Source of the DNA: a virus
UHGV virus genome: UHGV-0211888
Strand: one strand, 5' to 3'
DNA: 50,103 bases
Part shown: piece by piece, positions 1 through 50,103 of the stretch
Layout of the letters: each line of letters opens with the position of its first letter
How positions within the stretch are numbered: the stretch's first letter is position 1
Notes under the pieces: generated by a model
The model's database searches: none
What the model was told of the DNA's origin: nothing
What the model saw: only the letters and a program-made list of their open reading frames with translations
Made by a program: the position numbers and the translations under genes

Positions 1-190
1 ATTTTCGCGATTTTAGGGGGTAAAAATGGCCTTTTTTGGCACTTTTTTGCCATTTTTCGCGATTTTCGGACTTGCCACTTTTTTGCCACTTTTGCCCTTT
101 TTGCCACTTTTTTTGAAAAACTTTTCAGAAATCTTCAAAAATTTTTAAGACGTTTTATAAAAGTGGCAAAAAGTGGCAATAAAATAACAG
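1..190. repeat. Iteron array, putative replication origin/control region, left part. About 8 direct TTGCCAC(T)n units at 27-114 with ~10-12 bp phasing. Two inverted GTGGCAA units at 162-180. ATTTTCGCGATTTT occurs twice (1-14, 52-65).
   Basis: Read directly from the sequence: cttgccacttttttgccacttttgccctttttgccactttttttg, then aagtggcaaaaagtggcaat. There is no ORF of 60 aa or more in 1-425. Phased T-tracts continue to about 240. Confidence 0.6.
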
Positions 191-390
191 TGATTTTGCG
201 GGTTATTTTTCGCCTATTTTTTCATCATTTTTGCAAAAAGAAAGAGTATATGTAATACTTACTATACCCTTTCTTGGGCATTTACTTGTCCTGTTTTTTG
301 GTTCTTCTTTCTTCTTGGATTTTCTTTGTTTTAAAGTCATCTAGAATCTCTCCAGCAGTTGAGAAAGCCATTACCGCACTTGTCAATAAT

Positions 391-423
391 AAAAAGCTAT
401 TGCTTAATTAACAACAGCTTTTT
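391..423 (-). terminator. Bidirectional intrinsic terminator-like hairpin immediately 3' of the last minus-strand gene.
   Basis: aaaaagctattg / cttaatta / acaacagcttttt gives an ~11-bp stem with one mismatch, flanked by A- and T-runs. The stop codon of ORF 426..701 lies just upstream. Confidence 0.5.
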
Positions 424-425
424 AT

Positions 426-701
426 TTATTGCATGATCAAACCTTTGCTATATAACTCCAACCAGATCTCTAGCATGTTCGCTTCATAGAAAGTACCGAT
501 AGCTTTATACAAATCAAAATAGTACATACACGTACCATCATTAAGTTCTCTGTCAAATAACTTCGAGACATTTAAATAAGTCTTAAAATCAAATCCCTTA
601 CACTTAACGACATCGATGATCATGCACTTTCCGATTGCATCGAGTTTATGTTTGCAATCATAAAAGCGATCTACTAGAATCATTATTTCATCATATTTCA
701 T
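426..701 (-). CDS. Hypothetical protein (91 aa), last gene of the leftward transcription unit.
   Basis: ORF with GGAGGA SD 8 nt upstream of the ATG at 701. Its 5' leader (711-746) is a 36-bp near-identical copy of the leader of gene 13564..13776. Confidence 0.5.
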   Translation of the reverse strand: MKYDEIMILVDRFYDCKHKLDAIGKCMIIDVVKCKGFDFKTYLNVSKLFDRELNDGTCMYYFDLYKAIGTFYEANMLEIWLELYSKGLIMQ

Positions 702-710
702 AATAGTTTT

Positions 711-746
711 AATCCTCCATTAAATAATTTGTTCATCATGCGAAAA
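711..746 (-). promoter_or_regulatory. Conserved leader/promoter element, copy A: TTTTCGCATGATGAACAAATTATTTAATGGAGGATT (minus sense), followed by an A12 run at 743-754.
   Basis: 35 of 36 nt identical to 13783-13818, and related to elements at ~10530-10562, ~13031-13060 and ~15341-15375. Contains the SD of the downstream gene. Confidence 0.5.
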
Positions 747-1013
747 AAAAAAAATAAAGGTAGTTGTTTTTATTAATTACAACCACCTTTACTTTAATTC
801 TAAATAAGCTAGCGTCCTCTCAGGAGGTACAAATGTCAAACGGACATACAATGAATGAAAATAATTGCACAAATCAGGATTATGGAAGAAAGGATATTTT
901 AATGAATGTGAGTTTTGAGCTTTATCTGTTCCAATTTAATGGAAACGCTATACTTATTTGACCAAAAATGAAGGACTATGCAAATTCAAATACATAATCC
1001 TTAATTCCTCATC

Positions 1014-1220
1014 CTACTCAGATTTTTTAATCTCGAAGTCTGCTTTCAGCGTCAATCCATGATAGTGAACTTCAATAGGTCCTCCGTACTTCTTGACCCA
1101 TGCTTCGGCCTTTTTCTTTTGGATCTCTACGAATGTTTGCTCACCAATAGCAACACCAACAATCGACACCACGATTAAACTGACCGGGTGGGAAACTAAT
1201 GTCATAATAAAATTTTTCAT
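1014..1220 (-). CDS. Small membrane protein (68 aa, hydrophobic N-terminal segment).
   Basis: ORF. The stretch LVSHPVSLIVVSIVGVAIG is predicted to be TM. Confidence 0.35.
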   Translation of the reverse strand: MKNFIMTLVSHPVSLIVVSIVGVAIGEQTFVEIQKKKAEAWVKKYGGPIEVHYHGLTLKADFEIKKSE

Positions 1221-1241
1221 TTATACGTTCTCCATTCTCCG

Positions 1242-2498
1242 TTAAAGAGTATGTTTATCTGACGTATCGTCTTTCTTATCAAATATCGGAGCAAATCCTT
1301 TCTCATTGAATTTCTTTTTACGTTTTAGTGTAGCCATTATGGCATTGTCAATAGTTGACTTGCTAGTCAAATGATAATACCATAGATCAATATATTTTGT
1401 ATTTAAACGATCTATACGACCGCTAGCCTGCACCATAACTTTATAAGAATAGTTCTGAGAAAAGAATATGATTGTGTCAGTAAGAACACAGTTCCAACCT
1501 TCGCAACCAGCCGTATATTCGACAAGATATGCCCAAGAATCTCCTTCAGGTATCAATTCATGCTTGTGACCATTCCACTCGGAATACTTATAATTGACCT
1601 TATTCAAAAGTCCTCTGAGTATTTCAAGCTCGTAGTCATATGAATAGAATATGATAGCCTTAGGGTGTTGCTTCAATATATCTAATACCTCAATGCATCT
1701 ACTAGGACTACTGTTAACAACTCTACGCAGAGTATAACAGTATTCACCAGCATTCTGTATTGGCAAGTTAGTATACGGGTTCCAACGATTCTGGACAATA
1801 AACTTATACTTACCCTCATCATAACTGCAATCATACCATAAATGATGCTGAACTGTACCTCTATGAAAATCCATATTAACTAGAATACTTCTTCTCATAG
1901 CAATTAGTCTTCCTTCATTTAGATATCTGTCAACCTTTGGAAACTTAGTAAATCTGCTAAATATTACGTGCTTGCTTATAAAATCTGTTTTATTACGGAA
2001 AAATCCATTAGCTATGAATACTGGAATATAATCCATCCAGGTATCTCCAGGTGTAGCAGATAGTAAAATCCACTTATTTTGCCTAGTAATCTCTAGAAAA
2101 GCTTTTGTCCAGGCTCCATAGCCGACAACTCTCTGCTCATCAAATATAAAGAAAGCATTTTTAATATTAACATATTTATGTAAATTATTCCAACTGTCAA
2201 CAATAATCTTATTGCCATTTAGTTTTTCATTAGCAGGATCAGTTGACATCTTAAACACAGACATTTCCTCTTCCCACTCAAAAGTATCTCTCTTTCTAGC
2301 AGTAGTGATTATATACAAGTCACAAGGATTGACCATCCTACGAAATGTACCAGAGTTAACCGTCCCGCCATTAAGACAATAGTAGTATGCTAAGGCAGTG
2401 CGAGATTTTCCAGATCCCACACCACCATTTAGTATACAACCGTTTTTCATATGACTGAGGGCTTGCATCTGATAGTCACGCATTCTTATCCCAGCCAT
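1242..2498 (-). CDS. SF2 (SNF2/DEAD-like) helicase, phage replication/recombination type.
   Basis: Walker A GGVGSGKS near the N-terminus, a DEQ Walker-B-like FIFDEQR, and a helicase C-terminal-like region. Across the contig junction it neighbours the VRR-NUC gene, a pairing known from phage SNF2-helicase/VRR-NUC modules. Confidence 0.6.
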   Translation of the reverse strand: MAGIRMRDYQMQALSHMKNGCILNGGVGSGKSRTALAYYYCLNGGTVNSGTFRRMVNPCDLYIITTARKRDTFEWEEEMSVFKMSTDPANEKLNGNKIIVDSWNNLHKYVNIKNAFFIFDEQRVVGYGAWTKAFLEITRQNKWILLSATPGDTWMDYIPVFIANGFFRNKTDFISKHVIFSRFTKFPKVDRYLNEGRLIAMRRSILVNMDFHRGTVQHHLWYDCSYDEGKYKFIVQNRWNPYTNLPIQNAGEYCYTLRRVVNSSPSRCIEVLDILKQHPKAIIFYSYDYELEILRGLLNKVNYKYSEWNGHKHELIPEGDSWAYLVEYTAGCEGWNCVLTDTIIFFSQNYSYKVMVQASGRIDRLNTKYIDLWYYHLTSKSTIDNAIMATLKRKKKFNEKGFAPIFDKKDDTSDKHTL

Positions 2499-2509
2499 AC
2501 TTTTAGCAA

Positions 2510-3187
2510 TTACTTATTAGCTGGTTCGTTAGTAATACCGGATTCACCTGCAGTTGGATCTTTAACTTTAATATTAGGCGTATTAGGGACAATCTCCGGA
2601 ATGTCATTAACACTTTCATGATCCATCCAGGGAATGTCATTAACATCTTGCTGATCCATCCAGTCATCATACTTACCACCAAAGTCAATATCCTCAGTTT
2701 GGATAACATTGAGCTTCTTCAAGTAGCAAGTCTTCTTTCCGGGGAATTTACGACTCTCATAGCAGTTAACGACCATATCGCAGGTCTGAATGTCAATACT
2801 GTCAAGTTCTCCAATAGTGTTAATATCCAAAGGACGACGATTTCTCTTTCCTTTATAAGTGCTGAATAAGGTAACAACAGGAGGATAAGCAGAATTCATA
2901 TTCACAACAACATTAACAAAGTTCAACTTGACTGGTTGATCCTTGTCATCATGAATAGCATTGACTTCGACATTACGAACATTAAATCCCTGCTTAATCA
3001 TATCAGCAGCGAGTTCTTCAGAAACACAGAGTTTGAAAATTCTCTGTGAGTTTCCAAAGCGATCTTCACGACCGCTGAAATTTGGCCACAAAATAACAGC
3101 ATTATCGGCCTCAAGTAAACGATCCGTATGCCAAACGAATTTAGAATCTTTTAATGCCTCAAAGGCGATTTCAATCTTTTTTGCCAT
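2510..3187 (-). CDS. Hypothetical replication-module protein (225 aa); possibly ssDNA-binding, unverified.
   Basis: Placed between the helicase and the polymerase. I recognise no motif with confidence. Confidence 0.25.
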   Translation of the reverse strand: MAKKIEIAFEALKDSKFVWHTDRLLEADNAVILWPNFSGREDRFGNSQRIFKLCVSEELAADMIKQGFNVRNVEVNAIHDDKDQPVKLNFVNVVVNMNSAYPPVVTLFSTYKGKRNRRPLDINTIGELDSIDIQTCDMVVNCYESRKFPGKKTCYLKKLNVIQTEDIDFGGKYDDWMDQQDVNDIPWMDHESVNDIPEIVPNTPNIKVKDPTAGESGITNEPANK

Positions 3188-3211
3188 AATTTATATTTTT
3201 ATTTCCTTTCA

Positions 3212-6200
3212 TTAAATAATAGTGTATATACGTGGATAGACTGGTTTGCCATCTACAATCTTCGGACCAATATATGGATCATCACTTACAAACCACTCAT
3301 AATTTCCAAATTGACTAATAGTATCAATTGCTTCATTAACGAGTGTTTCATAATATGACTTATCAATATACTGTTCCTCTGGAGTTCCAAGAACGTTTTC
3401 AGACTCGAGCCAACGATATCCTTTGGTTCCAGTTACTGCATTCATTCCCAGAGTTCCATCTTTCTTCTTTTGTTCACGATAGAGTATTCCTCCACCATGA
3501 CCAGGTTTGATAGGGCAGAACAATCCAACCCTACCAATAAACTTATAGTCATGTTCATCTAAAGCCTTACCTTCGTTCATATCCAAATACATTGCCGTCT
3601 TTACTTCTTTAGTTTCGCACATATCCTTAGCGGTTATCTGCTCATGACTAAAGCATTTTTTAAAGATATAAGGTATTTGGAATTGTAATCCGGTGGCTGT
3701 CCATGGTGTTTCATCCTTATGAGTATACTCTGGCGCATATTTTGCAATATAAGTAGAGTCATTTACAAGACACATACGATCATATGTTGCCTCATGTTCG
3801 AACGTATACCCATAACCTTGGGCAAATTTCATACAGTAATCGATGATCTCTGGTGTAGCATCCGGAATCTTAATTGAATCTGTCTTAATATGTGCTACCT
3901 TAAATCCTTTGGCAGCAACATTATCCTGAAGAGTCTTCATAAATAAGGCTCCTCTAAGAGCGACAATATTCATTTCATTAGATGATACACGGAATGGATT
4001 ATCGAAAGCTGCACTAGTCAGCCCATAAACTGAATTGATAGCAATTTTCAAAGCTTGAGACAATTTCTTAGCTCTAGTTGGATCATCCAAATATTTAGCC
4101 AGTTTGCCGTCAAACTCTTTCTTAACAACATCATATTCACCATGTTTGATATGAATACGAATATCAACTATCATAGCATACTTCTTCGTATAATCTCCGA
4201 AGAGATTCATAGCAATAATACTATGTGGATGCAACGATGCAACATCAAGTAATGCTACATTACCATACATTCCTGGTTCAGAATAAACATAACCACCAAA
4301 GCCTAAATCAATGCCTCGATACATATTATGCTTTTCATATTTATGAATTTCATCATTCCATTGTTTTACGAATTCATAGCCAGGAAAATCTTTTTTCAAT
4401 TTTTCATAGTTAGCTTCATAATTCAATTGAGGATGCTTTTCATTACCAAAAATAATCTTTGTAGTTAAACTATTTGTCGTATCGTTAACTGTCATACCTG
4501 CTAAGTCTGCTAGAATCTCACGAGCTTCAAAATCAGCTTTAGTGGCATTCCATACGGCCTCTGTACTGTTAACATCATTGTCACAATACTCAGCAACTTC
4601 TTGCCACTTATCCTCAGGTACAGGTTGGTCCCAAGGATAACCTAATTCCTGATGGTGAATACCTAGTTCAATTTCCCATTTCTTGAGAGATTGCTTTTTA
4701 GCTGCATAATCATAAATATCAGTATAAGATATATTATATGCCTCACCAAAGAATCCTTTACCATACATAATAATACTTTGAGAAAGTCTGAATAACTGCT
4801 CATTGGACCAGCCTAGACATCCTCTAGCGTACACAATATGGTTATCATATCGTCGGCAGTTAAAACCAACTAAACGATATTTGAATAGTGCTTGAATCTC
4901 TTCAGGCTTAGGATTTATCATCCTATTAACTACATTCGATCCTAACTTTTTGTAGTTGAGAAGGAATAAGTTAGGAAAGACTTCGACATCGAAGAACACA
5001 ATAGCATTCTCTGACTTCTCTGCATCAGATATACTGTCGCTTTTCCAATGTATTTTTGCTACTTTGTTAAGACAATAATCTGACTGATGCGTGCTAGCTG
5101 CAGCAAACGCCACAACTGCATTATGCAAATCACTAACATCATAAGTCATACCACTTTTGTAGCATGATTCAATAGAATCATAAATAAAGTCAACCGATGG
5201 CTTTGTATAACCACAGTATTCCTTATTGAGATTCCTAAGAATAAGTGTTCGCAATGCCTTCTCGTTTGCAACTGCCTTGAAATTTATCATTTCTTTTTTC
5301 TCCCTTAAAGGCAAACCGGAAGATATAGTTGCTATATCTTCGTCGTTACACTTAGTTAATTTACGTCTAAGCGCACTGTTGCCAGTAAATACTTTTACTT
5401 CTACATTATCTGAATATATTCTACTTAATTCAGCAGGATCACCTCCAGTATAAATATAGTGCAAATGTATGCCAGCTCCAGATTTGCTCAACTCGGCATA
5501 GGTCTTTGGCCATTTACTGGCCTCTTCAAGATTTTTCTTAAATGACTTTTTGCCGTCTTCTCCTTTGATATCAAAATCTATGACAATAAGCTTTTCAGGA
5601 ACTTTAACATAATGAAGTTTCCTAGTATCCAGATCTTTTAATGCAGTTCTTACATTAGACCATTTCATTCCAGGAACTTCCTCTTCTGTTGCATACTGAG
5701 CTGGACAATCCTTACAATAATCATCTAGTCTAGAATGTTGCTCCTTAAAAACTATCTTGTCAGAAGTTGTATCAACGACAGTCGGCTTCTGATCTTCATT
5801 CAAAATATCGGTTTTAAAGCCAATATAGTATGATCTTATCCAAACTCCATCAACCAGAACTCTCTCTTTGTATTCTTTGAAATAGTTTTTTAACTCATTC
5901 TTAAATATACGCATCGACATGGGATATGGGACTTTTGCATTGTCGCAATAAGTTTTATACATCTCCCATCCCTGCTTAAGAGAGACACTATCTTGCTGCT
6001 GGAATGTATCATAACTATCCTCTATGAAGTTATAGAAATCATTTGATTCACCCATCATTAAAGTTGGTTTATAGTTTTGATAATAATTAGGATTTTTCAA
6101 ATATATTTCTTTGCATTTATATGCAATAGCTCCATATTCAAATTTAATCCTATTCATTAACTCATCATATTTTGTCAAACTTATTCTATTACCTGTAGGT

Positions 6201-7090
6201 TGCACATCGATCAAACGTCTTAAAATACCTGACTTAGCATCAGTTATTTTAACTGGTTTATTTGTACCCATAAATAAGAAAGTATTGAACTTCATACTGT
6301 AAATAGACTTATGTTTCTCATTAACAGTCATCTTTTCATGAGATACCAAGCTATTTATAGTTGTGTTTCTTTCTATTCTAGACAAATCACCATCCTGACT
6401 AATAGCAACTAAAGGATTGGTTTTCAACTGTTCCAAAGCAAATGTAGCTGTAGATGAACCGAGCGATTCCGCATCAAATACTGAACAATAGCCATCAAAC
6501 ATACTCTGAATAATATCCAGAATAGTTGATTTACCAGTTCCAGGTGGACCATAGAACACAATAAACTTTTGCGTCTTTTTAGACGCTCCAGTTACGATTG
6601 CACCTATAGCCCACTCGAACTTATGGCGTTGCTCATCAGTATATAATTCCGAAACAAGTTCATCATAAGCCTCAGTGCTTCCAGATTCAAGAGGATATGG
6701 TAACTTATGACTGGAATAATCTTCTTTAGCAGTTTTCTGATTAGAAAATACTAATTCATTATCAAGTGGTTTAAAGTTATCACGCATCTGCTTTTGGCAA
6801 TAACGATGCCAAATGTCGATACTGCCTGACTCTGCATCCCACATATGCAGAATATGTACCCTACTATCTGCAAAACGATCCTTGTTTTTTTCTGCAAATG
6901 CATCTAATTCTGCGTCAACAGCTTTTACAAGATCTTGTTCAGATGTAGACCACGTATTCTCTTTTTCATTCCAGAAAGCATAAAAGTCGCTTCCTCTTAT
7001 CATAAGGTCTTTTGAAATTCCAATGACGAACTTAGGATAGATCTCGATTTCACCCTTTCGGGTTCTATAAGATACTATCAAGAAGTCCAT
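3212..7090 (-). CDS. Fused SF3 helicase (P4-alpha/D5-like P-loop) - AEP primase (PrimPol-like) - family B DNA polymerase with 3'-5' exonuclease, 1292 aa.
   Basis: Helicase: Walker A FYGPPGTGKST; B-like VAISQDGD; motif C FMGTN. AEP primase: motif I LIVIDFDIKG; motif II SGAGIHLHY. Exonuclease: Exo I FFDVEVF; Exo II GFNCRRYDNH; Exo III YCDNDVNS. PolB: motif A LDVASLHPHSII; motif B KIAINSVYG; motif C HIKTDSI (phi29-like DTDSI). Confidence 0.85.
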   Translation of the reverse strand: MDFLIVSYRTRKGEIEIYPKFVIGISKDLMIRGSDFYAFWNEKENTWSTSEQDLVKAVDAELDAFAEKNKDRFADSRVHILHMWDAESGSIDIWHRYCQKQMRDNFKPLDNELVFSNQKTAKEDYSSHKLPYPLESGSTEAYDELVSELYTDEQRHKFEWAIGAIVTGASKKTQKFIVFYGPPGTGKSTILDIIQSMFDGYCSVFDAESLGSSTATFALEQLKTNPLVAISQDGDLSRIERNTTINSLVSHEKMTVNEKHKSIYSMKFNTFLFMGTNKPVKITDAKSGILRRLIDVQPTGNRISLTKYDELMNRIKFEYGAIAYKCKEIYLKNPNYYQNYKPTLMMGESNDFYNFIEDSYDTFQQQDSVSLKQGWEMYKTYCDNAKVPYPMSMRIFKNELKNYFKEYKERVLVDGVWIRSYYIGFKTDILNEDQKPTVVDTTSDKIVFKEQHSRLDDYCKDCPAQYATEEEVPGMKWSNVRTALKDLDTRKLHYVKVPEKLIVIDFDIKGEDGKKSFKKNLEEASKWPKTYAELSKSGAGIHLHYIYTGGDPAELSRIYSDNVEVKVFTGNSALRRKLTKCNDEDIATISSGLPLREKKEMINFKAVANEKALRTLILRNLNKEYCGYTKPSVDFIYDSIESCYKSGMTYDVSDLHNAVVAFAAASTHQSDYCLNKVAKIHWKSDSISDAEKSENAIVFFDVEVFPNLFLLNYKKLGSNVVNRMINPKPEEIQALFKYRLVGFNCRRYDNHIVYARGCLGWSNEQLFRLSQSIIMYGKGFFGEAYNISYTDIYDYAAKKQSLKKWEIELGIHHQELGYPWDQPVPEDKWQEVAEYCDNDVNSTEAVWNATKADFEAREILADLAGMTVNDTTNSLTTKIIFGNEKHPQLNYEANYEKLKKDFPGYEFVKQWNDEIHKYEKHNMYRGIDLGFGGYVYSEPGMYGNVALLDVASLHPHSIIAMNLFGDYTKKYAMIVDIRIHIKHGEYDVVKKEFDGKLAKYLDDPTRAKKLSQALKIAINSVYGLTSAAFDNPFRVSSNEMNIVALRGALFMKTLQDNVAAKGFKVAHIKTDSIKIPDATPEIIDYCMKFAQGYGYTFEHEATYDRMCLVNDSTYIAKYAPEYTHKDETPWTATGLQFQIPYIFKKCFSHEQITAKDMCETKEVKTAMYLDMNEGKALDEHDYKFIGRVGLFCPIKPGHGGGILYREQKKKDGTLGMNAVTGTKGYRWLESENVLGTPEEQYIDKSYYETLVNEAIDTISQFGNYEWFVSDDPYIGPKIVDGKPVYPRIYTII

Positions 7091-7095
7091 ACTAT

Positions 7096-7278
7096 CTATT
7101 TCTTTTCAGTTTTAGTAGTATTAGACTTCTCTTCATCCTTTGCGACAGAAACCGTAATCACCGGTTGTTGTCTGCTTTCAAGAAAGATGCATTCAGCAAC
7201 CCCTTTAAGAACTGAAACTGCGATTGCAGTCTTAAAAGGATGTTGAACCATCCAACTAACTAAATCAAAAAATGTCAT
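7096..7278 (-). CDS. Hypothetical small protein (60 aa).
   Basis: ORF only. Confidence 0.3.
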   Translation of the reverse strand: MTFFDLVSWMVQHPFKTAIAVSVLKGVAECIFLESRQQPVITVSVAKDEEKSNTTKTEKK

Positions 7279-7296
7279 AATGTTTTATCCTCCATT

Positions 7297-7842
7297 TTAT
7301 TTTCTTTTATCTAACCACCACATGCATTGATACCATATATCAGTATTACGCATATCTGCTGGCGGATTATCTACGATAAATAAATTACCTCCGTGTCCTT
7401 CATTGTCATATAATCTGTTCAAGAATATGAACATTATACTATTAAATTTACTTTCATCCCAATTTTCATCATACATATGCTCAAGTCCAAGATTCGCTAA
7501 CATAGATAGAAACCAAATATGAGTTCTATCTCCGAAATCAGGATCTTTCATGATCTGTTTTTCGATTCTGGCAGCTAATGCCACCATCATTTCTAGCACA
7601 GAACATGTATTTTTGCATAAGGCTTCTACAAATTCTTCGTCATATTCATTTGAAGGAATCCTTTGAATAAATCTGTCTCGTAAAACTAATCCGTCTATAA
7701 TGCGGTTCTCGTCAAGATCATTAGTACTATAATACTCTGTATTTAATAAATGTTCTAGTAGTCGGGTATAGTGCTCTTGAGCCATTTGATCGGGAACTGC
7801 TAAATTAAACAGCCACTTTTTGTATTCTTTAAATCCTACCAT
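7297..7842 (-). CDS. Hypothetical protein (181 aa).
   Basis: ORF with a GGAGGA-type SD. No motif recognised. Confidence 0.4.
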   Translation of the reverse strand: MVGFKEYKKWLFNLAVPDQMAQEHYTRLLEHLLNTEYYSTNDLDENRIIDGLVLRDRFIQRIPSNEYDEEFVEALCKNTCSVLEMMVALAARIEKQIMKDPDFGDRTHIWFLSMLANLGLEHMYDENWDESKFNSIMFIFLNRLYDNEGHGGNLFIVDNPPADMRNTDIWYQCMWWLDKRK

Positions 7843-8519
7843 TAATCATCGTCTTTCGTATATAATCTAATATAATCATCGTCATCATGATATGTAGGAG
7901 GAAGAGTGTCATCATCATCTGTAGGATGAAGAGCACGGCCCTGTTCAGTACCGTCAATGTAAGTCTTTGGTGATCTAATAATCTCATAATCGAAATCATT
8001 ATTATCATTTCTGACATACACACTCTCATCATCATACAGTCCAAAAGTCTTGAGTGCTTCCGGTCCAACTTCACCGTTAATATCTTTGATGACATTGCCA
8101 AATGTGTCGGCCAATACTCCGTCCTTATAATAAATCAGCGTTTTAGCATTTTTACTACTTTCACGAAATTCTTCTGGTGTCAAGACTGTAATCTTACTGT
8201 TTGCTGGCTGTTCTTTTCTGTCTAGAACAGGACTTGCCGTTCTATACTGATCTGCTTCTTCTCTATACTTTTCGGAATAATCTACAACTGTTTCTTTTGG
8301 CTGAGTTTCCTGTAGAGTGCTTCTTGTTTCAAAAGGTTTTTGAGGAGCAGGTTTTACAGATTTCTTTTTGCTGAAATATGATTTATATGCCTCTCTAACC
8401 TCCGAAATCTCCTTATCAGAAATTTGCTTATACTTTTTAGCATAAACAAATTTTCCAATAAAGAAACCAGAAACACCACTAACAATCAAACTGCCAATTG
8501 CTAGTAATGTTTTATTCAT
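7842..8519 (-). CDS. N-terminally membrane-anchored protein with a poly-Asp C-terminus (225 aa).
   Basis: N-terminal TM LLAIGSLIVSGVSGFFIG. The C-terminus is HPTDDDDTLPPTYHDDDDYIRLYTKDDD. Confidence 0.45.
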   Translation of the reverse strand: MNKTLLAIGSLIVSGVSGFFIGKFVYAKKYKQISDKEISEVREAYKSYFSKKKSVKPAPQKPFETRSTLQETQPKETVVDYSEKYREEADQYRTASPVLDRKEQPANSKITVLTPEEFRESSKNAKTLIYYKDGVLADTFGNVIKDINGEVGPEALKTFGLYDDESVYVRNDNNDFDYEIIRSPKTYIDGTEQGRALHPTDDDDTLPPTYHDDDDYIRLYTKDDD

Positions 8520-8520
8520 A

Positions 8521-9519
8521 TTAATCTTCTCTCTTTCTTAAACTCGTAATAAATGTACGTTTACCTCTATCACCAGTAAGAATATCGCCATCAACATTGA
8601 AATCAAGCCAAACATTACGTTCGCCTCTCATCATATCGATAGCTTTTTGAGTATAATTACCAGTATGACGATCTCTTAAACCAATACTAATGTAATTATC
8701 TCCATTAGGATTCTTAGGATCATAGATCCATCCAACCACATGTGAAGCTTGCAATTGCTCATCAGAGAGAGATCCTTCAGGAATTCCTAACTCCTTATAG
8801 ACGTCATACAGGAACATATATTTCTTTGCAGCCAATTGCTGATTAAGTCCGCTCTCTAGCATTTCAAGCCATGCTTTGTTTCTAGGTCCATCTGGTTCCC
8901 AACCATAGCAAGAGGCATCCCATAATACTGCATATGGAGATCCAGATTGATACTTTTTAACTTTCTTTTTGATGGCTTGTTTGTTACCATTTTCATCTAC
9001 AATTTCTTGTTTCTCGGTAACAATACCATCGTACAAATCTTGCTCCGCTTCTTTTCCAAGCTTGCCAGCTACTCTTGAACGATACGCTTTGTAGGCAGTA
9101 TCAAGAGCTGCATATGCAGAACTTAATGCGACAACTCTACCTTGCATAATCTTATGACTTCCAACAAAACATGCAATTGCTGCAGCATAAAGAATTACAG
9201 ATGGTGCATATGTCTTAGCTAATTTAAGACCTGTTTTAGCATAAACCTTATTAAGTTCTTTCTTATTCTCAGGAATACTAACCTCACCATTTCTGACAAG
9301 ATTATCGTCATTCATTTCCGACTTAAGCTTTTGAATTCTCTCTTTAGCTTCAGGCAAATACTTCTCTGCTTTTTTCGTCTCGACAACTGCTAACACAACA
9401 GCAGCTGCAGAAGAAATAACTCCACCAATGATTAACAAAGTTGGAGAATTTTGTTTAAGCCAATATCTAGTTTTACCTATAGTATTCTGAAAACCAGTTT
9501 TAATACTATTAAAATTCAT
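8521..9519 (-). CDS. Membrane protein, paralog family B (332 aa).
   Basis: Shares its architecture with 10567..11319 and 11316..12176: a TM segment, KKAEK, a coiled coil, a second hydrophobic helix A.P..I...AA, then a variable C-terminal domain. Confidence 0.5.
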   Translation of the reverse strand: MNFNSIKTGFQNTIGKTRYWLKQNSPTLLIIGGVISSAAAVVLAVVETKKAEKYLPEAKERIQKLKSEMNDDNLVRNGEVSIPENKKELNKVYAKTGLKLAKTYAPSVILYAAAIACFVGSHKIMQGRVVALSSAYAALDTAYKAYRSRVAGKLGKEAEQDLYDGIVTEKQEIVDENGNKQAIKKKVKKYQSGSPYAVLWDASCYGWEPDGPRNKAWLEMLESGLNQQLAAKKYMFLYDVYKELGIPEGSLSDEQLQASHVVGWIYDPKNPNGDNYISIGLRDRHTGNYTQKAIDMMRGERNVWLDFNVDGDILTGDRGKRTFITSLRKRED

Positions 9520-9535
9520 CTTTTATATCCTTTCG

Positions 9536-10243
9536 TTATTGTTGTGTCAATGGAACAACTTTCGGCAAGTTAATAATATAACCGCCTGGGACAGCATTGA
9601 CTTCCATCCCTGCTAAATCATACCAACCATATTTCTGATCCGTATACTGACCATTTTGTCCTATTAGATCATAGAAATCATTCACCGAAACACTACCATA
9701 TCTTGCAATATTATCTTGCAATGCTATAGCGACTGTTTCAGCTTCACCTCTACTACCAAATACAAAATCACGTACTTGGTATATGGTATTAACAACTGGT
9801 CTATTATAACCAGGTTGCTGCATATTGATAGGAACACTAGGCTGATATAAACTTGATCTATATTGCGAATTATAATTTATAATTCCAGCATTAGATCTAT
9901 TGCCTCCAACTGATGCTCCGTTCTTACCATATAGAATAAAATCAATCGAATATTTAACCGCACCAGAGATCATATCCTTAATTTTAGGTAATATGACTTC
10001 TGATACAACAAAAGCCCCAACCGAATCAGCATCAGTAGACAAGATTTTTCCTTTAAAATTAAAGAATTTCTTTTTCTTAACTTCTGTCACGTTAGTCGTG
10101 ACGGGCTGAATCACTTTCTTATCTTGTTGAGGCGGTTGTTTCTCAAATGAGTTTTTGGGAAAATCCTGCATATATAACCTCTCTATTTTCAAAAATAAAA
10201 GGAAGGGCCATTGTTTATTCAACGATAACCCTTTCAATAACAT
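9536..10243 (-). CDS. Hypothetical protein, paralog family A (235 aa).
   Basis: Its C-terminus QKYGWYDLAGMEVNAVPGGYIINLPK matches the EQYGWKDLNGVKIEKVKTGYKIIMPE C-terminus of 12190..12969. Confidence 0.45.
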   Translation of the reverse strand: MLLKGLSLNKQWPFLLFLKIERLYMQDFPKNSFEKQPPQQDKKVIQPVTTNVTEVKKKKFFNFKGKILSTDADSVGAFVVSEVILPKIKDMISGAVKYSIDFILYGKNGASVGGNRSNAGIINYNSQYRSSLYQPSVPINMQQPGYNRPVVNTIYQVRDFVFGSRGEAETVAIALQDNIARYGSVSVNDFYDLIGQNGQYTDQKYGWYDLAGMEVNAVPGGYIINLPKVVPLTQQ

Positions 10244-10248
10244 CTTAA

Positions 10249-10497
10249 CTACTTAGTTTCAGTAGTTTCAGTTTTTGCGTCTACTACGACTGTCTTATCT
10301 GCTTTCTTACCTCTGAAGTGCTTGACAAGTTTGTAAACTCCGAATCCTAACAACCCGACACCAAGAGTGATACCTAATCCGGCACCAACCTTTTGTCCAG
10401 TTGTTAGTCCAGCTTTTGCAGCCTCACCGGCAACATCTCCAACAGTAGTCATAGCAGTATCAACTGCCTCAGTCTTAACAACATCATTCTGAACCAT
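10249..10497 (-). CDS. Small membrane protein (82 aa).
   Basis: TM GAGLGITLGVGLLGFGVYKLV. AAGGAGGAAATAAAA sits before the ATG. Confidence 0.45.
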   Translation of the reverse strand: MVQNDVVKTEAVDTAMTTVGDVAGEAAKAGLTTGQKVGAGLGITLGVGLLGFGVYKLVKHFRGKKADKTVVVDAKTETTETK

Positions 10498-10566
10498 TTT
10501 TATTTCCTCCTTATAGTTCTGGATGCTACTCCATTAGATGATATGTTTATTTTGCGAAATGTAAAA

Positions 10567-11319
10567 CTACATATTCGACAATTCTTCGGCACCTCTTGAA
10601 TACTGAATAACACCTATTGGATTGTCATCGTTGTCAAGAGCAGCATCTAATTCCACATTGATTAGACCTTTAGCTCCTGATTTATAGACAGACCATCCAA
10701 CATTATCACCGTAATCAACAGGATCGGCTCCGATTGCTTGAAGCCAGTCATTTAATGTAATAGTATCTTCTCCACCAATAGCTCGAGCATTAAGTTCATT
10801 AGCCATTTTCTGGATTAAAGTCCAATCACTTTGAATAATTTGTCCAGTAAGACTCTCTTTAAATCTTATCTGTGCTTTCCCAGTGATAATTACATTATTT
10901 GCCTTAGAATTGTCTTTCTTATTAACAGCTTCTTGAATCTGCTTTTCTTTTTCTTCTCCAATGAGCTCCTTCGTCTTTTCCTGATATTCCTGCAAGGCCG
11001 TCTCAGTCACCGTATATGCAGCAGCTAATGCTGCATTACGTTTGGCGGATACTTTATTTCCTGCTACCACACACGTTACAGCACTGGCAATTATAACTGT
11101 TGGCGCAATAGCCTCTTTCCAAACACATTTAATTGTCTCTTTGACTGGAAGTTTATCTACTTTGAGTTCTTCTTTACGTTTTTGGATATTTTTATAACCT
11201 CGAATACTTCCTCTTATTATCAGAGGAATCGATCCAATGAAACCTGCTACTCCCATCCACATGAGAATATCAGGTTCATTTTTCACTACCCAAGGTTTGA
11301 TTGTTGTTAATGGATTCAT
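10567..11319 (-). CDS. Membrane protein, paralog family B (250 aa).
   Basis: N-terminal TM, K/E-rich linker, and the AALAAAYTVTE helix shared with the 332-aa and 286-aa proteins. Confidence 0.5.
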   Translation of the reverse strand: MNPLTTIKPWVVKNEPDILMWMGVAGFIGSIPLIIRGSIRGYKNIQKRKEELKVDKLPVKETIKCVWKEAIAPTVIIASAVTCVVAGNKVSAKRNAALAAAYTVTETALQEYQEKTKELIGEEKEKQIQEAVNKKDNSKANNVIITGKAQIRFKESLTGQIIQSDWTLIQKMANELNARAIGGEDTITLNDWLQAIGADPVDYGDNVGWSVYKSGAKGLINVELDAALDNDDNPIGVIQYSRGAEELSNM

Positions 11320-12176
11320 TTTGCTGCCTCCTTGGTCTTAATTTCTACAGGTTTGAAAGTAGATTTTTCCTTATCAAATGGCAAGAAATCTCCTCCGTCT
11401 TCTGAAGCATCCTGTATCGGTTCCTCGTCAAAGGATATAACCTTATATTCATGACCTTCAGCATCTTTTGTAGGAGTTAAATTCATGTGAATCCATTCAA
11501 CTCCAGTGGTGTCATCCAAATATTCTTTTGTCCAACCCCAGCAATAATCTGCTTTACTGATAGTCTTTTCATTTATAATATCTGCTTTAGCATCGCGTAA
11601 CATATCATATATTAAACAGAAATATGCAGTTTTATTATTCTGATCAACAGTATGGATACGTTGATTCATATCAGCATATGCTCTCATCAGATCTTCAGGT
11701 TTTGCTCTAAAGAAACCGATGCGTTCGATCCAATATAGATCAGTACCGCCGTCCAAGTCCGGATCGATTAAGTCAATACCAGATTGTTTTGCATCATCTT
11801 TAGATATACTTTGAAGAATGCTCTTGTGCGTATCAATACCGAGCATGTCTTTCACCTTATCAGAATACTTATAATATCCTTGCTGAAGCACTCCTGCACA
11901 GGCAAGTAGTGATACTTCTGCCTTTTTATTCAGAATAGCACTTCCGATGATAGAGGCGATAGTAATACCGCCAATCACGCCAGAGCGAATATAATAAGGA
12001 GCTTCAGCTTTCACCAACTCCATTTTTGTAGGATTCGGCTTGTTCTTGATGAGCTCTTCTCTTTTCTTCTCAGCTTTCTTACTGTCTTTGACTGCAAAAT
12101 ATGCAGTTGCTACTGTTCCAACAGAACTTAAAAGTGCCAAACCAACTGACACAATATTTTTCGTTTTAATATCCAT
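11316..12176 (-). CDS. Membrane protein, paralog family B (286 aa).
   Basis: TM LALLSSVGTVATAYFAV, then KKAEKKREE, then a second hydrophobic helix. Confidence 0.5.
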   Translation of the reverse strand: MDIKTKNIVSVGLALLSSVGTVATAYFAVKDSKKAEKKREELIKNKPNPTKMELVKAEAPYYIRSGVIGGITIASIIGSAILNKKAEVSLLACAGVLQQGYYKYSDKVKDMLGIDTHKSILQSISKDDAKQSGIDLIDPDLDGGTDLYWIERIGFFRAKPEDLMRAYADMNQRIHTVDQNNKTAYFCLIYDMLRDAKADIINEKTISKADYCWGWTKEYLDDTTGVEWIHMNLTPTKDAEGHEYKVISFDEEPIQDASEDGGDFLPFDKEKSTFKPVEIKTKEAAK

Positions 12177-12189
12177 CTTTTAATCCTTT

Positions 12190-12969
12190 CTAATTTAATG
12201 ATATTGCTTCTGGCATAATAATTTTATAGCCGGTCTTGACCTTTTCGATTTTTACGCCATTAAGATCTTTCCAACCATATTGTTCATACTTGGAATTACT
12301 ATAGTCAATTATCTTGGTACAATTAGTACTAGAAGCGGCGAGACTAAAGTAATATTTTACCGATAATTGACCTTTTCTACTAATTTCTTGCTTGGATATC
12401 TGAAGAATGTTATTAACCGTCTCCTTATTAGAAAATATAAAATCATATATTTTTAATATATCTCTCATGAAATTGAAGTGAATAGGTCTTGTAGAAAATT
12501 TAAGCATATATGGTCCATTAATATTTACATGACTTGAATGCAAGACTCTAATCTGAAAATGATCATTCCGAATCCAACCATATTCGTCATCTTCTTGCGA
12601 TGTCGTGCGCCCGCAAATATTATAACACTCACCGCAAGTTATAAACCCACTCTTCTTGATCGTATCTTTAATAATACCCTTAGCCGTATAGGCATCACTC
12701 CGATTCTTAAAAAACAGATGTCTGAAATGGTATTCGGGTTTATCAACCTCTTCGCAATCATCCTTCGGTTCTTCATGACGATAAGCTTCGCAAGTAATGA
12801 TAAGATGTCTCTCTTCGTCAGGATTACCTTTAGAGACCAAGTAGTACTTGAATGCAGTCGGATCTGCATCATTATCGACACGCTCCCCGACGACTTGATA
12901 CTTGAACGGCATCATTGATAACATCATCAAAGCTTCACCAACCTCAACATTTCGTTTTAACCAATTCAT
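12190..12969 (-). CDS. Hypothetical Cys-cluster protein, paralog family A (probable start at 12969; the track ORF extends to 12999).
   Basis: The ATG at 12967-12969 is preceded by AAAGGAGGAAATAAAACA. This 26-nt RBS/start block is identical to 14815-14840. CxxC-like pairs are ITCEAY...C and CGEC...C. Confidence 0.45.
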   Translation of the reverse strand: MNWLKRNVEVGEALMMLSMMPFKYQVVGERVDNDADPTAFKYYLVSKGNPDEERHLIITCEAYRHEEPKDDCEEVDKPEYHFRHLFFKNRSDAYTAKGIIKDTIKKSGFITCGECYNICGRTTSQEDDEYGWIRNDHFQIRVLHSSHVNINGPYMLKFSTRPIHFNFMRDILKIYDFIFSNKETVNNILQISKQEISRKGQLSVKYYFSLAASSTNCTKIIDYSNSKYEQYGWKDLNGVKIEKVKTGYKIIMPEAISLN

Positions 12970-13082
12970 TGTTTTATTTCCTCCTTTGATTAAAATCAAG
13001 AGAACTATATTTTTATAATTCTCATAATGTAAACTGTTTATTTTGCGAATTAACCAAATCTGACTCTAATAATAAATTCAGT

Positions 13083-13502
13083 TTATTCAGTCATTTTCTT
13101 ATTTGTCTTCTCATAGATGAAATAGTCGTCATAGCCGATATCATCATTGTATGCTTGCATATCATACCAATAAAATGGATCCGATTCGCAATGTTTATCG
13201 AATAAATACTGCATGAGATGATTCAATGTACTAGCCGAATATCTATAGAATATAATTGTGTTCGGTTTAGACATCGGATCATCTCGACACTCAATGCAAT
13301 AGCACCAATGATCAAATATTATGCCATCTGCAGTTGACTCTTCTGAACTCATGTGATCATATAGGTCATCTATTACTGTATCTATAGCATATTGCTCCAT
13401 GACTCGGATACGAAATTCCTCATCACACCAATAAGGTTCAGGATCAGGATAGTATTTATTCCTAAACTGATAAATGGTATTGACATCGTCAATAGTGATC
13501 AT
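13083..13502 (-). CDS. Acidic, aromatic-rich hypothetical protein (139 aa).
   Basis: ORF, strongly acidic and Trp/Tyr-rich composition. Confidence 0.4.
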   Translation of the reverse strand: MITIDDVNTIYQFRNKYYPDPEPYWCDEEFRIRVMEQYAIDTVIDDLYDHMSSEESTADGIIFDHWCYCIECRDDPMSKPNTIIFYRYSASTLNHLMQYLFDKHCESDPFYWYDMQAYNDDIGYDDYFIYEKTNKKMTE

Positions 13503-13563
13503 TAATAGCCACCTCCATCAAAAATAAAGATATAAGTAATTGTATACTTATATCTTTTCAGAC

Positions 13564-13776
13564 TTACTTTTGTTTAATCTTCTTTTGTGTTTCCTCTTTA
13601 GACTGTCGAATCGCCTCTTGTTCATCTGCATAGCCTATACCTGCATGATATCCCTGAATCTTTGCAATCTTCTCTTGCTTAGAATAGGTCATACCTGCAA
13701 ATATTAAACTACCAACACCAACAATAATCGACACGACTGGTCCAATGATTGGAACCCACTTAATAAACTTATTCAT
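13564..13776 (-). CDS. Small membrane protein (70 aa).
   Basis: TM WVPIIGPVVSIIVGVGSLIFAGM. Its leader 13783-13818 is the 36-bp repeat copy B. Confidence 0.45.
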   Translation of the reverse strand: MNKFIKWVPIIGPVVSIIVGVGSLIFAGMTYSKQEKIAKIQGYHAGIGYADEQEAIRQSKEETQKKIKQK

Positions 13777-13782
13777 AGTTAT

Positions 13783-13818
13783 AATCCTCCATTAAATAAC
13801 TTGTTCATCATGCGAAAA
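13783..13818 (-). promoter_or_regulatory. Conserved leader/promoter element, copy B, preceded by a weak AGGAGGATTGCAAGTCCTCT hairpin (13827-13846).
   Basis: 35 of 36 nt identical to 711-746. Confidence 0.5.
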
Positions 13819-13856
13819 TAAAAATAAGAGGACTTGCAATCCTCCTATTTTTGAAT

Positions 13857-14261
13857 CTAAAATTTCTTAATGAAATCCTTAAAAGCTCCTGGCGTACGTC
13901 CATTATCGACATATTCTAGTTTCATTGACATTATCATTCCTGCGAAATACAGACTAGCTGGAATTACGATACCAGCAACTTTCAACCCCAAATCGATAAA
14001 TCTGTCTCGTTTTGCTTTCTTATCATCTTCAGCAGATTTGCTTACTTCTTTTTCTCGTAAACTTACTTCTTTTTCTCGTAAACTCTCCGCTTTCAATGAC
14101 TTTCGCTTTTCCTCCTCAAATTTATCATCATTTAGGATCATGTTATTAATATCTAACATTTCCTTTCGCATAGTCTCCCTTTTTTCAGGTTCAGCATTGC
14201 CATATGAACTAGACATGACACGTAATACAGATGTCAGGTTCGTTTTTGTTTCAGAATCCAT
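13857..14261 (-). CDS. Charged coiled-coil protein with a C-terminal TM (134 aa); contains a tandem 21-bp direct repeat (SLREKEVS x2).
   Basis: tttttctcgtaaacttacttc occurs twice near 14048-14090. The TM is GLKVAGIVIPASLYFAGMIM. Confidence 0.4.
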   Translation of the reverse strand: MDSETKTNLTSVLRVMSSSYGNAEPEKRETMRKEMLDINNMILNDDKFEEEKRKSLKAESLREKEVSLREKEVSKSAEDDKKAKRDRFIDLGLKVAGIVIPASLYFAGMIMSMKLEYVDNGRTPGAFKDFIKKF

Positions 14262-14299
14262 TTTAATACCTCCTTGATTCCATTATAATAGTTGTTTGT

Positions 14300-14521
14300 C
14301 TAGCGATCGTTAACAATTGACATATAGACAGCATCCTTTTTAGATATACTGTCTATATCATAGTCAAATCCTGCGTATATTTCCTTGTCTCTAGTAATAT
14401 GTAGAGTTCCTACACTTTTGACGGATTTTTTGTATCGTTTTACGGATACAATACCTCCGACTAGTGCCGAAACTCCACATAATGAGATAATACCAAATAG
14501 TTTGAGTATTTTTCTCATCAT
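14300..14521 (-). CDS. Small signal-anchored protein (73 aa).
   Basis: N-terminal hydrophobic LKLFGIISLCGVSALVGGIV. Confidence 0.4.
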   Translation of the reverse strand: MMRKILKLFGIISLCGVSALVGGIVSVKRYKKSVKSVGTLHITRDKEIYAGFDYDIDSISKKDAVYMSIVNDR

Positions 14522-14817
14522 TTATCTCCTTTTATAATATAAATTGGTGGAATGGATGTCTTCACAGATGTTGCACGAATAGCTTTAACACTGAATGCAA
14601 TACTGAAGCATGATGCAATAAGTGATGCACCTGTAGCAATCACCAAAAGAGTTGCAATAGACTCAATCTTTTTGTTCCCATTCTGTATCAGGTCATTTGC
14701 AGATTTGGAAACTTGCTTGATTGAATCTTTTGTCTCTTCAATTGCAGCACTGGCTTTGTCCATAGTCTCGACAGCCTTATCGGTCGGCTTCTTGAATAAT
14801 TTACTAAATAATCCCAT
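14518..14817 (-). CDS. Small membrane protein (99 aa).
   Basis: TM LLVIATGASLIASCFSIAF. Its RBS/start block is identical to that of 12190..12969. Confidence 0.45.
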   Translation of the reverse strand: MGLFSKLFKKPTDKAVETMDKASAAIEETKDSIKQVSKSANDLIQNGNKKIESIATLLVIATGASLIASCFSIAFSVKAIRATSVKTSIPPIYIIKGDK

Positions 14818-14855
14818 TGTTTTATTTCCTCCTTTGATTATTTTGTAAAAAACAA

Positions 14856-14872
14856 GAGGATATGAAATCCTC
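14856..14872 (-). terminator. Intrinsic terminator hairpin GAGGAT-ttcat-ATCCTC, followed by a T-run on the minus strand.
   Basis: 6-bp stem with a 5-nt loop, then (minus sense) TTGTTTTTTAC. It lies 3' of gene 14885..15097. Confidence 0.45.
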
Positions 14873-14884
14873 CTGTTTTAGTAC

Positions 14885-15097
14885 CTATTTACTGTACTTC
14901 TTTATCAGTTCTTCCTGATCTTCTAACAGATCGTCCATAGCTTCATCTTCAGTTGCATATTCAACCCCGGTGTAGATATTAACAATCTCACCAGTTGGTT
15001 TAATCCATATGCAATCGAATAATTGCTTCCAACCCTGTTCTTCAAGAGTCTCTTCTTCTTCTTTTTCCATACCTTTTAGGTCCTCCATTACACTCAT
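14885..15097 (-). CDS. Very acidic small protein (70 aa).
   Basis: MEDLKGMEKEEEETLEEQ ... DEAMDDLLEDQEE. Confidence 0.4.
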   Translation of the reverse strand: MSVMEDLKGMEKEEEETLEEQGWKQLFDCIWIKPTGEIVNIYTGVEYATEDEAMDDLLEDQEELIKKYSK

Positions 15098-15156
15098 TGT
15101 TTGTCTAGCGAATAAAATATAAAGACCATTGTTACATGATCCTTATATATGAAAGC

Positions 15157-15330
15157 TTACTTATTACTTTCTTTCTCTTCTTTAGATTCCTTAGAAGCTT
15201 CTTTCTGAGCTTTTAGCATTTTAGCATTATAACTTGCCTTTGCTGCTTTCTTAATAGCATATGAAGCTGCTCCTGCTACAGCTAAACCTCCGAACAAAGC
15301 CCCTAAACTTCCCAAAAATCCTAATTTCAT
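15157..15330 (-). CDS. Small membrane protein (57 aa, absent from the ORF track because it is under 60 aa).
   Basis: My own translation of the minus strand starting at ATG 15330: MKLGFLGSLGALFGGLAVAGAASYAIKKAAKASYNAKMLKAQKEASKESKEEKESNK. It has a GGAGGATTATAATT SD and a leader related to the 711-746 family. Confidence 0.4.
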   Translation of the reverse strand: MKLGFLGSLGALFGGLAVAGAASYAIKKAAKASYNAKMLKAQKEASKESKEEKESNK

Positions 15331-15421
15331 AATTATAATCCTCCATTAAATGATATGTTTATAATACGAGAAAAAATAAAGGACATTGTTTCTATTACTA
15401 GAAGCAACATCCTTTGCCGAA

Positions 15422-15874
15422 CTACTTTCTATTAAATAATTTATTACCTATCTCAGTAGCAGATTCTTCAAACCAGATGGCGTCATAATCTGTTTTTGGA
15501 GAAATTCCCTTCCGGGAAAATTTCAACTCATAATACCAATATCTGATAGCAGAAGGAATACATATGATAAAGACAAAGAACACACCAAATAAACATAATT
15601 GGAATGAATGTCCCATCTCATGTCTATCCAAACTGTAGTCGGATGTAGTATCACGAATAAAGGCGATACCTAAGTCGCATCCACCCCAATTCTTGCCAAT
15701 TTGAAATTTCCAACCAATAGGAGTTTTCATAGGTTTCTTACCAATACAAATAAGAACCAAAGAGACAAGGAGTGTAACTAAAGTGAATGGCAAAGCCCAG
15801 GTAAATAACAAAATATAGTAAAGCCATTTATGCTTCCAAAGAAATACAGACCATTTCATTAAAAAGTTTTTCAT
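15422..15874 (-). CDS. Polytopic membrane protein with an HExxH motif (150 aa); putative membrane zinc metalloprotease-like protein.
   Basis: HEMGH lies between hydrophobic helices (LYYILLFTWALPFTLVTLLVSLVLICIG ... FGVFFVFIICIPSAI). Confidence 0.35.
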   Translation of the reverse strand: MKNFLMKWSVFLWKHKWLYYILLFTWALPFTLVTLLVSLVLICIGKKPMKTPIGWKFQIGKNWGGCDLGIAFIRDTTSDYSLDRHEMGHSFQLCLFGVFFVFIICIPSAIRYWYYELKFSRKGISPKTDYDAIWFEESATEIGNKLFNRK

Positions 15875-16275
15875 TGCACGATCTCCTTTTTATTATCATT
15901 TTTAAGACTGTAAATAGTACTCTCGATAAGAGTCTTAAGATATGCTTCCATATCTCCATAGTTGTTCACAATATAATCTTTTAGTTCAGTAGAAAGACTA
16001 CCTTCAATAATAGTTAAGCATTTTGCAAGAGCTTCTTTTTGCTTTTCAGAAGTAAACGCTCCTTCTTTTTTAAGGGACTCGACATATGTCTGAAACACTT
16101 CTTTAACGGCATTCATGACAATTAAAGTCAATTCAGTAGACCATTTAGCCAACTGCTTATCTTTAATTTTGCTGTTAAGCCACTTAATAATAAGTGTCGT
16201 TAACCAGGAAGCAAAGCCAGTAATAATAATCCCAACAGCAGACCACACTAGGGTCAATACTTGCGACCAATCCAT
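15871..16275 (-). CDS. N-terminally membrane-anchored protein (134 aa), holin-like topology.
   Basis: TM LVWSAVGIIITGFASWLTTLII followed by a charged helical domain. Confidence 0.35.
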   Translation of the reverse strand: MDWSQVLTLVWSAVGIIITGFASWLTTLIIKWLNSKIKDKQLAKWSTELTLIVMNAVKEVFQTYVESLKKEGAFTSEKQKEALAKCLTIIEGSLSTELKDYIVNNYGDMEAYLKTLIESTIYSLKNDNKKEIVQ

Positions 16276-16436
16276 AATTTAATCCTCCTTAAGATAATTT
16301 TATTCTATCTATTCCTTCGCATTGGTTGAACCAGTTTACTAAGTCAATAGCATATAGCCCAAAGGCAGTGCTTTTATAGCGCTGCTTTCTAAATATCATA
16401 CTCAATTCGAGCATTAATAATTCCGTTACATTATTT

Positions 16437-16531
16437 GATTGCTTCTTTGAAGGAGAGTCCATTCTAAACTTATTAAGTTTTATAGCACCCCTTAAAAAGA
16501 GATAATGCGACTCTCCTTCAAAGAAGCAATC
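16437..16531. repeat. Perfect 23-bp inverted repeat (gattgcttctttgaaggagagtc / gactctccttcaaagaagcaatc) with a 49-nt spacer that contains a nested palindrome aaactta-t-taagttt.
   Basis: The exact reverse-complement arms are at 16437-16459 and 16509-16531. They lie inside the doubtful 84-aa ORF 16289..16543. Confidence 0.7.
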
Positions 16532-16539
16532 CTTATATT

Positions 16540-17106
16540 TCACTCACTTTTTATTCTTGTTGTATTATGATTAACACTAGTTGAAATTCTTAAAGCAATC
16601 TGAGCTGGAAGATAATCATAGCAAATTTTCCCATTAATGTTTTTATATGGAACTCTATATCTAATATAGAATTTGTTACCAGGGAAATCTGCATTGAACC
16701 TATTTGAGTGACTTCCATCCCCACCGCTCTTAGTACGTACAAAAGTAAGATCATATAAGAAAGTTCCAGCTTTTGTTTCAACTACAGGTCTGTTCCTCAT
16801 TGCAAAATAACCATTACGCCATTTGTGTTTTGGTCCCCATGGTTTACTATGAATGCCTTTATAATAACTCCATTTATATCTTCCCAGAACAAAATTTTCA
16901 GGTTCGAGATCACCTTTATTCGATAATATTCTTATATTGATTCTTTCCCCGTCATTAGTTTGACTCTCACCACTTGCGAATGCAATCTGCAAGTCCCTAT
17001 AATCATCTAAAGCAATACTAAGACCATGCAGCCCGTTCTCAATCTTATTTAATTTATCTGCGGCAATAATGTCACCGTTTTTCCATACAGTTTTAACATA
17101 TATCAT
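16540..17106 (-). CDS. Hypothetical protein (188 aa).
   Basis: ORF with a GGAGAAAAT-type SD. No motif recognised. Confidence 0.4.
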   Translation of the reverse strand: MIYVKTVWKNGDIIAADKLNKIENGLHGLSIALDDYRDLQIAFASGESQTNDGERINIRILSNKGDLEPENFVLGRYKWSYYKGIHSKPWGPKHKWRNGYFAMRNRPVVETKAGTFLYDLTFVRTKSGGDGSHSNRFNADFPGNKFYIRYRVPYKNINGKICYDYLPAQIALRISTSVNHNTTRIKSE

Positions 17107-17120
17107 ATTAATTTTCTCCT

Positions 17121-17528
17121 TTATTTATATTCGTTGTCCATATCTTCGTTTTCATTTTTAGTCTTCCTTACTCTAGAATGTTGCTTAGTCGGCAACTCAG
17201 TAACTTCGTCTCTAATATGATCCATGACGCCATTACTACCAAGTGAATGGTAATTTTTGTACATATTCTCGAAGTTTTCTTTTTCATCATATGTAGCATA
17301 ACCTCGATCAATAAGTCGATTATATTCAGAATATAATCTGTCACGAAGAATAGCTTGGCTAGCTAACTCTAGTACTTTAATGCGTTTAAATATCTCACAG
17401 GTTTGTTCGTCAAGCTGTTTCTTCCTAATTTTCTTGTTATTCAATACAGTAGATAAAACCATATTGACAACGGATAATATTATAGCCCCTGTGGATGCTA
17501 TAATTGCTACTACTATTTCTGGTTCCAT
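17121..17528 (-). CDS. N-terminally membrane-anchored protein (135 aa).
   Basis: TM IVVAIIASTGAIILSVVNMVLSTVL followed by a charged domain. Confidence 0.4.
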   Translation of the reverse strand: MEPEIVVAIIASTGAIILSVVNMVLSTVLNNKKIRKKQLDEQTCEIFKRIKVLELASQAILRDRLYSEYNRLIDRGYATYDEKENFENMYKNYHSLGSNGVMDHIRDEVTELPTKQHSRVRKTKNENEDMDNEYK

Positions 17529-17747
17529 AGTTGTGTTTCCTTTTTAATATAATACAGACAGCCAAAATTCATTAAGAATCCGGTTATTTTCATTAGAGGA
17601 GACATTTGTCTCTCGATTCTTTTAAATATAGGTGTGGCGTTCAGCCTATTGATAGATATAGGTCTAATGAATAGTTGCAAATGTCCCCTATAATGAAAAT
17701 AACCAGTCAGTTTTTATATCCCGACCGGCTGAAGAGGATACTAGATG
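17529..17747. promoter_or_regulatory. Structured 219-bp intergenic region at the tail/accessory boundary. It holds a 16-bp inverted repeat (17580-17595 / 17691-17706, 15/16 matching) and a GAGAC-ATTT-GTCTC hairpin (17599-17612).
   Basis: ccggttattttcatta pairs with taatgaaaataaccag. There is no ORF of 60 aa or more. Confidence 0.4.
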
Positions 17748-18215
17748 CTACTCGACCCAATCAATAAAAGGATCTAAGGCAGACAACTCATTAGGAGTTG
17801 GCAATTCCTTAGTATCCTTAAAGTCAGCTTCCTTGATAGAAATTTTCTTGACTTTATCAGAGATATCAACAGATAGCAAATCATTATAAGCTTTAGAGAA
17901 CTCTTCACGATTCTTAGCATCAGAGAGTTTAAAATTACCACCCTCTCCAACTATTGGCTTTCCGTCTTTATCCTTATCAGCATATTTATTGACAATTTCT
18001 CTGAATTCCTTAGTAAAGAATTCTAATTCTACATCAGCTTCCTTCATTAAGTTGGCAACTGCACGAATAGTACTAAAATGCACATAATGCATATTAGCGA
18101 GATTTTTTAGCTGATCTCGAGCAGTGATTAAATCACTTAATTTCATTTTATTTGCTTTCTCCTTTATATGTTTTATGGGTTCTGGTTCTTTGCTTTTACC
18201 CAAGCCAACGCCCAT
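17748..18215 (-). CDS. Hypothetical protein (155 aa in the track; the start is probably internal, near 18146 at MKLSDL, since the longer ORF overlaps the Tal gene end).
   Basis: ORF. Overlaps 18173..22213 by 43 nt when read from the first Met. Confidence 0.4.
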   Translation of the reverse strand: MGVGLGKSKEPEPIKHIKEKANKMKLSDLITARDQLKNLANMHYVHFSTIRAVANLMKEADVELEFFTKEFREIVNKYADKDKDGKPIVGEGGNFKLSDAKNREEFSKAYNDLLSVDISDKVKKISIKEADFKDTKELPTPNELSALDPFIDWVE

Positions 18216-21200
18216 ACTGTATATGTATTGCCAGAAGTCATATCTTTCAAGTTTATTGTAGTATTATTACTTATGGTACAATTCATAAACCAGTTATTAG
18301 TATATTTGTCATAACAAAAAGCTGTAAGTATTCTAGATACTGTAAAATTAGCTTGGTCACCATTATAGGTTCTAAGATCCCATGCATATGTGCCGCCTGA
18401 GCTTGTGTAGTTTAGGATCATTATTTGAAAATGTCCAACTCCATCACCATCATAATATCCTGGGTATAGCATGTCTTTTTTACCATTTCCAAAATAGTAT
18501 AAAACAGGAAGATTTTCAAGAGCTTTTGTAGATATATACATATAAGTGTCATGCGTATCATATGACGACCAACGTATTTTTAATCCAGGTTGAGTATCTG
18601 GATACACAGAACCTAAACCGGATATGTCTATCCAATATTTGTCGCTTAGATTCCCATTTGCCCCTTCTACTTGTGTCCCCATTTTATAATAATCAGAATA
18701 TATTGATGACACTGTTAATTGCGTATCTCTTTTAAATGGATCAACCCACGCAGTTGTGTCTCTAGTTATTATTTTGAATAAAGTGTTGTTACTCGAAGTG
18801 CCAAAAGATAAATAATCCTTATCAACATAGAGTGATCCTATATATCCACGGTATGCTTTTATCGTTCCATATTTATCTACACTAAAATTACTTCCTAATG
18901 TTATGCCACCTTTTTTAATAATAACTTCTCCATCACTATCGACGGTAAATGCACCATTTCCAAGATTTATGGAACCTGAAGTAATATTCATTGAACCGGA
19001 AAGGGTAGCATTGATAGCATACAGATTGCCATCGACATCTACTCCGAATTTATTTGATCCGAGAATGAACCATTTTTTTGCAGAATTAATCAGATTAGGA
19101 ATAGTGTAGGTATTTGTAGTTCCAGGAGCCAAGACCATACTACTAGCAGTTCCTGGTTTACCATAAAATAAACCATTTTCTGCTGTCCAATCATCTGGAT
19201 TAGCTAAAAATCTGTTAATTTCCCAGCCACCAATTTTACCACTGTCAGCTGTGATTTCACCTTTAATATGAGCATTTTGTGCAGTTACTTCTCCTTCAGG
19301 TGATATAGTAAATTGATCATTGTTTACTCTGACTTCACCTTCAGGACTTACATAGAATGCTGCACCATTTTTATATTCATAATATTCCTTATTAGGATCA
19401 AAGGAAGGACCTTTATCAAACAAATATATTCCAGAAGTGTCTTTTGGTGAATAATAATATTTATTAGCTATATACTTTTCAGTATATAATCTTGATACAC
19501 CAACTATTGCAGAACCAACAGTAGCTGATTCGTTTTGAAAATGAATTCTTTCAAAATTAGGCGAACCACCCAAAATAATAGCACCATCAGAATAAGTTGC
19601 ACCAGATATATGGGCATTGATAGCAGATAGGAATCCGTTTGTGTCAACAGAGAATCTGTTATCTTCGCCGATCTTAAAAGATCCTCCAGTAATAGTTACA
19701 GAATTTGCAGTTACTGAACCGTTAGCATTTACTTCAAAACTTGTCTTATTGGTGTCATCTTTTATAAGTATACTACCTTTGGTTAAAGTAAGATTTCCAT
19801 CTGTACCCACTTTAAATCCATCACCAAGTTTCAAACCTTGCTCGCCTAAATATATACCATCTCCGGTACTGTTATAATTGTAAGTTTTATCATTAGTAAA
19901 TGTACCTATTCGGTCATTTTCTATTTTGAAATTTGCAATATAGCCACCCTTAGCATTTAATATGCCTTCAAGGAATGCACTCTTAGCATATAAATTACCA
20001 TTGATATCTACACCGAAATTTTTGCCAGCAGTAAATGCCCAATTTTTCTTTGGGCTAGAGCCAGCAATATCAAGTTCTTTATCATTATTACCAGCAGATA
20101 TTAATACAGATCCAGCCGATCCCGGAGTTCCAGAATATAACTGATTTTCTGCAATAGTAAAACCGCCAATACTTCCATTTAGTGCATCAATAGTACCAGA
20201 AATATAAGCCGCTTGAGCAGTCAATACACCATCATTGGTAACCTCGAAACGTCCGTCATTGATATTGAGATTTCCACCAGTAATACTAACTGAGTTAGCG
20301 GTTACATTTCCATCTCTATCAACAAGGAACATCGTCCCGTTAGCACCTCTAATAGTAATTTTGCCTGAATTGATACTAATATCACCAGCTACTTTAATCT
20401 TGCCTGCTTCCAATGTGTCAGTAATCTTAGCATTATCAGCAACCAAGAGTTTGGCAACAAGTGAGTCAATCTCGAATTGAGATGCCTGAATTATACCCTT
20501 TACATTTATCTGTTCAACCTCAAGTTGAGCAATTTGTGCCTTAGATAATTTAGCGTTAAGAGCTTCAATGTAATTGGCATTAACGATATCAGCAATAAGT
20601 TTGTTAACAGTAGTAACTGATGCATACCCGACATCATTTGTTAATGCCGATATACCATCACCAGTCTGAACCGAGTTGGAAGTCATAGTGTCTTCTTTCT
20701 CGCCCAATTCTACCGATTCATACTTATCACCTAATGCATCATATGTCGTAGTTATTACTCGAAGCTCGGTTGATATACCAGCATCTTCATATATAACTTT
20801 AACTGTGTCACCTATTTCGACATGGTCAGTATTTTCAACTTTACTTTTATCACCAGTAGATGACAAATCGATGAACGAAAGAGTTGTAGTATGTTTAAGT
20901 TGCCCAATTTTATTTTTAGAAATATATTCTTCGGCTTTTGCCTTAAGACGTTCCTTAGTAGGTTCTTCATCAAACTCACTAGTTAAATCGAGCATCAAAA
21001 CTCGATTATGCTTAAGTTTCCTGGCATCAGGAGTATCTATCCAAATAATAGGATCATCCAGTTGAACGTCAACAATCTCTGTTGCATCAGTATTGCTACT
21101 GTCACTTTTACTCGGGATAACTTCAGAATAATAAAGAACCATATTCTGAGCAATTCCAGAATCAACAATACTACCTTCAAAGATTACATCGCCGACTCCT

Positions 21201-22213
21201 CTGACGGTTCCCCAGTCAGTATCAGTAGCCATTTTGAAGTAACCCTTTTTAGCAGCTACGCATTTAATAGTAGGAAAAGATTTCCAATCAATGGTAATCC
21301 AACTAGGTTCAAGAACACCTTGAATCAGGTTGACCATCTCATTATAGATCTTTTCCCGATACAAATTGTATGTATCGTCCCATACATAAACTTTATCTTT
21401 ATATTCACCATCGGTATCAACCTGAACAGGAACACCAGCTACAGGATGGAAAGTTTCCCCATTTTTTGTATAGCTAAACCAATTTTCTTGAAATGGCTTA
21501 GATCCTACAATATATACTTTGGTGAACTCTCCACCACTAGTAGTCTCGGTTGTTTCCTTCTCAGTATGATAATACGGAAATACTCCATTATAAAGGTTAT
21601 CATTGGAGACTTCGTGAGTAAGATCAGTCATATTATGGCCATATCTTACAACTGCTCCTCTATTCTTACCTCTTCTTTGGAGTATACTTACATAATAATT
21701 ATTGAATTTAACTTCTGCGTCATATTTATTCAGTAAAGAATCATCTTCTCCCATTAAAAGGGCTCGGAGATTATATGGTGCAGTAGTTTTGTAAGTTCTA
21801 GATGATAATATATCTGAAGAAATGACAAAATCATTCTTTACAACTGATCCATTTTGAATTTGCAGAATGGCATCTTGCAAACTAGTTGCAGAGAATGCTT
21901 TAACAGGAATGTCGTTCATATCATAAGAAATATGAGCAGCACTTACTGTAACTATTCCACCAATAGCATCAGTTATACTGTAAATCCTAAAAGCCTGCAT
22001 GTTGTCATACGGGTTAGGTTTACAGAAGATAATACGACCAATCTTAATTTTGTCGTAATTAGCACCCGCAATTGGATACTCCATTTCGACAGTAAACTCG
22101 TCATTGAGTTTTTCACTAACCTTACACGACAAAGCATCTTTTAGAATTCCTAACCCGAGGCTAGTAAATTCTTGTTCATTTTCTTCAAATAATACAATCA
22201 TAGTACCCACCAC
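18173..22213 (-). CDS. Tail-associated protein Tal (siphovirus tail tip; Prophage_tail-like N-terminus) with a long fibre / beta-helix-like extension, 1346 aa.
   Basis: The N-terminal domain resembles gp27-like Tal (…NGEYKL/QAFRIYSI…). Its position, directly after Dit and TMP, fits. The C-terminal part is rich in G/N/S/T repeats. Confidence 0.7.
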   Translation of the reverse strand: MVGTMIVLFEENEQEFTSLGLGILKDALSCKVSEKLNDEFTVEMEYPIAGANYDKIKIGRIIFCKPNPYDNMQAFRIYSITDAIGGIVTVSAAHISYDMNDIPVKAFSATSLQDAILQIQNGSVVKNDFVISSDILSSRTYKTTAPYNLRALLMGEDDSLLNKYDAEVKFNNYYVSILQRRGKNRGAVVRYGHNMTDLTHEVSNDNLYNGVFPYYHTEKETTETTSGGEFTKVYIVGSKPFQENWFSYTKNGETFHPVAGVPVQVDTDGEYKDKVYVWDDTYNLYREKIYNEMVNLIQGVLEPSWITIDWKSFPTIKCVAAKKGYFKMATDTDWGTVRGVGDVIFEGSIVDSGIAQNMVLYYSEVIPSKSDSSNTDATEIVDVQLDDPIIWIDTPDARKLKHNRVLMLDLTSEFDEEPTKERLKAKAEEYISKNKIGQLKHTTTLSFIDLSSTGDKSKVENTDHVEIGDTVKVIYEDAGISTELRVITTTYDALGDKYESVELGEKEDTMTSNSVQTGDGISALTNDVGYASVTTVNKLIADIVNANYIEALNAKLSKAQIAQLEVEQINVKGIIQASQFEIDSLVAKLLVADNAKITDTLEAGKIKVAGDISINSGKITIRGANGTMFLVDRDGNVTANSVSITGGNLNINDGRFEVTNDGVLTAQAAYISGTIDALNGSIGGFTIAENQLYSGTPGSAGSVLISAGNNDKELDIAGSSPKKNWAFTAGKNFGVDINGNLYAKSAFLEGILNAKGGYIANFKIENDRIGTFTNDKTYNYNSTGDGIYLGEQGLKLGDGFKVGTDGNLTLTKGSILIKDDTNKTSFEVNANGSVTANSVTITGGSFKIGEDNRFSVDTNGFLSAINAHISGATYSDGAIILGGSPNFERIHFQNESATVGSAIVGVSRLYTEKYIANKYYYSPKDTSGIYLFDKGPSFDPNKEYYEYKNGAAFYVSPEGEVRVNNDQFTISPEGEVTAQNAHIKGEITADSGKIGGWEINRFLANPDDWTAENGLFYGKPGTASSMVLAPGTTNTYTIPNLINSAKKWFILGSNKFGVDVDGNLYAINATLSGSMNITSGSINLGNGAFTVDSDGEVIIKKGGITLGSNFSVDKYGTIKAYRGYIGSLYVDKDYLSFGTSSNNTLFKIITRDTTAWVDPFKRDTQLTVSSIYSDYYKMGTQVEGANGNLSDKYWIDISGLGSVYPDTQPGLKIRWSSYDTHDTYMYISTKALENLPVLYYFGNGKKDMLYPGYYDGDGVGHFQIMILNYTSSGGTYAWDLRTYNGDQANFTVSRILTAFCYDKYTNNWFMNCTISNNTTINLKDMTSGNTYTVWALAWVKAKNQNP

Positions 22214-25200
22214 CTAGGCTTAATTTTGATTTTTAGATTAGAAAGGTCATCACCTGTAGCCTTCAAATGATATACCGTGCCGCTTTCATTTATCTTAGAA
22301 GTAAATAATGTATCACCAGAATTATAATATTTCCAATTGACAACATTATTATAACGGTAATAGCCAGCTTCTTTAATAATAAATTCTACTTCAGTTGGAT
22401 TAGATGTAATGCTATCCTGAATGATTCTTGCAGTCAAATAACGTGCAAAGTTTTCATCAGCAATCTCTACTTCTGGAAGTTCATTCTCCAAAAAATAGAT
22501 CACGGTATCATCTTTACCACTAATAGCAGGCATAATAGAATCACCGACTTTATATTTTGTCCATACTTGATTAGTATCATATCTATAATATCCATTAGCA
22601 TTAGCAATATAGGATATACGGTTAGGTGTACCATCAATTTGCTGCTGCTTAAGAATTATAGGATTTACATCGGCATCTGGTGTAGATAACCTAATATATT
22701 TAGCATTCTCTGAAAGATTGTCTAAAACTAATTCCTTATTAGTATTATTAGTACCAACAGTAATCTTATTCTTAGAATCATCATAAATTGCATATGCTAT
22801 AGATATATTATTTACACTAGCACCTATATAATATCGATATTTATTACTAATAGAATAATAGTTGCTATATTTAGATTTCGGCTTGTCTGTAGTTTGAACA
22901 AATGCGCCATTGCTATCAATATAGCCGTTAGTTTCTTGAGTAAGACTGCTAGTGACATCTTCAGGTAAATAATTGACCTTAAGCCAGTCAGGAGGATCAT
23001 TGTGCATAGTGCTTTCTGTAGATCCAGCATCTCTATACATAAATACACGATTATTATCTGGTTTGTCGAGCTTAGTCTCTAAACGATAAATATAATGTTC
23101 ATCAGTAGAAGTAACATCTTTTGAAGCTAATTTTGTAATAAGTTCGTCAGTATATGTACCTTTACTTATATCATCTGCCGTTAATTGAACCCAATACTCC
23201 ATTGCTTTAGGTGTATCATCTGAACTTCCGGAGGATATACGATAATAGCCGGGTTGTGTAATCTTAAACACAATCTTAGAATTCTCAGTATATTTAGAAG
23301 GAGACAGATGAACATATGCACCATCGACAGAAATATAAGGGTTAGACTCAAGCCATGCTGGCCATTTTGATTTTTTAGTATATTCGCCAGAATAATCAGG
23401 AGCTTCCTTAACATATCCGACCTCGAATGCTACAGTTCCATCAATGCCAACAGAATTCAATTGCTCACCTTTTTCAGCAGCCTTCCAGTTGTCAATACCG
23501 CCAGTACCTTTATCAGGAATTACTTTATAGAAACCAACATCTTTGGCAGTTAAAATAACTTTAGACAAAGATCCATCTGAAGACACCGTGAAATGAACAG
23601 CATTAGTAATATGAGTATGTTTAATACCATTATCGTCGACAGTCTCTTTCTTAACAGGTTCATATTCAGGCATAGTTGTACCTTCATAGAACTTATAAGT
23701 AAATGTGCTTGTCGTAGAAACAGAAATTCCTGACATATTAACGAAAGCTTTTTTGGATGTAGACCAACTAACCGATGCTAAGTTGATATTAGCATCTTTT
23801 TCAAAGTCAGTTTTATTCCATTGAGCTTTGCCAAACAACCAGGTTTTATCTGTCCAATAATATCCGTTTATTACTGTTCCATCTTCTTTGACACGGCATT
23901 TAATCTGATATGTTATCTTTGAAGGAGATCCATCTTTGTCGTTTTTGATAATATACGTAAGCCAATCAGGAAGATCAGTATATCCGACTTTTAATTTATG
24001 TTCTTCACCTTCATCGACAGATTCATAGTAAAGAATAGAATTTACATTAGTAGATTTTAAAGTACTTGAAATTACTGTATTTTTTGCAACAAATTTAAGC
24101 TTTTTATCTTCTGAATCTACTCTATAGAAACCATTTTGATTTGCAGTAGCTGTAACAGTTCCATCTTCATTATCATTTATTGTTAGCCAATCGGGTACGG
24201 TTCCATTATTATCAACAGCTGTGCCAGTGAATGTGTAATTACTACCATAATTATTAAGTAAGGTGTTAAACGATTGGAAAGTATATGATTCAGACTTTGA
24301 ATCGATTAACGCTTGAAGCGAAGAAGCCAAATATGATTCCTGCTTAGAAGATAGCAATGAATCGTACTTTCTAATGAAAAATGACTCCTGCTTTAGTTTC
24401 TGAATAGCTGCATAGACTTTATATTCAGAACTAACGGTTTTTTGACTCGCTGTAAGTTTAGAATTATAAGAATCTAATCTAGTATTTTCCAGAGTATATT
24501 TTTTGAACTCAATCTCATTAGTACCTTTACCAAATCTAGGAAAAGGTGTCCCATTAAGATTGACATTTCCGTAAATATCTCTATTATCACTACTAGTTAC
24601 AGTCTGTTCATCAGAATCGATAGTAACATCACCAGAATATTTCTGAAAAGTAATAATACTACGTTCAATAGTCTCAGTTATAGTATCTGAATCATCATTA
24701 CCCTTAGAATTTCCGGCATCATTCGAAACTGACATCATTAAAACCTTATCAAGATTTTCAATACTTTCAGTATCTATGCCCTCGATAGAAATAGTAGGCA
24801 ATGATATATAATTATACTCGCTCTCCATCTTGGCTTTAGGTCCATTGAATACTGTTGCTACATCTCCTGATTTAAGATAACGTTGTGGTTTGCAATCGAA
24901 TTGAATATTAATGGTACCAGCCTTAGACCAATAATCTGTAAAGGATCCAGACATATGAAAGGTAGCTTTACGATACACTTCAGTATCATAAGTATCTTCC
25001 AATTTTGCATAAGATCCTTTAGCAGAATTGAGCCAATTTAAGACTTTTTCAAAATTGTCGTAATATCCAGTCTTCGGCATATACCATAATGCTATAGAAT
25101 ATTCTCTTGTAGTATTTTTGAAGCATTTCTTATCTACAGCAATATCACCATTACGTCCAGGTATATGAGTAATTATGATGTCTCTATCAGGAAACGTATA

Positions 25201-25278
25201 AACAGGAGGAGTTTGGACAACTAATCCAAAATCCTCTGAAGACTTACCATTAAATGTAAAACTTCCAGATTTGATCAT
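22198..25278 (-). CDS. Distal tail protein Dit (Sipho_tail-like N-terminus) with a large C-terminal extension, 1026 aa.
   Basis: The N-terminus FTFNGKSSEDFGLVV...IPGRNGD matches the Dit-family pattern. It sits immediately downstream of the TMP, and its start overlaps the TMP stop. Confidence 0.7.
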   Translation of the reverse strand: MIKSGSFTFNGKSSEDFGLVVQTPPVYTFPDRDIIITHIPGRNGDIAVDKKCFKNTTREYSIALWYMPKTGYYDNFEKVLNWLNSAKGSYAKLEDTYDTEVYRKATFHMSGSFTDYWSKAGTINIQFDCKPQRYLKSGDVATVFNGPKAKMESEYNYISLPTISIEGIDTESIENLDKVLMMSVSNDAGNSKGNDDSDTITETIERSIITFQKYSGDVTIDSDEQTVTSSDNRDIYGNVNLNGTPFPRFGKGTNEIEFKKYTLENTRLDSYNSKLTASQKTVSSEYKVYAAIQKLKQESFFIRKYDSLLSSKQESYLASSLQALIDSKSESYTFQSFNTLLNNYGSNYTFTGTAVDNNGTVPDWLTINDNEDGTVTATANQNGFYRVDSEDKKLKFVAKNTVISSTLKSTNVNSILYYESVDEGEEHKLKVGYTDLPDWLTYIIKNDKDGSPSKITYQIKCRVKEDGTVINGYYWTDKTWLFGKAQWNKTDFEKDANINLASVSWSTSKKAFVNMSGISVSTTSTFTYKFYEGTTMPEYEPVKKETVDDNGIKHTHITNAVHFTVSSDGSLSKVILTAKDVGFYKVIPDKGTGGIDNWKAAEKGEQLNSVGIDGTVAFEVGYVKEAPDYSGEYTKKSKWPAWLESNPYISVDGAYVHLSPSKYTENSKIVFKITQPGYYRISSGSSDDTPKAMEYWVQLTADDISKGTYTDELITKLASKDVTSTDEHYIYRLETKLDKPDNNRVFMYRDAGSTESTMHNDPPDWLKVNYLPEDVTSSLTQETNGYIDSNGAFVQTTDKPKSKYSNYYSISNKYRYYIGASVNNISIAYAIYDDSKNKITVGTNNTNKELVLDNLSENAKYIRLSTPDADVNPIILKQQQIDGTPNRISYIANANGYYRYDTNQVWTKYKVGDSIMPAISGKDDTVIYFLENELPEVEIADENFARYLTARIIQDSITSNPTEVEFIIKEAGYYRYNNVVNWKYYNSGDTLFTSKINESGTVYHLKATGDDLSNLKIKIKPRWWVL

Positions 25279-28200
25279 TATCTAGCTCCTCCTTTCGCTA
25301 AAGCAGCTTGAGCACGCATCTTTTGAAGACGAATATTAACTTCATTAGCAACCTCATTAGGATTGTTAGAAGTAATATTAAATACAGGATTATAAGTGTC
25401 TCCGGCATTGTTAATGGTTTGCCCATTTTGAATTCCAGAGTCACGTAAAGATTTTCTATTGATACTTGATTGAATACCTGAAGCCAATGAACCAGATACA
25501 GATACTCTGGCAGAAGAACCATTGATATTACTCATAATTGATGAGATATCTTGAGTTCCAGCTCTTACATTAGACAAATCCATAACAGGTCTAATGACTA
25601 TATCAGTATTCTGATCACCATTGATAGCATCCTGAATGCCACTTATAGCAAGATTCATCATAGAAGTAATAGAATTTTCTGCAACAGAAGCATTATCAGT
25701 TATACCATTTGCAAAACCTTGAACAAGGAAACGTCCAATACTGGCCATAACACGAGAAGGCGAATGAATATCAAGAGAATCTCTTACACCGCTAGAAGCA
25801 CTGTCTCCTAAACCAGATCCAGCACTATATGCATCGCTGTAAGAGTCCTTGACACCTTCGTTGAATCCTTCACCAACATTGTAACCAGCATCTTTCATAT
25901 TAGATTCTTGCTCATTTTTGACAAGATCAATACTATCTGTAATAGCCTTATTAATATTGCTAACACCATTACGGGCATCTTCACTGATACGACCTGTTAT
26001 ATTGCCCATAGTATTACTGATATTAGATCTGGCTTCGTCGAGAGCATTTAGAACATTTTTACCACTTAAAATATCCTTGTCCAAAGCATCGTCAGCTTGT
26101 CTTGATAAATCTGCTCCCCATCCTTTTAGTAGATCACCAAGACCGAATAAACCGCCAACAAATTGATTCAAAAGGTTTCCAATTAGTGTAAGAATTCCAC
26201 CTATAAGGGCTTTTACACCAGCACCAAGTAATGTAGGAATATCTTCGGCAATTGCTTGGAGAACTCTATTTAAGACTTTAAATACATTATACATCATGGT
26301 TCGTAATGCTTCAAACAAAACATTACCTAAACCGATTGATATATGAACCAGTAAAAGTATTACACCAGCTAAGAAATCAAGTGCTAAACTTCCTAAAGTT
26401 CCTAGTAAGTTAATTGCCACAATCAATGCACCTGAAACGAGGGCAATGATAGCATTTCCCAGAGTCTTAACAAAATCAAGCAATAATTCAACTAGCTTTG
26501 GAATAATAAATTGGAGGAATTCGATCAATCTGTTCAAAAGAACCATTACAACTTTTCCAATATTATCAAAGAATGCATTTATGAAAGCAATAACAAATTT
26601 TGTTAAAGTCTTTATAAATTTAGGCATTGAAGCCGTTAATCCTTCAATCGCCATAATAATGAAATCAACCAAGAACTTAATAATTTCAGTTGTCTTACTA
26701 ACAAGGAAAGTCATAACTGAACTTATAATAGTCCATATAGATTCAAGAATCGGTTGAGTATTATCTGCTATTGTCTGAAGTAAAGACACAAATATATTAG
26801 CAAGAGTACTTATAATTTGAGGAACTGTATTATTAAGAACATCAAGAATATTATTAACTAACTCAATTACGAATGTAGAAATTGTTGGTAAAATACTAGT
26901 AATATTTTCAAGTAAGGATCTGAATCCATTAATCATTGCTTCGATCAGAACTGGACCGATAGTATTCAAAGCTTCGCTAATAACCTCGACATTAGAGACC
27001 ATAGCTTCAGCAAACGAACCGAGACCGGTACTGAACATCTGCAAGGCAACAGCCGCCATCAGCATCCCGCCACCAAGAATCATTACTGCAGCAGAAATAG
27101 AAAGCATCACGGGACCAACGCCACTGAGTAACTTGGATACGGTTCCAAGGATAGCAAGACTTCCTGCTAATACAACGGCACCTTTGGCGATTGTAGACCA
27201 AGCGACAGTCTGTAAGGACATAAGTCCAAAAGATAATGCCACTAATGAAAGTCCCATCAGTGTCATGCCGGCTGCTAATGTTGCAACATCTTTGAACGAC
27301 CCGGAAGACATCAATAGAGTAGCCGCAGACAATGCCAGCAATACTGCAGATAATCCGAGACATGCTGTTAAAATAGTTTGCCAAGGAACATTCGCCATAA
27401 GCATCATAGAGGCTCCAAAGGCAACAAGATTAACTGCTAAAACCGAGAGCAATGCAACCATTTTGAATGCATTGCCTTTAAGGTTTTTACTCTTGCTAAT
27501 TAGCATAACGGAACCAGAGAATGCCAGCAATACTGCAGATAATCCACCGCATCCAGATAAAATTGACTGCCAAGGAGTCTTAGCTAACATCATCATAGAG
27601 CCGCCAAATGCAACTAAGTTAAGAGCAAGTAATGTAAGCATTGCTATGATAGCTTTTGTCTTTTCTTTTGAACCAGAAATCTTATTCATAGCTGTAAGTA
27701 AAACGGACAAAGCCAAGAACAATGCCACGACTGATCCAGTAATTGCAATCATCTGAGTGATCTGCATCTTACTCATAATAAGCATAATAAGAGAAATACT
27801 GAGAAGAGTAGCAGATATTCCTTTCATCATTTTGACTATTTCTTTGGAATTATCATTGCTATTAGTCGCAATATTATTAAGATAACCAACCATCAAAGTC
27901 ATGGCACCAAGAACTGCAATAATTGAAATAACACCTTGAGTAATATTTGCCGGATCCTTAATAAGCGATAGGAAACCTACTGCAACAGTAATTGACAACA
28001 TTGACAAACTCATAGCATTCAACGTCTTTGCAATAGTATCGAATGGAGCATGAGAAGCACTATTATTGAACTTCTCCATTGCGATAACGCATACTGTATA
28101 TGCAGCAAGCAATCCGAGAATAGGCGTCATTGCTTTCCAAATATTTCCAATACTTATCAGACTAAGAATTCCAACAGAAACTGCTATAGATAATAGAGAT

Positions 28201-31200
28201 GCATTGAAAGCATTAAGTGTCTTTGCAAGACCACTATAATTTTTAAATCTAGTCTTTTGGAAATGCTCCATTGCAACAACTACTGCCATATATGCGGCAA
28301 GGATAGTTGCGATAACACCAACTGCGTTCCAAATTTTTCCGTAATCGTTAATCGTGGTGATGATTAAAAGCGATACGGACAAAGCAAATAACATCTTGGA
28401 AAGTGCATTCAGCACTTTGACCATAGTTTGCGTTTGTTTAGTAAGTGTAAGTCCGTTCTTGTTTGCCTTAATAAACGTCTTATCTGCACCAAGATTGGCA
28501 AATCTGCCTATTACAACTGTAAGTGAAGTGATTACACCAAATACAACTGTAATTATCGCCACTGCATTCCAAAGTAAACCAATATCGATCTTGGACATAA
28601 CCTTCATAGCTAAAGCCACAAACACAAGTGTTCCAGCCATAACTTTGAGAGATTTTCCTAATCTTTGTTCGCTCTTTGCAGCTGCCAGTAAGTTTTTATT
28701 TCCTTTAGTTGCTTTATTGCCTATGACCTCAAGAACTGAAAGCATGATCGTAATAGCTGTCATGAATACAAGAAGTACCGCAGTTGCGTTCCATAACTTA
28801 CCAGTATCAAGCTTAGTCATGATAGCAGCAGCAATAGCTAAACGAAGCATAGCTTTAGATATACTGTTAATGAATTCTGCCATTGAGGAGAAAATACTTC
28901 TAGCTCCATTACTCTTCAAGAATTTCTTATTCTTTTTATCAAATAATGTGACACTAGTCTTTAATGGTGTCATCGCCTTGGTAAGAACAACGAGAGTTAT
29001 TGCTAATGCGCTAATTATCAATATAAAAGAGCCAATTACAGCAGATGCCTTGATAATTCCATCTATAGGAAGACTTGCTATAATTGCAAAAGAAACCGCA
29101 AATGATAGCAACATAGTTCCTATACTCTCGATCATTTCTGCGATTGCTTTAAATTTAAATGATGCCAAGAATTCTTCTACACCATCACTCATTACAGTAA
29201 TAGCATAACTAATTTTTCTTGTAAACGCCGTACAAGTATAAACAATATTATATATCAAGGAAAGTGCAGCTATTAAAGCCACGATTCCACCTACAATTGC
29301 TAAAGTTTTGGCTACAACACTGGAAATAGGAGCTCCATCGATCAATGATAAAATATAATTAAACCCATCGGCAATCTTGACAAATAATGTTGCAAGTAGA
29401 TCGAGAGCTTTAGATGCAAGATTGATAAGAGGAGTTAATACTTTAACTAAACTTCCAAATACATTTATTAGGCTGTTTATGAAACCTCCAAGAGCAGCTA
29501 GTAATCCGTTACCTACTTTGCTTGAATCTCCGCTAGCCATTTGGTCACGGAAATTTTCAACCGTTTTGGCAATTGTATCAAATAAACTGGATATATTTTC
29601 AATGATCCCTTTACCAGTTAATCTCTTAGAAATATTATCTAATGCCTTTGGAATAAGAACAATAATATCTATTAAAGCAGCGATCACTCTTCCAAGCGAA
29701 GCAATAATTGGAGTAAGTTTCTGTAACTTATCTGGCAAAGTTTTTACAAAGTCTAATATCTTTCCACCAAAAGTTGCTATACTTGTTTCACCAGTCTTGA
29801 TCACATCATCAAGTGAAGAGAAAAAGTCTCCAACTATTGCAAGAAGACTTACCAATAATCCGGATACAAATCCTACAATTGTAGATAAAATATCAAGAAC
29901 ATTGGAAATAACTGGAAGAATATACTTACCAAGAATTCCGGCAACACTTACAAGAGTCTTTCCAATTATACTAAGAACAGAGGAAAGACCTTTAATAATT
30001 TTTTGAGCATTCTCTACTGTCCCGCCACCAGTTTTCAAACCCTCAAAGAAACTAGAAAATACATTTTCAACAGTTCCAACTAAATCTAACTGTATAAATG
30101 CATCTTTTAAATTTCCTAAAAAACTTAAAAAAGACTCTAAAATGCCAGTAGGATTTATAATCTCAACTAAAGAAGATAAAGTATCATGAACTGCAGTAGT
30201 CACTTTATTTATAGCACCTGTAATTTTTTCAACTTTATTAAGATTTGCGGTGAATGCTGCAACCTTATTAAACAGATTCTTAGCTAAATCTTTAGCTGCA
30301 TCAATAATAGGATCAATAGCATATCTAATAGCCTGAAGTGTATAAACTCCTAGCTTGATAACCGAGAATATTCCAGTAAGAACCATTCTAAGTTGAGTAT
30401 TATTAGCAATCGTATCTTTGACTCTCTTGGTAAATGCTTGAAGATTAGTAGTTAATTGCTTAAAACTAGCTGCGGCTGCTTTTGCCTTATCATCTGCACT
30501 TGTGAATTGATTATTAGAAAAAATACTGTTCCAAGTTTCAGTAATAAGATCTTTGACAGCAATTATTGCATCATAGATATTCCAGAAAGCTCCCTGATTT
30601 GCGCTTCCATGCTTTCCAAAGAGATTAGCTCTGCCACCAAGATCTTTCCATAATCCAAGAACTTGATTACGGAAATTTCCGCCTTCAGCAAATACATCAT
30701 ATAATTGATCAGCTAATTCACTCCATAATACTTTAGATTCGTCATAACTACCGAATATCTTCTCGGCAGTGTTCATCCAACCAGTAGAAACTGCATCCTT
30801 AACAGAATTCATTGCATCTGCTAAAGTCTTGGCTTCCTGAGCTGATCTAAATGCTTTTAATCCGAATACATCAAGTTGGTCACCGTACTTTTGCATAACT
30901 TCAGAAGCGGTGATACCTTCTCTCTGTGCAATTTCGTAAACTTGCTCAACAGCAGATGAATATTTATCAAGTGACTTGATTAAGACGTCACTTGTAAACC
31001 ATTTTGAAGAAAGTTGTTCTGTGAACTGGTTAATATTAAATTTAGTACCAGCTTTAGTAATATAATTTTGGCCCTCTTTGGTTAATTGACCAAGACTGAC
31101 AGCAGTATCCAAAACAGTCTGTCTGAATTCCTGCGTATCCATATTAGCATTCTGTATGGAACCCCAATCGATCAATTGAATATTACCTTTACCTAAAGCT

Positions 31201-31802
31201 TGAGCTAATTGATACATTGCTCTTGAGGCAGTAGCAGCATTTTGTCCACTTAAAGATGCCCAAGTTGCAATACCTTCCATAGCTTTGACAGATTCGTCAA
31301 GATCCCTGCCCGCAGCAGTAAACTTTCCGATATTGTCAACCATATCTGTAAAGTTATATGAAGTTTCATCAGTAAACCAGTTTAATTTTTGAAGTTGTTC
31401 GTTGACAACATCCATTTTCTGAGTATAATCATCAACCGATTTTCCAGCGATTTTAATATTCTGAGCTGCTAAAGTAGCAACTGAAGTAGTTTTTTGACCA
31501 AATTTAACCCAACCGGTTGTAATATTATCAACCGATAGTGACTTTACTAATTGAACTCCAAGATCAATAATCCTGTTAGTAATTCTATTAATAACCGTAA
31601 GTATGGCTACTTCCATCGCTGAGAAGCTGGCCTCAACACGAGCAGTCCCATCTGATACATTATCGAAACGGAGCTGGTCGTTGAATTTATCAAGAGTAGA
31701 GATACTCTGATTTACATTTTCCTCAAATTTCTTGTTATCGAAACTGAGCTTTACTACTCGTTCATCAACATTACTGCTCATATTTCCTGTAGCTCCTTCC
31801 AT
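25278..31802 (-). CDS. Tape measure protein, 2174 aa, with eight or more tandem ~63-aa transmembrane repeats.
   Basis: Size and position fit a TMP. It has N-terminal coiled-coil regions and repeated units such as ...GKIWNAVGVIATILAAY... At DNA level, 27331-27356 is 26 nt identical to 27520-27545 (189-bp period). Confidence 0.85.
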   Translation of the reverse strand: MEGATGNMSSNVDERVVKLSFDNKKFEENVNQSISTLDKFNDQLRFDNVSDGTARVEASFSAMEVAILTVINRITNRIIDLGVQLVKSLSVDNITTGWVKFGQKTTSVATLAAQNIKIAGKSVDDYTQKMDVVNEQLQKLNWFTDETSYNFTDMVDNIGKFTAAGRDLDESVKAMEGIATWASLSGQNAATASRAMYQLAQALGKGNIQLIDWGSIQNANMDTQEFRQTVLDTAVSLGQLTKEGQNYITKAGTKFNINQFTEQLSSKWFTSDVLIKSLDKYSSAVEQVYEIAQREGITASEVMQKYGDQLDVFGLKAFRSAQEAKTLADAMNSVKDAVSTGWMNTAEKIFGSYDESKVLWSELADQLYDVFAEGGNFRNQVLGLWKDLGGRANLFGKHGSANQGAFWNIYDAIIAVKDLITETWNSIFSNNQFTSADDKAKAAAASFKQLTTNLQAFTKRVKDTIANNTQLRMVLTGIFSVIKLGVYTLQAIRYAIDPIIDAAKDLAKNLFNKVAAFTANLNKVEKITGAINKVTTAVHDTLSSLVEIINPTGILESFLSFLGNLKDAFIQLDLVGTVENVFSSFFEGLKTGGGTVENAQKIIKGLSSVLSIIGKTLVSVAGILGKYILPVISNVLDILSTIVGFVSGLLVSLLAIVGDFFSSLDDVIKTGETSIATFGGKILDFVKTLPDKLQKLTPIIASLGRVIAALIDIIVLIPKALDNISKRLTGKGIIENISSLFDTIAKTVENFRDQMASGDSSKVGNGLLAALGGFINSLINVFGSLVKVLTPLINLASKALDLLATLFVKIADGFNYILSLIDGAPISSVVAKTLAIVGGIVALIAALSLIYNIVYTCTAFTRKISYAITVMSDGVEEFLASFKFKAIAEMIESIGTMLLSFAVSFAIIASLPIDGIIKASAVIGSFILIISALAITLVVLTKAMTPLKTSVTLFDKKNKKFLKSNGARSIFSSMAEFINSISKAMLRLAIAAAIMTKLDTGKLWNATAVLLVFMTAITIMLSVLEVIGNKATKGNKNLLAAAKSEQRLGKSLKVMAGTLVFVALAMKVMSKIDIGLLWNAVAIITVVFGVITSLTVVIGRFANLGADKTFIKANKNGLTLTKQTQTMVKVLNALSKMLFALSVSLLIITTINDYGKIWNAVGVIATILAAYMAVVVAMEHFQKTRFKNYSGLAKTLNAFNASLLSIAVSVGILSLISIGNIWKAMTPILGLLAAYTVCVIAMEKFNNSASHAPFDTIAKTLNAMSLSMLSITVAVGFLSLIKDPANITQGVISIIAVLGAMTLMVGYLNNIATNSNDNSKEIVKMMKGISATLLSISLIMLIMSKMQITQMIAITGSVVALFLALSVLLTAMNKISGSKEKTKAIIAMLTLLALNLVAFGGSMMMLAKTPWQSILSGCGGLSAVLLAFSGSVMLISKSKNLKGNAFKMVALLSVLAVNLVAFGASMMLMANVPWQTILTACLGLSAVLLALSAATLLMSSGSFKDVATLAAGMTLMGLSLVALSFGLMSLQTVAWSTIAKGAVVLAGSLAILGTVSKLLSGVGPVMLSISAAVMILGGGMLMAAVALQMFSTGLGSFAEAMVSNVEVISEALNTIGPVLIEAMINGFRSLLENITSILPTISTFVIELVNNILDVLNNTVPQIISTLANIFVSLLQTIADNTQPILESIWTIISSVMTFLVSKTTEIIKFLVDFIIMAIEGLTASMPKFIKTLTKFVIAFINAFFDNIGKVVMVLLNRLIEFLQFIIPKLVELLLDFVKTLGNAIIALVSGALIVAINLLGTLGSLALDFLAGVILLLVHISIGLGNVLFEALRTMMYNVFKVLNRVLQAIAEDIPTLLGAGVKALIGGILTLIGNLLNQFVGGLFGLGDLLKGWGADLSRQADDALDKDILSGKNVLNALDEARSNISNTMGNITGRISEDARNGVSNINKAITDSIDLVKNEQESNMKDAGYNVGEGFNEGVKDSYSDAYSAGSGLGDSASSGVRDSLDIHSPSRVMASIGRFLVQGFANGITDNASVAENSITSMMNLAISGIQDAINGDQNTDIVIRPVMDLSNVRAGTQDISSIMSNINGSSARVSVSGSLASGIQSSINRKSLRDSGIQNGQTINNAGDTYNPVFNITSNNPNEVANEVNIRLQKMRAQAALAKGGAR

Positions 31803-32152
31803 GTATCATTTAATATCTTATCGTATGCTTGTAAAACAGGTTCAGAAATATAATCTTTTCCTTCGACCCATCGTCCTTCCTTACTAGAATAACCTTGATC
31901 AACTACTACGGCAATATTAGTACCATTTTCGACAAGCGAATTAAGAAAATATAATTCTATACCTTTACTGCTCTGTACAATCTCGTAACTCCATCCAATA
32001 GCGATACTATCATACGGAGATACATCTCTTAACTTCTTGACTGTCTTATCAGCTACCTTTTGAATGTCATCTAACTTTGCTGTTTTCTTTGCTTCCAGAA
32101 AATATCTTTTTGTTTGTTTATAATTTCCGGTTGTTTTAACTTTTAACGGCAT
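31778..32152 (-). CDS. Hypothetical tail/neck-module protein (124 aa).
   Basis: ORF immediately upstream of the TMP. Confidence 0.35.
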   Translation of the reverse strand: MPLKVKTTGNYKQTKRYFLEAKKTAKLDDIQKVADKTVKKLRDVSPYDSIAIGWSYEIVQSSKGIELYFLNSLVENGTNIAVVVDQGYSSKEGRWVEGKDYISEPVLQAYDKILNDTWKELQEI

Positions 32153-32706
32153 TATCCTTTGCTCCCATATTTTTCTCTGCGAGCTTTATTAAGTGCAGCA
32201 TTGTTAGAAAGAATGGCTTTTCTAGGCATTTTATTATCTTTTCCAGTATCATTTTTAATACTGCAAATTCTTATCAGAGTTAACAACCTATTTAAATGCC
32301 AACGTTGACATTCAAAGGGAATCTGATAAGCGATCATCCAATAATATATGAGTTCACTAGTAATGATCTCTTTTCTTTTAACATAACCTTCAGGTCGTCT
32401 ACTTGAAAAGGTTGTGGAACTACTAGAATCACCTATATAATCATTGATAATCTTTACTTCTGGCACAGACAGATTAGCAAAGACTTCATCCGGAACATTT
32501 TGAGTGATTGTCATACATCGTATGTAATCTCTTAGTTCTGAGTCAGTCTTTTGATCATCGCTAATGAATGGTTTGTGCCACTTAGATTCCCATTTGGAAA
32601 TGGAAACTAAGGAATGCTCTAGACATAATTCACAGCCATGAATAATAATGAACTCTTGAGTTCTGTCATTAAATACCTCTTTTGGAGATATATTTATTTT
32701 AAGCAT
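32152..32706 (-). CDS. Hypothetical protein (184 aa), possible tail assembly chaperone by position.
   Basis: Position only. Confidence 0.3.
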   Translation of the reverse strand: MLKINISPKEVFNDRTQEFIIIHGCELCLEHSLVSISKWESKWHKPFISDDQKTDSELRDYIRCMTITQNVPDEVFANLSVPEVKIINDYIGDSSSSTTFSSRRPEGYVKRKEIITSELIYYWMIAYQIPFECQRWHLNRLLTLIRICSIKNDTGKDNKMPRKAILSNNAALNKARREKYGSKG

Positions 32707-32732
32707 AACCTTAATTTCCTTTCATTTAATCT

Positions 32733-33134
32733 CTACTTCTTATCAGCAATAGCAGGCTTGTTCATTTGTTCCTTGAGTTGAGGTGGAATAATTCCGTTAA
32801 CAAATTCAGAAGCCTTATCTGCATCAGTAGCGAGTTCCATGTAGATTTCAGAGAATGCAGGACTCTCTTCAAATTCTTCACGAAGCTTAGCATTTTTGAC
32901 AAAGAAACGTCCATCGTCAGACTTCTTACCATAAGATTTTAGCAAGAGATCCTTAAAAATCCTAATGATGGCAGGAACATCTTTAGCCTTGACAATTTCT
33001 TGAATCTTGGCTGCAAGACCACCATCTTGGTTGAGTTGCATTTCCATGATTTCAGCTTTTGTCAAGTTAAAATAAAAATCTTCTTCTCTTTCATCACCGT
33101 TGTAATCGGTGTACTTGATCGTCTTTTTAATCAT
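32733..33134 (-). CDS. Possible tail assembly chaperone (133 aa).
   Basis: Small, acidic, and placed between the tube/Ig gene and the TMP. Confidence 0.3.
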   Translation of the reverse strand: MIKKTIKYTDYNGDEREEDFYFNLTKAEIMEMQLNQDGGLAAKIQEIVKAKDVPAIIRIFKDLLLKSYGKKSDDGRFFVKNAKLREEFEESPAFSEIYMELATDADKASEFVNGIIPPQLKEQMNKPAIADKK

Positions 33135-33214
33135 AATTACTTTCTCCTTTTTTAAAATAAAATGAGGTGCCCTGATTAAGACACCTCAAGTTTAAACCAT
33201 TTTGAATTTTATAT

Positions 33215-35317
33215 TTATGGCATTACTTGTGCATCTGTTACATTAAATGTAACTTTAACAACAATATGCGAATCAGATGCTGATACTGCTGATATAATAA
33301 CAGTTCCGGCTTTTTTAAAACTTACGAGACATGAGGACGAAACATCTGCAGAAGATGAAAGATCCGCAATGGTAGGATCACTTGACGACCATCGTACGTC
33401 TTTATTAGTGGCATTATCCGGTTTAACCGTAGCTGTTAATTGAAGAGTATCTCCAGTATTGGCATTTACTGTTCCGGTTTTGTTTAAAGTAATACTTGTT
33501 GTAGGAACAATAACCAAAACACCTACGCTTTTACTTTCCTTGCATATAGTATCGTCATGAGGCCTGACAGAGACATTAGCATATCCGCCAGATTTAGCGG
33601 TGGCAAGTCCAGTATCACTAATAGTTATAATACTTTCCTGATCAGAAGACCAAACTAGTTCTTTATCGGTTGCATCATCTGGTTCTAGACTGGCTGTGAA
33701 TTGAAAAGTATCACCGAGAGTCATGCTACTATTATCTGGAGTATTACCTAATTTTATACCAGTTGGATGAACAACCGGCTCAGTAACTGTAACTTCACAA
33801 GTAGCAAATGTTAGACTATGAGCATAAGCATAACCTACAATGTTAACTTTTCCAGCAGATACGGCAGTGACGACTCCAGAACTATAACCAACTGTTGCGA
33901 CTGCAGGATTTTCTGTATGCCAGAAAACCTCCTGATACGCATCATCAGGTTTAACTGTAGCTGTTAATTTTTCAGTTGAACCTTTGGCAATTGATGTACT
34001 CGTCTTATTTATTGTGACAGTTGATGGCTTGGACAAAACATGAGCATGGGAAGTTGCTTTGGCATCAGGGTTATCGACAGAAGTTGCCGTAATTACAACA
34101 TCTCCAGCAGATTTGGGAGTTGACCATCCTAGTCGATCAATAATAGCCTTGCTCTCATCGGAAGATGACCATTTTATTTCTTTATTTGTTGCATTATCTG
34201 GCTCTACACGTGCCATAAATACTAGGTGACTAGTATCATTATAATCATATAATGTAATATTATCAGATGTAATCATCTTAACAGCAGTAACACGAACTGT
34301 ATAGTCAACTTTCTTTTCAAAAGTCACAGCAGAATAAGGAATAGTCAAGGCACCAGAGCAACGTGTCTCAATAAGATAAGATTGCTTGTTATAATCAATA
34401 TCAAAGTCGTCGAATAAAGACACCTGACCACCTTTATCAGCGCCAATAGTATAATCTGCAAGATTAACCATGATACCTAAGAGTTCATAAGAAAAGACAC
34501 CATCTTCATGCCCGATATTGTCAAACACAGGTACAGCGACAATCTTGCTTACTCTTAAAGCAGTAGCTAAAGCCTCTTGAGATTGATAAAGAGATATTCC
34601 GTACTCATCTTCAAGAAGCAGCATATTAGTCAACATATCTTCAGTAGTATAAAGAACTGGATTACCAGATCCTTTATAGTCCTTTCTAGACTTAACAACC
34701 TCTTTGATGAAATTCTTTGTAAAATCATCATCAGACTGGCTATCAGTCTTTTCAAGAACTTTATGAACAGCATAGACAGGATCATCGGTAAGAATAGGAC
34801 GAACATTATTTTCATTAATATGGTCATTGTCAGTTAGACTTCTACCATCTCCAATAAAAATAGCTCGAGCAATTTCTTCGTTCAACATTGTTCGCATTTC
34901 ATTCTTAATCCATGCGATCACGTCAAAGTCAGTGATATCGATAATATCATCTCTGTCCATCTTTTGCAATTTGTAAATTGTAGTTGGATCTGTAGAACGC
35001 TTTAATGCTGAAAAGACTTCCTCGACTTTTTGTTTACCTTTAACATAACCTTTGGCACGAGCTTCGTCTTCAGTAATGTTAGCATATCTTGTCTTGACTC
35101 TTGAAAATGGAACATGACGTACTCTTGAAAGAGCATCAGTTACCCATGAAGTATCTCTGCCTACAAGATTTGGTTCTTTATTAACATACTGAACCTCAGG
35201 AAAAAGATTTTCAACATCAGTAATACCATGTTCAAGAAATGCGTCTTTTAAGGAACCGCTTCTTTTGGCTTCGCTTACAATCTCGTTAAATTCACTGTGT
35301 GCAATAGCTTTTTCCAT
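33215..35317 (-). CDS. Capsid-domain paralog (~330 aa, about 65% identical to the C-terminal domain of 37358..39097) fused to four C-terminal Big_2-type Ig-like repeats, 700 aa.
   Basis: Shared blocks include FLEHGIT.VENLFPEVQ, YANIT.D.ARAKGY.KGKQKVEEV, MDRDD.IDITDFDV and ARAI.IGDGRS. The repeats are ...KPDDA/KPDNATNK..W.S.... as in Big_2 domains. Confidence 0.5.
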   Translation of the reverse strand: MEKAIAHSEFNEIVSEAKRSGSLKDAFLEHGITDVENLFPEVQYVNKEPNLVGRDTSWVTDALSRVRHVPFSRVKTRYANITEDEARAKGYVKGKQKVEEVFSALKRSTDPTTIYKLQKMDRDDIIDITDFDVIAWIKNEMRTMLNEEIARAIFIGDGRSLTDNDHINENNVRPILTDDPVYAVHKVLEKTDSQSDDDFTKNFIKEVVKSRKDYKGSGNPVLYTTEDMLTNMLLLEDEYGISLYQSQEALATALRVSKIVAVPVFDNIGHEDGVFSYELLGIMVNLADYTIGADKGGQVSLFDDFDIDYNKQSYLIETRCSGALTIPYSAVTFEKKVDYTVRVTAVKMITSDNITLYDYNDTSHLVFMARVEPDNATNKEIKWSSSDESKAIIDRLGWSTPKSAGDVVITATSVDNPDAKATSHAHVLSKPSTVTINKTSTSIAKGSTEKLTATVKPDDAYQEVFWHTENPAVATVGYSSGVVTAVSAGKVNIVGYAYAHSLTFATCEVTVTEPVVHPTGIKLGNTPDNSSMTLGDTFQFTASLEPDDATDKELVWSSDQESIITISDTGLATAKSGGYANVSVRPHDDTICKESKSVGVLVIVPTTSITLNKTGTVNANTGDTLQLTATVKPDNATNKDVRWSSSDPTIADLSSSADVSSSCLVSFKKAGTVIISAVSASDSHIVVKVTFNVTDAQVMP

Positions 35318-35330
35318 TTTGAATTATCTC

Positions 35331-35999
35331 TTAACCAGCAGCATTCATAATTGCAATAATGTCGTTAGGCATTAACAACTTGGAAGGAGCATCGGCGGTA
35401 CCATATAAAGCATCTTCGATTTTTTTTAACTTATCAGGTTTAATCTTTGTTGAATCGATTACAAGATGTGCAGTTGGCTTCATACCTTTAACTTCCACAG
35501 GTGTAGTCGAGACTTCCCATGAAAGTGTAATGGCAGAAGGTGAATCGTTAACAGTCTCATAACTTCTTTCGGAAGGTTGAGCTAAACAATTATAAATGAT
35601 GTGAAGCTTATAACCAGCATTGGCATCAATGTCATTCCCTACTCTAGTTCTATAACTAAATGCAAACTTCTTGCGTTCCTGTTGACTAACACTGACACCA
35701 GGAGCAAGTTCTACAGAGCCATCACATGGTCCAAATTCATCAGGACAGCTATAGGCTTCGATAGTTGCACCAAAGTTCTCAATAGAGAGAATATTAAGGT
35801 ATTTAATGTTATCAGCATAAATAGCTGTTGGCTCGGCCCCGTCAGGAGACTGAGTAACAGTTGTAAGACCATTCCAAGCAACACCAGAGGAATAACTAGT
35901 ACCTCCGGAATTGTCGACACTGGCAACAAACAGAACGCCATGGTCAACGCCTGTTTCATATCCATGCTCGCCAGCTTTATCCCAAATTAATTTAGCCAT
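35331..35999 (-). CDS. Major tail (tube)-like protein, copy 2 (222 aa).
   Basis: Paralog of 36017..36691 (MAKLIWDKAGEHGYETGVDHGVLF... versus MAQLKWDEVGKRGYETGVDHGVLY...). A 44-nt stretch, 35536-35579, is identical to 36219-36262. Confidence 0.45.
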   Translation of the reverse strand: MAKLIWDKAGEHGYETGVDHGVLFVASVDNSGGTSYSSGVAWNGLTTVTQSPDGAEPTAIYADNIKYLNILSIENFGATIEAYSCPDEFGPCDGSVELAPGVSVSQQERKKFAFSYRTRVGNDIDANAGYKLHIIYNCLAQPSERSYETVNDSPSAITLSWEVSTTPVEVKGMKPTAHLVIDSTKIKPDKLKKIEDALYGTADAPSKLLMPNDIIAIMNAAG

Positions 36000-36016
36000 G
36001 CGTTAACCTCCTTAAA

Positions 36017-36691
36017 CTATTTCAATTTCAAAATATTAACAATTTCATCAGGCATTAAGACTGTAGGTTCTTCAGTATCTGTTCCGTAGAGCTTATCCTC
36101 AATGAGTTTAAGCTTAGCAGCAGCACACTTGGTAGAATCGATCACCAAATGGGCGGTAGGTTTCATACCAGTAACATCAACTGGGGTTGTAGAAACTTCC
36201 CAAGAGAAGGTAATAGCCGAAGGTGAATCGTTAACAGTCTCATAACTTCTTTCGGAAGGTTGTGCCAAGCAGTTATAAATAATATGAAGTTTATAACCAG
36301 CTTCAGGATTAAGATCAGTACCGACTTTAGTACGATAGCAGAAGCAGAACTTCTTACGATCTTGTTGATCAATGGAAACACCAGAACCTTCACTACCGAG
36401 TTCCGCCGATCCGTCGCAAGCGGCAAAGGCATCAGGATATGTATAAGCTTCGATCGTAGCACCAAAGTTCTCAATAGAAAGAATATTCAAATACTTGATA
36501 TTATCTGCATAGATAGCAGTAGGTTCGGCACCATCTGGAGATTGGGTGACTGTAGTCAAACCATTCCAGGCAACGCCATGACCCCATGTGGTACCAGCAG
36601 CACCACTATTATTGGCGACATAAAGAACGCCGTGGTCGACACCGGTCTCATAACCGCGTTTTCCGACCTCGTCCCATTTTAATTGTGCCAT
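36017..36691 (-). CDS. Major tail (tube)-like protein, copy 1 (224 aa).
   Basis: Tandem paralog of 35331..35999. Confidence 0.45.
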   Translation of the reverse strand: MAQLKWDEVGKRGYETGVDHGVLYVANNSGAAGTTWGHGVAWNGLTTVTQSPDGAEPTAIYADNIKYLNILSIENFGATIEAYTYPDAFAACDGSAELGSEGSGVSIDQQDRKKFCFCYRTKVGTDLNPEAGYKLHIIYNCLAQPSERSYETVNDSPSAITFSWEVSTTPVDVTGMKPTAHLVIDSTKCAAAKLKLIEDKLYGTDTEEPTVLMPDEIVNILKLK

Positions 36692-36702
36692 ATTAGGCCT
36701 CC

Positions 36703-37014
36703 TTATGTATTAGGTGCATTATAGGAAAATATGTCATGGTTTAACCCATTTGTTGCATAATGTCTAACAAATTTGCACCTTACTTGTTTAGACACATCTT
36801 GTGGAATTTTACTATCTGAATCTTTATAAACTACAGTTATTTTGTAAGTGTAATTTTGAAGATATACATCATTATTAGCGTCGACATTTCCTATATTACT
36901 ACGCTCATAAATGATGCACGGATATTCTAGTTTAAGATTTTCAGGAGGTTGAAAATAAACATTTCTGGATCCTAGAATCTCAACTAGTTTTTCATGCAGT
37001 TCGATTCTATTCAC
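36703..37014 (-). CDS. Head-tail connector/closure-like small protein (103 aa).
   Basis: Position between the capsid gene and the tube genes. Confidence 0.3.
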   Translation of the reverse strand: MNRIELHEKLVEILGSRNVYFQPPENLKLEYPCIIYERSNIGNVDANNDVYLQNYTYKITVVYKDSDSKIPQDVSKQVRCKFVRHYATNGLNHDIFSYNAPNT

Positions 37015-37330
37015 CGTTGTATACTCCTCCTAAAGTTAATATAAGTCGAGGATACTGCACTTCCACTAATGTAACTTTCCATGCAGTACCCATCCACTTA
37101 ATATACTTAATATACTGGAAATTTTTGATGGCATAAGGATCGGCAATAATACTAATCTGATTAGATAAAGTAATATTGCTATTCAAATTTTCAGAACTAT
37201 CAAGTCGACGAGAGTTTCTAATCAACTCGCCAGCAACGCCACGTTCTGTGATTTGATTGACCCATACGCCGGGTTGCGTTTTACTTTCTTCAGTTACTCC
37301 GTAACCAATAGCTCCGTAGATCTTTGCCAT
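37007..37330 (-). CDS. Head-tail adaptor-like small protein (107 aa).
   Basis: Position only. Confidence 0.3.
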   Translation of the reverse strand: MAKIYGAIGYGVTEESKTQPGVWVNQITERGVAGELIRNSRRLDSSENLNSNITLSNQISIIADPYAIKNFQYIKYIKWMGTAWKVTLVEVQYPRLILTLGGVYNGE

Positions 37331-37357
37331 TTTGAATTTTTTGATTAATCGCCAGAC

Positions 37358-39097
37358 TTAGCCAGCAAGTTTCTCTTCAAAAGAAATAGCAGAATAAGGA
37401 ACAACTAATGCTCCAGAGCAACGAGTTTCGATGAGATACTTTTGCTTGTTGAAATCAATATCAAAGTCATCAAACATAGAAACTTGACCACCCTTATCAG
37501 CACCAACATTATAGTCAGAAAGATTGACAAGAATACCAAGCAAGGCAAAGTTGTTAGCACCAACAGTTCTAGTATGACCTTCAAAGACAGGGACTGTAAC
37601 AATCTTAGAAACTCTTAAAGCAGTAGCAAGTTTGTCGACAGAGTCATAGATAACTCTTCCTGTCTTGTCTTCCATCAAGAGCATATTGGTGAGCATATCT
37701 TCAGATGTGTAAAGAACAGGATTTCCGGAACCTTTATATTCCTTACGAGACTTGATAACGTCATGAATAAATTTCTTAGCAAAGGTATCATCAGTATCTT
37801 CAGCAACTCTTTCAAGAGTTCTACTAACAGTATAGGTAGGATCATCACCAAGAATAGGACGAATATTAGAGGTATTGATATGATCATTATCAGAAGCAGA
37901 ACGTCCATCACCAATAAGGATAGCACGAGCCAATTCCTCATCAAGCATGACTCTCATTTCAGACTTTAACCAAGCAACGACATCGAAATCAGTAATATCA
38001 ATAACATCATCACGATCCATAGCTTGAAGCTTGTAAATAGTAGTAGGAGTGGTAGTTCTCTTCAAAGCAACGATAACTTCCTCGACTTTTTGCTTACCTT
38101 TAATGTAACCTTTGGCACGAGCAGCATCAGCAGTAATATTGGCATAAGTAGACTTAATTCTGGAGAAAGGAGTATGTTTGACACCACTCATAACTCCCTT
38201 GACCCAATCCATCTCACGAGAGACGAAGTAAGGTTCCTTATTGACAGCTTGAACTTCAGGGAACAAATTCTCGACATTAGTAATACCGTGCTCCAAGAAA
38301 GATTCCTTCATAGAACCATACTTCTTGGCATCGGAAACGATTTCCGAGAATTCGGCATGAGAAAGTTCTTCGGTTTTCTTCTCTTCTTTGTTTTGATTTT
38401 CAAATGCATTGTGTTTCATATCTTTATTATCCTCCTCGGCAGACTCAGCATCTCCATTCTTAGCATCTTCAATAGCCTGACCAACAATAGCAAACATCGC
38501 CTTTTTTTGCTTATCGGTCATTGTATTGATAACATCTTCAATAGTCTCTTCACTGTCGTCGGTTTCATCGGCAGCTTGAATCTTCTTTTCTTCTTCAGCC
38601 ATTTGTTTTTCCTCCTTTGTGTCATTATCGGCATGACTTAATTCAAGCCCTTCACTTGAATTCCAAATATAAGCCTCTTCCTCATTAGGTTCTGATTCGC
38701 CATGAGAGATGACATTCTCAATATAGGCACCAGGATTTGCACCTGCAAGAACGAGACTTACTTCTCGAATAGCACCATGAACGACATCATTGCCATTCTG
38801 TTTTAACTTATTGGCATAAATAGATAAAGCACAAATGTCACCATGCTGGACAAGTGCTTTAGCATTTCTGCCTTGAGGTGTATCATTAAAGGAACAATAT
38901 GCATAAACGCCACTGTCACGATCTTCTAGAAGAGCATGACCAAGGACATTGTCTGCATCCGTGTGATTGTGATTCCAGACAAGAGGAACCGTTGCACCAT
39001 TGTTTTCTTTAAAAGCACCCTTTAGGATTGTTCTACCATCGGAACAAGGAATTCCGAATCTAGTAGCCCATCCTGCAAAATCATATTTTTTGTCCAT
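37358..39097 (-). CDS. Prohead protease (HK97 U35/S78-like) - acidic scaffold-like linker - major capsid domain fusion, 579 aa.
   Basis: The N-terminal VPLVWNHNHTDADNVLGH ... ICALSIYAN...GAIREVSLVLAGANPGA matches the U35 hallmark E-V-S-L-V..PA. It is followed by an E/K-rich coiled region, then the ~330-aa domain shared with 33215..35317. Confidence 0.6.
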   Translation of the reverse strand: MDKKYDFAGWATRFGIPCSDGRTILKGAFKENNGATVPLVWNHNHTDADNVLGHALLEDRDSGVYAYCSFNDTPQGRNAKALVQHGDICALSIYANKLKQNGNDVVHGAIREVSLVLAGANPGAYIENVISHGESEPNEEEAYIWNSSEGLELSHADNDTKEEKQMAEEEKKIQAADETDDSEETIEDVINTMTDKQKKAMFAIVGQAIEDAKNGDAESAEEDNKDMKHNAFENQNKEEKKTEELSHAEFSEIVSDAKKYGSMKESFLEHGITNVENLFPEVQAVNKEPYFVSREMDWVKGVMSGVKHTPFSRIKSTYANITADAARAKGYIKGKQKVEEVIVALKRTTTPTTIYKLQAMDRDDVIDITDFDVVAWLKSEMRVMLDEELARAILIGDGRSASDNDHINTSNIRPILGDDPTYTVSRTLERVAEDTDDTFAKKFIHDVIKSRKEYKGSGNPVLYTSEDMLTNMLLMEDKTGRVIYDSVDKLATALRVSKIVTVPVFEGHTRTVGANNFALLGILVNLSDYNVGADKGGQVSMFDDFDIDFNKQKYLIETRCSGALVVPYSAISFEEKLAG

Positions 39098-39111
39098 TTT
39101 GAATTTCTCCT

Positions 39112-40437
39112 TTAATTAAAATCTTGAATGTCAGGCAAATCAGAAATCTTAGTTGCAGCACTTACTCCTTGCTGGGAAGTATCTGCATCGTTGGTTCCAC
39201 TGTCCCCATTCTCTTCTGTTGTATTAGGAAAAGTTCCATTCTCAGGAGCATTAAGATTCTTATTACGCAATTCATCTGCTTTAGGATCGTTTATAGGCTT
39301 AAGACCAATAATCTGTCTGATCTCGTTTGAAGACATAATTTCATTTCTAGTGAATTTGTCTGCAATGTCAGCAAGATTACTAACCGGCATAAGTTTAAAT
39401 GGATCATTAAAGAACATAATATCTTGGCCTTGAGAACGTGCTGTCTGAGTCAAGAATTTCCTTTTCATTTCTTCAACAATAGCCGAAACAACAGGAGTAA
39501 CTGTTCGGTTCATATAATTTAGCATAGTCTTTTCGTCTGCTGTACCATCTAATACCGCCTGAGTGATTCCCAACTGGCTGTAAAGCATACTCGTCAGGTA
39601 TTCAATCTGGTTCATTAGATTATTATCAATAGAACGATTCAACTGTGTTATCTTTTCTGTACCGTCAGTATAGGCAATGCCGTACTTTGAATCAACCAAC
39701 TGATTCTCGATCTCTTTACGCCTACTCTCTGCTTGCTCCTTTCGTGTCTGAGTCTTTACCACATAAGGTAATTGAATAATCAAATTAAGTTTTCCAGAAC
39801 CGGATTGTTCATCAATTGCATCGAGAATATTTAGTTTCCTAATTAGACGTTGAAGTACTGAATTTCTTTCATTCATTATAGAATATAAAGGGTTCTCAAC
39901 GATTGCAACATCCTTCTTGGGCATTAAAATATTTTCACGATTACCAGTCCTATCATTATATACATTAACCTGTATATAATCAGGATACCAAGTGATTATT
40001 CGTCCGGTTCGCATTGTTTGTATATCGTAGGCACTAGTTTTATTAATATTTAGTGTTGTATCTATTGGTACAATAGCAATGCATCCCTCATCGAATAATG
40101 ATTCTACGATATCCTGAATAAATGCTTTCGATGCCTGATCCTTATTAGCTTCGATTGTAAGACAATGGTTAAGATCAGAGTTGATAGTCTCAGAATATCT
40201 TCCGTTGTCATCTAATTTTACATGCTTAATATCTACTCGGGAACAATCCACCGCAATTCTGTTATAAACAGCTGTGACAATAGATCTTTCGTTCCCTCTA
40301 GTAAAATATAAACGATCCGGACGATATGTGCTAGACAATCCTAAGTTGTAACTTGGGGCTGTATACAGTTCATCTTTGTCGTTTGCTGTAAATGCATTCC
40401 ATGCATGTTTTAGTCTATCAAAGAGACCCATATGCAC
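39112..40437 (-). CDS. Portal protein (441 aa).
   Basis: Immediately downstream of the large terminase. Its size and acidic C-terminal tail are typical of SPP1/HK97-type portals. Confidence 0.7.
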   Translation of the reverse strand: MHMGLFDRLKHAWNAFTANDKDELYTAPSYNLGLSSTYRPDRLYFTRGNERSIVTAVYNRIAVDCSRVDIKHVKLDDNGRYSETINSDLNHCLTIEANKDQASKAFIQDIVESLFDEGCIAIVPIDTTLNINKTSAYDIQTMRTGRIITWYPDYIQVNVYNDRTGNRENILMPKKDVAIVENPLYSIMNERNSVLQRLIRKLNILDAIDEQSGSGKLNLIIQLPYVVKTQTRKEQAESRRKEIENQLVDSKYGIAYTDGTEKITQLNRSIDNNLMNQIEYLTSMLYSQLGITQAVLDGTADEKTMLNYMNRTVTPVVSAIVEEMKRKFLTQTARSQGQDIMFFNDPFKLMPVSNLADIADKFTRNEIMSSNEIRQIIGLKPINDPKADELRNKNLNAPENGTFPNTTEENGDSGTNDADTSQQGVSAATKISDLPDIQDFN

Positions 40438-40458
40438 ACCTCCTTTTTATGCCATATT

Positions 40459-42204
40459 TCATTCGAATGCCTCCTTATTCTGCTTGTAAGCCACGAAGGC
40501 ATCCAACATGGCTGCTACATTATCAATTTTAGCATCGCGTCTTACTTTGTATAATTTTCTATTTCCATTGGTATCTTCCAAAGCTATACAATTACCCATA
40601 GCAAAAGTCATGAGTGATTGATCAAACTGTAAGAGCTTATTCTCGGCTAGCTTTTTAAGCTCTCCAAGAGGAACACTTTCAGTTTTGGATCCTTGTATAA
40701 CTTTAACGATACCATATGGTCCATTTTCTGTTTGCCATCTATCTACAAATTCTTTAGCGTTATAAGGATCGTATCCGAATGATCGAATGTCATACTTGCA
40801 ATCTGAAATATACTTATCCAGATCATCATAGACGTTCATCATATCAAGAATAGTTCCATCAAATACCATTAAAGATCCTTCAGTTATAAAATCTTCATAC
40901 TTTAAACGCATAGCCATAGGCAATTTATGCAAAGTATTTGATGTAATATAACTTCGAACCTTGATGCCAAACGAACCATCTGACAATGGGAACATAAATG
41001 TAAAAGCACAGAAATCATCACCTTGAGAAAGATCCGCTCCGAGTGCACAAGGCAAACCCCAGTAATCTCTTTTCCTTCCGGCTAGTGTTTCTTCATATGT
41101 AAAGTAATAAGTATAACCTTCCATAGGTATACCAAAACGCTTTGCCAAAATGTCATTCCTTGTCGCTGGAGCTTTTTCAGCTCTTTCTACATCTAGCTGA
41201 TAAGCTTCATAAGAAACAGTCTTTCCAATATTAGGATTAGCCTTAATCCACATTTCAGGATTACCAACTTCATTAATATTGTCAAGTTTATAATACCAGA
41301 TGGATACATGCGGGTTAACGTAATCACCTTTTAAGATGTCCATTAGCTCCATTTTGATTGTATCACCTGATCCGTTTCTTACAGTACCCTCAGAAGATAT
41401 GGCGACAATAAGATAATCATCAACTTTGGAAGCACCTTGTTCGATTGCTCCGACGACATCCTCTCGGACATCGCCAGAAAGCCATTCATCAATTGTAGCA
41501 ACCTTTACTCTTAAACCTTGAAGTTTGTCTATTCGCATTGGACGAATCTCTAGTAAGGAACCAGTCAGAAAGTTTTCGATACCTTTCTTTGTAGATGCAA
41601 GTTTTACCCTATTAGCTTTGGATCCAGTAGTATTCTGCAACGAACCTTCTGTCAAAAACTTAAACAGAGGACCTCTTGCTCTAGAAATGGATGTTCTAAT
41701 AGGAGACATAACTTCATCTGCTTGCTTCATGGTTGGAGCAGTACAAATCTGGTAAGTAGTTGTAGTATCAATATTAAGAAAATAACTTTGTATACAACTA
41801 CCATACATAGATTTTGCACCACCTCTTCCGAGAATAATATACTGCTTATTGACAAGACGCTTTTTAATATATCGCTTTTCGTAATGTCCTTTACCATTGT
41901 CACCATCTGGTATGAAGACGCTCCTTTCAAGAAAGTAATACCATCCAAATACTTCTTCAGCCCATAATTTAAATGAGTCAAGAAGTTTAAGATCAGAACC
42001 ATCGGTTAATGTCAATTCATTTTCACAATATTTTATGAAACCTTCAACTGCTTGGTCGTCATAATATACACCTGGATTGGCTATTAACTGATCAATCCGA
42101 TTCATCTCCATAGAGATTTCTTTACAGACTGGAAGTTGTCCATTTATGACCGCCTCTCTAAAACGGCCATAGTATTTAGGCACAGCCGTATTAGATAATG
42201 CCAT
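40459..42204 (-). CDS. Terminase large subunit (581 aa).
   Basis: Walker A-like ILGRGGAKS, a Walker B/coupling region VATIDEW, and a C-terminal RNaseH-like nuclease region with conserved acidic residues (YDPYNAKEF ... DNVAAMLDAF). Confidence 0.85.
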   Translation of the reverse strand: MALSNTAVPKYYGRFREAVINGQLPVCKEISMEMNRIDQLIANPGVYYDDQAVEGFIKYCENELTLTDGSDLKLLDSFKLWAEEVFGWYYFLERSVFIPDGDNGKGHYEKRYIKKRLVNKQYIILGRGGAKSMYGSCIQSYFLNIDTTTTYQICTAPTMKQADEVMSPIRTSISRARGPLFKFLTEGSLQNTTGSKANRVKLASTKKGIENFLTGSLLEIRPMRIDKLQGLRVKVATIDEWLSGDVREDVVGAIEQGASKVDDYLIVAISSEGTVRNGSGDTIKMELMDILKGDYVNPHVSIWYYKLDNINEVGNPEMWIKANPNIGKTVSYEAYQLDVERAEKAPATRNDILAKRFGIPMEGYTYYFTYEETLAGRKRDYWGLPCALGADLSQGDDFCAFTFMFPLSDGSFGIKVRSYITSNTLHKLPMAMRLKYEDFITEGSLMVFDGTILDMMNVYDDLDKYISDCKYDIRSFGYDPYNAKEFVDRWQTENGPYGIVKVIQGSKTESVPLGELKKLAENKLLQFDQSLMTFAMGNCIALEDTNGNRKLYKVRRDAKIDNVAAMLDAFVAYKQNKEAFE

Positions 42205-42212
42205 TTTGAATT

Positions 42213-43475
42213 TTACCTACGTTTCTTTTCAGTAGAGACGGGGAGTTTTCCTGTCTTCTTATAATAGTCAAATGCTTTCTGATTCGAAACTTCATTCATC
42301 TGTTGATTAACAACATAGTCGTTTTCTTTTTGTTTATTTTTAGTGAGTTTTTTAGCGACAGCACCTCCAATAAATCCTAAACTAGATGCTAGACCGATAG
42401 CTTTAGCCCAATTTATTCCACGTTTAAATTCATTGGTGTTAACTATTTTCCCAGTCTTTTTGTTCAACTTATTTTTGAATTTAAAGGAGTAGTCTGTAAA
42501 CCACTTATGGCCGGTCATCACTCCATGAGAACTAATTTTGGTCCCGGATAAATTTTTACCAATACGAAAACTGGAGTGATCTCCTTTGGGGCCAACAATG
42601 TTAGCAGCTCTGCTTTTTCCATACTTTTTGTCAAGAATAAGATTCACTGCATGAGCTCCTGCAACAACAGCGGCAGCAGCACCGATACCAATAGCAGTAC
42701 CGGTAGCAATTTTTCTAGCCTTATCATGCTGCTTATCTTTTTTGTATAAAGATCTTCCTTGCGGAGACATATTGCCTTGACGGTCGACTCCATAACGAAT
42801 CAAACCCTCATCAGTAAGAGAGCCATCGGGGTTCTGATAACGACGAATGCCCCACTTTTGACCTTTAACTCCATAGTGGTATAGTTCGTCAGAAAACTCA
42901 TCAGAATGTTTAGCAGAATCTTTATCTTTCTTGTCATTCTTACTTTTATCGATCTGACTTTGAACCTGAACATTCGGAATATTAACTGCATTAAATAGAT
43001 TAGGTAAAGTACCAGCACCGACCACTAATGACGCAATAGCTGCATTGGCCGCCATCTCACCAGCACGTACTTTTTTACCTTTTACCTTATTATATAATGC
43101 TGAAATTCCATAAGTTGCAGCAAAGGTTGCACCTGTAGAAATTAGGGAGGATAAGGCCGCCTTTTTAATAGCTGATCTCTTTTGTTGACTTCTTTTCTCC
43201 GGTGTAGAAACATCTTGGAGTCGCTTGTAGTTGTATTCGGCGTTAAGTCGATTAGACGACCTAATAAGGTCATCAGTTGACATCTTCTCAGGATCCTTAT
43301 AAGTTCCACTGTCATTGTACCTCGCTTTGCCTGCTTCAGTTAAAGTTCCGTCTTTGTTCTGATAATTACGAACTCCCCACTTTTGACCTTTAGTGCCATA
43401 GTGGTAAAGTTCATCATCTGAATTGGAAAGAAATTTATCTAAATAATTCTTTCCGATAGTAGTTTCATTTTTCAT
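42213..43475 (-). CDS. Hypothetical protein with two copies of a YHYG(T/V)KGQKWG(V/I)R.YQN.DG(T/S)LT(E/D) motif module, each followed by an Ala/Gly-rich hydrophobic segment (420 aa).
   Basis: ELYHYGTKGQKWGVRNYQNKDGTLTEAG and ELYHYGVKGQKWGIRRYQNPDGSLTDEG. Hydrophobic segments ALSSLISTGATFAATYGISALY and ATGTAIGIGAAAAVVAGAHAV. Confidence 0.45.
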   Translation of the reverse strand: MKNETTIGKNYLDKFLSNSDDELYHYGTKGQKWGVRNYQNKDGTLTEAGKARYNDSGTYKDPEKMSTDDLIRSSNRLNAEYNYKRLQDVSTPEKRSQQKRSAIKKAALSSLISTGATFAATYGISALYNKVKGKKVRAGEMAANAAIASLVVGAGTLPNLFNAVNIPNVQVQSQIDKSKNDKKDKDSAKHSDEFSDELYHYGVKGQKWGIRRYQNPDGSLTDEGLIRYGVDRQGNMSPQGRSLYKKDKQHDKARKIATGTAIGIGAAAAVVAGAHAVNLILDKKYGKSRAANIVGPKGDHSSFRIGKNLSGTKISSHGVMTGHKWFTDYSFKFKNKLNKKTGKIVNTNEFKRGINWAKAIGLASSLGFIGGAVAKKLTKNKQKENDYVVNQQMNEVSNQKAFDYYKKTGKLPVSTEKKRR

Positions 43476-43493
43476 TTTGAATTTTACCTCCTA

Positions 43494-43955
43494 TTATTTA
43501 GGTCTTTTAAAAGTCGCTGTGAATCCTTTGCCAAGAAGCTTAGCAACAGAATTAGACCCTGTTTGAAGAAGAGCAGCATTAACATCCTTTACACGAATAG
43601 TTTCAAATGCTTTTCTTGTTTCTGCTGCTTTCTTACCAGCAAGAACACGTTTGCCATGCTCTTTTCTTTTTGTAAGATACCAAGCCAATCCAGCTGCCGA
43701 TGCAGCAGTTGCTGCCAATCCAACGCCGATCGCAGTATTTCGTTTAAGTTTGTCTGATCGGGTAGTCATGTCTTTATCAAAATTTGCTCGTTGAGAAGGA
43801 GACATTTCTTGATAAGAATTGGCACCGTATCTTGCACGTCCTTCTTCCGTCAAGGTGCCATCTGCGTTTTGGTATCTTCTGATACCCCATTTCATTCCTT
43901 TAACTCCAGAATGATACAATTTACTATCCATTGGTTTATCCTCCTTTCTCTGCAA
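43494..43955 (-). CDS. Hypothetical protein with one copy of the same motif module (153 aa).
   Basis: SKLYHSGVKGMKWGIRRYQNADGTLTEEG ... AIGVGLAATAASAAGLAWYL. Confidence 0.45.
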   Translation of the reverse strand: MQRKEDKPMDSKLYHSGVKGMKWGIRRYQNADGTLTEEGRARYGANSYQEMSPSQRANFDKDMTTRSDKLKRNTAIGVGLAATAASAAGLAWYLTKRKEHGKRVLAGKKAAETRKAFETIRVKDVNAALLQTGSNSVAKLLGKGFTATFKRPK

Positions 43956-44304
43956 GAATTCGTTCTTGATCTTTAACTACATACATTCTCCATTCAAGTT
44001 CTGCAGCTTGTTTTTCGTAAGATGCAAGAACAACCGAGGAAGATGGAGGATCAAACAACAACTTCACCTTTAGGAAAATATATGATTTAATATTCTCTAA
44101 AAGTTTATTGTCTGATATAATATCAGTCCATGTACTTGTCTCAGTGCATCTGAAACCATCTTGTGGGCCGACACCCATTTGAATAAGATTAGCAATAACT
44201 GTGTTAATATGCATTAAAATATCTGCATCAAAGAAATCATATTCTGTAATTCCGAGAAATTTCTTTACAGAATTGAGAACGATGTCTGTATATTTCGAGT
44301 CCAT
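43936..44304 (-). CDS. Hypothetical protein (122 aa).
   Basis: ORF only. Confidence 0.35.
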   Translation of the reverse strand: MDSKYTDIVLNSVKKFLGITEYDFFDADILMHINTVIANLIQMGVGPQDGFRCTETSTWTDIISDNKLLENIKSYIFLKVKLLFDPPSSSVVLASYEKQAAELEWRMYVVKDQERILAEKGG

Positions 44305-44343
44305 TAGAAATTCCTCCTTTTTAGCTCATAACATGCCATATGG

Positions 44344-44802
44344 TTAACCTCCTTTTATCCATGGTGCCGTATCATTCGGCATACGTTCAGTGAATTTCTT
44401 TTTATCCAAATATCGTTCATCACCAAAATGAATAGCATCATGAGTTTCCTTAGAAACACAGATCAAATATTCGGGATTGAGCAAAAAATCAGAGGATTTG
44501 TCTATATCGTCAATAGTAATAGGATTCATGTGATGGACATATATCCTTCCTCCGATCTCTCGATCTTGAATTCCTAAATCGCAGCCATTATCTCTTACAA
44601 TAACAAAGTCTCTGATATGTTTCCATTCAACTGATCTGTAAAATTGCTGATTCAAATATCTGTCGAATCCGAATGTAGAATCTCCAACATTAGAAAAGCA
44701 CTCTAAATATCTAAAACGTTCTTCAAATGTAGGAAGTTGAATTAATTCTGTATAAGTTTTAATAACTTTTCTATTGGCCATTAGAATTTTCACCTCCATC
44801 AT
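44344..44802 (-). CDS. HNH endonuclease (packaging-associated).
   Basis: CDLG...YVHHMNPI...THDAIHF is an H-N-H pattern. It lies upstream of the terminase, as in cos-type phages. Confidence 0.75.
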   Translation of the reverse strand: MMEVKILMANRKVIKTYTELIQLPTFEERFRYLECFSNVGDSTFGFDRYLNQQFYRSVEWKHIRDFVIVRDNGCDLGIQDREIGGRIYVHHMNPITIDDIDKSSDFLLNPEYLICVSKETHDAIHFGDERYLDKKKFTERMPNDTAPWIKGG

Positions 44803-45130
44803 TTGGATCGTAACCAGAATATGAGCGCATAGCCTTCAAGGCATCTTCATAAAGCTCCTCAGTATGCTTAGCTGATTTAATTGCATCAATCTTTGCCTGA
44901 GTAAGTTCATTTTCTTTTGCAAGTTGCTCTCGTTCGAGCTGTTCTTTCACCGTAGCTAGCTTTAAAAAATGAGTTGTCTCTTGAGAAGAGGCAGTTCCGT
45001 TCTTTAATCGCTGTTCTACTAAGTCCATCGCCAATGAAATCATTTGGTTCTCTCTTGCTTCTGGAGTTAGAGCCGGTCTTGTTGGCTGAGTAACCTCAGA
45101 ACCAGAGATCACGGTTCTCTTTTTATACAT
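44771..45130 (-). CDS. Hypothetical protein (119 aa), possible terminase small subunit by position.
   Basis: First gene after the structured intergenic region, with an HTH-like N-terminal region. Weak call. Confidence 0.25.
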   Translation of the reverse strand: MYKKRTVISGSEVTQPTRPALTPEARENQMISLAMDLVEQRLKNGTASSQETTHFLKLATVKEQLEREQLAKENELTQAKIDAIKSAKHTEELYEDALKAMRSYSGYDPNDGGENSNGQ

Positions 45131-45454
45131 TTCTGTTCTCCTTTAAAGTAGATTAAATATAATTTTTATATAGTTTTGGTTAACTATTTGGAGGAGCGTA
45201 CTAACTTTTTCCATAGTTTCTTGACCCGATACCTAAGGAGAAAGCAGGAGGAAGATAAAACAATAAATCTTTCATGAACTAGTAGTACGCCCCTCCAAAC
45301 AGCTAACCCTCCGAGCAAAAACATTTATAAAAAATATCCCGCCGGAGAATTTTTTCAGAGCCACGCGATTCGAGGGGGTGCACATATTGCTATACCCTCC
45401 CCCGGGTCTGAAAAATGCTGTTTGAGGTCTATTTTATTGATATTTTAGGCCATT
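45131..45454. promoter_or_regulatory. GC-rich structured intergenic region. A 17-bp inverted repeat (45187-45203 / 45283-45299, one mismatch) has a 79-nt loop. A second imperfect stem is TTTTTCAGA...TCTGAAAAA (45350-45415), with an internal GGGGG/CCCCC pair.
   Basis: tttggaggagcgtacta pairs with tagtacgcccctccaaa. Local GC is far above the rest of the genome. The region sits between the early block and the packaging block. Confidence 0.55.
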
Positions 45455-45715
45455 TTATTGACTTTTTTGTACAATTTTGTACTCGATGATGTTACCATCT
45501 TTCGAAATTGCACCTGTTTGCATCATGACTTTCATAGATCTCTCTATAGATTCTTTATTTTCTTCATCAGATAGTGAATCTGAAGTGATTGCAAGCGAAG
45601 CAAGTCTTTCGCAAGTGTTGTAACCTTTCTGAACGTCGAACGAAAGCCAATTGTCCCAATCAGTAAAGGGATTCCAAGGGTTATCAACAGTGGTAATTAA
45701 TGTTTGATTTGCCAT
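45455..45715 (-). CDS. Hypothetical protein (86 aa).
   Basis: ORF downstream of the RNAP-like gene. Confidence 0.4.
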   Translation of the reverse strand: MANQTLITTVDNPWNPFTDWDNWLSFDVQKGYNTCERLASLAITSDSLSDEENKESIERSMKVMMQTGAISKDGNIIEYKIVQKSQ

Positions 45716-45718
45716 AGT

Positions 45719-48700
45719 TTACTCCTTTCCTGATAAGTATTTAGTAACAGTAGAAGGCGACACATTCAATGTATCGGCTATTTCTGCTGTTGTCAGACCA
45801 CTATTAGCCATAGCTTTCATACGTGAAATCTTAGATGGGCTGAGAACAGTAGTAGTTCTAGGTAAGGCTAACTGTTTAAGCCTTTGATCATCTACATATT
45901 TCATGATATTTTTAAGACGGGCAGTTGATATTGCACCGGCTTGTATGGCAGCCCATTCATTATCTGTAATTGATATTGGGTGTCTTTTTGCACCTACTTT
46001 TCTTCTTGCTATCATAAGCTCCTTTTGGGAAAGCTTTTGATATTCTTCGTTTGTCATATTAGGATCTGCTTGCCTCTTGGCTTTAAGATTAGTCTGAGCT
46101 ATTACTTGAGCCTGACGCTCTCTAGGGGCATTTAACTCTGACTGATTAAGCTTGTATTTTAATTGTTGCACCTCTGTTGCATATTTTTGGGCAGCATCTC
46201 TAGAATAGGGAATGTCTTCTACAGCCATACTCTCTTTTCTAGATTTAAGAGCCAAAGCTTTCAAATAATTTGCATAATCGGCGTATAATTCCTCTTGAGG
46301 AGTGCCAGAACTTAATGCATGGGCATCTTTCACGGCATTCATCTTAGGAATATTCATCATAGCTTTCTTAGAAATAATCTTCTTAGGATCTGTGATCTGA
46401 ACATACTCTTTTGTCTCAGGATCTTTGTAATAGTATTTACCATCTTGAGCAAAAGCAGATACAGTTTTGGTCTTATTAGTACCATTTACCTTAATCTGTG
46501 TCTGGTAATATGTCCTGTTTGTGTCATGATACAATAACTCTCCGGTTTTAGGATCAGTATATCTTGTACCAACACCCTTCTTACCTTTAAACATCTCACC
46601 AGTAGATCTGTCAATATATGTTTCATTCTTCTCATCAACTACGTCAAGCTTCTTACCATTATCTTTACGATAGAATTCACCTGGTTTTCTTTCAGGAATA
46701 GCATAATCTGCACTTGCTTGAGAAATAAGTGTCGAAGCACCGCCAAGTTTTTCAGTTCCTGATAAAGGATCGTAATGAGATTGATATTTGGCTTTTAATT
46801 GAGAAATATTGTTGTCAATATATGACTGCTTATAGTCGTACTTGTGCTTTACTGCATCAATAACAACCATTGAATGTCTAACCGCACGAGCAATTTCATC
46901 ATCAGTTGCACCTCTGAGTGTCATATCAGTAATAAGATTCGAAATCTGTCCCATTTCCTTTTGTTTGGAACCTTCGGACATGATTTTATACTCTTTACCA
47001 TTACGATATGCATGCTCAGTTCCATCTTTATCAAATTTAATTTCAGATGGACCATATGAATCGCCAGGATCAAAATTTTCGAGACCTTTAAGAGCCTTAG
47101 AAGAATTGACTCTAGTATTATCACTTAATGGAATGCAAATAACAGTATCACCATCGAAGTCCGCACCAGACATTTTGGCTGCGGCTTTAGCAGTAATACC
47201 AATAGCATCGCTAGGGGTTTTACCAAGATGCTCTTGAGCTTCTTTGTTGTCATTGTTCACAGTTAAGACAGGAATCTCAAAAGTACCACCATGAGGGAAA
47301 CGAATAAGAGCAACTTGTCTACCATTAGGTAAATCTGGATTGTAACATTCATCATCCTTTAACGATGGAACAGGAAGAATAACCTTATACTTTTGACCAG
47401 AAAATGCAGCAGCCTTTAAACTAACAGAAGCGGCATCACAATCATCGGCATAAGATTCAAGCAAATGACGTTTAATAGTAGGATTAGTCAATGACATAAT
47501 CTCATCATATTCATCTTGTTTGTCTTTCTCAGATTGGAGTATTTGCTTCTTAATAGTAGATTTTGGTTGTTTAGATAGAAATTGAGAAGGAAGTTCATGC
47601 GACCAATCTCCCCAATCACCTTCATCAGATCTTTTGTTAATTGCTGACAAGGATTGTTTATTGCCTGTCATCGGATCAGTATATTTACCATTAGGATCAT
47701 CGTAATATGATTGACCACCGACTTCCTTGATTGCAGAACCGAAAGGATTGTCAGGATCTTTCTTAATAGCTTTAAGAACACCGCCATCGGAAGTAGGCTT
47801 TCCATTAGCATCAAATGCCTCCAAAGGAGTTCCGGTCTTCTTACTAGTATTAAATCTGATGTCAACACCTTTAGGAAGGTCATCTGAATAAACAGCCATA
47901 CCTTTAAGGTAATGAGTTCCATCGACCATAATACGAACCTGAGAATATGCAGATCCACCAAGACTTAAATCTTTAACTCCTGGACGAATCTCAATAAGAC
48001 CATCTCTTTCAGCACCGCCTTGATCACTATATCTGACAGCAACTCGCTTAGAAGATATAGAAGTCGGATACCTGAAAGAAGGTTCAAGTGTTTGCCCACC
48101 ATCTCTAGTGGTGAAGTCTTCAACGCCATGAATATCCTCCAATTTATAAGCATCAGAATATGGAACTCCAGGAGGACAAAGTACTTTAACAGTTGTAAAA
48201 TTTCCTTTATTAGTAGCTTGTTCTACTCTAATTGAATATACATTGTAGCCTTTTTCTTTGAGAATCTCAATAGCAGAATTAAGTTTCTCTCTTGAAACTC
48301 CTAAATATTTCTCAGATTGGGTTCCAACATCGATCATACCTTTTTCTTTTACAATAGTTTCGAGATTATCGGCAACTTTCTGAGTTTTACTAAGACGATT
48401 CTGTCTTTCAGAGTTTAATGCACTCCTGACGGAAGATTCGTTAATACCCAACTTTCTACCGATTTCTGTAGGAGTAAGACCATCTTTCTGCAAAGATTTA
48501 ATATCTGCTAGAATGAGTTTTCTTCTTTCTTCAGTTGCGATAGAACGCTTTGCTCTAAATTGAGTTGTACTCATTCCAAGAGCATTAGCAATCTCAACTT
48601 CGGACATTCCTTTAGACTTCATTTCATCAATACGGCTAAGAAAGTCACCGGTTCTTTGATAAGGATCATCACCAGAACCCCAAGGATAACGTCCTGAATG

Positions 48701-48814
48701 TCTTGGAGTACCATAATGTTTTACATCTTCATCTGATTCTTTATCCTCACCAAGAAAAATATCTGGAGAGGGTTTTTCTAAATTGATTTTTCCGTTTCGT
48801 TTTTGCTCGTTCAT
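45719..48814 (-). CDS. Two-barrel (DPBB) polymerase homologous to the multisubunit RNAP beta-prime/beta catalytic core (YonO-like single-subunit RNAP) fused to sigma-region-4-like HTH domains, 1031 aa.
   Basis: aa 503-556 LIRFPHGGTFEIPVL...AKAAAKMSGADFDGDTVICIPL (nt ~47147-47314). Compare beta-prime NRAPTLHRLGIQAFEPVL...AAYNADFDGDQMAVHVPL. aa 740-752 EMFKGKKGVGTRY (nt ~46571-46585); compare beta RHGNKGVVSRI. HTHs: MSEVEIANALGMSTTQFR, LTPTEIGRKLGINESSVRSAL, LTTAEIADTLNVSPSTVTKYL. Confidence 0.55.
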   Translation of the reverse strand: MNEQKRNGKINLEKPSPDIFLGEDKESDEDVKHYGTPRHSGRYPWGSGDDPYQRTGDFLSRIDEMKSKGMSEVEIANALGMSTTQFRAKRSIATEERRKLILADIKSLQKDGLTPTEIGRKLGINESSVRSALNSERQNRLSKTQKVADNLETIVKEKGMIDVGTQSEKYLGVSREKLNSAIEILKEKGYNVYSIRVEQATNKGNFTTVKVLCPPGVPYSDAYKLEDIHGVEDFTTRDGGQTLEPSFRYPTSISSKRVAVRYSDQGGAERDGLIEIRPGVKDLSLGGSAYSQVRIMVDGTHYLKGMAVYSDDLPKGVDIRFNTSKKTGTPLEAFDANGKPTSDGGVLKAIKKDPDNPFGSAIKEVGGQSYYDDPNGKYTDPMTGNKQSLSAINKRSDEGDWGDWSHELPSQFLSKQPKSTIKKQILQSEKDKQDEYDEIMSLTNPTIKRHLLESYADDCDAASVSLKAAAFSGQKYKVILPVPSLKDDECYNPDLPNGRQVALIRFPHGGTFEIPVLTVNNDNKEAQEHLGKTPSDAIGITAKAAAKMSGADFDGDTVICIPLSDNTRVNSSKALKGLENFDPGDSYGPSEIKFDKDGTEHAYRNGKEYKIMSEGSKQKEMGQISNLITDMTLRGATDDEIARAVRHSMVVIDAVKHKYDYKQSYIDNNISQLKAKYQSHYDPLSGTEKLGGASTLISQASADYAIPERKPGEFYRKDNGKKLDVVDEKNETYIDRSTGEMFKGKKGVGTRYTDPKTGELLYHDTNRTYYQTQIKVNGTNKTKTVSAFAQDGKYYYKDPETKEYVQITDPKKIISKKAMMNIPKMNAVKDAHALSSGTPQEELYADYANYLKALALKSRKESMAVEDIPYSRDAAQKYATEVQQLKYKLNQSELNAPRERQAQVIAQTNLKAKRQADPNMTNEEYQKLSQKELMIARRKVGAKRHPISITDNEWAAIQAGAISTARLKNIMKYVDDQRLKQLALPRTTTVLSPSKISRMKAMANSGLTTAEIADTLNVSPSTVTKYLSGKE

Positions 48815-49455
48815 TATCTAGAATTCCTTTCCATAATTTCTATGATCTGCTTGTTACGTATAACTATCAGATTCATAATATTCTCGATGTCATTTGGATT
48901 TGCTTCATCTTCGATGATCTGTTGATTTTGATAGATTCTTAAAATGATCTTAAAATCTTTAGGATGCTTGTGATACTCCAAACAGAATAAAGCAGCATAA
49001 ATCATAAGTTGCTCCATATGTGCAGGAATAGTACCAGATTTGTAATCTGAGATTCTGAGAATTCTTTCTCTATCAGAAAAATAAATAGCATCTGTTGTTC
49101 CGAAGCAATAGTTGCTGTAATAAAGAAGAACCTCGGAACTCATTCTGAATCCGATTGAGTCATTAACGAAGTTCATCAAATTTAATAGAATAGACTCAGT
49201 ATCAAAAGCAGAATATGGAATTCCAGCTTTATAAAGGGTGATGTTAATCAGATGCCTATCGCTCTTATTAAGCTTGGTTCCTGACTTAATACAATCACTC
49301 GCTAATTGATGAAGAGCTGTTCCCATATCAGTTGCATACTGAGAATAGAAACGTTGCTCAAAATTATCATCAGTCCAATTAAGCCAATGATAGTTGCTGC
49401 CGCCCATAAGGGCATGCTTTCCTTCCAAGTTGTGGTGGTCATTCCACATGATCAT
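48814..49455 (-). CDS. PD-(D/E)xK nuclease, RecB/YqaJ-like (213 aa).
   Basis: GTTDAIYF ... ISDYKSG (D...DxK) and EQLMIYAALF (the QhxxY motif of RecB-family nucleases). Confidence 0.45.
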   Translation of the reverse strand: MIMWNDHHNLEGKHALMGGSNYHWLNWTDDNFEQRFYSQYATDMGTALHQLASDCIKSGTKLNKSDRHLINITLYKAGIPYSAFDTESILLNLMNFVNDSIGFRMSSEVLLYYSNYCFGTTDAIYFSDRERILRISDYKSGTIPAHMEQLMIYAALFCLEYHKHPKDFKIILRIYQNQQIIEDEANPNDIENIMNLIVIRNKQIIEIMERNSR

Positions 49456-49486
49456 AATTGTTTTAATCCTCCATTCATATTATCTG

Positions 49487-49813
49487 CTAGTTCATGAAAT
49501 AGCAGGTCATCTCGTCTAATACTAATTTTTCGTTTTCAGGAAAAATAAAAGAAGAAAATCCCATGTTCGAAAATAGACTAATGTAATAGTCTTGATTCGG
49601 TTGATGTGGTTCATCTTGTCCTCTTTTACATTCAAGCATAGCCCATTTCTGCCCAAATAAGATAAGCAGATCAGGAATACCTTGAATATAGTTTGGATCA
49701 TTTTTTAGGACGACTACCCCTGGTAGACGCCTTTCAATCTGTTTAATTAAATGTGCTTGGAATTGATTTTCGCGTCTCACCTTGAGTAGCCCTCCTAAAG
49801 AATGAAAAAACAA
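49487..49813 (-). CDS. VRR-NUC domain nuclease (108 aa; the track start is TTG, and the true start may be internal).
   Basis: GIPDLLILFGQKWAMLECK matches the VRR-NUC PD..E.K core. This is the first gene after the control region. Confidence 0.6.
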   Translation of the reverse strand: MFFHSLGGLLKVRRENQFQAHLIKQIERRLPGVVVLKNDPNYIQGIPDLLILFGQKWAMLECKRGQDEPHQPNQDYYISLFSNMGFSSFIFPENEKLVLDEMTCYFMN

Positions 49814-49989
49814 AAAGGATAAGATTATCTTCTCCTCATAAAAGGCGTTGTTTCCATCGCGAAAAGAATATTAGTATATGCATTACTTATTATACTATTT
49901 TTAAAGTTAATCAATAAATTTAGTTCATTGTTTATTGTGCTATTTTTAGAAATTTTTGCATCTCTATTTTATCTGTGAAAAACAGTCAA

Positions 49990-50103
<114 letters not shown>

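Follow-up and report, generated by a model that had tools for sequence, protein, structure and literature searches.

In phage P4, short repeats in direct and inverted orientation occupy two separate cis regions, ori and crr. In the papillomavirus E1 and polyomavirus large-T origins, the binding sites take the central position and an A+T tract or a palindrome lies at their flanks. In the origins of the SaPI elements, 6-12 short iterons are grouped about an A+T-rich centre, at least two on each side, and those of one side point opposite to those of the other. The proposed reader is a winged-helix domain attached to a self-loading SF3 helicase, Rep or PriRep, which is fused to a primase in the case of SaPI5 (PriRep5), and two hexamers are believed to assemble at the two sides of the A+T region with no separate loader (PMC9371898). 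In origins of the lambda and plasmid type, the iterons stand at approximately helical spacing beside an A+T-rich unwinding element (reviewed in PMC4980987 and PMC5043065).

The DNA considered here, UHGV-0211888, is a phage genome of about 50 kb (50,103 nt; the whole stretch is called the window below) with a G+C content of about 35% and with all of its substantial ORFs on the minus strand. On balance, we favour the view that the joined ends of the window carry the replication origin of this phage, composed of two tandem modules. The literature searched contained no replication origin and no functional data for any member of the phage group.

The genes at the left end encode a 1292-aa replicase (3212-7090, minus strand), a single-strand-annealing protein, an SF2 helicase (1242-2498) and two small ORFs, and those at the right end encode an endonuclease-like protein (49487-49813), an exonuclease and a 1031-aa single-subunit RNA polymerase with HTH domains. 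No close match to the window at the DNA level was present in the phage collection, and Rfam and tRNA scans gave no matches. Judged by the replicase protein, Faecalibacterium phage Oengus (60% identity) is the closest of the cultured relatives; relatives at a greater distance, over the full length of the replicase, are phages of Arthrobacter, Gordonia, Streptomyces, Microbacterium and Curtobacterium and the Lactococcus phages 1706 and P078. IME-EF1 was rejected as a relative because it has PolA and DnaB, and the Enterococcus matches cover the PolB part only. A search for plasmid relatives of the helicase part gave none that were useful. At least 600 IMG/VR contigs match the helicase query, and the cultured members of the family are phages of Faecalibacterium, Lactococcus, Arthrobacter, Gordonia and Streptomyces. 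The family is very large and abundant, and its phages are from gut and soil.

The control region across the window ends

According to the ORF list, the left part of the control region covers positions 1-425, as far as the stop codon of a 91-aa ORF on the minus strand (426-701), and the right part (49814-50103) lies upstream of the endonuclease-like gene. The non-coding sequence amounts to 425 + 290 = 715 nt across the joined ends. The initial annotation had described the ends as one control region of about 700 bp that was split by linearisation, and had proposed to look for overlap between contig ends. Both points are settled by an independent contig, L098 (Logan SRR34389145), which derives from a 95%-identical strain in a different sample. 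Over 30.8 kb it crosses the junction with no gap and holds the helicase, both modules, the junction sequence and the early genes uninterrupted, which proves that the two window ends are one contiguous region. The gene order of the relatives agrees with this. On one strand they carry p181, the replicase, the annealing protein, the helicase, a gap of 0.07-5 kb, the endonuclease, the exonuclease and the RNA polymerase, so the right-end genes of the window directly succeed its left-end genes.

The position of the cut has a simple explanation. An ENA contig of 50,146 nt (L097), which is 99.9% identical over the stretch read and was found through exact-protein look-ups, crosses the window junction and stops in a homopolymer. 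Two further contigs, L099 and L100, start at the homopolymer, which is present in L097, L098 and L099, and the run of 24 T at 50027-50050 (T24) is the breakpoint of three assemblies. The T-run is thus real, and since it breaks assemblies, the window was cut here and the position is not a physical end of the genome. With T24 breaking the assembly, the contigs of these phages often end at the probable origin.

The physical ends are probably elsewhere. The window ends share no terminal repeat, and we found there no cos site, pac site or direct terminal repeat of the kind that marks a genome terminus. When the two ends of the phage 1706 record are joined, they align with a GC-rich, cos-like site of the window at about 45.33-45.41 kb (about 45.36 kb), and this alignment suggests that the genome ends lie in it. 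Cos ends outside the control region, for example at 45.2 kb, together with a control region that shows no initiator binding or origin activity, had been named in advance as a result that would speak against an origin. A cos-like site was indeed seen, yet an internal origin can exist beside it at a distance of about 4.7 kb, and the site therefore does not refute one. A packaging or terminal site at the control region itself is unlikely. A switch in GC skew had also been suggested as a sign of the origin; the skew is uniformly negative and monotonic across the window, the AT skew is likewise uninformative, and this lack of an origin signal is explained by the location of all genes on one strand.

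Several elements other than the modules were recognised in the region. A box, ATTTTCGCGATTTT, stands at 1-17 and again at 53-69 (repeat family D4), with TCGCGA cores at 5-10 and 57-62. The duplication, which had been noticed before, is real, as positions 2-17 and 54-69 are 94% identical. The TCGCGA core has three copies in the window (starting at 5, 57 and 49857), all of them inside the control region. At 388-426, an inverted repeat (I8) followed by a T-run on the minus strand forms a terminator-like hairpin, which would close the replication operon before the control region. On the other side, a conserved single-copy motif, TTCGCGATGGAAACAACGCCTTTTATGAGGAGAAG (49829-49863, minus strand), is found just upstream of the endonuclease-like gene and outside the inverted-repeat modules. 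It recurs upstream of the homologous gene in four related genomes (L004, L006, L011 and L044), and it is a candidate early promoter or leader. The conserved form, TTCGCG...CTTTTATGAGGAGA, always stands directly before the endonuclease gene and is separable from the module. Finally, two copies of a 22-nt box flank the modules on the minus strand: GTATATGTAATACTTACTATAC at 246-267, with TATAGT, is conserved in L098, and GTATATGCATTACTTATTATAC at 49874-49895, with TATAAT, is deleted in L098 and is thus dispensable there.

The two modules and their counterparts in related phages

The heptamer TTGCCAC occurs in exact form on the plus strand at 72, 83 and 101, and its inverse, GTGGCAA, at 163, 173, 50070 and 50078. 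Seven of the ten exact matches in the 50,103 nt thus fall within 354 nt at the two ends, for which the binomial probability (at least 7 of 10 in 354 nt) is 1e-13, and only 0.014 matches would be expected from the local composition. Copies with one mismatch were found at 36 (TTGGCAC), 47 (TTGCCAT), 50000 (TTGCCAT) and 50008 (TTGCCGC), and a further variant, TTGCCCT, at 92. The initial annotation was right about the clusters at both ends, the inverted GTGGCAA pair on the left and the occurrence of the same heptamers on the right. Its figure for the direct units at 27-114, about eight, is too high; we found three exact and three variant units, spaced by 11, 25, 11, 9 and 9 nt.

It had also missed that the sites are grouped into two separate inverted-repeat modules (72-179 and 50000-50084), in both of which the spacer measures exactly 55 nt. 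Each side of a module holds at least two short sites, with the core GGCAA or TTGCC and usually in the form GTGGCAA. In module 1, arm A (72-107) is made of the three exact TTGCCAC sites and the TTGCCCT variant, each followed by a T-run, and arm B (163-179) of the two GTGGCAA sites at 163 and 173, which run opposite to those of arm A. Its inverted pairs I4, I6, I11 and I14 are 100% complementary, and the spacer between the arms (108-162; 84% A+T) is a proposed unwinding element. In module 2, arm A (50000-50014) holds TTGCCAT and TTGCCGC, arm B (50070-50084; inverted pair I7) holds GTGGCAA at 50070 and 50078, and the spacer (50015-50069) is 98% A+T and includes the T24 run. This spacer is among the four least stable duplex windows of 40-60 nt in the genome, so that its instability is not unique. 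The extra degenerate half-sites TTGGCAC and TTGCCAT lie between the two modules, at 36-53. The modules are diverged paralogues rather than identical copies. A detector for inverted arms of 14 nt around a spacer of 40-80 nt with at least 80% A+T flagged these two modules and no other place in the whole 50-kb window.

In L098, the sites equivalent to arm A of module 2 have the canonical form, and individual sites vary as GTGGCA, GCGGCA and ATGGCA, so that the invariant core is GGCA(A) preceded by an A-run. A 174-aa gene that was called across module 1 in L098 is spurious, being an F/L-rich translation of the T-rich repeats.

The same layout was found in about 25 related phages, whose replicases are 50-70% identical and whose spacers are mostly 57-65 nt long. 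In gene orientation, it consists of two or three tandem half-sites, a T-run, the A+T spacer, an A-run and two or three tandem inverted half-sites, with extra direct copies of the same half-site within 100-300 nt upstream. In many relatives, the gap between helicase and endonuclease contains clusters of AAAGTGGGCA, AAAGTGGCCAA or similar, which belong to the same motif family as the AAAGTGGCAA of the window. The half-site itself differs among the phages: it is TGCCAC in the window and TGCCCAC, TGGCCAC, TGTCAAA, TATGACAC, TGTGACA, TGTTACAC, TGTGCCAC or TTTTACCG elsewhere. Within each genome, both arms and the extra copies always agree in sequence. A strict detector that demands two plus two sites gave 12 matches in 1.05 Mb of real sequence, compared with 0 in composition-matched shuffles. 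A pattern search of IMG/VR for the paired GTGGCAA motif returned 15 loci, none of which is related to the window.

The placement of the module among the intergenic slots is variable. In 17 genomes it lies in the helicase-endonuclease gap, as in the window. In seven genomes it occupies the gap from p181 to the replicase and stops 10-40 nt short of the ribosome-binding site of the replicase, and there the helicase-endonuclease gap is only about 100 nt. In one genome (L073) it is found between replicase and helicase, directly downstream of the replicase. The module is thus inside the replication-gene block in 25 of the 26 genomes, and the exception is Lactococcus phage 1706, where CTTCGGGA repeats and ATCACGAAA/TTTCGTGAT arms surround an A+T stretch just upstream of the RNA polymerase gene, at about 51.6-52.05 kb of NC_010576. 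In all genomes, the orientation of the module relative to the genes is constant and a gene start follows the module. In many relatives, a TATATA(A) element stands 10-25 nt before the downstream arm. No repeat cluster was seen in about 22 kb around the replicase genes of FP_oengus, Arthrobacter phage Circum and MT835485.

The replicase as candidate reader and the competing explanations

Half-sites that differ among related phages while the two arms match point to a reader encoded by the phage rather than to a conserved host factor or to simple pairing into a hairpin. By analogy with known self-loading initiators, the best candidate for the reader is the 1292-aa replicase, which we propose as both reader and engine of the origin. 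Its domains follow the order of an N-terminal domain, an SF3 helicase of the D5/E5/P4 type (about aa 160-330), a winged-helix-like domain (about aa 350-425), AEP-type primase motifs (about aa 500-620; read from the translation) and a family-B polymerase (about aa 690-1260). The protein matches Pfam DUF5906 at 7.8e-14 and phrog_4210, and it scores 20.1 bits with Pox_D5, below the cut-off of 21.4 bits. With TIGR01613 it has an E value of 1.5e-15 and 56.9 bits against a cut-off of 108.7; the domain is homologous, and by this curated threshold the replicase is not a member of the P4 family. Foldseek matched the helicase to MPXV E5, VACV D5 and the ASFV PrimPol at about 3e-9, and to NrS-1 too, with a head-to-head double-hexamer entry included. 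On DUF5906, TIGR01613 and Foldseek together, an SF3 helicase is encoded in the same genome as the repeats. A PDB sequence search with the replicase gave no matches.

The winged-helix assignment of the putative reading domain is weak. The model of aa 335-432 has a winged-helix topology (pLDDT 77), and its fold matches are weak, comprising RFX, the best at an E value of 0.14, and the winged helices of ORC/Cdc6. The P4 origin-binding domain (1ka8_A) ranks 26th with an E value of 1.2 and a TM score of 0.30, which is not significant. The putative recognition helix is variable in its first half (SMR, SQR, SKR, RYK, KFK), roughly with the class of the half-site, at a level no stronger than shared ancestry predicts, and the signal is gone after allowing for relatedness. 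The window and L001 have almost the same recognition helix and different half-sites. The HTH domains of the RNA polymerase were rejected as reader, as their three recognition helices are nearly invariant while the half-sites vary; the helix VSVSTVNKY, for example, is common to a phage with TGCCCAC and one with TTTTACCG. Among the neighbouring genes, we recognised none that encodes a further protein of initiator-like or DNA-binding type.

We infer that replication begins in this region, with melting of the spacer, and that the sites are recognised by the replicase and not by another protein of the phage. A protein of the phage would recognise the arms, the likeliest candidate being the winged-helix-like domain behind the SF3 helicase of the replicase. 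Helicase rings would be loaded at the two sides of the spacer, which they would melt, and the primase and PolB domains of the same polypeptide would then start synthesis. The region had been called a putative origin from the start. That reading is strengthened by the layout shared by about 25 phages, by half-sites that change together, by the location in the replication-gene block and by the SF3 helicase, and it stays putative.

The main rival is that the modules are a transcription-control region, in which a phage regulator would bind operator arrays flanking a promoter and switch the downstream operon. We regard this as rather unlikely. In its favour, the module is always intergenic before a gene start and has the orientation of the genes, the TATATA(A) element precedes the downstream arm in many relatives, the region in the window follows a terminator and precedes the early genes, and the module of phage 1706 is directly upstream of the RNA polymerase gene. 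Repeat arrays that flank a core promoter are known from R1 parC and set a precedent. Against these points, both spacers of the window are devoid of a TATA-like element, and one of them is mostly the T24 run. Scans for sigma-70-type promoters were at chance level in the spacers here and in those of L011, L046, L053 and phage 1706. In the window, the -35/-10 pairs reached matches of 9 of 12 only, 7 against 5.0 expected and 1 against 3.4 expected, and none was on the coding strand inside either spacer. The invariance of the RNA polymerase HTH helices beside variable half-sites also speaks against this rival, and the separate conserved motif TTCGCG...CTTTTATGAGGAGA, which separates the modules from the first early gene, is more plausible as the promoter. 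Moreover, tandem sites in the same direction at a variable spacing of 7-12 nt are atypical for the operators of dimeric repressors, and the gene of a regulator is neither adjacent nor conserved. The operon downstream of the module comprises endonuclease, exonuclease and RNA polymerase here and begins with the replicase in other relatives. A dual role, with an origin that is activated by transcription, is possible.

It is less probable still, and we would give it little weight, that the repeats are an array for another DNA-binding protein of the phage, with a centromere-like or partition, genome-organising, packaging-recognition or decoy function, and that replication starts elsewhere. A conserved site of this kind fits a phage-encoded reader without naming the protein, and several conserved proteins of the genome have no known function. 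However, no genes of the ParA, ParB or ParM type were among the proteins scanned, and the terminase genes and the cos-like site are about 5-7 kb away, at 42.2-45.4 kb. What an A+T spacer of conserved length would do at the centre of a centromere or a pac site is not obvious, and the module accompanies the replication genes instead of the packaging genes.

Sites for host factors, such as DnaA boxes or -35-like hexamers of sigma factors, are a very improbable explanation. By eye, the half-sites look like TTGACA (KTGRCA), and CCAC is common to them and to the DnaA box TTATCCACA, but such boxes (with at most one mismatch) number 18 in the window, compared with 18.1 expected, and 0 in 1-425 or 49814-50103, and half-sites as different as TTTTACCG, TATGACAC and CTTCGGGA are incompatible with a single conserved host protein. 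An assembly or terminal-repeat artefact of contig closing, suggested by the cut only 19 nt from module 2 and by the ending of L097 and two Logan contigs in the adjacent homopolymer, can practically be dismissed, as L098 has both modules and the junction inside its contig, the paralogous modules have diverged, and homologous modules occur in dozens of unrelated assemblies and in the cultured phage 1706.

If the origin reading is followed, a further idea may be put forward, although we hold it to be possible rather than probable. The module of about 100 bp, with two inverted pairs of short sites about an A+T spacer of about 55-60 bp, and the single 1292-aa polypeptide, which would unite origin reader, SF3 helicase, primase and PolB, may constitute a complete two-component replicon, in which the module is a portable cassette that hops among intergenic slots and whose specificity drifts with that of the replicase. 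If one protein and one short site do suffice, the pair could serve as a compact orthogonal replicon. In any case, a site of about 100 bp with a comparative signature is a target for the question of how an all-in-one helicase-primase-polymerase starts replication. The differing half-sites of the relatives are natural variants for mapping the recognition between protein and DNA, and the cultured relatives make the comparative features testable.

Comparison with described origins

The region resembles origins of the lambda and plasmid type, bound by the O protein or by RepA/pi, in its roughly helically spaced iterons beside an A+T-rich element. In those systems, however, the iterons lie on one side in a single orientation and the host DnaB and DnaA are used, whereas the phage region has no DnaA boxes. 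The papillomavirus E1 origin, to which the region was likened at the beginning, is a fitting comparison in mechanism and not in layout. As with E1 and large T, an SF3 helicase would be initiator and helicase in one, the short sites form inverted arrays, and loading as a double hexamer would be expected. The arrangement is the opposite, with the A+T spacer in the centre and the sites at its flanks.

The likeness to P4, which had been drawn as well, is found on the side of the protein and in the general plan of the DNA. The helicase is of the P4 type by TIGR01613, with a score below the family cut-off, and the repeats are divided between two cis regions. The P4 origin is read by a winged-helix domain, and its structure (PDB 1KA8) is among the weak fold matches of the replicase domain. 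In contrast, the sequence of the iterons is unrelated, and the two modules of the phage are 190 nt apart while the P4 regions are kilobases apart.

Among known designs, that of the SaPI origin comes closest, rather than the papillomavirus E1 layout. Both modules of the window have at least two repeats on each side, in opposite orientation, around an A+T centre, and the sequence of the repeat differs between SaPI elements as the half-sites do between phages. There are also clear differences. The SaPI origin is immediately downstream of rep, whereas the modules of the window are 3.0 kb past the replicase stop, after three genes; among the relatives, seven have the module directly upstream of the replicase, and only L073 has it directly downstream. 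The phage helicase is fused to a family-B polymerase as well, its winged-helix-like domain is internal instead of C-terminal, the window has two complete modules in tandem, and the PDB sequence search revealed no similarity to SaPI Rep. The origin reading is the best supported, and under it the region would be an origin of iterons and an A+T spacer for a self-loading SF3 helicase, which is a known design. Its useful comparative features are the portable module, the drifting specificity and the conserved length of the spacer.

The control region in related phages

The arrangement of the control region was compared with that of the 95%-identical strain L098, a Logan contig. Where the operon terminator is followed by the control region, about 250 nt of L098 (positions 2803-3053) have been inserted or replaced relative to the window. 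The strain also has a 35-nt deletion equivalent to 49868-49902 of the window, by which a 22-nt box containing TAGTATAAT is lost. The two origin-like modules have been kept in L098.

Many relatives (L004, L034, L037, L039, L045, L051, L053, L058 and L077) have a small hairpin at the same position, where it separates the upstream repeats from the main inverted repeat. Its sequence is, for example, AAACCC...GGGTTT or AAACGTTGAAATTTCAACGTTT, and the stems vary by compensatory changes between phages. No clear counterpart of this hairpin was found in the window.

Candidate promoter and protein-binding word

A single-copy motif, TTCGCGATGGAAACAACGCCTTTTATGAGGAGAAG, lies on the minus strand at 49829-49863, just upstream of the endonuclease-like gene. 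The motif is also present in the related contigs L004, L006, L011, L044 and L098-L100, and its 3' half is unchanged even in relatives with a protein identity of only about 50%. It may serve as a promoter recognised by the RNA polymerase of the phage itself, in which the helix-turn-helix (HTH) recognition helices are equally conserved. This polymerase (1031 aa, phrog_4291) is encoded on the minus strand at 45719-48814, and its homologue in Lactococcus phage 1706 is annotated as 'RNA-dependent RNA polymerase'. It has a pair of HTH motifs near the N-terminus and a third, resembling sigma region 4, near the C-terminus; each of them is highly conserved among the relatives.

The palindrome TCGCGA is found only three times in 50 kb, and every copy is inside the control region (5-10, 57-62 and 49857-49862), which suggests that it is a second, separate protein-binding word. 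Two of the copies are in duplicated ATTTTCGCGATTTT boxes and the other is in the conserved early motif.

Contig ends and a candidate genome end

The spacer of module 2 includes a T24 homopolymer (50027-50050), which was also found in L097, L098 and L099; in the alignment, the L098 run exceeds that of the window by about two residues. Three contigs, the ENA one and two from Logan, stop or start at this run.

When the right end of the phage 1706 record is joined to its left end, the sequence aligns with a GC-rich stretch at 45330-45410 (CAGACCCGGGGGAGGGT...CCCCCTCGAATCGCGTGGCTCTGAAAAAATTCTCCGGCGGG in the minus-strand reading), within which the 1706 record ends at about ...CGTGG|CTCTG. The window phage probably has its cos site or physical genome end here.

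Replicase and other genes

Upstream of the replicase there are consecutive genes, all on the minus strand, for three paralogous DUF6353 proteins (8521-9519, 10567-11319 and 11316-12176) and two phrog_4079 paralogues (9536-10243 and 12190-12999). The sole plausible plus-strand gene of the window is a small ORF at 832-961 (MSNGHTMNENNCTNQ...), which has an AGGAGG ribosome-binding site, is convergent with the helicase operon and is conserved in L098, where it has been called as a 58-aa gene.

The replicase itself (3212-7090, minus strand) comprises an N-terminal beta-rich domain, an SF3 helicase, a winged-helix-like domain, AEP primase motifs (DFDIKG and SGAGIHLHY) and a family-B polymerase. This domain order is unusual, in that the primase follows the helicase, whereas it precedes the helicase in P4 alpha and poxvirus D5.

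Follow-up and report, generated by a model that had tools for sequence, protein, structure and literature searches.

A phage open reading frame predicted to join SF3 helicase, AEP primase, exonuclease and family B polymerase modules is probably a new member of the HelPrimPolB family

Can a single open reading frame (ORF) of a phage carry helicase, primase, 3′–5′ exonuclease and family B DNA polymerase (PolB) in one chain, as a first-pass annotation had proposed for the 50,103-nt UHGV virus genome UHGV-0211888 (the whole of which is referred to as the window), and would such a chain be new? HMM hits, profile searches, fold searches with two predicted structures and the conservation of residues supported the presence of all four modules, and the product is very probably a member of the HelPrimPolB family, serving as the replicase of a siphovirus-type phage. 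This SF3–AEP–PolB fusion was described in 2016 for gp55 of Lactococcus phage 1706, the founding example (Kazlauskas 2016, PMC4889955), and was later named HelPrimPolB (Kazlauskas 2020, PMC7544198). Since the design has been described, named and found in hundreds of phages, the gene would be a new member of a known family. The chain had also been called unusual, which holds for the placement of the helicase ahead of the primase (in 94% of primase–helicase fusions it is the primase that is N-terminal; Kazlauskas 2016, PMC4889955), but not for the architecture as such. Another triple helicase–primase–polymerase fusion is Pas55 of Actinoplanes phage phiAsp2, which joins an SF3 helicase, a DnaG primase and PolA (Kazlauskas 2016, PMC4889955); it shares the logic of one-chain coupling, whereas its primase (DnaG/TOPRIM) and its polymerase (family A) are by description non-homologous.

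Table 1. Coordinates of the HelPrimPolB gene, its modules and the surrounding features in the window.
Feature	Position	Strand	Details
HelPrimPolB gene, whole	3212..7090	minus	1292 codons plus stop; ATG start; ORF list and translation
N-terminal beta-rich and helical domain, residues 1–139	6674..7090	minus	AF2 pLDDT about 85–95; approximate boundaries
SF3 (D5/P4-alpha type) ATPase core, residues 140–345	6056..6673	minus	Walker A G181–K187, Walker B acid D233, motif C N277, arginine pair R291/R292
Winged-helix-like C-terminal domain of helicase module, residues 346–428	5807..6055	minus	AF2, weak Pfam and profile matches
Variable linker, residues 429–450	5741..5806	minus	Low conservation, low pLDDT
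AEP/Prim-Pol catalytic domain, residues 451–600	5291..5740	minus	Motif I LIVIDFD (D505, D507), motif II G540-I-H542, motif III V563-E564
Four-helix bundle after AEP, residues 601–680	5051..5290	minus	Model helices 610–621, 633–646, 653–664, 670–678
PolB 3′–5′ exonuclease domain, about residues 690–900	4391..5023	minus	ExoI D701/E703, ExoII N744/Y748/D749, ExoIII Y835/D839; approximate boundaries
PolB polymerase domain, about residues 901–1292	3215..4390	minus	Motif A D949 with H954, motif B K1015/N1019/Y1022/G1023, motif C H1067-I-K-T-D1071-S
Phage ssDNA-binding / single-strand annealing protein gene, downstream	2510..3187	minus	Pfam PF24083 7e-19; phrog_4787 2.4e-22
SF2 helicase gene, downstream	1242..2498	minus	phrog_62 'DNA helicase' 6.6e-60; weak ResIII match
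Three conserved genes directly upstream (60, 181, 225 aa)	7096..8519	minus	phrog_4678, phrog_4695
TTGCCAC / GTGGCAA repeat blocks with AT-rich spacer, first part	36..179		Candidate origin or operator array
Same array, continuation across the window ends	50000..50084		Includes 43-nt pure A/T run 50027–50069

Family membership rests on probable orthology to phage 1706 gp55, with which BLASTP produced a single colinear end-to-end alignment (520/1318 identities, 39%; E=0). Both proteins belong to the same PHROG family, the full-length match to phrog_4210 running from residues 1–1274 against profile positions 1–1291 of 1304 (E=0), and both have the domain order SF3 helicase, AEP/PrimPol and PolB; they also appear to share a divergent motif C. 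They differ by sequence divergence only, gp55 having a longer insertion near its C-terminal thumb region. In the product studied here, the HelPrimPolB order was found in one chain as helicase (residues 36–436), AEP (451–680) and PolB (689–1258), and sequence and predicted fold together suggest a finer succession of N-terminal domain, SF3 AAA+ ATPase, winged-helix-like domain, linker, AEP with helix bundle, and PolB with exonuclease. Within a phage collection, matches with a coverage of 80% or more were present in 252 records, and the closest isolate was Faecalibacterium phage FP_oengus (59.7% identity). Among close relatives the domains have diverged at similar rates, identity amounting to 57–68% for every domain and 22% for the linker, and 97% or more of a diverse set of 109 representatives retain the catalytic residues of all modules; purifying selection acts on the catalytic residues of every module across the family. 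The AEP domain, found in 447 clusters at 50% identity, proved almost confined to this architecture; the best 150 of these clusters were mostly proteins of about 1200–1500 aa with the AEP domain at about residues 420–750, the shorter entries among them being possible fragments.

The helicase module was most closely matched, in both structure and profile, by SaPI5 PriRep5 (PDB 7OLA), a D5/P4-alpha type protein, over residues 36–436, which take in the N-terminal domain, the SF3 ATPase and the winged-helix region. Specifically, positions 36–436 of a profile of 55 diverse members aligned to PriRep5 residues 378–779 (E=4e-15), and residues 59–436 matched phrog_1156 'DNA primase'. The Walker A motif reads G181..G186-K187-S/T, position 233 is D or E in 110/110 sequences, N277 (motif C, sensor 1) is kept in 110/110, and R291/R292 in 109–110 of 110. 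The D5/P4-alpha-like SF3 helicase with motifs A, B and C that had been proposed was thus borne out by conserved residues and by a D5-type fold that includes the N- and C-terminal flanking domains, residues 1–139 corresponding to what precedes the ATPase in D5-type primase-helicases. PriRep5, vaccinia D5 and ASFV C962R have their primase on the N-terminal side of the helicase and no polymerase, whereas in HelPrimPolB the helicase comes first, with the primase and then a PolB after it. PriRep5, an initiator-helicase that loads itself, forms a hexamer with 3′→5′ polarity and binds iterons flanking an AT-rich region through its C-terminal winged-helix domain (PMC9371898). Residues 346–428 of the phage protein, for which AF2 predicted three helices followed by a beta-hairpin, fall inside the stretch aligned to PriRep5 and are a candidate origin-binding winged-helix domain. 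This is the weakest of all domain assignments, its hits being a Pfam Pox_D5 match at residues 348–408 (8.9e-4, below cut-off) and a match of family profile positions 351–432 to the RFX5 DNA-binding domain (E=0.0046). The linker that follows had a column conservation of 0.18 in diverse representatives and a pLDDT below 50 in both models.

Residues 451–680 adopt a predicted fold of the Prim-Pol type of AEP, with the NrS-1 and pRN1 prim-pols as top structure matches and Foldseek alignments of 295–305 columns to the pRN1 constructs 3m1m and 9aam. AEP motifs are defined as hhhDhD/E (I), sxH (II) and hD/E (III) (PMC5862659), and each of the three was located on a predicted beta-strand and at least 97% conserved in the 109 representatives. 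The PrimPol domain proposed from motifs I and II was therefore found intact, with motif III in addition and a fold closest to Prim-Pol proper. As judged from its sequence, the fused primase domain is conserved and apparently active. The helix bundle at residues 601–680 may be the counterpart of the pRN1-type primase helix-bundle domain, and could be functionally equivalent to it. NrS-1 differs in that its AEP precedes the helicase and carries out the polymerisation, no PolB being present, and sequence identity to it is 13–17%.

The C-terminal part of the protein matched phrog_1252 'DNA polymerase' (residues 689–1258, 6e-44) and the NCBIfam DNA polymerase II model (2.7e-6), and residues 932–1074 of the family profile aligned motif by motif to residues 403–552 of E. 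coli Pol II. Relative to E. coli Pol II, archaeal PolBs and the EpsilonN-like clade, motifs A, B and C of palm and fingers align and ExoI–III are present, although the resemblance to E. coli Pol II and archaeal PolBs is very remote (E of about 1e-5 to 1e-6). The claim of three 3′–5′ exonuclease motifs stood, since the patterns DxE (ExoI), Nx2-3[F/Y]D (ExoII) and Yx3D (ExoIII) were all present with residues at least 97% conserved in the 109 representatives, and the exonuclease appears to be of an intact DEDDy type. The motif A Asp and motif B (KxxxNSxYG) are canonical, but motif A reads SLHPH versus SLYPS, which places a His at the steric-gate Tyr position of PolBs. In motif C, H-I-K-T-D-S aligns to Y-G-D-T-D-S of Pol II, so that the first Asp is absent (KTDS versus DTDS), a feature conserved in the family. 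The same deviation has been reported for the HelPrimPolB group and for active primer-independent PolBs (Kazlauskas 2016/2020). The HelPrimPolB group is also set apart from other EpsilonN-like PolBs by a divergent KxY motif, for which the sole candidate here was the conserved K1144 in FKKCF. The KTDS motif C and the His at the steric gate suggest that this polymerase may behave unlike textbook PolBs.

How these modules would work together can be extrapolated from SaPI PriRep5 and Rep1, vaccinia D5, NrS-1 gp28, pRN1 ORF904 and E. coli Pol II, from which the oligomeric state, polarity, primer chemistry and coupling given here are all taken. The helicase module would assemble into a hexameric ring that self-loads at an origin via its winged-helix domain and, as in PriRep5 and Rep1, would unwind 3′→5′ along the leading-strand template. 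Tethered AEP domains would then make primers, possibly of DNA as in NrS-1, and tethered PolB domains would elongate them with proofreading while the adjacent ssDNA-binding protein coats the displaced strand. With DNA primers, primer excision would be unneeded. Searches with PHROG and Pfam recognised no clamp, clamp loader, ligase or primer-removal nuclease in the window, where several neighbours lack an assigned function; the corresponding steps are presumably dispensed with or supplied by the host. In its fullest form, this scheme makes the HelPrimPolB hexamer a self-sufficient origin-to-fork machine, in which the winged helix reads a conserved GTG(G/T)CAA inverted-repeat and AT-rich element, the ring loads itself, AEP provides the primers and a clamp-free PolB with a steric-gate His and a one-Asp motif C extends them; we put this forward tentatively, as a possibility that is rather less probable than its opposite.

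The element in question is an array of TTGCCAC / GTGGCAA repeats with plus-strand copies at 36–107, an AT-rich stretch at 108–162 and minus-strand copies at 163–179, and further copies at 50000/50008 and, beyond the A/T run, at 50070/50078. The two ends of the window are contiguous in three relatives (L004, L006 and L009), and similar arrays were found in all three. Short iterons that flank an AT-rich region in opposite orientations are the layout of SaPI-type iteron origins, which the array matches, except that it lies approximately 3 kb downstream of the HelPrimPolB gene, past four more ORFs. Cooperation between HelPrimPolB and the array is plausible by analogy with the SaPI initiator-helicases, which bind iterons. 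Nevertheless, there is a nearly equal chance that the array is a promoter/operator cluster or a packaging-recognition site and not an origin bound by HelPrimPolB. The repeat is similar to the sigma-70 –35 hexamer, TTGACA(C) stands at the same place in relatives, and the operon directly downstream of the array encodes a 1031-aa protein with a phrog_4291 match and Sigma70_r4/HTH-like segments; moreover, an HNH endonuclease is encoded near the terminase gene, so the contig ends could lie near a packaging site. Against a role in transcription, a sigma-70 promoter scan gave at most 9/12 matches, not clearly above chance, and because all genes run in one direction, simple promoters would not be expected to have repeats in both orientations. 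Blocks of alternating orientation with AT-rich spacers are instead how SaPI origins are arranged, and these are the sites to which PriRep5, the closest structural homologue, binds through its winged-helix domain (PMC9371898).

Less probable by far is that one of the modules plays another part than in the proposed primer hand-off from AEP to PolB, either because PolB starts chains itself and AEP acts as a Prim-Pol for lesion skipping or repriming, or because AEP does most of the synthesis. The nearest AEP structures, those of NrS-1 and pRN1, are indeed primase-polymerases able to extend DNA, and a His is unusual at the steric gate. Yet AEP and PolB strictly co-occur and are conserved together in one chain, which is most simply explained by primer hand-off, and the general searches made here showed no similarity to primer-independent PolBs.

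The KTDSI motif C had been likened to that of phi29, which would make the polymerase a protein-primed PolB and let replication start from a terminal protein at the genome ends. While the motif A–C strings were present and aligned to Pol II, the phi29-like label was supported by no tool result, and this reading is highly improbable. The only polymerases that profile searches against solved structures returned were E. coli Pol II, archaeal PolBs and Pol alpha, with no phi29-type polymerase chain up to E=10 (close-relative profile) or E=1 (diverse profile). There was likewise no match to the Pfam DNA_pol_B family at E up to 1, and no terminal-protein PHROG among the window ORFs of at least 90 aa that were scanned. 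In the published phylogeny HelPrimPolB falls within the RNA/DNA-primed EpsilonN-like clade (Kazlauskas 2016/2020), and a primase domain that appears active is fused to the polymerase. A phi29-type PolB was consequently rejected as closest relative, as generic PolB motifs are shared without detectable specific similarity.

The discovery value of the gene is small, as the fusion has been on record since 2016, already bears a name and is annotated in hundreds of actinophage genomes, where such proteins routinely appear as 'DNA primase/polymerase'. Its value is that of a reminder that a widespread, compact and apparently complete replication enzyme, here occurring alongside a conserved candidate origin, is one for which the literature searched yielded no biochemical study of any HelPrimPolB member. 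Should the proposed scheme prove true, it would provide the first demonstration of a functional single-polypeptide initiator-helicase-primase-polymerase. An active one-chain helicase-primase-proofreading polymerase would make a good model for studying how the activities are coupled at a fork, and might serve as a tool for isothermal DNA amplification.

The replication neighbours of the HelPrimPolB gene were syntenic across relatives. The product of the downstream ssDNA-binding protein gene is a likely partner of HelPrimPolB; a Phage_ssDNA_bind gene was the first or second gene after that of HelPrimPolB in 5/6 fetched relatives, and in FP_oengus an SSB is encoded two genes downstream. Several relatives had a similar-sized gene at the position of the SF2 helicase. 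The three upstream genes are possible accessory factors: two genes (about 180–200 aa, then about 200–230 aa) lay upstream in all six relatives, with a small gene of 50–70 aa between them and the HelPrimPolB gene in 4/6.

All of the above presupposes an intact reading frame, and translation of the gene indeed gave one frame of 1292 aa with zero interruptions, as the ORF table and the first-pass annotation had it. Every quoted motif was found where it had been placed: GPPGTGKS (181–188), DFDIKG (505–510) and SGAGIHLHY (537–545); DVE (701–703), YDN (748–750) and YCDND (835–839) for the exonuclease; and DVASLHPHS (949–957), KIAINSVYG (1015–1023) and KTDSI (1069–1073) for the polymerase. With a window G+C of ~35%, stops make up roughly 7% of random codons, and arithmetic from composition puts the chance of an open frame of 1292 codons near 1e-42. 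That a sequencing or assembly error fused separate helicase-primase and PolB genes has a negligible probability and is refuted for practical purposes by independent full-length homologues, since no evidence for it was found beyond some short database representatives (about 650–1050 aa) that could be contig-end fragments, while no frameshift or stop split the ORF, the identical protein was called on 3 contigs, its 99%-identical cluster holds 54 member sequences, 109/150 best representatives (50% identity) reach at least 1200 aa and the same unbroken architecture recurs in 252 independently sequenced phage genomes. The ATG start was corroborated as well by the homologues, whose sequences start with the same M(L)DF.

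The open reading frame at 3212..7090 on the minus strand spans 1292 codons from an ATG start in the ORF table, and its uninterrupted translation contained every motif string that the first-pass annotation had quoted for a single helicase-primase-exonuclease-polymerase ORF. Because about 7% of random codons would be stops at the window's G+C content of ~35%, a chance origin of a 1292-codon open frame was excluded (probability ~1e-42, by arithmetic from the base composition). A frameshift or assembly split of the ORF was looked for and excluded as well: three contigs carried an identical HelPrimPolB protein, the cluster at 99% identity held 54 member sequences, and a tblastn search against 50,697 phage records returned 429 matching records, in 252 of which a single place covered at least 80% of the protein. 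The frame is genuine, and no assembly artefact. The domain reading itself (helicase, AEP primase, exonuclease and PolB) was correct, as judged from HMM and profile matches, from a model of the AEP domain with a fold search, and from conserved motifs.

Over nearly its whole length (residues 1–1274), the protein matched positions 1–1291 of the 1304 in the PHROGs profile phrog_4210 ('DNA polymerase'; E=0). The nearest isolate match was the 'helicase/polymerase' of Faecalibacterium phage FP_oengus (59.7% identity), followed by 'DNA primase/polymerase' genes of Arthrobacter, Gordonia, Streptomyces, Curtobacterium and Rhodococcus phages (44–50% identity), and BLASTP aligned the protein colinearly, in a single stretch (1318 columns, 39% identity), with gp55 of Lactococcus phage 1706 (locus L001). 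The latter is the published type example of the helicase-primase-PolB fusion (Kazlauskas 2016, PMC4889955), and the group, named HelPrimPolB, has been described as prevalent in metagenomes and as belonging to the EpsilonN-like PolB clade, within which it is divergent, with profound differences in MotifC and KxY (Kazlauskas 2020, PMC7544198). The window protein is a new, moderately divergent member of this described, named and widespread family. Among 37 close relatives, each domain was 57–68% identical to the window protein, versus 22% for residues 429–450, which had a pLDDT below 50 in both models; this fits a chain in which a flexible tether links folded modules, none of them decaying.

In the helicase module, Pfam recognised DUF5906 at residues 179–292 (7.8e-14) and, below threshold, Pox_D5 at residues 348–408, while NCBIfam placed the P4-family primase C-terminal domain at residues 160–388 (1.5e-15). 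A profile of close relatives (60–85% identity) missed both the helicase and the AEP domain among solved structures (PDB). The diverse profile, built from 55 representatives of 37–58% identity clustered at 50% identity, matched the SaPI5 primase-helicase PriRep5 (7OLA) over positions 36–436 (E=4e-15) and the NrS-1 helicase region (6K9C; E=3.5e-6). In a set made up of the query and 109 full-length representatives of 50%-identity clusters, Walker A residues G181, G186 and K187, motif C residue N277, and R291/R292 were essentially invariant, and the Walker B position D233 was acidic (D or E) in 110/110. Residues 346–428 were predicted by the structure model to form helices followed by a beta-hairpin and weakly matched the RFX5 winged-helix domain (E 0.0046). 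As a possible sign of co-evolution with the iterons, faster divergence of this putative winged-helix region was looked for among relatives whose repeats differ; the region was no more divergent than the other domains (63% versus 57–68% identity).

Because no AEP family was matched in Pfam at E ≤1 and the PHROG primase match was weak (phrog_3022, residues 475–550, 2.4e-4), residues 430–690 were modelled (pLDDT 85). The ten best Foldseek matches of this model were all pRN1 or NrS-1 prim-pols (probability 0.96–1.0, E 3e-5 to 1e-3), and the next match lay at E about 0.5. NrS-1 was also reached by the 50%-clustered representative profile, but recognition of the AEP domain itself needed structure prediction. 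The three AEP motifs (defined in PMC5862659) fell on predicted strands as LIVIDFD (D505, D507), G540-I-H542 and V563-E564, all kept in at least 97% of the 109 representatives, and the model placed a four-helix bundle after the domain, at about residues 610–678. At 50% identity, the matches of an exhaustive search with the AEP region formed 447 clusters; for most of the best 150, the domain lay at about residues 420–750 of proteins of ~1200–1500 aa, and short entries may be fragments. Judged from this size and position, the AEP variant seems to live mainly inside the HelPrimPolB architecture.

For the polymerase module, phrog_1252 ('DNA polymerase') matched residues 689–1258 (6e-44) and NCBIfam assigned DNA polymerase II. 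No PolB family was matched in Pfam at E ≤1, the helicase (DUF5906) being the sole Pfam recognition. When the single sequence was searched against solved structures, the Pol II matches were no more than marginal; family profiles matched E. coli Pol II (2e-6 to 2e-5), archaeal PolBs and Pol alpha. Aligned with Pol II, motif A reads LLDVASLHPHS versus VLDYKSLYPSI, motif B KIAINSVYG versus KIIMNAFYG, and motif C HIKTDS versus YGDTDS. Two substitutions are kept family-wide: His954 (codon 4229–4231) occupies the PolB steric-gate Tyr position (SLHPH versus SLYPS of Pol II) and might alter sugar discrimination, and Lys replaces the first Asp of motif C, whose divergence is a published hallmark of the group (Kazlauskas 2020, PMC7544198). 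The label 'phi29-like', earlier attached to motif C, found no supporting result, and a phi29-like polymerase was rejected: neither the close-relative profile (searched to E=10) nor the diverse profile (searched to E=1) matched a phi29-type polymerase, Pfam gave no DNA_pol_B match, PHROG scans of the window's ORFs of 90 aa or more revealed no terminal-protein family, and the published phylogeny is EpsilonN-like. The ExoI (D701, E703), ExoII (N744, Y748, D749) and ExoIII (Y835, D839) residues were at least 97% conserved in the 109 representatives. Stand-alone PolBs of Enterococcus, Staphylococcus, Pseudomonas and Stenotrophomonas siphophages matched only within residues 659–1116 (22–25% identity over residues 693–1100) and may be unfused relatives of the HelPrimPolB polymerase module.

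All four catalytic modules are thus present with conserved active-site residues. Structurally, the N-terminal 440 residues come closest to PriRep5, a hexameric, self-loading initiator-helicase of 3′→5′ polarity whose C-terminal winged-helix domain binds iterons of 5–6 nt that flank an AT-rich centre in opposite orientations (PMC9371898). In the working model that we infer by analogy, a ring of HelPrimPolB would assemble at an origin and travel along the leading-strand template with as many as six primase and polymerase units tethered to it; the AEP domains would prime the displaced strand and the PolB domains would lengthen the primers with proofreading. NrS-1 primes with dNTPs. Since the nearest AEP structures are primase-polymerases, it is possible that the HelPrimPolB AEP domain likewise makes DNA primers, which would fit the absence of recognisable primer-removal genes. 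No biochemical work on any HelPrimPolB member was found in the literature searched; the family is an attractive experimental target, its mechanistic picture being one of inference.

TTGCCAC occurs 10 times in the window versus 4.4 expected, and a ~290 bp array across the window ends holds 7 exact and 4 one-mismatch copies. Because the genes at the two ends are adjacent in three relatives (L004, L006 and L009), the array constitutes one intergenic region. Its repeat blocks alternate in orientation, with AT-rich spacers of 40–90 bp; one 43-nt spacer with repeat copies on its flanks is pure A/T, including a T24 homopolymer, and could serve as a DNA-unwinding element; alternatively, the homopolymer could be an error-prone stretch of the assembly. 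The same layout was found at the same position in L009 (GTGTCAA, at least 6 copies), L006 (TGTCAA, at least 6) and L004 (TTG[ACG]CAC, at least 5). Because this layout agrees with the SaPI origin pattern, it is reasonable to regard the array as a candidate origin served by HelPrimPolB. A promoter or operator function is about as likely, since ~3 kb separates the array from the HelPrimPolB gene, the motif resembles a –35 hexamer, and the operon just downstream of the array includes the gene of a large protein in which Sigma70_r4/HTH-like segments occur. Scanning the repeats for sigma-70 promoters gave weak matches only, at or near chance level.

The genome that carries the candidate origin and the HelPrimPolB gene is siphovirus-like, and its genes all run on a single strand. 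Those recognised are terminase large subunit, portal, protease-capsid fusion, tail, tape measure and holin genes, plus genes for a 1031-aa protein, an exonuclease and an HNH endonuclease. Among the PHROG and Pfam matches of the window there was no recognisable clamp, clamp loader, ligase or RNase H/FEN. Directly downstream of HelPrimPolB come the genes of an ssDNA-binding/annealing protein and an SF2 helicase. Similar neighbours surround HelPrimPolB in the six relatives that were fetched, apart from a few added or missing genes, and loosely in FP_oengus. Of the three genes directly upstream, candidates for replisome accessory factors, the 181-aa and 225-aa genes recur in 6/6 of the fetched relatives and the 60-aa gene in 4/6. 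The ssDNA-annealing protein and the phrog_3953 exonuclease, flanking the repeat region, look like a recombination pair. The 1031-aa protein, just downstream of the repeat region and conserved in L004, L006 and L009, has Sigma70_r4/HTH-type matches near both ends and may be a phage-encoded single-subunit RNA polymerase.

Coordinates of features in the window and of the equivalent intergenic regions in three relatives
Sequence	Feature	Coordinates	Strand	Remarks
Window	TTGCCAC/GTGGCAA repeat blocks	36-179; 50000-50084		
Window	A/T spacer	50027-50069		
L004	Equivalent intergenic region	15589-16313		
L006	Equivalent intergenic region	14526-15625		
L009	Equivalent intergenic region	17080-17663		
Window	ssDNA-annealing/binding protein	2510-3187	(-)	225 aa; PF24083, phrog_4787; directly downstream of HelPrimPolB
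Window	Three genes of unknown function	7096-8519	(-)	60 aa, 181 aa (phrog_4678), 225 aa (phrog_4695)
Window	Paralogue cluster	8521-12999	(-)	
Window	DUF6353 genes of cluster	8521-9519; 10567-11319; 11316-12176	(-)	
Window	phrog_4079 genes of cluster	9536-10243; 12190-12999	(-)	
Window	1026-aa ORF	22198-25278	(-)	
Window	700-aa protein	33215-35317	(-)	
Window	Major-tail-protein paralogues	35331-35999; 36017-36691	(-)	
Window	Prohead protease-major capsid fusion	37358-39097	(-)	Peptidase_S78 + Phage_capsid
Window	1031-aa protein	45719-48814	(-)	phrog_4291 ('RNA-dependent RNA polymerase') over full length, E=0
Window	Exonuclease	48814-49455	(-)	phrog_3953; weak DUF2800 match

In the relatives too, the region upstream of the replicase contains at least 3 DUF6353 genes. 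The 1026-aa ORF, for which PHROG and Pfam gave no match at the thresholds used, sits between the genes of the tape measure and a 1346-aa tail protein. The 700-aa protein bears four Big_2 Ig-like repeats, and its N-terminal half matches the capsid part of the same PHROG as the protease-capsid fusion; the two major-tail-protein paralogues are arranged in tandem.

Follow-up and report, generated by a model that had tools for sequence, protein, structure and literature searches.

What kind of signal is a peptide motif of about 35 residues that is present three times in two adjacent ORFs next to a phage terminase gene, and what do the proteins that carry it do? The question is raised by the virus genome UHGV-0211888, of which one strand of 50,103 nucleotides (the window) was analysed. 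A preliminary description, made from the nucleotide sequence alone, had reported the threefold motif, and profile searches bear this out: the product of gene A (Table 1) matches the Pfam family PF23847 (DUF7211) in two stretches (E = 3.6e-16, 58.7 bits), the 153-aa product of gene B matches it through tag copy 3 (E = 2.3e-7, 30.5 bits), both lie above the gathering score of 27 bits, and a custom HMM gives 67-84 bits for each of the three copies (83.9 bits for copy 3). Chance similarity is ruled out by these Pfam matches and bit scores, and with H, G, W, R, Q, N and D as its invariant residues the motif is no low-complexity artefact. A six-frame regex scan of the window found no further canonical copies. 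Between the copies, amino-acid identity amounts to 66-71% and nucleotide identity to only 59-68%, and different codons are used at 10-18 of the 23-25 conserved residues, i.e. synonymous sites are heavily diverged, a pattern which points to old duplicates under purifying selection and not to a recent DNA repeat.

Table 1. Positions of the tagged genes, their parts and neighbouring features in the window (an arrow marks a putative cleavage point, here and in the text)
Feature	Position	Strand	Remarks
Gene A	42213..43475	-	420 aa, two-module protein
Gene B, gene-caller form	43494..43931	-	145 aa, starts at ATG 43931
Tag copy 1 DELYHYGTKGQKWGVRNYQNKDGTLTEAGKARYND	43308..43415	-	gene A aa 21-56
Tag copy 2 DELYHYGVKGQKWGIRRYQNPDGSLTDEGLIRYGV	42783..42890	-	gene A aa 196-231
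Tag copy 3 SKLYHSGVKGMKWGIRRYQNADGTLTEEGRARYGA	43818..43925	-	gene B aa 11-46 of 153-aa ORF
Second conserved motif M[ST]xx[DE]L...R[LM]Nx E..Y	43212..43283	-	alignment of 30 cluster-0 members
Two marginally hydrophobic Ala/Gly/Ser-rich segments, module 1	42981..43166	-	
TM-like segment of module 2 ARKIATGTAIGIGAAAAVVAGAHAVNLILD	42630..42719	-	Kyte-Doolittle maximum 1.82
Third hydrophobic segment, gene A AIGLASSLGFIGGAVAKKL	42345..42410	-	hydropathy
Ala/Gly-rich hydrophobic segment, gene B NTAIGVGLAATAASAAGLAWYL	43674..43739	-	Kyte-Doolittle 19-mer maximum 1.46
Inter-module junction SAKH↓SDEF, putative prohead-protease cleavage site	42900..42917	-	10 residues upstream of tag 2
Connector-like protein (PF24829)	43936..44304	-	conserved upstream neighbour; 1706 orthologue = ORF6
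Large terminase (TerL)	40459..42204	-	conserved downstream neighbour; 8-nt gap to gene A
Prohead protease (S78)–major capsid protein fusion	37358..39097	-	acidic linker with His sites
RNA-polymerase-like protein, related N-terminal tag DVKHYGTPRHSGRYPWGSG	48665..48730	-	gene 45719-48814

The label 'unknown function' given to the motif in the preliminary description holds in so far as DUF7211, with which it has a 25-residue core in common, is a family without assigned function, but the family had already been catalogued. Neither DUF7211 nor the peptide KGMKWG turned up in any paper of the library searched, and the Pfam entry holds no record of the position of the tag, its portability, its gene context, its polymerase variant or the junction sites described below. 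The profile searches matched the module to DUF7211 and to no TerS family.

The full ORF of gene B extends from 43494 to 43955 (minus strand), with a TTG at 43955 as its upstream limit, and comprises in order the tag, a charged linker, the Ala/Gly-rich hydrophobic segment and a basic tail. Gene A is a fusion of two modules: the first (about aa 1-190) consists of a tag, a MSTDDL..RLNAEYNY motif and hydrophobic segments, the second (about aa 191-420) of a tag, a TM-like segment and a C-terminal part with the third hydrophobic segment; close relatives encode module 2 as a separate gene of 237 aa. The earlier idea of a modular, duplicated domain was thus right about modularity and duplication, but the motif is a short, portable, N-proximal linear tag and not a folded domain. 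AlphaFold2 returned mostly low-confidence helices for the 145-aa protein (pLDDT 48, 70-sequence alignment) and for the 420-aa protein (pLDDT 46, 34 sequences), and the low values of the tag region are what would be expected of a peptide that folds on a partner. A PDB search with the tag profile found no match, nor did NCBIfam for either window protein.

The core of the tag reads (D/E)-x-L-x-H-x-G-[VIT]-K-G-[MQ]-K-W-G-[VI]-R-R, and public data contain about 30,000 distinct proteins that carry it (clusters at 50% identity). In 153 related loci we counted 417 tagged ORFs, almost all of them in two slots, between the connector and TerL genes and between the TerL and portal genes. Among the 213 tagged ORFs of 79 IMG/VR loci the tag lies inside the first 40 residues in 204, 173 ORFs occupy one of the two slots, none is found on the opposite strand or downstream of the portal gene, and masking of the tag leaves 107 unrelated cargo clusters, all of these being counts over related sequences and hence not independent events. 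Leaders before N-terminal tags are acidic, with a median of 10 aa, and a genome holds between one and seven tagged paralogues. The cargo includes a papain-fold glutamine deamidase toxin (PF15644, E = 1.7e-9), GNAT acetyltransferases, a 2H phosphoesterase, a P-loop kinase-like domain, a sigma-70 r3/r4 HTH and membrane-like modules; the cargo enzymes make sense only inside a host cell. The loci belong to one lineage, which unites Lactococcus phage 1706 and Faecalibacterium phage FP_oengus with a supercluster of Gordonia, Arthrobacter, Streptomyces, Rhodococcus and Microbacterium actinophages, and whose TerL is present in 75 of the 79 viral loci and in 45 of 48 genome loci (at least 12 kb). A T7SS signal of the WXG/LXG type was considered because this host range, Firmicutes and Actinobacteria, matches; it is ruled out by a motif with W-G and not W-x-G, by the missing helical hairpin and by a context that is strictly one of phage head genes.

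In Firmicutes phages the core is extended by YQNxDG[TS]LTxxG. This extension, in the form YQNxDGTLTxxG, presumably resembles hairpin repeats (W-G-x3-Y-x-N-x-D-G-x-L-T-x-x-G compared with choline/CW-binding repeats), and it could speak for a small beta-hairpin of the cell-wall-binding-repeat kind, placed on exposed virion proteins that bind the Gram-positive envelope; CW_7 peptidoglycan-binding repeats do occur on some tagged proteins (P0178, P0238). We consider such a role very unlikely, as the extension is wholly absent from actinophage tags, each module has a single tag and arrays do not occur, no Pfam or PDB match links the tag to cell-wall-binding families, the genes are grouped with head genes and not with tail genes, and the cargo acts inside cells.

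As to the hydrophobic segments, an Ala/Gly-rich one had been described about 60-100 aa behind each copy. Such segments do exist, but the distance from the end of a tag to their start is 25-85 aa, and the pairing is common but not obligatory, since a strongly hydrophobic 19-mer is present in only 72 of the 213 tagged ORFs. Within the window the hydropathy level of a classical TM segment is reached only by aa 253-282 of gene A (19-mer maximum 1.82), the other segments having Kyte-Doolittle 19-mer maxima of 1.29-1.46. On the one hand, the tagged proteins could conceivably belong to the membrane of the infected cell, be they holin/antiholin-like, superinfection-exclusion proteins or membrane anchors of head assembly or packaging, in which the tag would be a cytoplasmic interaction motif, e.g. 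for TerL or the portal. Proteins with TM-like segments usually enter the membrane of the producer cell and not virions, which counts against packaging; hydrophobic segments flanked by Lys/Arg and basic C-terminal tails resemble tail-anchored or holin-like proteins, the actinophage lysis cassette lies in the same region, and a neighbouring tagged protein was called 'membrane protein' by one annotator. On the other hand, the small share of ORFs with a strongly hydrophobic 19-mer, the many soluble enzymes among the cargo and the position of most window segments under the usual TM threshold argue against it, as do the separate annotated holins of 1706, Gill and Pepy6 and the structural labels of 1706 ORF7 and Pepy6 gp019; the protease-type junction sites would be left unexplained. 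We therefore think this reading unlikely. In the window, TM-like segments and a basic tail are present in tagged proteins, and no endolysin gene is adjacent to the tagged genes.

The position of the genes between an HNH and a terminase gene, as first described, is correct on the TerL side, but the other flank is formed by the connector-like gene, and the HNH gene lies one gene further upstream. A DNA-level search of phage genomes yielded only distant terminase and HNH matches. The second conserved motif defines a core family directly upstream of TerL across the lineage and is also present in Gill gp12, Pepy6 gp013, TaidaOne gp7, Camille gp9, FP_oengus AUV56562 and 1706 ORF7. The slot immediately upstream of TerL, conserved in the window, 1706, Gill, Pepy6, TaidaOne and Camille, would suit a small terminase, either gene A itself or the core family with tag and MSxxEL motif; these phages are without an annotated TerS, and size and predicted helicity would fit. 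Nevertheless this assignment is highly improbable: neither protein matches a TerS family in Pfam, PHROGs or NCBIfam, the same tag occurs on enzymes and on up to seven paralogues, and the 1706 orthologue ORF7 is labelled structural, whereas TerS does not form part of virions. By position, the 119-aa protein at 44771-45130 is a better candidate; it is homologous to 1706 gp04, adjoins the HNH gene and is conserved in 60 of the 79 loci, and a PDB search with it returned noise only. Of the two roles that the preliminary description had suggested from gene position, TerS thus finds no backing, and the head-internal or ejection protein is the one that the evidence favours, if only with even chances.

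From the tag, its position in the proteins, its portability, its restriction to two slots in one lineage and a His motif shared with the capsid proteins, all computed here, we infer a capsid-targeting and processing signal analogous to the CTS of T4, with the window proteins as packaged, membrane-active ejection proteins, a reading that we hold to be about equally likely to be right or wrong. The tag would direct otherwise unrelated proteins into the procapsid of this HK97-type siphophage lineage, where multi-module cargo would be cut by the capsid-fused protease at x-H↓[SA]-D/E sites, each about 10 residues ahead of an internal tag, and the cargo would later leave the head together with the DNA. 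The payload of the two window proteins would be their marginally hydrophobic Ala/Gly-rich helices, which may insert into the host membrane upon ejection and so aid DNA entry or anchoring.

The putative cleavage site in front of internal tags reads x-H-[SA]-D. In the broader form [LIVMA]-x-H-[SAGN] a site stands upstream of 86 of 144 internal tags (60%), whereas the controls have it in 0% (527 background windows) and 2% (145 N-terminal leaders). Across the 16,211 aa of window ORFs the strict His pattern occurs seven times, five times in the two capsid proteins and once in gene A. The linker of the protease–capsid fusion of the window carries LELSH↓ADND, DMKH↓NAF and EELSH↓AEF. Among 92 protease–capsid fusions [LIVM]-x-H is enriched 4.3-fold in the linkers (5.65 observed against 1.32 expected per protein), with L/M/V/I at P3 in 85% and S/G/A/N at P1' in 83% of the sites, and in 39 of 40 fusions one His site is found at a distance of about 41 aa ahead of the capsid-domain anchor, exactly the point at which a second capsid paralogue of the window starts (MEKIAH↓SEF). 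It counts against the proposal that in the tag's own L-x-H the His precedes an aromatic residue, unlike the small residue at the putative cleavage sites. Processing would presumably be done by the S78 protease–capsid fusion, which is also a candidate for the receptor that binds the tag.

These putative protease sites, common to tagged proteins and the scaffold-like linker of the capsid fusion, could also belong to auxiliary core or scaffold-like proteins which are taken into the procapsid, broken down by the protease and expelled again before packaging of the DNA or in the course of it, so that the tag would mark assembly factors and not delivered cargo. The lineage has no separate scaffold gene, and the proteins are predicted to be helical or disordered and are charged. 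However, a toxin, GNAT, phosphoesterase, kinase-like or polymerase cargo would be pointless if degraded, copy number varies from one to seven and the payload is hypervariable (107 clusters), and the labels of 1706 ORF7 and ORF75 imply persistence in mature virions; we judge this alternative to be quite improbable.

For the packaging reading, these labels are taken from database records. The GenBank record by the 1706 authors labels ORF7 and ORF75 'structural protein' and words purely predicted functions as 'putative ...'; ORF7 (462 aa) has two tags and a MSxxL..R.Q.E motif, and its slot is that of gene A. Contamination is possible, because small non-tagged 1706 proteins (ORF62, ORF71) are also labelled structural. 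ReqiPepy6 gp019, with a tag, a TM-like segment and a basic tail, is likewise annotated as structural.

The closest analogue is the CTS of T4 (on IPI-III, Alt and others), which like the window tag is a short N-terminal peptide on unrelated proteins (PMC5512222). In both systems the cargo genes are hypervariable and the cargo includes host-modifying enzymes, and a prohead-protease site with a hydrophobic P3 adjoins the signal, L/I-x-E↓ in T4 and L/M/V/I-x-H↓ here. The two signals have no sequence similarity and no PDB or Pfam link, so that the tag is an analogue and not a member: it is longer (20-35 aa), rich in Gly, Trp and basic residues, and also occurs internally, at the start of each polyprotein module, and its lineage consists of siphophages that have a protease–capsid fusion but lack a separate scaffold core, with encapsidation and cleavage being proposals from sequence. 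MuF proteins such as SPP1 gp7 are also encoded near portal and terminase and fused to toxin or enzyme domains, including papain-fold toxins and GNAT, and their polyvalent and polymorphic-toxin versions are predicted to be injected (PMC5512222). In contrast to the linear motif described here, MuF is a folded, portal-binding domain of hundreds of residues, and no tagged protein scanned had a MuF or Phage_Mu_F match. By analogy only, the cargo-loading peptides of encapsulins are comparable, being short Gly-containing peptides by which diverse cargo is directed into an HK97-fold shell; as a rule they stand at the C-terminus and occupy a defined pocket in the shell protein, whereas the tag is N-proximal.

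In a wider form, the peptide of 20-35 aa and the His-P1 protease sites may constitute an unrecognised, lineage-wide system which loads more than 100 unrelated protein families into HK97-type capsids of phages of Actinobacteria and Firmicutes, among them a two-barrel RNA polymerase, toxin-like enzymes and membrane-active modules, and in which polyproteins are cut into single-tag units inside the head. We put this forward tentatively and consider it somewhat more likely to fail than to hold. To our knowledge, the selection of proteins for packaging and injection by tailed phages is understood mainly for T4, P22, T7 and N4, and least for siphophages of Gram-positive bacteria, which dominate the human gut virome and actinophage collections. 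With a simple sequence rule, the proteins that thousands of uncultured gut phages inject could be predicted, candidate anti-defence enzymes, toxins and a virion RNA polymerase among them, and the hypervariable gene cassette adjoining the terminase would be accounted for; the tag, if the proposal is true, would serve for the packaging of foreign proteins into phages that infect gut Clostridia and actinobacteria. Direct tests of the hypothesis are feasible, as many members can be cultivated (Gordonia, Arthrobacter and Streptomyces phages, Lactococcus 1706, FP_oengus).

The RNA-polymerase-like protein of the window, whose N-terminus had been thought weakly reminiscent of the motif, carries, as judged from its sequence, a diverged version of the tag: the tag HMM alone did not score this N-terminus significantly, but hhalign against DUF7211 gives a probability of 91.6% (E = 8.4e-7), and of the 55 homologues examined nearly all that are complete have kept the variant at their N-terminus. 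The canonical DUF7211 form was found on no polymerase homologue among 126 representative hits; the one protein with the string DxDGD is not a polymerase. The protein has the DxDGD two-barrel signature (ADFDGD), in common with the virion RNA polymerases and their relatives (N4 vRNAP, crAss-like two-barrel gp66, YonO-type); unlike these it is encoded by a siphophage of Gram-positive hosts and has HTH domains at both ends, its packaging and activity being putative. It would, on the proposal made here, be a virion enzyme, and a candidate targeting element for a virion polymerase is thereby proposed for the first time. Its counterpart in 1706, the structurally labelled ORF75, is 38% identical to it over the full length.

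Three copies of a tag of about 35 residues were located by regular expression and HMM in genes A (a 420-aa protein) and B (a 153-aa ORF), as the preliminary description had it; a six-frame regular-expression scan of the window returned no further canonical copy, and the motif exceeds the threshold of Pfam PF23847 (DUF7211, 'family of unknown function'). The copies share 66-71% of their amino acids but only 59-68% of their nucleotides, and between copies the codons differ at 10-18 of the 23-25 conserved residues; the copies are old duplicates under selection. The Ala/Gly-rich hydrophobic segment described after every copy is likewise present, but the hydropathy of a classical transmembrane segment is reached only at residues 253-282 of A. 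Both genes lie upstream of TerL, as claimed, yet they do not directly follow the HNH endonuclease gene, from which the connector-like gene separates them. Every gene of the window is on the minus strand; 18 nt lie between genes B and A and 8 nt between A and TerL.

The window represents essentially the whole genome (about 50 kb) of an uncultured gut member of the Caudoviricetes, and a product identical to that of gene B is encoded on a 50,146-bp contig. TerL, HNH endonuclease, connector, portal, protease–capsid fusion and polymerase-like protein assign the phage to a supercluster that comprises Lactococcus phage 1706, Faecalibacterium phage FP_oengus and phages of Gordonia, Arthrobacter, Streptomyces, Rhodococcus and Microbacterium. 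Koert et al. (bioRxiv 10.1101/842583) described this supercluster and mention its polymerase-like HTH protein but say nothing of the motif.

Features of the window and of related phages (positions in the latter follow the locus name)
Feature	Position	Strand	Remarks
phrog_2152 proteins (three)	8521-9519, 10567-11319, 11316-12176	-	
phrog_4079 proteins (two)	9536-10243, 12190-12999	-	
Second major-capsid paralogue	33215-35317	-	700 aa; C-terminal Ig-like domains; without protease and linker
Prohead protease S78–major capsid fusion	39097-37358	-	
Repeated [LIVM]-x-H-[SGAN] motifs	fusion 37358-39097, aa 115-290	-	acidic linker; 4.3-fold over expectation, 92 homologues
Portal	40437-39112	-	
TerL	42204-40459	-	
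Gene A	43475-42213	-	
Second conserved motif, M[ST]xx[DE]L...R[LM]N[LM]E..Y	43212-43283	-	also in relatives
Gene B	43955/43931-43494	-	two start positions
Tag copies	A aa 21-56; A aa 196-231; B aa 11-46	-	regular expression and HMM
Connector-like protein	44304-43936	-	PF24829
HNH endonuclease	44802-44344	-	
119-aa ORF	44771-45130	-	phrog_4259, function unknown; homologue 1706 gp04; overlaps HNH gene
Gap	45131-45454		324 bp, between 86-aa and 119-aa ORFs
86-aa ORF		-	next after RNA-polymerase-like gene (gene order)
RNA-polymerase-like protein	48814-45719	-	1031 aa; ADFDGD; HTH domains at both ends
Gill gp12, Pepy6 gp013	L002:3228-4793, L003:5981-7576		directly upstream of TerL; N-terminal 2H phosphoesterase-like domain
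Pepy6 gp017, Gill gp15, L028 ORF	L003:10571-11404, L002:6977-7819, L028:1920-2978		tag, then conserved ~250-aa domain (...GYDALIDDNDAGIW...)

The motif is the sole similarity between gene B and its homologues, which proceed from a short leader through the motif and a charged linker to a Lys-rich tail, often with an MSDxEL..R.N.E..Y helix and a hydrophobic segment added between linker and tail. In actinophages the tag is shortened to FLAHYGVKGMKWGV[RK]K and opens entire series of neighbouring genes (Pepy6 gp015-gp020, Gill gp14-16, TaidaOne gp9-11). The tag profile was searched against IMG/VR and one genome per GTDB species, and each fetched locus was analysed with our own ORF, HMM and phmmer pipeline. 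IMG/VR yielded 213 tagged ORFs in 79 viral loci (1-7 per locus), 75 of which carry the TerL of this lineage; 114 of these ORFs occupy the slot between TerL and portal, 59 that between connector and TerL, and none of the 213 lies on the opposite strand or beyond the portal. The tag falls inside the first 40 residues in 204 of them, and once it is masked the ORFs separate into 107 clusters. A further 204 tagged ORFs were found in 74 genome loci, and of the 48 that reach 12 kb, 45 have the TerL of this lineage; the hosts are mostly Clostridia, and some of the loci are prophages (complete Faecalibacterium genomes, Clostridium leptum DSM 753). A profile from the window's three tags alone recovered 29,615 representatives of 50%-identity clusters (E ≤ 1e-3), among them proteins with as many as five tags or as long as 1,569 residues. 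Judged by sequence, the motif is a portable tag: of the 'modular, duplicated domain' originally proposed, the duplication and the modules stand, but not the domain.

Recognisable payloads include a papain-fold glutamine-deamidase toxin (PF15644), GNAT acetyltransferases, a P-loop kinase-like domain, CW_7 repeats and a sigma-70 r3/r4 HTH. In Gill gp12 and Pepy6 gp013 the 2H phosphoesterase-like domain (two H-x-T motifs, weak match to PF13563) is followed by an internal tag, a Gly/Ser linker and an MSNxEL motif, an arrangement possibly representing an injected enzyme that modifies nucleotides or RNA. The most conserved globular cargo is the ~250-aa domain of Pepy6 gp017 and Gill gp15, which shows 60-79% identity between phages of Gordonia, Arthrobacter and Rhodococcus, occurs in gut phages too, and has no Pfam match. 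Gene A itself is a fusion, its module 2 being a separate 237-aa gene in close relatives (free-standing clusters of 122 and 314 member sequences). Two tags occur in 58 of its 120 best relatives and three in another 54; the hydrophobic segment typically comes after the tags. The second conserved motif, which Pfam does not cover, marks the 'core' tagged protein immediately upstream of TerL in phages of both Firmicutes and Actinobacteria.

The resemblance of the polymerase N-terminus to the motif, suspected in the preliminary description, now appears as a likely kinship. Seven diverse homologues of this two-barrel-type RNA-polymerase-like protein begin with (D/E)xLxHYG[TI]xR[KH]SGR[YF]PWGSG, and nearly all complete ones among the 55 homologues in the fetched loci have the same start at residues 7-51. 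Profile–profile comparison with the DUF7211 tag gave a probability of 91.6% (E 8.4e-7, 17 columns, a 4-residue insertion), but the plain tag HMM recognises only the 'eLxHyG' half, so that the relationship is likely but not certain.

A putative link to the virion comes from the GenBank record that the authors of phage 1706 deposited (EU081845), in which similarity-inferred functions are worded 'putative ...' and eleven ORFs are labelled '(major) structural protein'; from the wording of these labels, we take 'structural' to mean detection in purified virions. The connector-like ORF6 is one of these. Another is ORF7 (462 aa), directly upstream of TerL, with two tags (E 5e-6 and 7e-8, own HMM) and MSTRSLQNRVKRLQAEQQF, which position and architecture identify as the counterpart of gene A. 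ORF75 (1029 aa), also labelled structural, carries the same tag and ADFDGD as the window's polymerase-like protein and is 38% identical to it over the full length; this label suggests that the virions of this siphophage lineage, whose hosts are Gram-positive, contain an RNA polymerase. ReqiPepy6 gp019, consisting of tag, Gly/Ser linker, transmembrane-like segment and basic tail, is likewise annotated structural.

Upstream of internal tags a K/N/G-H-S-D sequence recurs, in gene A as DSAKH/SDEFSDELYHYG (the slash marks the predicted cut). Of 144 non-redundant internal tags, 86 are preceded by the pattern [LIVMA]-x-H-[SAGN] at a distance of up to 30 residues, as against 0% for 527 control windows from the same proteins and 2% for 145 natural N-terminal leaders. 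The site His precedes the tag His by a median of 11 residues, so that cutting behind it would give a leader of 10 residues, the median length of natural leaders. Across 92 non-redundant protease–capsid fusions the acidic linker holds 5.65 [LIVM]-x-H per protein against 1.32 expected from shuffles, with L/M/V/I at P3 in 85% and S/G/A/N at P1' in 83% of the sites, a candidate His-P1 cleavage specificity of the S78-type protease. One linker site lies about 41 residues ahead of the capsid domain's conserved LFP anchor in 39 of 40 fusions. The second capsid paralogue (68% identical to the capsid part of the fusion over 333 aa) starts MEKAIAH/SEF, exactly at the fusion's ELSH/AEF, the predicted maturation site. 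In the whole window (16,211 residues) the strict pattern occurs seven times: four times in the fusion, once at residue 5 of the paralogue, once at the gene A junction and once in the DNA polymerase. The His sites are thus putative maturation sites of the capsid-fused protease and the multi-tag proteins its putative substrates, in which case the latter must be inside the procapsid.

The simplest account of these findings would be that the tag is a capsid-targeting and processing signal. The capsid targeting sequence (CTS) of T4 sits on IPI-III and Alt; ours would be the same kind of signal in another type of phage and with unrelated sequence, a known principle in new form, which we propose with limited confidence. 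Candidate binders of the tag would be the portal, the adjacent connector-like protein and, within the capsid fusion, either its acidic linker or the cleft of its protease. On this account the payload of genes A and B is marginally hydrophobic Ala/Gly-rich helices, which would enter the membrane after ejection; membrane insertion has been proposed for ejection proteins and tape-measure segments, and for A and B we infer it as the weakest step. The signal would deliver a hypervariable cargo set, comparable to the MuF-linked polyvalent proteins (PMC5512222), together with a virion polymerase whose role would resemble that of the N4 and crAss-like phage enzymes. Alternatively, the tagged proteins could belong to the membrane of the infected cell, serve as degradable scaffold-like factors, bind the cell wall from an external position or be TerS, but none of the four covers enzyme cargo, polymerase tag, structural labels and junction sites together. 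DUF7211 is an already catalogued sequence family, to which the literature searched attaches neither a paper nor a function; as far as searched, the functional proposal of a capsid-targeting signal, the polymerase link and the His-site motif are new.

The best positional candidate for the small terminase is the 119-aa protein, which is kept in 60 of 79 related loci and has no family or PDB match. The gap beside its gene contains a G+C-rich GACCCGGGGGAGGG...GCACCCCCTCG at about 45355-45410 and matches the place of the 9-10-nt 3' cos ends in 1706-like genomes, so that the contig is probably circularly permuted relative to the physical genome. Elsewhere, the major tail protein is encoded by tandem paralogues (35331-35999 and 36017-36691; both phrog_2645, E about 1e-99), and the replication region contains an array of phrog_2152 and phrog_4079 paralogues, functions unknown, at 8521-12999.

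Follow-up and report, generated by a model that had tools for sequence, protein, structure and literature searches.

A cos region and a conserved leader RNA hairpin as the best explanation of a 324-bp gap upstream of the packaging genes of an uncultured phage

The 324-bp gap at positions 45131-45454 of the phage genome UHGV-0211888 is best explained as a whole as the cos region of a cos-packaging siphophage together with a conserved leader RNA hairpin, a reading to which we assign a probability of roughly 85%. The window referred to throughout is the whole stretch of DNA that was analyzed (50,103 nt). The cos reading of the gap is strongly supported: we place the cut at 45358/45368 because the gene order matches that of phages with determined ends, because the junction is conserved and because same-species contigs end there. 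The site belongs to a known type and is ordinary within it, and the phage is part of the lineage comprising Lactococcus phage 1706, Faecalibacterium phage Oengus, the Arthrobacter AU/AM and Streptomyces BI phages, and Gordonia and Rhodococcus phages.

All genes of the window lie on the minus strand, including the two open reading frames (ORFs) that flank the gap, a 119-aa ORF (44771-45130) and an 86-aa ORF (45455-45715). The first-pass annotation had described the gap as GC-rich. Its coordinates were confirmed, as were its motifs (GGAGGAGCG at 45190-45198, CCCCTCC at 45290-45296, CGAGGGGGTG at 45371-45380, and CCCTCCCCCGGG at 45395-45406), but the GC content is 38.0% compared to 35.8% for the window. 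It is the way G/C runs cluster, not the overall GC, that stands out: two of only three G5/C5 runs in the 50-kb window, and two of its four G/C-only runs of at least 8 bases, fall in the gap. A 46-aa ORF within the gap (45184-45324) was treated as spurious, since it has no ribosome-binding site and overlaps a stem. On the upstream side are an exonuclease, an annotated, YonO-like RNA polymerase (RNAP; 1031 aa, phrog_4291) and the 86-aa gene; on the downstream side follow the 119-aa gene, an HNH endonuclease, a connector protein, two DUF7211 proteins and, 2.5 kb further, the large terminase TerL. The RNAP/nuclease block and the HNH gene were thus placed correctly at the outset, with TerL more distant than the grouping had implied and the label of small terminase (TerS) for the 119-aa protein unproven. 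Nothing supports the earlier assertion that transcription must end at the gap, since all genes share one strand. Searching the phage collection with the DNA of the region, in near and distant modes, gave no matches, and relatives were therefore reached via the flanking proteins; a pattern-based locus search with the 86-aa protein returned one locus only, and the C-terminus of the RNAP was the better query.

The flanking genes tie the gap to physical genome ends. The linear genomes of dozens of phages with determined ends close and open with the genes that flank the gap. The 86-aa ORF (minus strand, phrog_4303) would be the last gene before the right end; its homologue is the last gene in many linear SEA-PHAGES genomes, directly preceded by the RNAP homologue, and lies at 59132-59389 of 59443 bp in Mudcat and at 42276-42548 of 42730 bp in RosaAsantewaa. 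The right end of 1706 has the same gene layout as the window, its last gene, orf76 (86 aa), following an RNAP homologue that carries the annotation structural (virion) protein; orf76 thus resembles the 86-aa ORF in size and position. On the other side of cos, the first gene encodes the 119-aa protein (minus strand, phrog_4259), which belongs to a family of at least about 8000 members. Many of the linear SEA-PHAGES genomes open with its homologue, among them those of Streptomyces BI phages and of Arthrobacter phages such as Sporto and GantcherGoblin, but it is the third gene in Mudcat and orf4 in 1706. Neither sequence and profile searches of Pfam, NCBIfam and PDB nor a Foldseek search against PDB with its AlphaFold2 model (one short and one long helix only, pLDDT 75.7) gave any match. 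As the protein has no sequence, profile or fold assignment, we do not accept TerS as a finding, and it stands as a candidate small terminase by position only. The HNH endonuclease (44344-44802, minus strand; phrog_4321, E = 4.8e-60) has a counterpart in SEA-PHAGES relatives, where the neighboring gene is likewise annotated as HNH endonuclease. TerL (40459-42204, minus strand; phrog_9, 4.9e-110) carries ATPase and nuclease domains (Pfam TerL_ATPase and TerL_nuclease, the latter at 3.7e-34). The locus thus has the HNH gene next to cos and the nuclease-bearing TerL of an HNH-assisted, HK97-like system, together with a 119-aa protein that matched no small terminase.

Contig ends also locate the cut. 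Two same-species contigs (L107 and L111) begin exactly at 45358 with the sequence CTGAAAAAATTC, and two same-species scaffolds (L120 and L121) end exactly at 45368 with ...CCCCCTCGAAT (...CACCCCCTCGAAT); the 9 nt CGCGTGGCT (45359-45367) are missing from both ends. At least 17 more distant contigs of the 80 from IMG/VR begin at the base homologous to 45358. An Illumina adapter is fused exactly at the left end in L061 and at the right end in L093, the latter being the base homologous to 45368, and the homologous position is also the end of deposited linear genomes of isolated phages. The evidence for the position of the genome ends is indirect, coming from contig ends, adapter fusions and deposited linear genomes of relatives. 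Artefacts of assembly or sequencing, caused by the G/C runs and hairpins with no physical end at the gap, could also terminate contigs here, and hairpins do break assemblies, since four contigs (L017, L058, L063, and L069) break inside the leader hairpin and not at cos. However, many independent assemblies end on one exact base on both sides of the 9-nt gap, sequencing adapters were ligated at those end bases, and the homologous position is an experimentally determined end in isolated phages, which leaves an artefact extremely improbable. The same single-base precision, with ends that are neither scattered nor overlapping, excludes pac/headful packaging, proposed in the first-pass annotation next to cos, and is at odds with direct terminal repeats.

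The missing bases and the relatives bear on the nature of the putative overhang. The 9 nt are absent at both contig ends, yet in two contigs, L110 and L106, the sequence begins 6 nt into the predicted overhang. Absence from both ends is the result expected if end repair removes 3' overhangs, whereas 5' protruding ends would be filled in and hence seen at both contig ends. A lambda-type 5' overhang was rejected, the overhang sequence being absent from both ends, not duplicated, and relatives having 3' overhangs. In the alignment, the gene-strand CGCGTGGCT corresponds to CGCCGGCCT in Mudcat and CGCCCGCCT in RosaAsantewaa, which are the last 9 nt of those records. A 9-base 3' overhang CGCCGGCCT has been published for GantcherGoblin and cluster AU (PMC9753662, PMC5679793), and 3' overhangs of 9 to 10 nt have been published for the Lactococcus 1706 group (GCCCTGTCT in 1706, CGCCCCAGTC in the P078 group; PMC4110766). 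From homology and the missing 9 nt, we infer that the overhang of the window phage is also 3'. The window sequence itself runs uninterrupted through the cos site, and its source DNA was therefore circular, concatemeric or end-joined.

Two conserved symmetric elements flank the cut, a G-run/C-run inverted repeat at the right end (45371-45406) and a quasi-palindrome at the left end (45329-45358). The G-run arm of the former, CCCGGGGGAGGG on the gene strand (45395-45406, minus strand), pairs with the C-run arm in the fold and recurs as GGGGAGGGGGTC across 36 unique junctions, those of Mudcat and RosaAsantewaa among them, while 1706 has GGGGGGTTCGC at the same place. The C-run arm CACCCCCTCG (45371-45380, minus strand) is followed by AAT, with 45368 as the last right-end base, and few columns of the junction alignment are better conserved than those of CACCCCCTCC. 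The second long imperfect stem reported for the region exists, at about 45351-45415. At the left end, whose first base is 45358, the box CTGAAAAAATTCTCCGGCGGGATATTTTTT (45329-45358, minus strand) consists of an A-tract, a quasi-palindromic YCCGGRGG core with near-invariant columns, and a T-tract. In HK97, TerS has its site 15 to 29 bp beyond the cut, with an A-tract as part of it (PMC11331095); by analogy, the left-end box is a candidate terminase (TerS) recognition site. With slashes at the edges of the overhang, the window junction reads ...CCCGGGGGAGGG..CACCCCCTCGAAT/CGCGTGGCT/CTGAAAAAATTCTCCGGCGGGATATTTT and that of Mudcat ...GGGGGAGGGGGTC..ACCCCCCCTCTGCAT/CGCCGGCCT/CCCCAAAAAATCCCCGGGGGAATATTT, a pattern common to the 36 unique junctions, and 1706 fits it too.

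Packaging would then proceed by cutting the concatemer with a 9-nt stagger, giving a right virion end at 45368 (...CACCCCCTCGAAT) and a left end at 45358 (CTGAAAAAATTCTCC...), with CGCGTGGCT forming complementary 3' overhangs. The flanking symmetric elements would position the terminase, and TerL and the adjacent HNH protein would make the staggered cut, as in HK97.

Beyond cos, the rest of the gap is made up of the 228-nt leader of the first late gene. The description of the region as highly structured was borne out by folding: the gene-strand (minus) RNA has a minimum free energy of -99 kcal/mol compared to -73.3 on average for shuffles (z = -5.44; none of 100 shuffles reached it), and the plus-strand RNA of the gap reaches -87.1 (z = -3.65). 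The leader stem is a 26-bp helix including three G.U pairs, formed by a 5' arm GGTTAGCTGTTTGGAGGGGCGTACTA (45283-45308, minus strand) and a 3' arm TAGTACGCTCCTCCAAATAGTTAACC (45178-45203, minus strand). The 17-bp stem with a 79-nt loop that was originally noted (45187-45203/45283-45299) is real but is only the inner part of this helix; read on the plus strand, it comprises 16 Watson-Crick pairs and a single A.C mismatch, the latter becoming G.U on the gene strand.

A corresponding stem is found in Firmicute relatives, its arms unrelated in sequence, and the median of their inverted-repeat scores (40) is above the maximum for shuffles (30) and for coding controls (24). When both types were scored equally, the arm mismatches on the gene strand were 119 of the G.U type against 24 of the A.C type, which points to selection on an RNA. 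Within the species, the 3'-arm variants C->T and G->A retain pairing as G.U and A-U, respectively, and compensatory changes in the leader stem separate the window from L103. Compensatory and wobble changes thus preserve the pairing, with an asymmetry between the strands, as generally expected of a cis-regulatory RNA, and by these sequence comparisons the leader stem behaves as a sense-strand RNA structure under selection. The earlier suggestion of a structured noncoding RNA is accordingly supported in part: it holds for the sense-strand structure and fails for a stand-alone RNA, the element being the 5' leader of the first late gene, and for a match in Rfam.

The long inverted repeat could instead act as DNA, as a cosB-like element in which two inverted terminase-binding sites are joined by bending, or as a cruciform. 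In lambda cosB, R3 and R2 lie around an IHF site and are brought together by bending. The window repeat is likewise located between the cut and the first gene, as are lambda cosB and the HK97 TerS site (PMC11331095), phased A/T tracts beside it suggest bent DNA, and covarying arms would be expected if one protein read both. However, a site read in double-stranded DNA predicts equal numbers of the two mismatch types and not a 5-fold excess of one, and arms of 25 to 35 bp are long for a protein site. Furthermore, the actinophages Mudcat and RosaAsantewaa cut the same conserved cos core without a long stem, while 1706 has one, and the stem is therefore not needed for cos function itself. We consider a DNA-level role of the repeat unlikely.

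In the first-pass annotation, the leading idea for the hairpins had been a terminator, attenuator or antiterminator between the replication/RNAP block and the late genes. Very stable hairpins at a place where two functional blocks of the same strand meet would suit this, and as the phage encodes its own RNAP, a type of enzyme with no described termination signals (PMC5467207), a noncanonical signal is conceivable. Yet neither hairpin is followed by a U-tract in the gene-strand sequence, a terminator scan of the minus strand found none within 44700-45900, the gap included, and the G/C-run hairpin is conserved as DNA exactly around the physical ends, which explains it without transcription. Rfam 15, a search that the first-pass annotation had proposed, contained no family, known leader or antiterminator included, that matched the window or 20 related loci at the gathering score (hits at E <= 10 were at chance level only), and ARAGORN found nothing meaningful in the region. 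A terminator/antiterminator switch is thus improbable here.

As an RNA element, the hairpin is conserved, and what follows on its function is conditional. As a working guess, it may be a processing or stability element (long double-stranded RNA, for example an RNase III substrate) or control translation of the late operon. A transcript would include it only if it ran across the sealed cos junction or started at another, putative promoter; no promoter for the hairpin was identified.

The 79-nt interior of the stem (45204-45282, minus strand) holds a CU-rich box, CTTCCTCCTGCTTTCTCCTTAGG (45232-45254). Within the loop, (T)TTCTCCTTTCA or a close variant was found in 31 of the 31 relatives examined and also in 1706, and TTCTCCTT occurs just once on the gene strand of the 50-kb window. 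In sequence, this conserved CUCCUUUC-type box resembles the anti-Shine-Dalgarno tail of 16S rRNA. The first late gene has the Shine-Dalgarno sequence AAAGGAGAA at 45136-45144 and its ATG at 45128-45130 (together 45128-45144, minus strand). Pairing of the CU box with this Shine-Dalgarno was rejected, the cognate duplexes being no better than noncognate ones (permutation P = 0.88), in a test that is weak because several of the start codons used may be wrong. Between the stem and the ribosome-binding site are two AAAAYTATAT boxes (45157-45177, minus strand), and by inspection AAAACTRTAT recurs just upstream of the first-gene Shine-Dalgarno in relatives; as a repeated phage promoter it was dismissed, since the window shows no enrichment of it (17 hits compared to 20.4 expected). 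The loop has the same orientation in every relative and every same-species contig, and there is therefore no sign of inversion, so that an inverton was also discarded.

The antisense of the conserved box is a perfect, canonical Firmicute ribosome-binding site, GAAAGGAG, and the stem interior could accordingly encode a plus-strand product, either a mini-ORF translated from this site or a small leftward transcript, for example a regulatory antisense RNA running toward and across cos. An ATG follows 3 to 11 nt later in 12 of 31 relatives compared to 15% in controls, and between cos and the 119-aa homologue Mudcat carries a gene that runs leftward. Nevertheless, the ORFs are 3 to 33 aa long and unrelated, and the window has none (ATG, one codon, stop); the G.U bias favors the sense strand, and no leftward promoter was identified. 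An antisense product is therefore also doubtful, about as improbable as a terminator.

It is tentatively possible, though we hold it to be rather unlikely, that the leader element is an undescribed cis-acting RNA or single-strand signal of 1706/Oengus-like Firmicute phages, composed of a 25- to 35-bp stem, an interior of 45 to 120 nt and an invariant CUCCUUUC box mimicking the 3' tail of 16S rRNA. As the box occurs once per genome, right after the sealed cos, in phages encoding a YonO-like RNAP, the element could be the single entry or control point of the late operon. It might, for example, serve the phage polymerase as a signal, or couple late expression to genome circularization as a switch. 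The alternative is a mere stabilizing hairpin.

With cos placed to the base, the true ends and gene order of this uncultured 50-kb phage follow: its genome opens with the packaging and structural genes and closes with the RNA polymerase. It also reveals one noncoding packaging signal that is still recognizable between phages of low-GC Firmicutes and of high-GC Actinobacteria, which supports the published proposal of a shared ancestry (bioRxiv 10.1101/842583). The junction provides a simple signature by which thousands of related gut-virome contigs can be searched for their genome ends, and the conserved leader hairpin with its CU box, which has no Rfam counterpart, is open to testing in Lactococcus phage 1706, which can be cultivated.

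Long RNA hairpins in phage leaders are known from the RNase III sites of T7, lambda and SP82 and from put-type antiterminator RNAs. Like these, the window hairpin has a helix exceeding 20 bp, belongs to the 5' leader of a phage operon and is conserved as structure and not as sequence; for the 45- to 120-nt interior with its conserved CUCCUUUC box, we know of no counterpart among them. The cos site shares with lambda cos (cosQ-cosN-cosB) a partly symmetric nicking site with accessory elements and about 200 bp of noncoding DNA before the first gene. It differs in that lambda has 12-nt 5' overhangs, whereas neither contig end includes the predicted window overhang and the overhangs of relatives are 3'; lambda also has no HNH protein, and the two sites are not related in sequence. 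The likeness to HK97 cos is closer in layout: a defined cut, which in HK97 leaves about 10 nt as a 3' overhang, an HNH gene beside cos and the terminase genes, and a conserved A-tract element no more than about 30 bp downstream of the cut, where TerS binds in HK97 (PMC11331095). Unlike in HK97, no TerS is recognizable in the window, its HNH gene lies downstream of cos after the 119-aa gene, and four further genes after HNH separate TerL from cos; there is no sequence similarity between the two sites. With the cos sites of the 1706 group and the actinophage AU/AM/BI clusters, in contrast, the window shares the gene order (exonuclease, RNAP, small gene, cos, 0 to 3 extra genes, 119-aa gene, HNH), the junction (G-run/C-run repeat, AT/CGCSSSSCT/, A-tract-YCCGGRGG-T-tract box), and the length and position of its predicted overhang (PMC9753662, PMC5679793, PMC4110766). 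The overhang sequence differs, CGCGTGGCT in the window compared to CGCCGGCCT and GCCCTGTCT in relatives, whose overhangs are published while the ends of the window phage are placed from metagenome contigs. The leader hairpin, finally, is absent from the actinophage members and present in 1706 and the window.

The first-pass annotation described the 324-bp intergenic gap at 45131-45454 as GC-rich and highly structured, and proposed a terminator, a cohesive-end packaging (cos) site or a structured noncoding RNA as candidates. The motifs and stems it had listed were found where it had placed them, but the GC content was only 38.0%, compared to 35.8% in the window, and the term GC-rich was therefore not upheld. 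The gap does contain two of the three G5/C5 runs present in the window. The high degree of structure was borne out by folding, with -99 kcal/mol on the gene (minus) strand (z = -5.4, much better than shuffled sequence) and -87 kcal/mol on the other strand (z = -3.65 versus shuffles). Rfam and ARAGORN gave no matches in the gap, and the terminator candidate was left unsupported, as a scan of the gene strand found no terminator there.

Since all ORFs of any size are encoded by the minus strand of the window, the region was read in that orientation. The gap is preceded by genes for an exonuclease (48814-49455), a 1031-aa protein (45719-48814) to which PHROGs and RefSeq give the annotation "RNA-dependent RNA polymerase" of the YonO type (RNAP) and, directly before the gap, an 86-aa ORF (45455-45715). 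The first gene after it is a 119-aa ORF (44771-45130), followed by an HNH endonuclease (44344-44802), a connector protein, two DUF7211 proteins and TerL (40459-42204), all on the minus strand. The HNH start is uncertain, with 152 aa in the ORF list, giving a 32-nt overlap with the 119-aa gene (44771-44802), and 145 aa according to gene callers on the same sequence. Helix-turn-helix/sigma-region-4-like matches were also seen toward each end of the RNAP, at residues ~57-177 and ~990-1030. SEA-PHAGES records label its homologue merely "HTH DNA-binding protein", and in Lactococcus phage 1706 (EU081845.1, 52082-55171) the homologue, orf75, is annotated "structural protein", a label which hints at a phage polymerase carried in the virion.

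Since a DNA similarity search of the region against the phage collection gave no matches, the flanking proteins were used as queries. Homologues of all three were found in about 240 to 250 phage records, comprising Arthrobacter, Gordonia, Streptomyces, Rhodococcus, Curtobacterium and Microbacterium phages, as well as the Lactococcus 1706 group, Faecalibacterium Oengus phages and gut-virome contigs. The spread of this lineage across Actinobacteria and Firmicutes has already been described (bioRxiv 10.1101/842583). The SEA-PHAGES genomes among these records are deposited in linear form, their ends having been determined, and they close with the RNAP and 86-aa homologues (Mudcat, 59443 bp: RNAP homologue at 56445-59120 and 86-aa homologue at 59132-59389; RosaAsantewaa, 42730 bp: small last gene at 42276-42548). 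In RosaAsantewaa (at 106-459), Bing, Rima, Sporto and GantcherGoblin the gene order opens with the 119-aa homologue, which comes third in Mudcat. The right end of phage 1706 has the same gene arrangement. As the genes flanking the gap are the last and first genes of those linear genomes, the gap is the counterpart of their start and end point.

For the actinophages Mudcat and RosaAsantewaa, the right genome end was joined to the left one, and the resulting junctions clearly matched the window on alignment. Written as right end / overhang / left end, the Mudcat junction reads ...GGGGGAGGGGGTCTCGCAAAAGGTACCCCCCCTCTGCAT / CGCCGGCCT / CCCCAAAAAATCCCCGGGGGAATATTT... and that of the window ...CCCGGGGGAGGGTATAGCAATATGTGCACCCCCTCGAAT / CGCGTGGCT / CTGAAAAAATTCTCCGGCGGGATATTTTTT..., with the predicted overhang at 45359-45367. 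Four features were common to 36 unique junctions drawn from IMG/VR, Logan/ENA and GenBank, i.e., a G-run/C-run inverted repeat, the pattern AT/CGC....T/, a 15-nt A/T-rich stretch with YCC at its end, and GGRGG followed by a T-tract. The phage 1706 junction (...GGGGGGTTCGCAAAAAATGGAACTCCTTTGCATC / GCCCTGTCT / CTCTAAAATTTCCCCG...) fits this pattern. The G/C-rich strings flagged by the first-pass annotation thus correspond to both arms of the right-end repeat (45395-45406, 45371-45380) and to the core (45337-45349) of the left-end box. Reported 3' overhangs are the 9-bp 5'-CGCCGGCCT for GantcherGoblin and cluster AU (PMC9753662, PMC5679793), GCCCTGTCT for 1706 and CGCCCCAGTC for P078, P092, P118 and P162 (both PMC4110766).

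Contig ends were surveyed in the best 80 IMG/VR loci by the 119-aa protein. At least 17 of the 80 contigs start exactly at the first base after the overhang, some of them genome-length (60-63 kb), and in L061 Illumina adapter (...GCTCTTCCGATCT) is joined directly to this base. On the right side, L088-L090 terminate at ...CACCCCCTGCTGAAT, and L093 at ...CCCCCTCCTGCAT followed by adapter AGATCGGAAGAGCA. Among contigs of the same species as the window, whose leaders are 97-100% identical, L107 (ENA ERZ27239164) and L111 (Logan SRR25448543) both start at CTGAAAAAATTCTCC, scaffolds L120 (ERZ28615146) and L121 (ERZ28573681) both end at ...CACCCCCTCGAAT, and the nine bases CGCGTGGCT are absent from both ends. 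The missing 9 nt fit 3' overhangs, because these leave a gap after end repair, whereas filled-in 5' overhangs or terminal repeats would leave an overlap. The window itself, taken from ENA scaffold_275 of ERZ28641133 (50146 bp), is continuous across the site and therefore derives from sealed or concatemeric DNA. Synteny, junction conservation and contig ends thus agree that the gap is a cos site, a new case of the type already determined experimentally in isolated relatives.

Two Logan contigs, L110 and L106, begin 6 nt inside the predicted overhang (positions 1-6, GTGGCT and CTGGCT, respectively), an offset that may stem from the type of library, from overhangs kept in part or from a nick of variable position. 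Adapter was retained at phage genome ends in public IMG/VR contigs (L061, 1-32; L093, last 14 nt; L067, 1-5), and the last ~19 nt of L091 are M13/lacZ vector-like sequence directly after the right end plus the full 9-nt CGCGCCCCT. Such remnants are useful end markers, yet they are database contamination. Five contigs (L017, L041, L058, L063 and L069) start in the interior of the leader stem, at or near the TTCTCCTTTC box, and not at cos; assemblers probably break at this long inverted repeat. The window ends (1-240 and 49990-50103) carry dense GTGGCAA(A)/TTTGCCAC repeat arrays in both orientations, beside a T24 run at 50030-50053. The window ends appear to cut the arrays in two. These repeats may form an origin or a regulatory array, iteron-like in character, and the assembly of a circular or concatemeric genome of roughly 50 kb probably broke there.

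Between the left end and the ATG of the 119-aa gene, the leader measures 228 nt in the window and 210-260 nt in relatives. In the window, a 26-bp helix (45283-45308/45178-45203) encloses 79 nt, and those Firmicute and gut relatives that were folded show an equivalent stem of 23-37 pairs around 45-120 nt, with largely unrelated arm sequences. Gap-free inverted-repeat scores for 60 distinct leaders had a median of 40 (maximum 56), compared to 16 (maximum 30) for shuffled leaders and 16 (maximum 24) for coding controls taken from these loci. The search gave the two mismatch classes equal scores, yet the stems held 119 G.U on the gene strand versus 24 A.C (G.U on the other strand); a hand count with one representative per distinct stem gave roughly 100 versus 17. 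Compensatory changes separate the stems of the window and L103 (90%-identical protein; 28 pairs, five G.U, no A.C), and among within-species variants C->T gives G.U, G->A gives A-U and one gives an A.C mismatch. Such a pattern is consistent with selection acting on the sense-strand RNA or, with lower likelihood, on the coding strand as single-stranded DNA, and is at odds with a double-stranded protein site. The long stem is absent from Mudcat and RosaAsantewaa and present in 1706, which makes it an addition in the low-GC branch and not a component of the cos core.

The stem interior contains a box, (T)TTCTCCTTTCA, in 31/31 relatives and in 1706; the window version is CTTTCTCCTTAGG (45232-45244), and no second gene-strand copy of TTCTCCTT exists in the 50 kb. 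The box has the sequence of the anti-Shine-Dalgarno tail in Firmicute 16S rRNA, and read on the opposite strand it makes a perfect ribosome-binding site. Pairing in cis with the ribosome-binding site of the first gene showed no cognate preference (p = 0.88). An antisense ATG follows the box in 12 of the 31 relatives (15% in controls), but the resulting ORFs are 3-33 aa, mutually unrelated and effectively absent in the window, and an antisense mini-ORF is unlikely. Loop orientation is identical in all sequences, with no hint of an invertible element. A second box, AAAACTRTAT, lies between stem and ribosome-binding site (45168-45177 and 45157-45166) and is not enriched elsewhere in the window. 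The structured-RNA candidate thus survived in altered form, as a leader hairpin which, like its box, is conserved but matches no Rfam family; our guess is a processing, stability or translation-control element of the late operon. In near-identical relatives, an extra 81-aa gene (Pfam PF25189, Tad8; L107 229-474 and L117 2086-2331) sits between leader and 119-aa gene, using the same ribosome-binding site and ATG position, and looks like a moron or anti-defence insertion in the first slot of this operon. A far from exhaustive search of the searchable literature turned up no account of this cos architecture and its conservation, nor of the leader element.

The family of the 119-aa protein has at least about 8000 members, and searches of Pfam, NCBIfam and PDB gave no match for the protein. 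Its AlphaFold2 model (pLDDT 75.7) has one short and one long helix, and a fold search with it gave no match. In phage HK97, the small terminase binds 15 bp starting 15 bp downstream of the cut, reading a G and the adjacent A-tract; the HNH protein gp74 stimulates cutting, and the cut ends carry a 10-nt 3' overhang (PMC11331095). Here, a near-invariant A-tract/YCCGGRGG/T-tract box spans +1 to +30 after the cut, and the HNH and TerL genes lie downstream, and for these reasons we propose that cos cutting may proceed by an HK97-like mechanism.

Follow-up and report, generated by a model that had tools for sequence, protein, structure and literature searches.

A probable single-chain two-barrel RNA polymerase flanked by helix-turn-helix modules near the genome end of a phage

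We analyzed a 50,103-nucleotide stretch of the phage genome UHGV-0211888 (hereafter the window). An open reading frame at 45719..48814 encodes a product of 1031 amino acids with a two-barrel RNA polymerase core between helix-turn-helix (HTH) regions; this and all other features below lie on the minus strand, except for the genome terminus, which carries no strand. Two conserved neighbors lie upstream, an endonuclease gene (phrog_93; 49487..49813) and a Cas4-like exonuclease gene (phrog_3953; 48814..49455), in agreement with the initial annotation, which had placed the polymerase beside two nucleases. Because the stop codon of the exonuclease gene overlaps the start codon of the polymerase gene by one base, the two are probably co-transcribed. 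On the other side follow a conserved last gene, an 86-aa ORF (phrog_4303; 45455..45715) corresponding to 1706 orf76 and ReqiPepy6 gp107, and a candidate physical genome terminus (cos), the GC-rich inverted repeat CCCGGGGGAGGGTAT/AGCAATATGTGCACCCCCTCG at 45370..45405, located from the contig ends of a relative. The assembled contigs of this relative, 97% identical, terminate at the base matching window position 45392, which puts the polymerase gene second to last at the right end of a linear genome, as in ReqiPepy6 and 1706. Its earlier assignment to a first (early) block was an artefact of the window's permutation. The order endonuclease, exonuclease, polymerase, small ORF and genome terminus is shared by this phage, ReqiPepy6 and 1706, and, of about 51 IMG/VR contigs at least 30 kb long, a hand count put the polymerase gene at a contig end in about 21. 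All genes are co-directional, with the packaging and structural module starting about 260 bases past the candidate terminus, and the phage also encodes a DNA polymerase-primase fusion, a helicase and a single-strand annealing protein.

The product is one more member of a large family already recognized by sequence analysis, not a discovery. It matched the PHROG 4291 profile over its full length (E = 0, 1119.5 bits; residues 25-1030 against profile positions 6-908 of 909), it aligned collinearly with the PHROG 4291/phage 1706 orf75 family, and its orthologues include orf75 (gp75) of Lactococcus phage 1706 and gp106 of Rhodococcus phage ReqiPepy6. Full-length orthologues were present in 250 records of sequenced phage isolates (Actinobacteria and Firmicutes), a library search gave homologues in 877 clusters at 50% identity (E ≤ 1e-30), and the gene occurs in more than 513 IMG/VR contigs. 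Identity was 36-49% to isolates and 97% to the metagenomic relative; a search of a phage collection for near-identical DNA found none. Ruprich-Robert and Thuriaux (2010) described a 'phage 1706' branch among YonO-like proteins, and the HTH-core-HTH layout was described for an 'HTH-containing putative RNA polymerase' by Koert et al. (bioRxiv 842583, version dated 2021), who reported an HHpred probability of 95.7% to RNA-dependent RNA polymerase (RdRP) for the family alignment. The novelty claimed for this enzyme therefore does not hold. Public records mostly label family members 'HTH DNA-binding protein', with 'RNA-dependent RNA polymerase' or 'hypothetical' for others, and one 2026 paper mistakenly took a family protein for an RNA-virus enzyme. 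Neither this family nor YonO has a model in NCBIfam, and a literature search for biochemical data on any member of the PHROG 4291 family found none.

The catalytic center maps to a beta-prime-like double-psi beta-barrel (DPBB-A) at aa 475-562 (47129..47392), placed from its invariant residues, the predicted model and hhalign. Its aa 501-562 segment contains R505-F-P507-H508...P515-V-L and A551-D-F-D-G-D556...I-P562-L, and all 67 of 67 homologues keep R505, P507, H508 and D552-D556, as do the orthologues of Lactococcus phages 1706 and P078 and Rhodococcus phage ReqiPepy6. The proposal that this segment is a barrel of the beta-prime type was thus upheld, and the protein has both the R-x-P and D-x-D-G-D loop of such a barrel and an overall core fold matching solved members of the two-barrel superfamily. 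Downstream lie a conserved, bridge-helix-like helical pair at aa 614-657 (46844..46975), which begins M621-G-x-I-S-N-L-I-T-D-M and aligns with I-G-E-I-S-N-N-I-T of YonO, and, by conservation and the model, a conserved C-terminal helical domain at aa 839-940 (45995..46300).

Profile searches, in which the initial annotation had expected hits to cellular polymerases, YonO and QDE-1-type enzymes, fell short of significance. The Pfam RdRP model (PF05183) covered the barrel region (aa 544-681) at 13.0 bits (E 0.042), below its gathering cut-off of 23.8, and the orthologues 1706 gp75 (22.1 bits) and ReqiPepy6 (16.2 bits) also scored below it; HMM searches with the protein and with the family profile against PDB sequences gave matches confined to the HTH regions. 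At the sequence level, the relation to YonO, beta-prime and beta is not statistically significant: hhalign gave E 0.013 for the barrel against E. coli beta-prime and E 0.14 for the upstream stretch against beta, and aligned the YonO and PHROG 4291 family profiles at E 0.052 (probability 1%), with RxPH, DxDGD and (I/M)GxISNxIT in register. Against YonO itself, neither BLASTP (E 5.5 for the barrel) nor hhalign with the single sequence gave a significant match. In structure comparison, the predicted core fold matched solved two-barrel enzymes, with QDE-1 closest and plant RDR2 next, and the HTHs were present in the model, the position of the second barrel being a matter of indirect placement.

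This second, beta-like barrel (DPBB-B) most likely lies upstream of the catalytic one, at about aa 255-400 (47615..48052; pLDDT 48-79), where D271-G272, R277, D282, R294, K304-G305, P314, G316, D318, N322, K325 and N356-P-F-G359 are invariant. Two long helices at aa 418-465 (47420..47563) would form the connector (clamp element) between the barrels, judging from the model and the architecture of single-chain two-barrel RNA polymerases. The structural alignments comprised 427 and 359 sequentially aligned residues, more than the about 325 residues from aa 475 onwards without the variable insert described below, so we infer that part of the alignment falls upstream of aa 475. Invariant R505, P507, D552/D554/D556, D271, R294 and K304-G305 appear to fit the eight universal residues listed for two-barrel polymerases (PMC2919709). 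Shuffle controls for the upstream barrel showed no significant likeness to beta (z 0.74) or YonO (z -0.46), and the aa 236-420 fragment, predicted from the single sequence without an alignment, reached a pLDDT of 37, too low to interpret. A by-eye match of the upstream invariant stretch to the bacterial beta signature (NKGV...DMP...VDIVLNPLGVPSRMNIGQ) was rejected, as hhalign paired NPFGS..GGQ with NPLGV..IGQ.

The barrels had been proposed to run in the opposite order, with a beta-like barrel around F742-K-G-K-K-G-V-G-T-R-Y752, about 190 aa past the catalytic segment. The motif exists in this one sequence, and aa 700-790, aligned locally to the N-barrel region of YonO, gave z 2.86 (33/2000 shuffles), with aligned columns that miss the conserved K-G. 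The motif lies, however, at aa 743-752 of a lineage-variable all-beta insert of repeated Y-x-D-x-x-T-G-E hairpins (aa 700-823; 46346..46717): its lysines vary among homologues, 10/67 of which have gaps there, the ReqiPepy6 orthologue lacks most of the region, the majority of library matches split into two stretches at about aa 705-750, and the model shows short beta hairpins alone, without the two helices of a DPBB. The insert is not a conserved catalytic element, and a barrel at about aa 745 is scarcely credible. In solved single-chain enzymes the order is DPBB-B, connector, DPBB-A; QDE-1 has its beta-type residues ahead of those of the beta-prime type; and in YonO an invariant K271-G272, by eye the beta-type lysine motif, lies upstream of R492-x-P494 and D535-x-D-G-D539. 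The order here is most likely the usual one, beta-like and then beta-prime-like.

DNA-binding modules flank the core on both sides. The N-terminal module (aa 57-213; 48176..48646; phrog_664, E 4e-17) has two HTHs, one at about aa 58-80 and the other at about aa 113-134, followed by a winged-helix-like unit (about aa 160-213), and the C-terminal module (aa 951-1027; 45734..45964) has a three-helix unit (aa 951-983) and a strong HTH (aa 993-1027, its motif at about aa 1007-1028); the winged-helix-like and three-helix units were seen in the predicted model. The HTHs were predicted by the initial annotation, two N-terminal and one C-terminal, and are indeed present, but a specific relation to sigma-70 region 4, to which it likened them, was not supported. 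Region by region, the Sigma70_r4 and r4_2 scores were 22.3 and 21.3 bits against a cut-off of 25.7 and 18.3 bits against one of 24.1, HTH_23, HTH_7 and HTH_24 scored the same as or above the sigma models, and NCBIfam sigma models were far under their cut-offs; Sigma70_r4_2 summed over two stretches of the full protein reached 36 bits. By these scores the HTHs are generic rather than specifically sigma-like, and the likeness to region 4 is that of a three-helix HTH of similar size. Ahead of the N-terminal module, the peptide HYGTPRHSGRYPWGSGDDPYQ (aa 30-55; 48650..48727) is predicted to be disordered, yet H33, G35, S40, G41, R42, Y43, G46, G48 and Q53 are invariant. We considered and rejected its HYG...PWG pattern as a DUF7211 motif: Pfam gave no hit, and in BLAST the similarity to the comparison set, two virion-type proteins encoded upstream of terminase, was weak (E 0.009 to 1).

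We consider it probable that this is a catalytically intact single-chain two-barrel RNA polymerase of the 1706 gp75/ReqiPepy6 gp106 family, acting as the phage's own DNA-dependent enzyme. From N to C terminus, the chain would comprise the conserved peptide, the HTH/winged-helix module, the beta-like barrel with D271, R294 and K304, the helical connector, the beta-prime-like barrel, the bridge-helix-like helices, the variable beta insert, the helical domain and the C-terminal HTHs. The R-x-P and DFDGD of the beta-prime-like barrel would bind Mg2+, and the built-in HTH modules may tether the polymerase to specific phage DNA, either promoters or the genome end, in which case no separate specificity factor would be needed. 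DNA-dependent activity is suggested by analogy with YonO, a DNA-dependent RNA polymerase that transcribes the SPbeta late operon, and with P23-45 gp64, a phage DNA-dependent RNA polymerase.

The fold does not reveal which template is used, because QDE-1, the best structural match, works on both RNA and DNA. An enzyme like QDE-1, copying RNA or single-stranded DNA instead of transcribing from promoters, and perhaps making dsRNA, primers or R-loops that serve replication, recombination or counter-defence, would agree with the structural ranking of QDE-1 and RDR2, with Pfam RdRP being the only polymerase model to give any sequence signal, and with the nearby endonuclease, Cas4-like exonuclease, helicase and single-strand annealing protein. 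We regard such a role as unlikely: both characterized phage homologues are DNA-dependent transcriptases, the multiple HTHs of sequence-specific type suit recognition of sites in double-stranded DNA, and a primase role is not needed because the phage already has its polymerase-primase fusion and helicase. The prevailing database name, the genome terminus next to the gene and the score of 1706 gp75 above the cut-off of the terminase-type HTH model Terminase_5 might instead point to a DNA-binding protein in the main, such as a regulator, a cos-binding protein or a packaging factor, with a barrel core that survives as a relic without catalytic function. All catalytic-type residues are invariant from Firmicutes to Actinobacteria phages, unlike in a relic, and we consider this very improbable.

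If the protein is the phage's own RNA polymerase, the next issue is when it acts. In the GenBank record of phage 1706 (EU081845), where predictions are marked 'putative', orf75 is annotated plainly as 'structural protein', a depositor annotation that the note in the ReqiPepy6 record repeats. This deposited label inclines us slightly toward a virion-associated enzyme that initiates early transcription, with a non-virion role like that of YonO nearly as likely. Virion preparations could also carry along a DNA-binding protein, which bears on how the label is read, and the apparent co-transcription with recombination nucleases is not specifically suggestive of a late virion protein. In a specific and rather doubtful scenario, the polymerase would be packaged in the virions of ordinary ~50-kb siphoviruses of Gram-positive bacteria and ejected with the DNA, and would recognize phage promoters or the genome end through both its N- and C-terminal HTH modules without a sigma-like partner, with the invariant, disordered N-terminal peptide as the packaging or ejection signal. 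If true, a self-targeting, virion-delivered two-barrel transcriptase would exist across a very large lineage, given the 877 clusters.

It is possible, too, that host RNA polymerase makes the enzyme from early or middle transcripts and that the enzyme, like YonO, then transcribes the late genes (packaging, structural and lysis), which directly follow the polymerase gene across cos in replicating concatemers. The SPbeta precedent, the co-directional genes with the packaging and structural module just past the candidate terminus, and the overlap with the exonuclease gene, a sign that the polymerase is expressed alongside the replication and recombination genes, are all in keeping with this. Against it stand the 'structural protein' label, the lack of significant sequence similarity to YonO, and the location of the only repeated phage-specific motif in the early/replication half of the genome, not upstream of late genes. 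The initial annotation had suggested that the enzyme could recognize a leader motif of the phage; the repeated leader motif occurred in eight IMG/VR contigs, none of them among the polymerase-bearing contigs retrieved, a result that shows no link between the two. TTCGC-N3-AYRAACA-N5-TNTAATGGAG sites in the phage are candidate promoter sites.

Because they are minimal relatives of the cellular enzyme, RNA polymerases with two barrels on one chain attract interest, and for this family a real gap would be closed by learning how promoters are located and whether virions carry the polymerase. The closest known systems, 1706 orf75 and ReqiPepy6 gp106, share full-length collinear homology, the HTH/core/HTH layout, the invariant motifs, the neighbors and the terminus-adjacent position with the protein described here, whose beta-rich insert is longer than that of ReqiPepy6. 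YonO of Bacillus prophage SPbeta is likewise a single phage-encoded chain, of about 100 kDa, with the same barrel order by motif reading. It differs in having no detectable HTH modules and, by our reading, a zinc-ribbon-like C terminus with four invariant cysteines (C799, C802, C816 and C819), and it is not reported as a virion protein; by the measure of significant sequence similarity, our protein is not a member of the YonO family in the strict sense. The non-virion RNA polymerases of Thermus phages, P23-45 gp64 and P74-26 gp62 (PDB 8f5m), are about 600 aa long, without HTH extensions, and 12% identical. QDE-1 and plant RDR2, RNA-silencing polymerases of PF05183, are eukaryotic and use RNA or ssDNA templates. 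Should the 'structural protein' label of 1706 orf75 reflect real packaging, crAss-like phi14:2 gp66, P23-45 gp96 and N4 vRNAP may be functional analogues, the first two being two-barrel enzymes as well. Few single-chain two-barrel enzymes have been characterized (YonO, P23-45 gp64 and gp96, crAss-like gp66 and QDE-1); the PHROG 4291 family is far more widespread than these, and it alone among them has DNA-binding domains fused on both sides.

The open reading frame at 45719..48814 (minus strand) is real and encodes a 1031-aa product. The initial annotation had recognized in this product a segment resembling the catalytic double-psi beta-barrel (DPBB) of the RNAP beta-prime subunit, and we found both parts of it: V501-A-L-I-R505-F-P507-H508-G-G-T-F-E-I-P515-V-L and, further along, the metal-motif stretch G550-A-D552-F-D-G-D556-T-V-I-C-I-P562-L. 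In an alignment of 67 homologues with 52–80% identity, R505, P507, H508, E513-I-P515 and S549-G-A-D-F-D-G-D-T-V558 are invariant in 67/67 sequences, and these barrel residues are still invariant with the distant orthologues of Lactococcus 1706, P078 and Rhodococcus ReqiPepy6 added. The best structural matches of the polymerase model, QDE-1 and plant RDR2, are followed by the largest subunits of Pol I, ASFV, archaeal, vaccinia and mycobacterial RNAPs, with further matches to the beta-prime-like subunits of phages AR9 and phiKZ, P23-45 gp96, PolD DP2 and isolated DPBB domains; Foldseek returned the same top proteins from PDB and from BFVD. The sequence check that had been proposed turned out otherwise, as HMM searches against PDB sequences gave HTH proteins only. 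Pfam RdRP scores were 13 bits for the polymerase, 22.1 bits for 1706 gp75 and 16.2 bits for ReqiPepy6 (cut-off 23.8), and the relation to the RNAP fold is barely visible by sequence methods alone. Overall, the original observation is confirmed in part and its interpretation supported in part, including the core reading of a single-chain two-barrel RNA-polymerase-like protein whose beta-prime-type catalytic barrel is intact.

One part that did not stand concerns the second barrel. F742-K-G-K-K-G-V-G-T-R-Y752 is present as described, but not as a beta-like barrel. The lysines of KGKKGVGTRY are variable, with gaps there in 10 of the 67 sequences, and the 904-aa ReqiPepy6 orthologue lacks most of the surrounding segment, which cannot be aligned in the Lactococcus phages. 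Most matches in the library search fall into two stretches that break at ~aa 705–750, and in the model aa 700–823 form consecutive short beta hairpins and lack the two DPBB helices. On the alignment, library search and model, we rejected KGKKGVGTRY as a catalytic barrel and assign it to a lineage-variable insert. This beta-rich insert (46346–46717, aa 700–823) contains three Y-x-D-x-x-T-G-E-type hairpin repeats (YIDRSTGEMF, YTDPKTGELLY and YKDPETKEYV) and comes after bridge-helix-like helices. Cellular RNAPs carry lineage-specific trigger-loop inserts in the corresponding region after the bridge helix.

The suggested beta-prime-then-beta order is not borne out either, since QDE-1, other single-chain enzymes and apparently YonO put the beta-type barrel first. 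In QDE-1, beta-type D709, R738 and K743 lie upstream of beta-prime-type R962, P964 and D1007/1009/1011 (PMC2919709), and single-chain enzymes run DPBB-B (beta-type), connector, DPBB-A (beta-prime-type) (Chaban et al.). In an alignment of the YonO family (YonO at 11357–13876 of record L002), an invariant K271-G272, taken by eye as the putative beta-type lysine motif, precedes R492-x-P494 and D535-x-D-G-D539. Upstream of its DFDGD barrel the polymerase has invariant D271-G272, R294 and K304-G305, as well as P314, G316, D318, N322, K325 and N356-P-F-G359; two long modeled helices (aa 418–465) come next, at the connector position.

The finding is a rediscovery of a family that is known, widespread and biochemically uncharacterized. 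PHROG 4291 ('RNA-dependent RNA polymerase') matches the polymerase end to end (E=0, 1119 bits), and tblastn found full-length orthologues (36–46% identical) in 250 phage records, which cover Arthrobacter, Gordonia, Streptomyces, Rhodococcus, Microbacterium, Lactococcus 1706-like and Faecalibacterium phages and human-gut siphoviruses, inconsistently annotated as 'HTH DNA-binding protein', 'RNA-dependent RNA polymerase' or 'hypothetical'. The phage collection held no near-identical DNA; metagenomes hold a 97%-identical protein. A full-library search yielded 877 clusters at 50% identity (E<=1e-30), and relatives also occur on more than 513 IMG/VR contigs. In Koert et al. (bioRxiv 842583, version dated 2021) the polymerase is the signature gene that defines a supercluster uniting actinobacteriophages with Lactococcus 1706-like and Faecalibacterium phages, and is described with HTH domains at both ends, a DxDGD motif and an HHpred match to Pfam RdRP at 95.7% probability. 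Our literature search for the PHROG 4291 family found no biochemical study, and papers on Streptomyces phages (2024 and 2026) note the 'RdRP' annotation only as an oddity.

Placement of the gene in a first (early) block was contradicted by the contig ends of relatives. Two assemblies of a 97%-identical relative, maybe from one sample, both stop at ...CCCGGGGGAGGGTAT, at the base equivalent to window position 45392, 63 nt past the 86-aa ORF downstream of the polymerase gene. A GC-rich inverted repeat, CCCGGGGGAGGGTAT/AGCAATATGTGCACCCCCTCG (45370–45405), encloses this position in a 324-bp non-coding gap, and because the two assemblies end exactly there, it is probably a cos site or the physical end of the genome. 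A 3' cos overhang is annotated at the same place in ReqiPepy6, the gene is also penultimate in 1706 and P078, and it abuts the contig end in ~21 of the ~51 IMG/VR contigs that are 30 kb or longer (hand count). This puts the gene at the right physical genome end, after the replication/recombination module and, in a concatemer, directly ahead of the packaging genes; the window shows the genome in circularly permuted form.

Two timings can be considered for the polymerase, early action after delivery in the virion and YonO-like, non-virion expression. Virion delivery has one lead in its favor, the original 1706 record by the laboratory that characterized the phage. That record uses 'putative ...' for predictions and a plain 'structural protein' for orf6, 7, 11, 12, 13, 17, 20, 21, 62, 71 and orf75, the polymerase orthologue; the label is a depositor annotation, and is repeated in the ReqiPepy6 note. 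In the window, 1706 orf6 and orf7 have homologues at 43936..44304 and 42213..43475, respectively. The exonuclease stop codon and polymerase start codon overlap by one base, suggesting that the polymerase is expressed along with the recombination genes, which favors neither timing. The polymerase may be a virion-delivered, self-targeting two-barrel transcriptase.

Several other features were seen. An invariant N-terminal peptide of the polymerase with predicted disorder, HYGTPRHSGRYPWGSG (aa 30–55, 48650–48727), loosely resembles, without statistical support, the DUF7211 motif (L)YHYG(T/V)KGQKWG(I/V)R.YQN.DG.LT, found once in a 153-aa protein (43494–43955) and twice in a 420-aa protein (42213–43475) directly upstream of the terminase. 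Both share homology with 1706 orf7 (labeled structural protein), and the larger has hydrophobic stretches, judged by eye. Paralogous minus-strand genes at 33215–35317 and 37358–39097 share 71–78% nucleotide identity over ~750 nt at a 3060-nt offset; the 579-aa paralogue matches phrog_3270 ('head maturation protease') in full and, weakly, a major head protein family, and the 700-aa paralogue has the C-terminal half of phrog_3270 alone, fused to Ig-like domains. Tandem duplicated major tail protein genes (35331–35999 and 36017–36691, minus strand; 74–77% nucleotide identity) both match phrog_2645 (E about 1e-99). Short tandem-like repeats of TTGGCACTTTTTTGCCA-type units lie near the window start (26–107).

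The HTH motifs reported near both termini are real, with Pfam HTH families at ~aa 96–134 and 991–1030 and a phrog_664 match at aa 57–177. A repeated motif had been proposed as a possible target of the enzyme. This 30-nt motif, TTCGC-N3-AYRAACA-N5-TNTAATGGAG, occurs in 7 copies (up to 3 mismatches) versus 0 expected, all on the coding strand (715–744, 1237–1266, 10529–10558, 13787–13816, 14278–14307, 15083–15112 and 15341–15370, minus), upstream of genes and confined to the small-gene and replication half (715–15370). It is preceded by a T-run, and with the -10-like TNTAAT that it includes it could equally serve the host RNAP. In most copies the GGAG of the motif is also the ribosome-binding site; the copy at 10529 has a separate ribosome-binding site ~20 nt later, so ribosome binding alone does not account for the motif. 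Motif-bearing contigs elsewhere showed no overlap with the polymerase-bearing contigs retrieved.

The fold, active-site residues, HTHs and genome position are demonstrated; as for mechanism, the two barrels would form a catalytic cleft in which D552/554/556 hold Mg2+ and R294/K304 contact the substrate. The polymerase would transcribe phage DNA, as YonO and P23-45 gp64 do, and its fused HTH modules would let it select DNA sites with no separate factor. Since the phage has genes for a DNA polymerase-primase fusion, a helicase and a single-strand annealing protein, the polymerase is unlikely to play a primase-like role.

The likeness to YonO noted initially holds for a shared superfamily core, but not for YonO-family membership in the strict sense, as direct comparison gave no significant similarity. 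Comparison of family profiles aligned polymerase aa 475–631 with YonO 447–602, placing RxPH, DxDGD and (M/I)GxISNxIT in register, but at E 0.052. The polymerase belongs to the separate 'phage 1706' branch listed by Ruprich-Robert and Thuriaux 2010 (PMC2919709). Near the C-terminus of YonO homologues, four cysteines are invariant (C799, C802, C816 and C819) and form what looks like a zinc-ribbon pattern. The PHROG 4291 family carries HTH domains at the C-terminal position, whereas YonO has these cysteines, and the two lineages therefore bear different C-terminal appendages.
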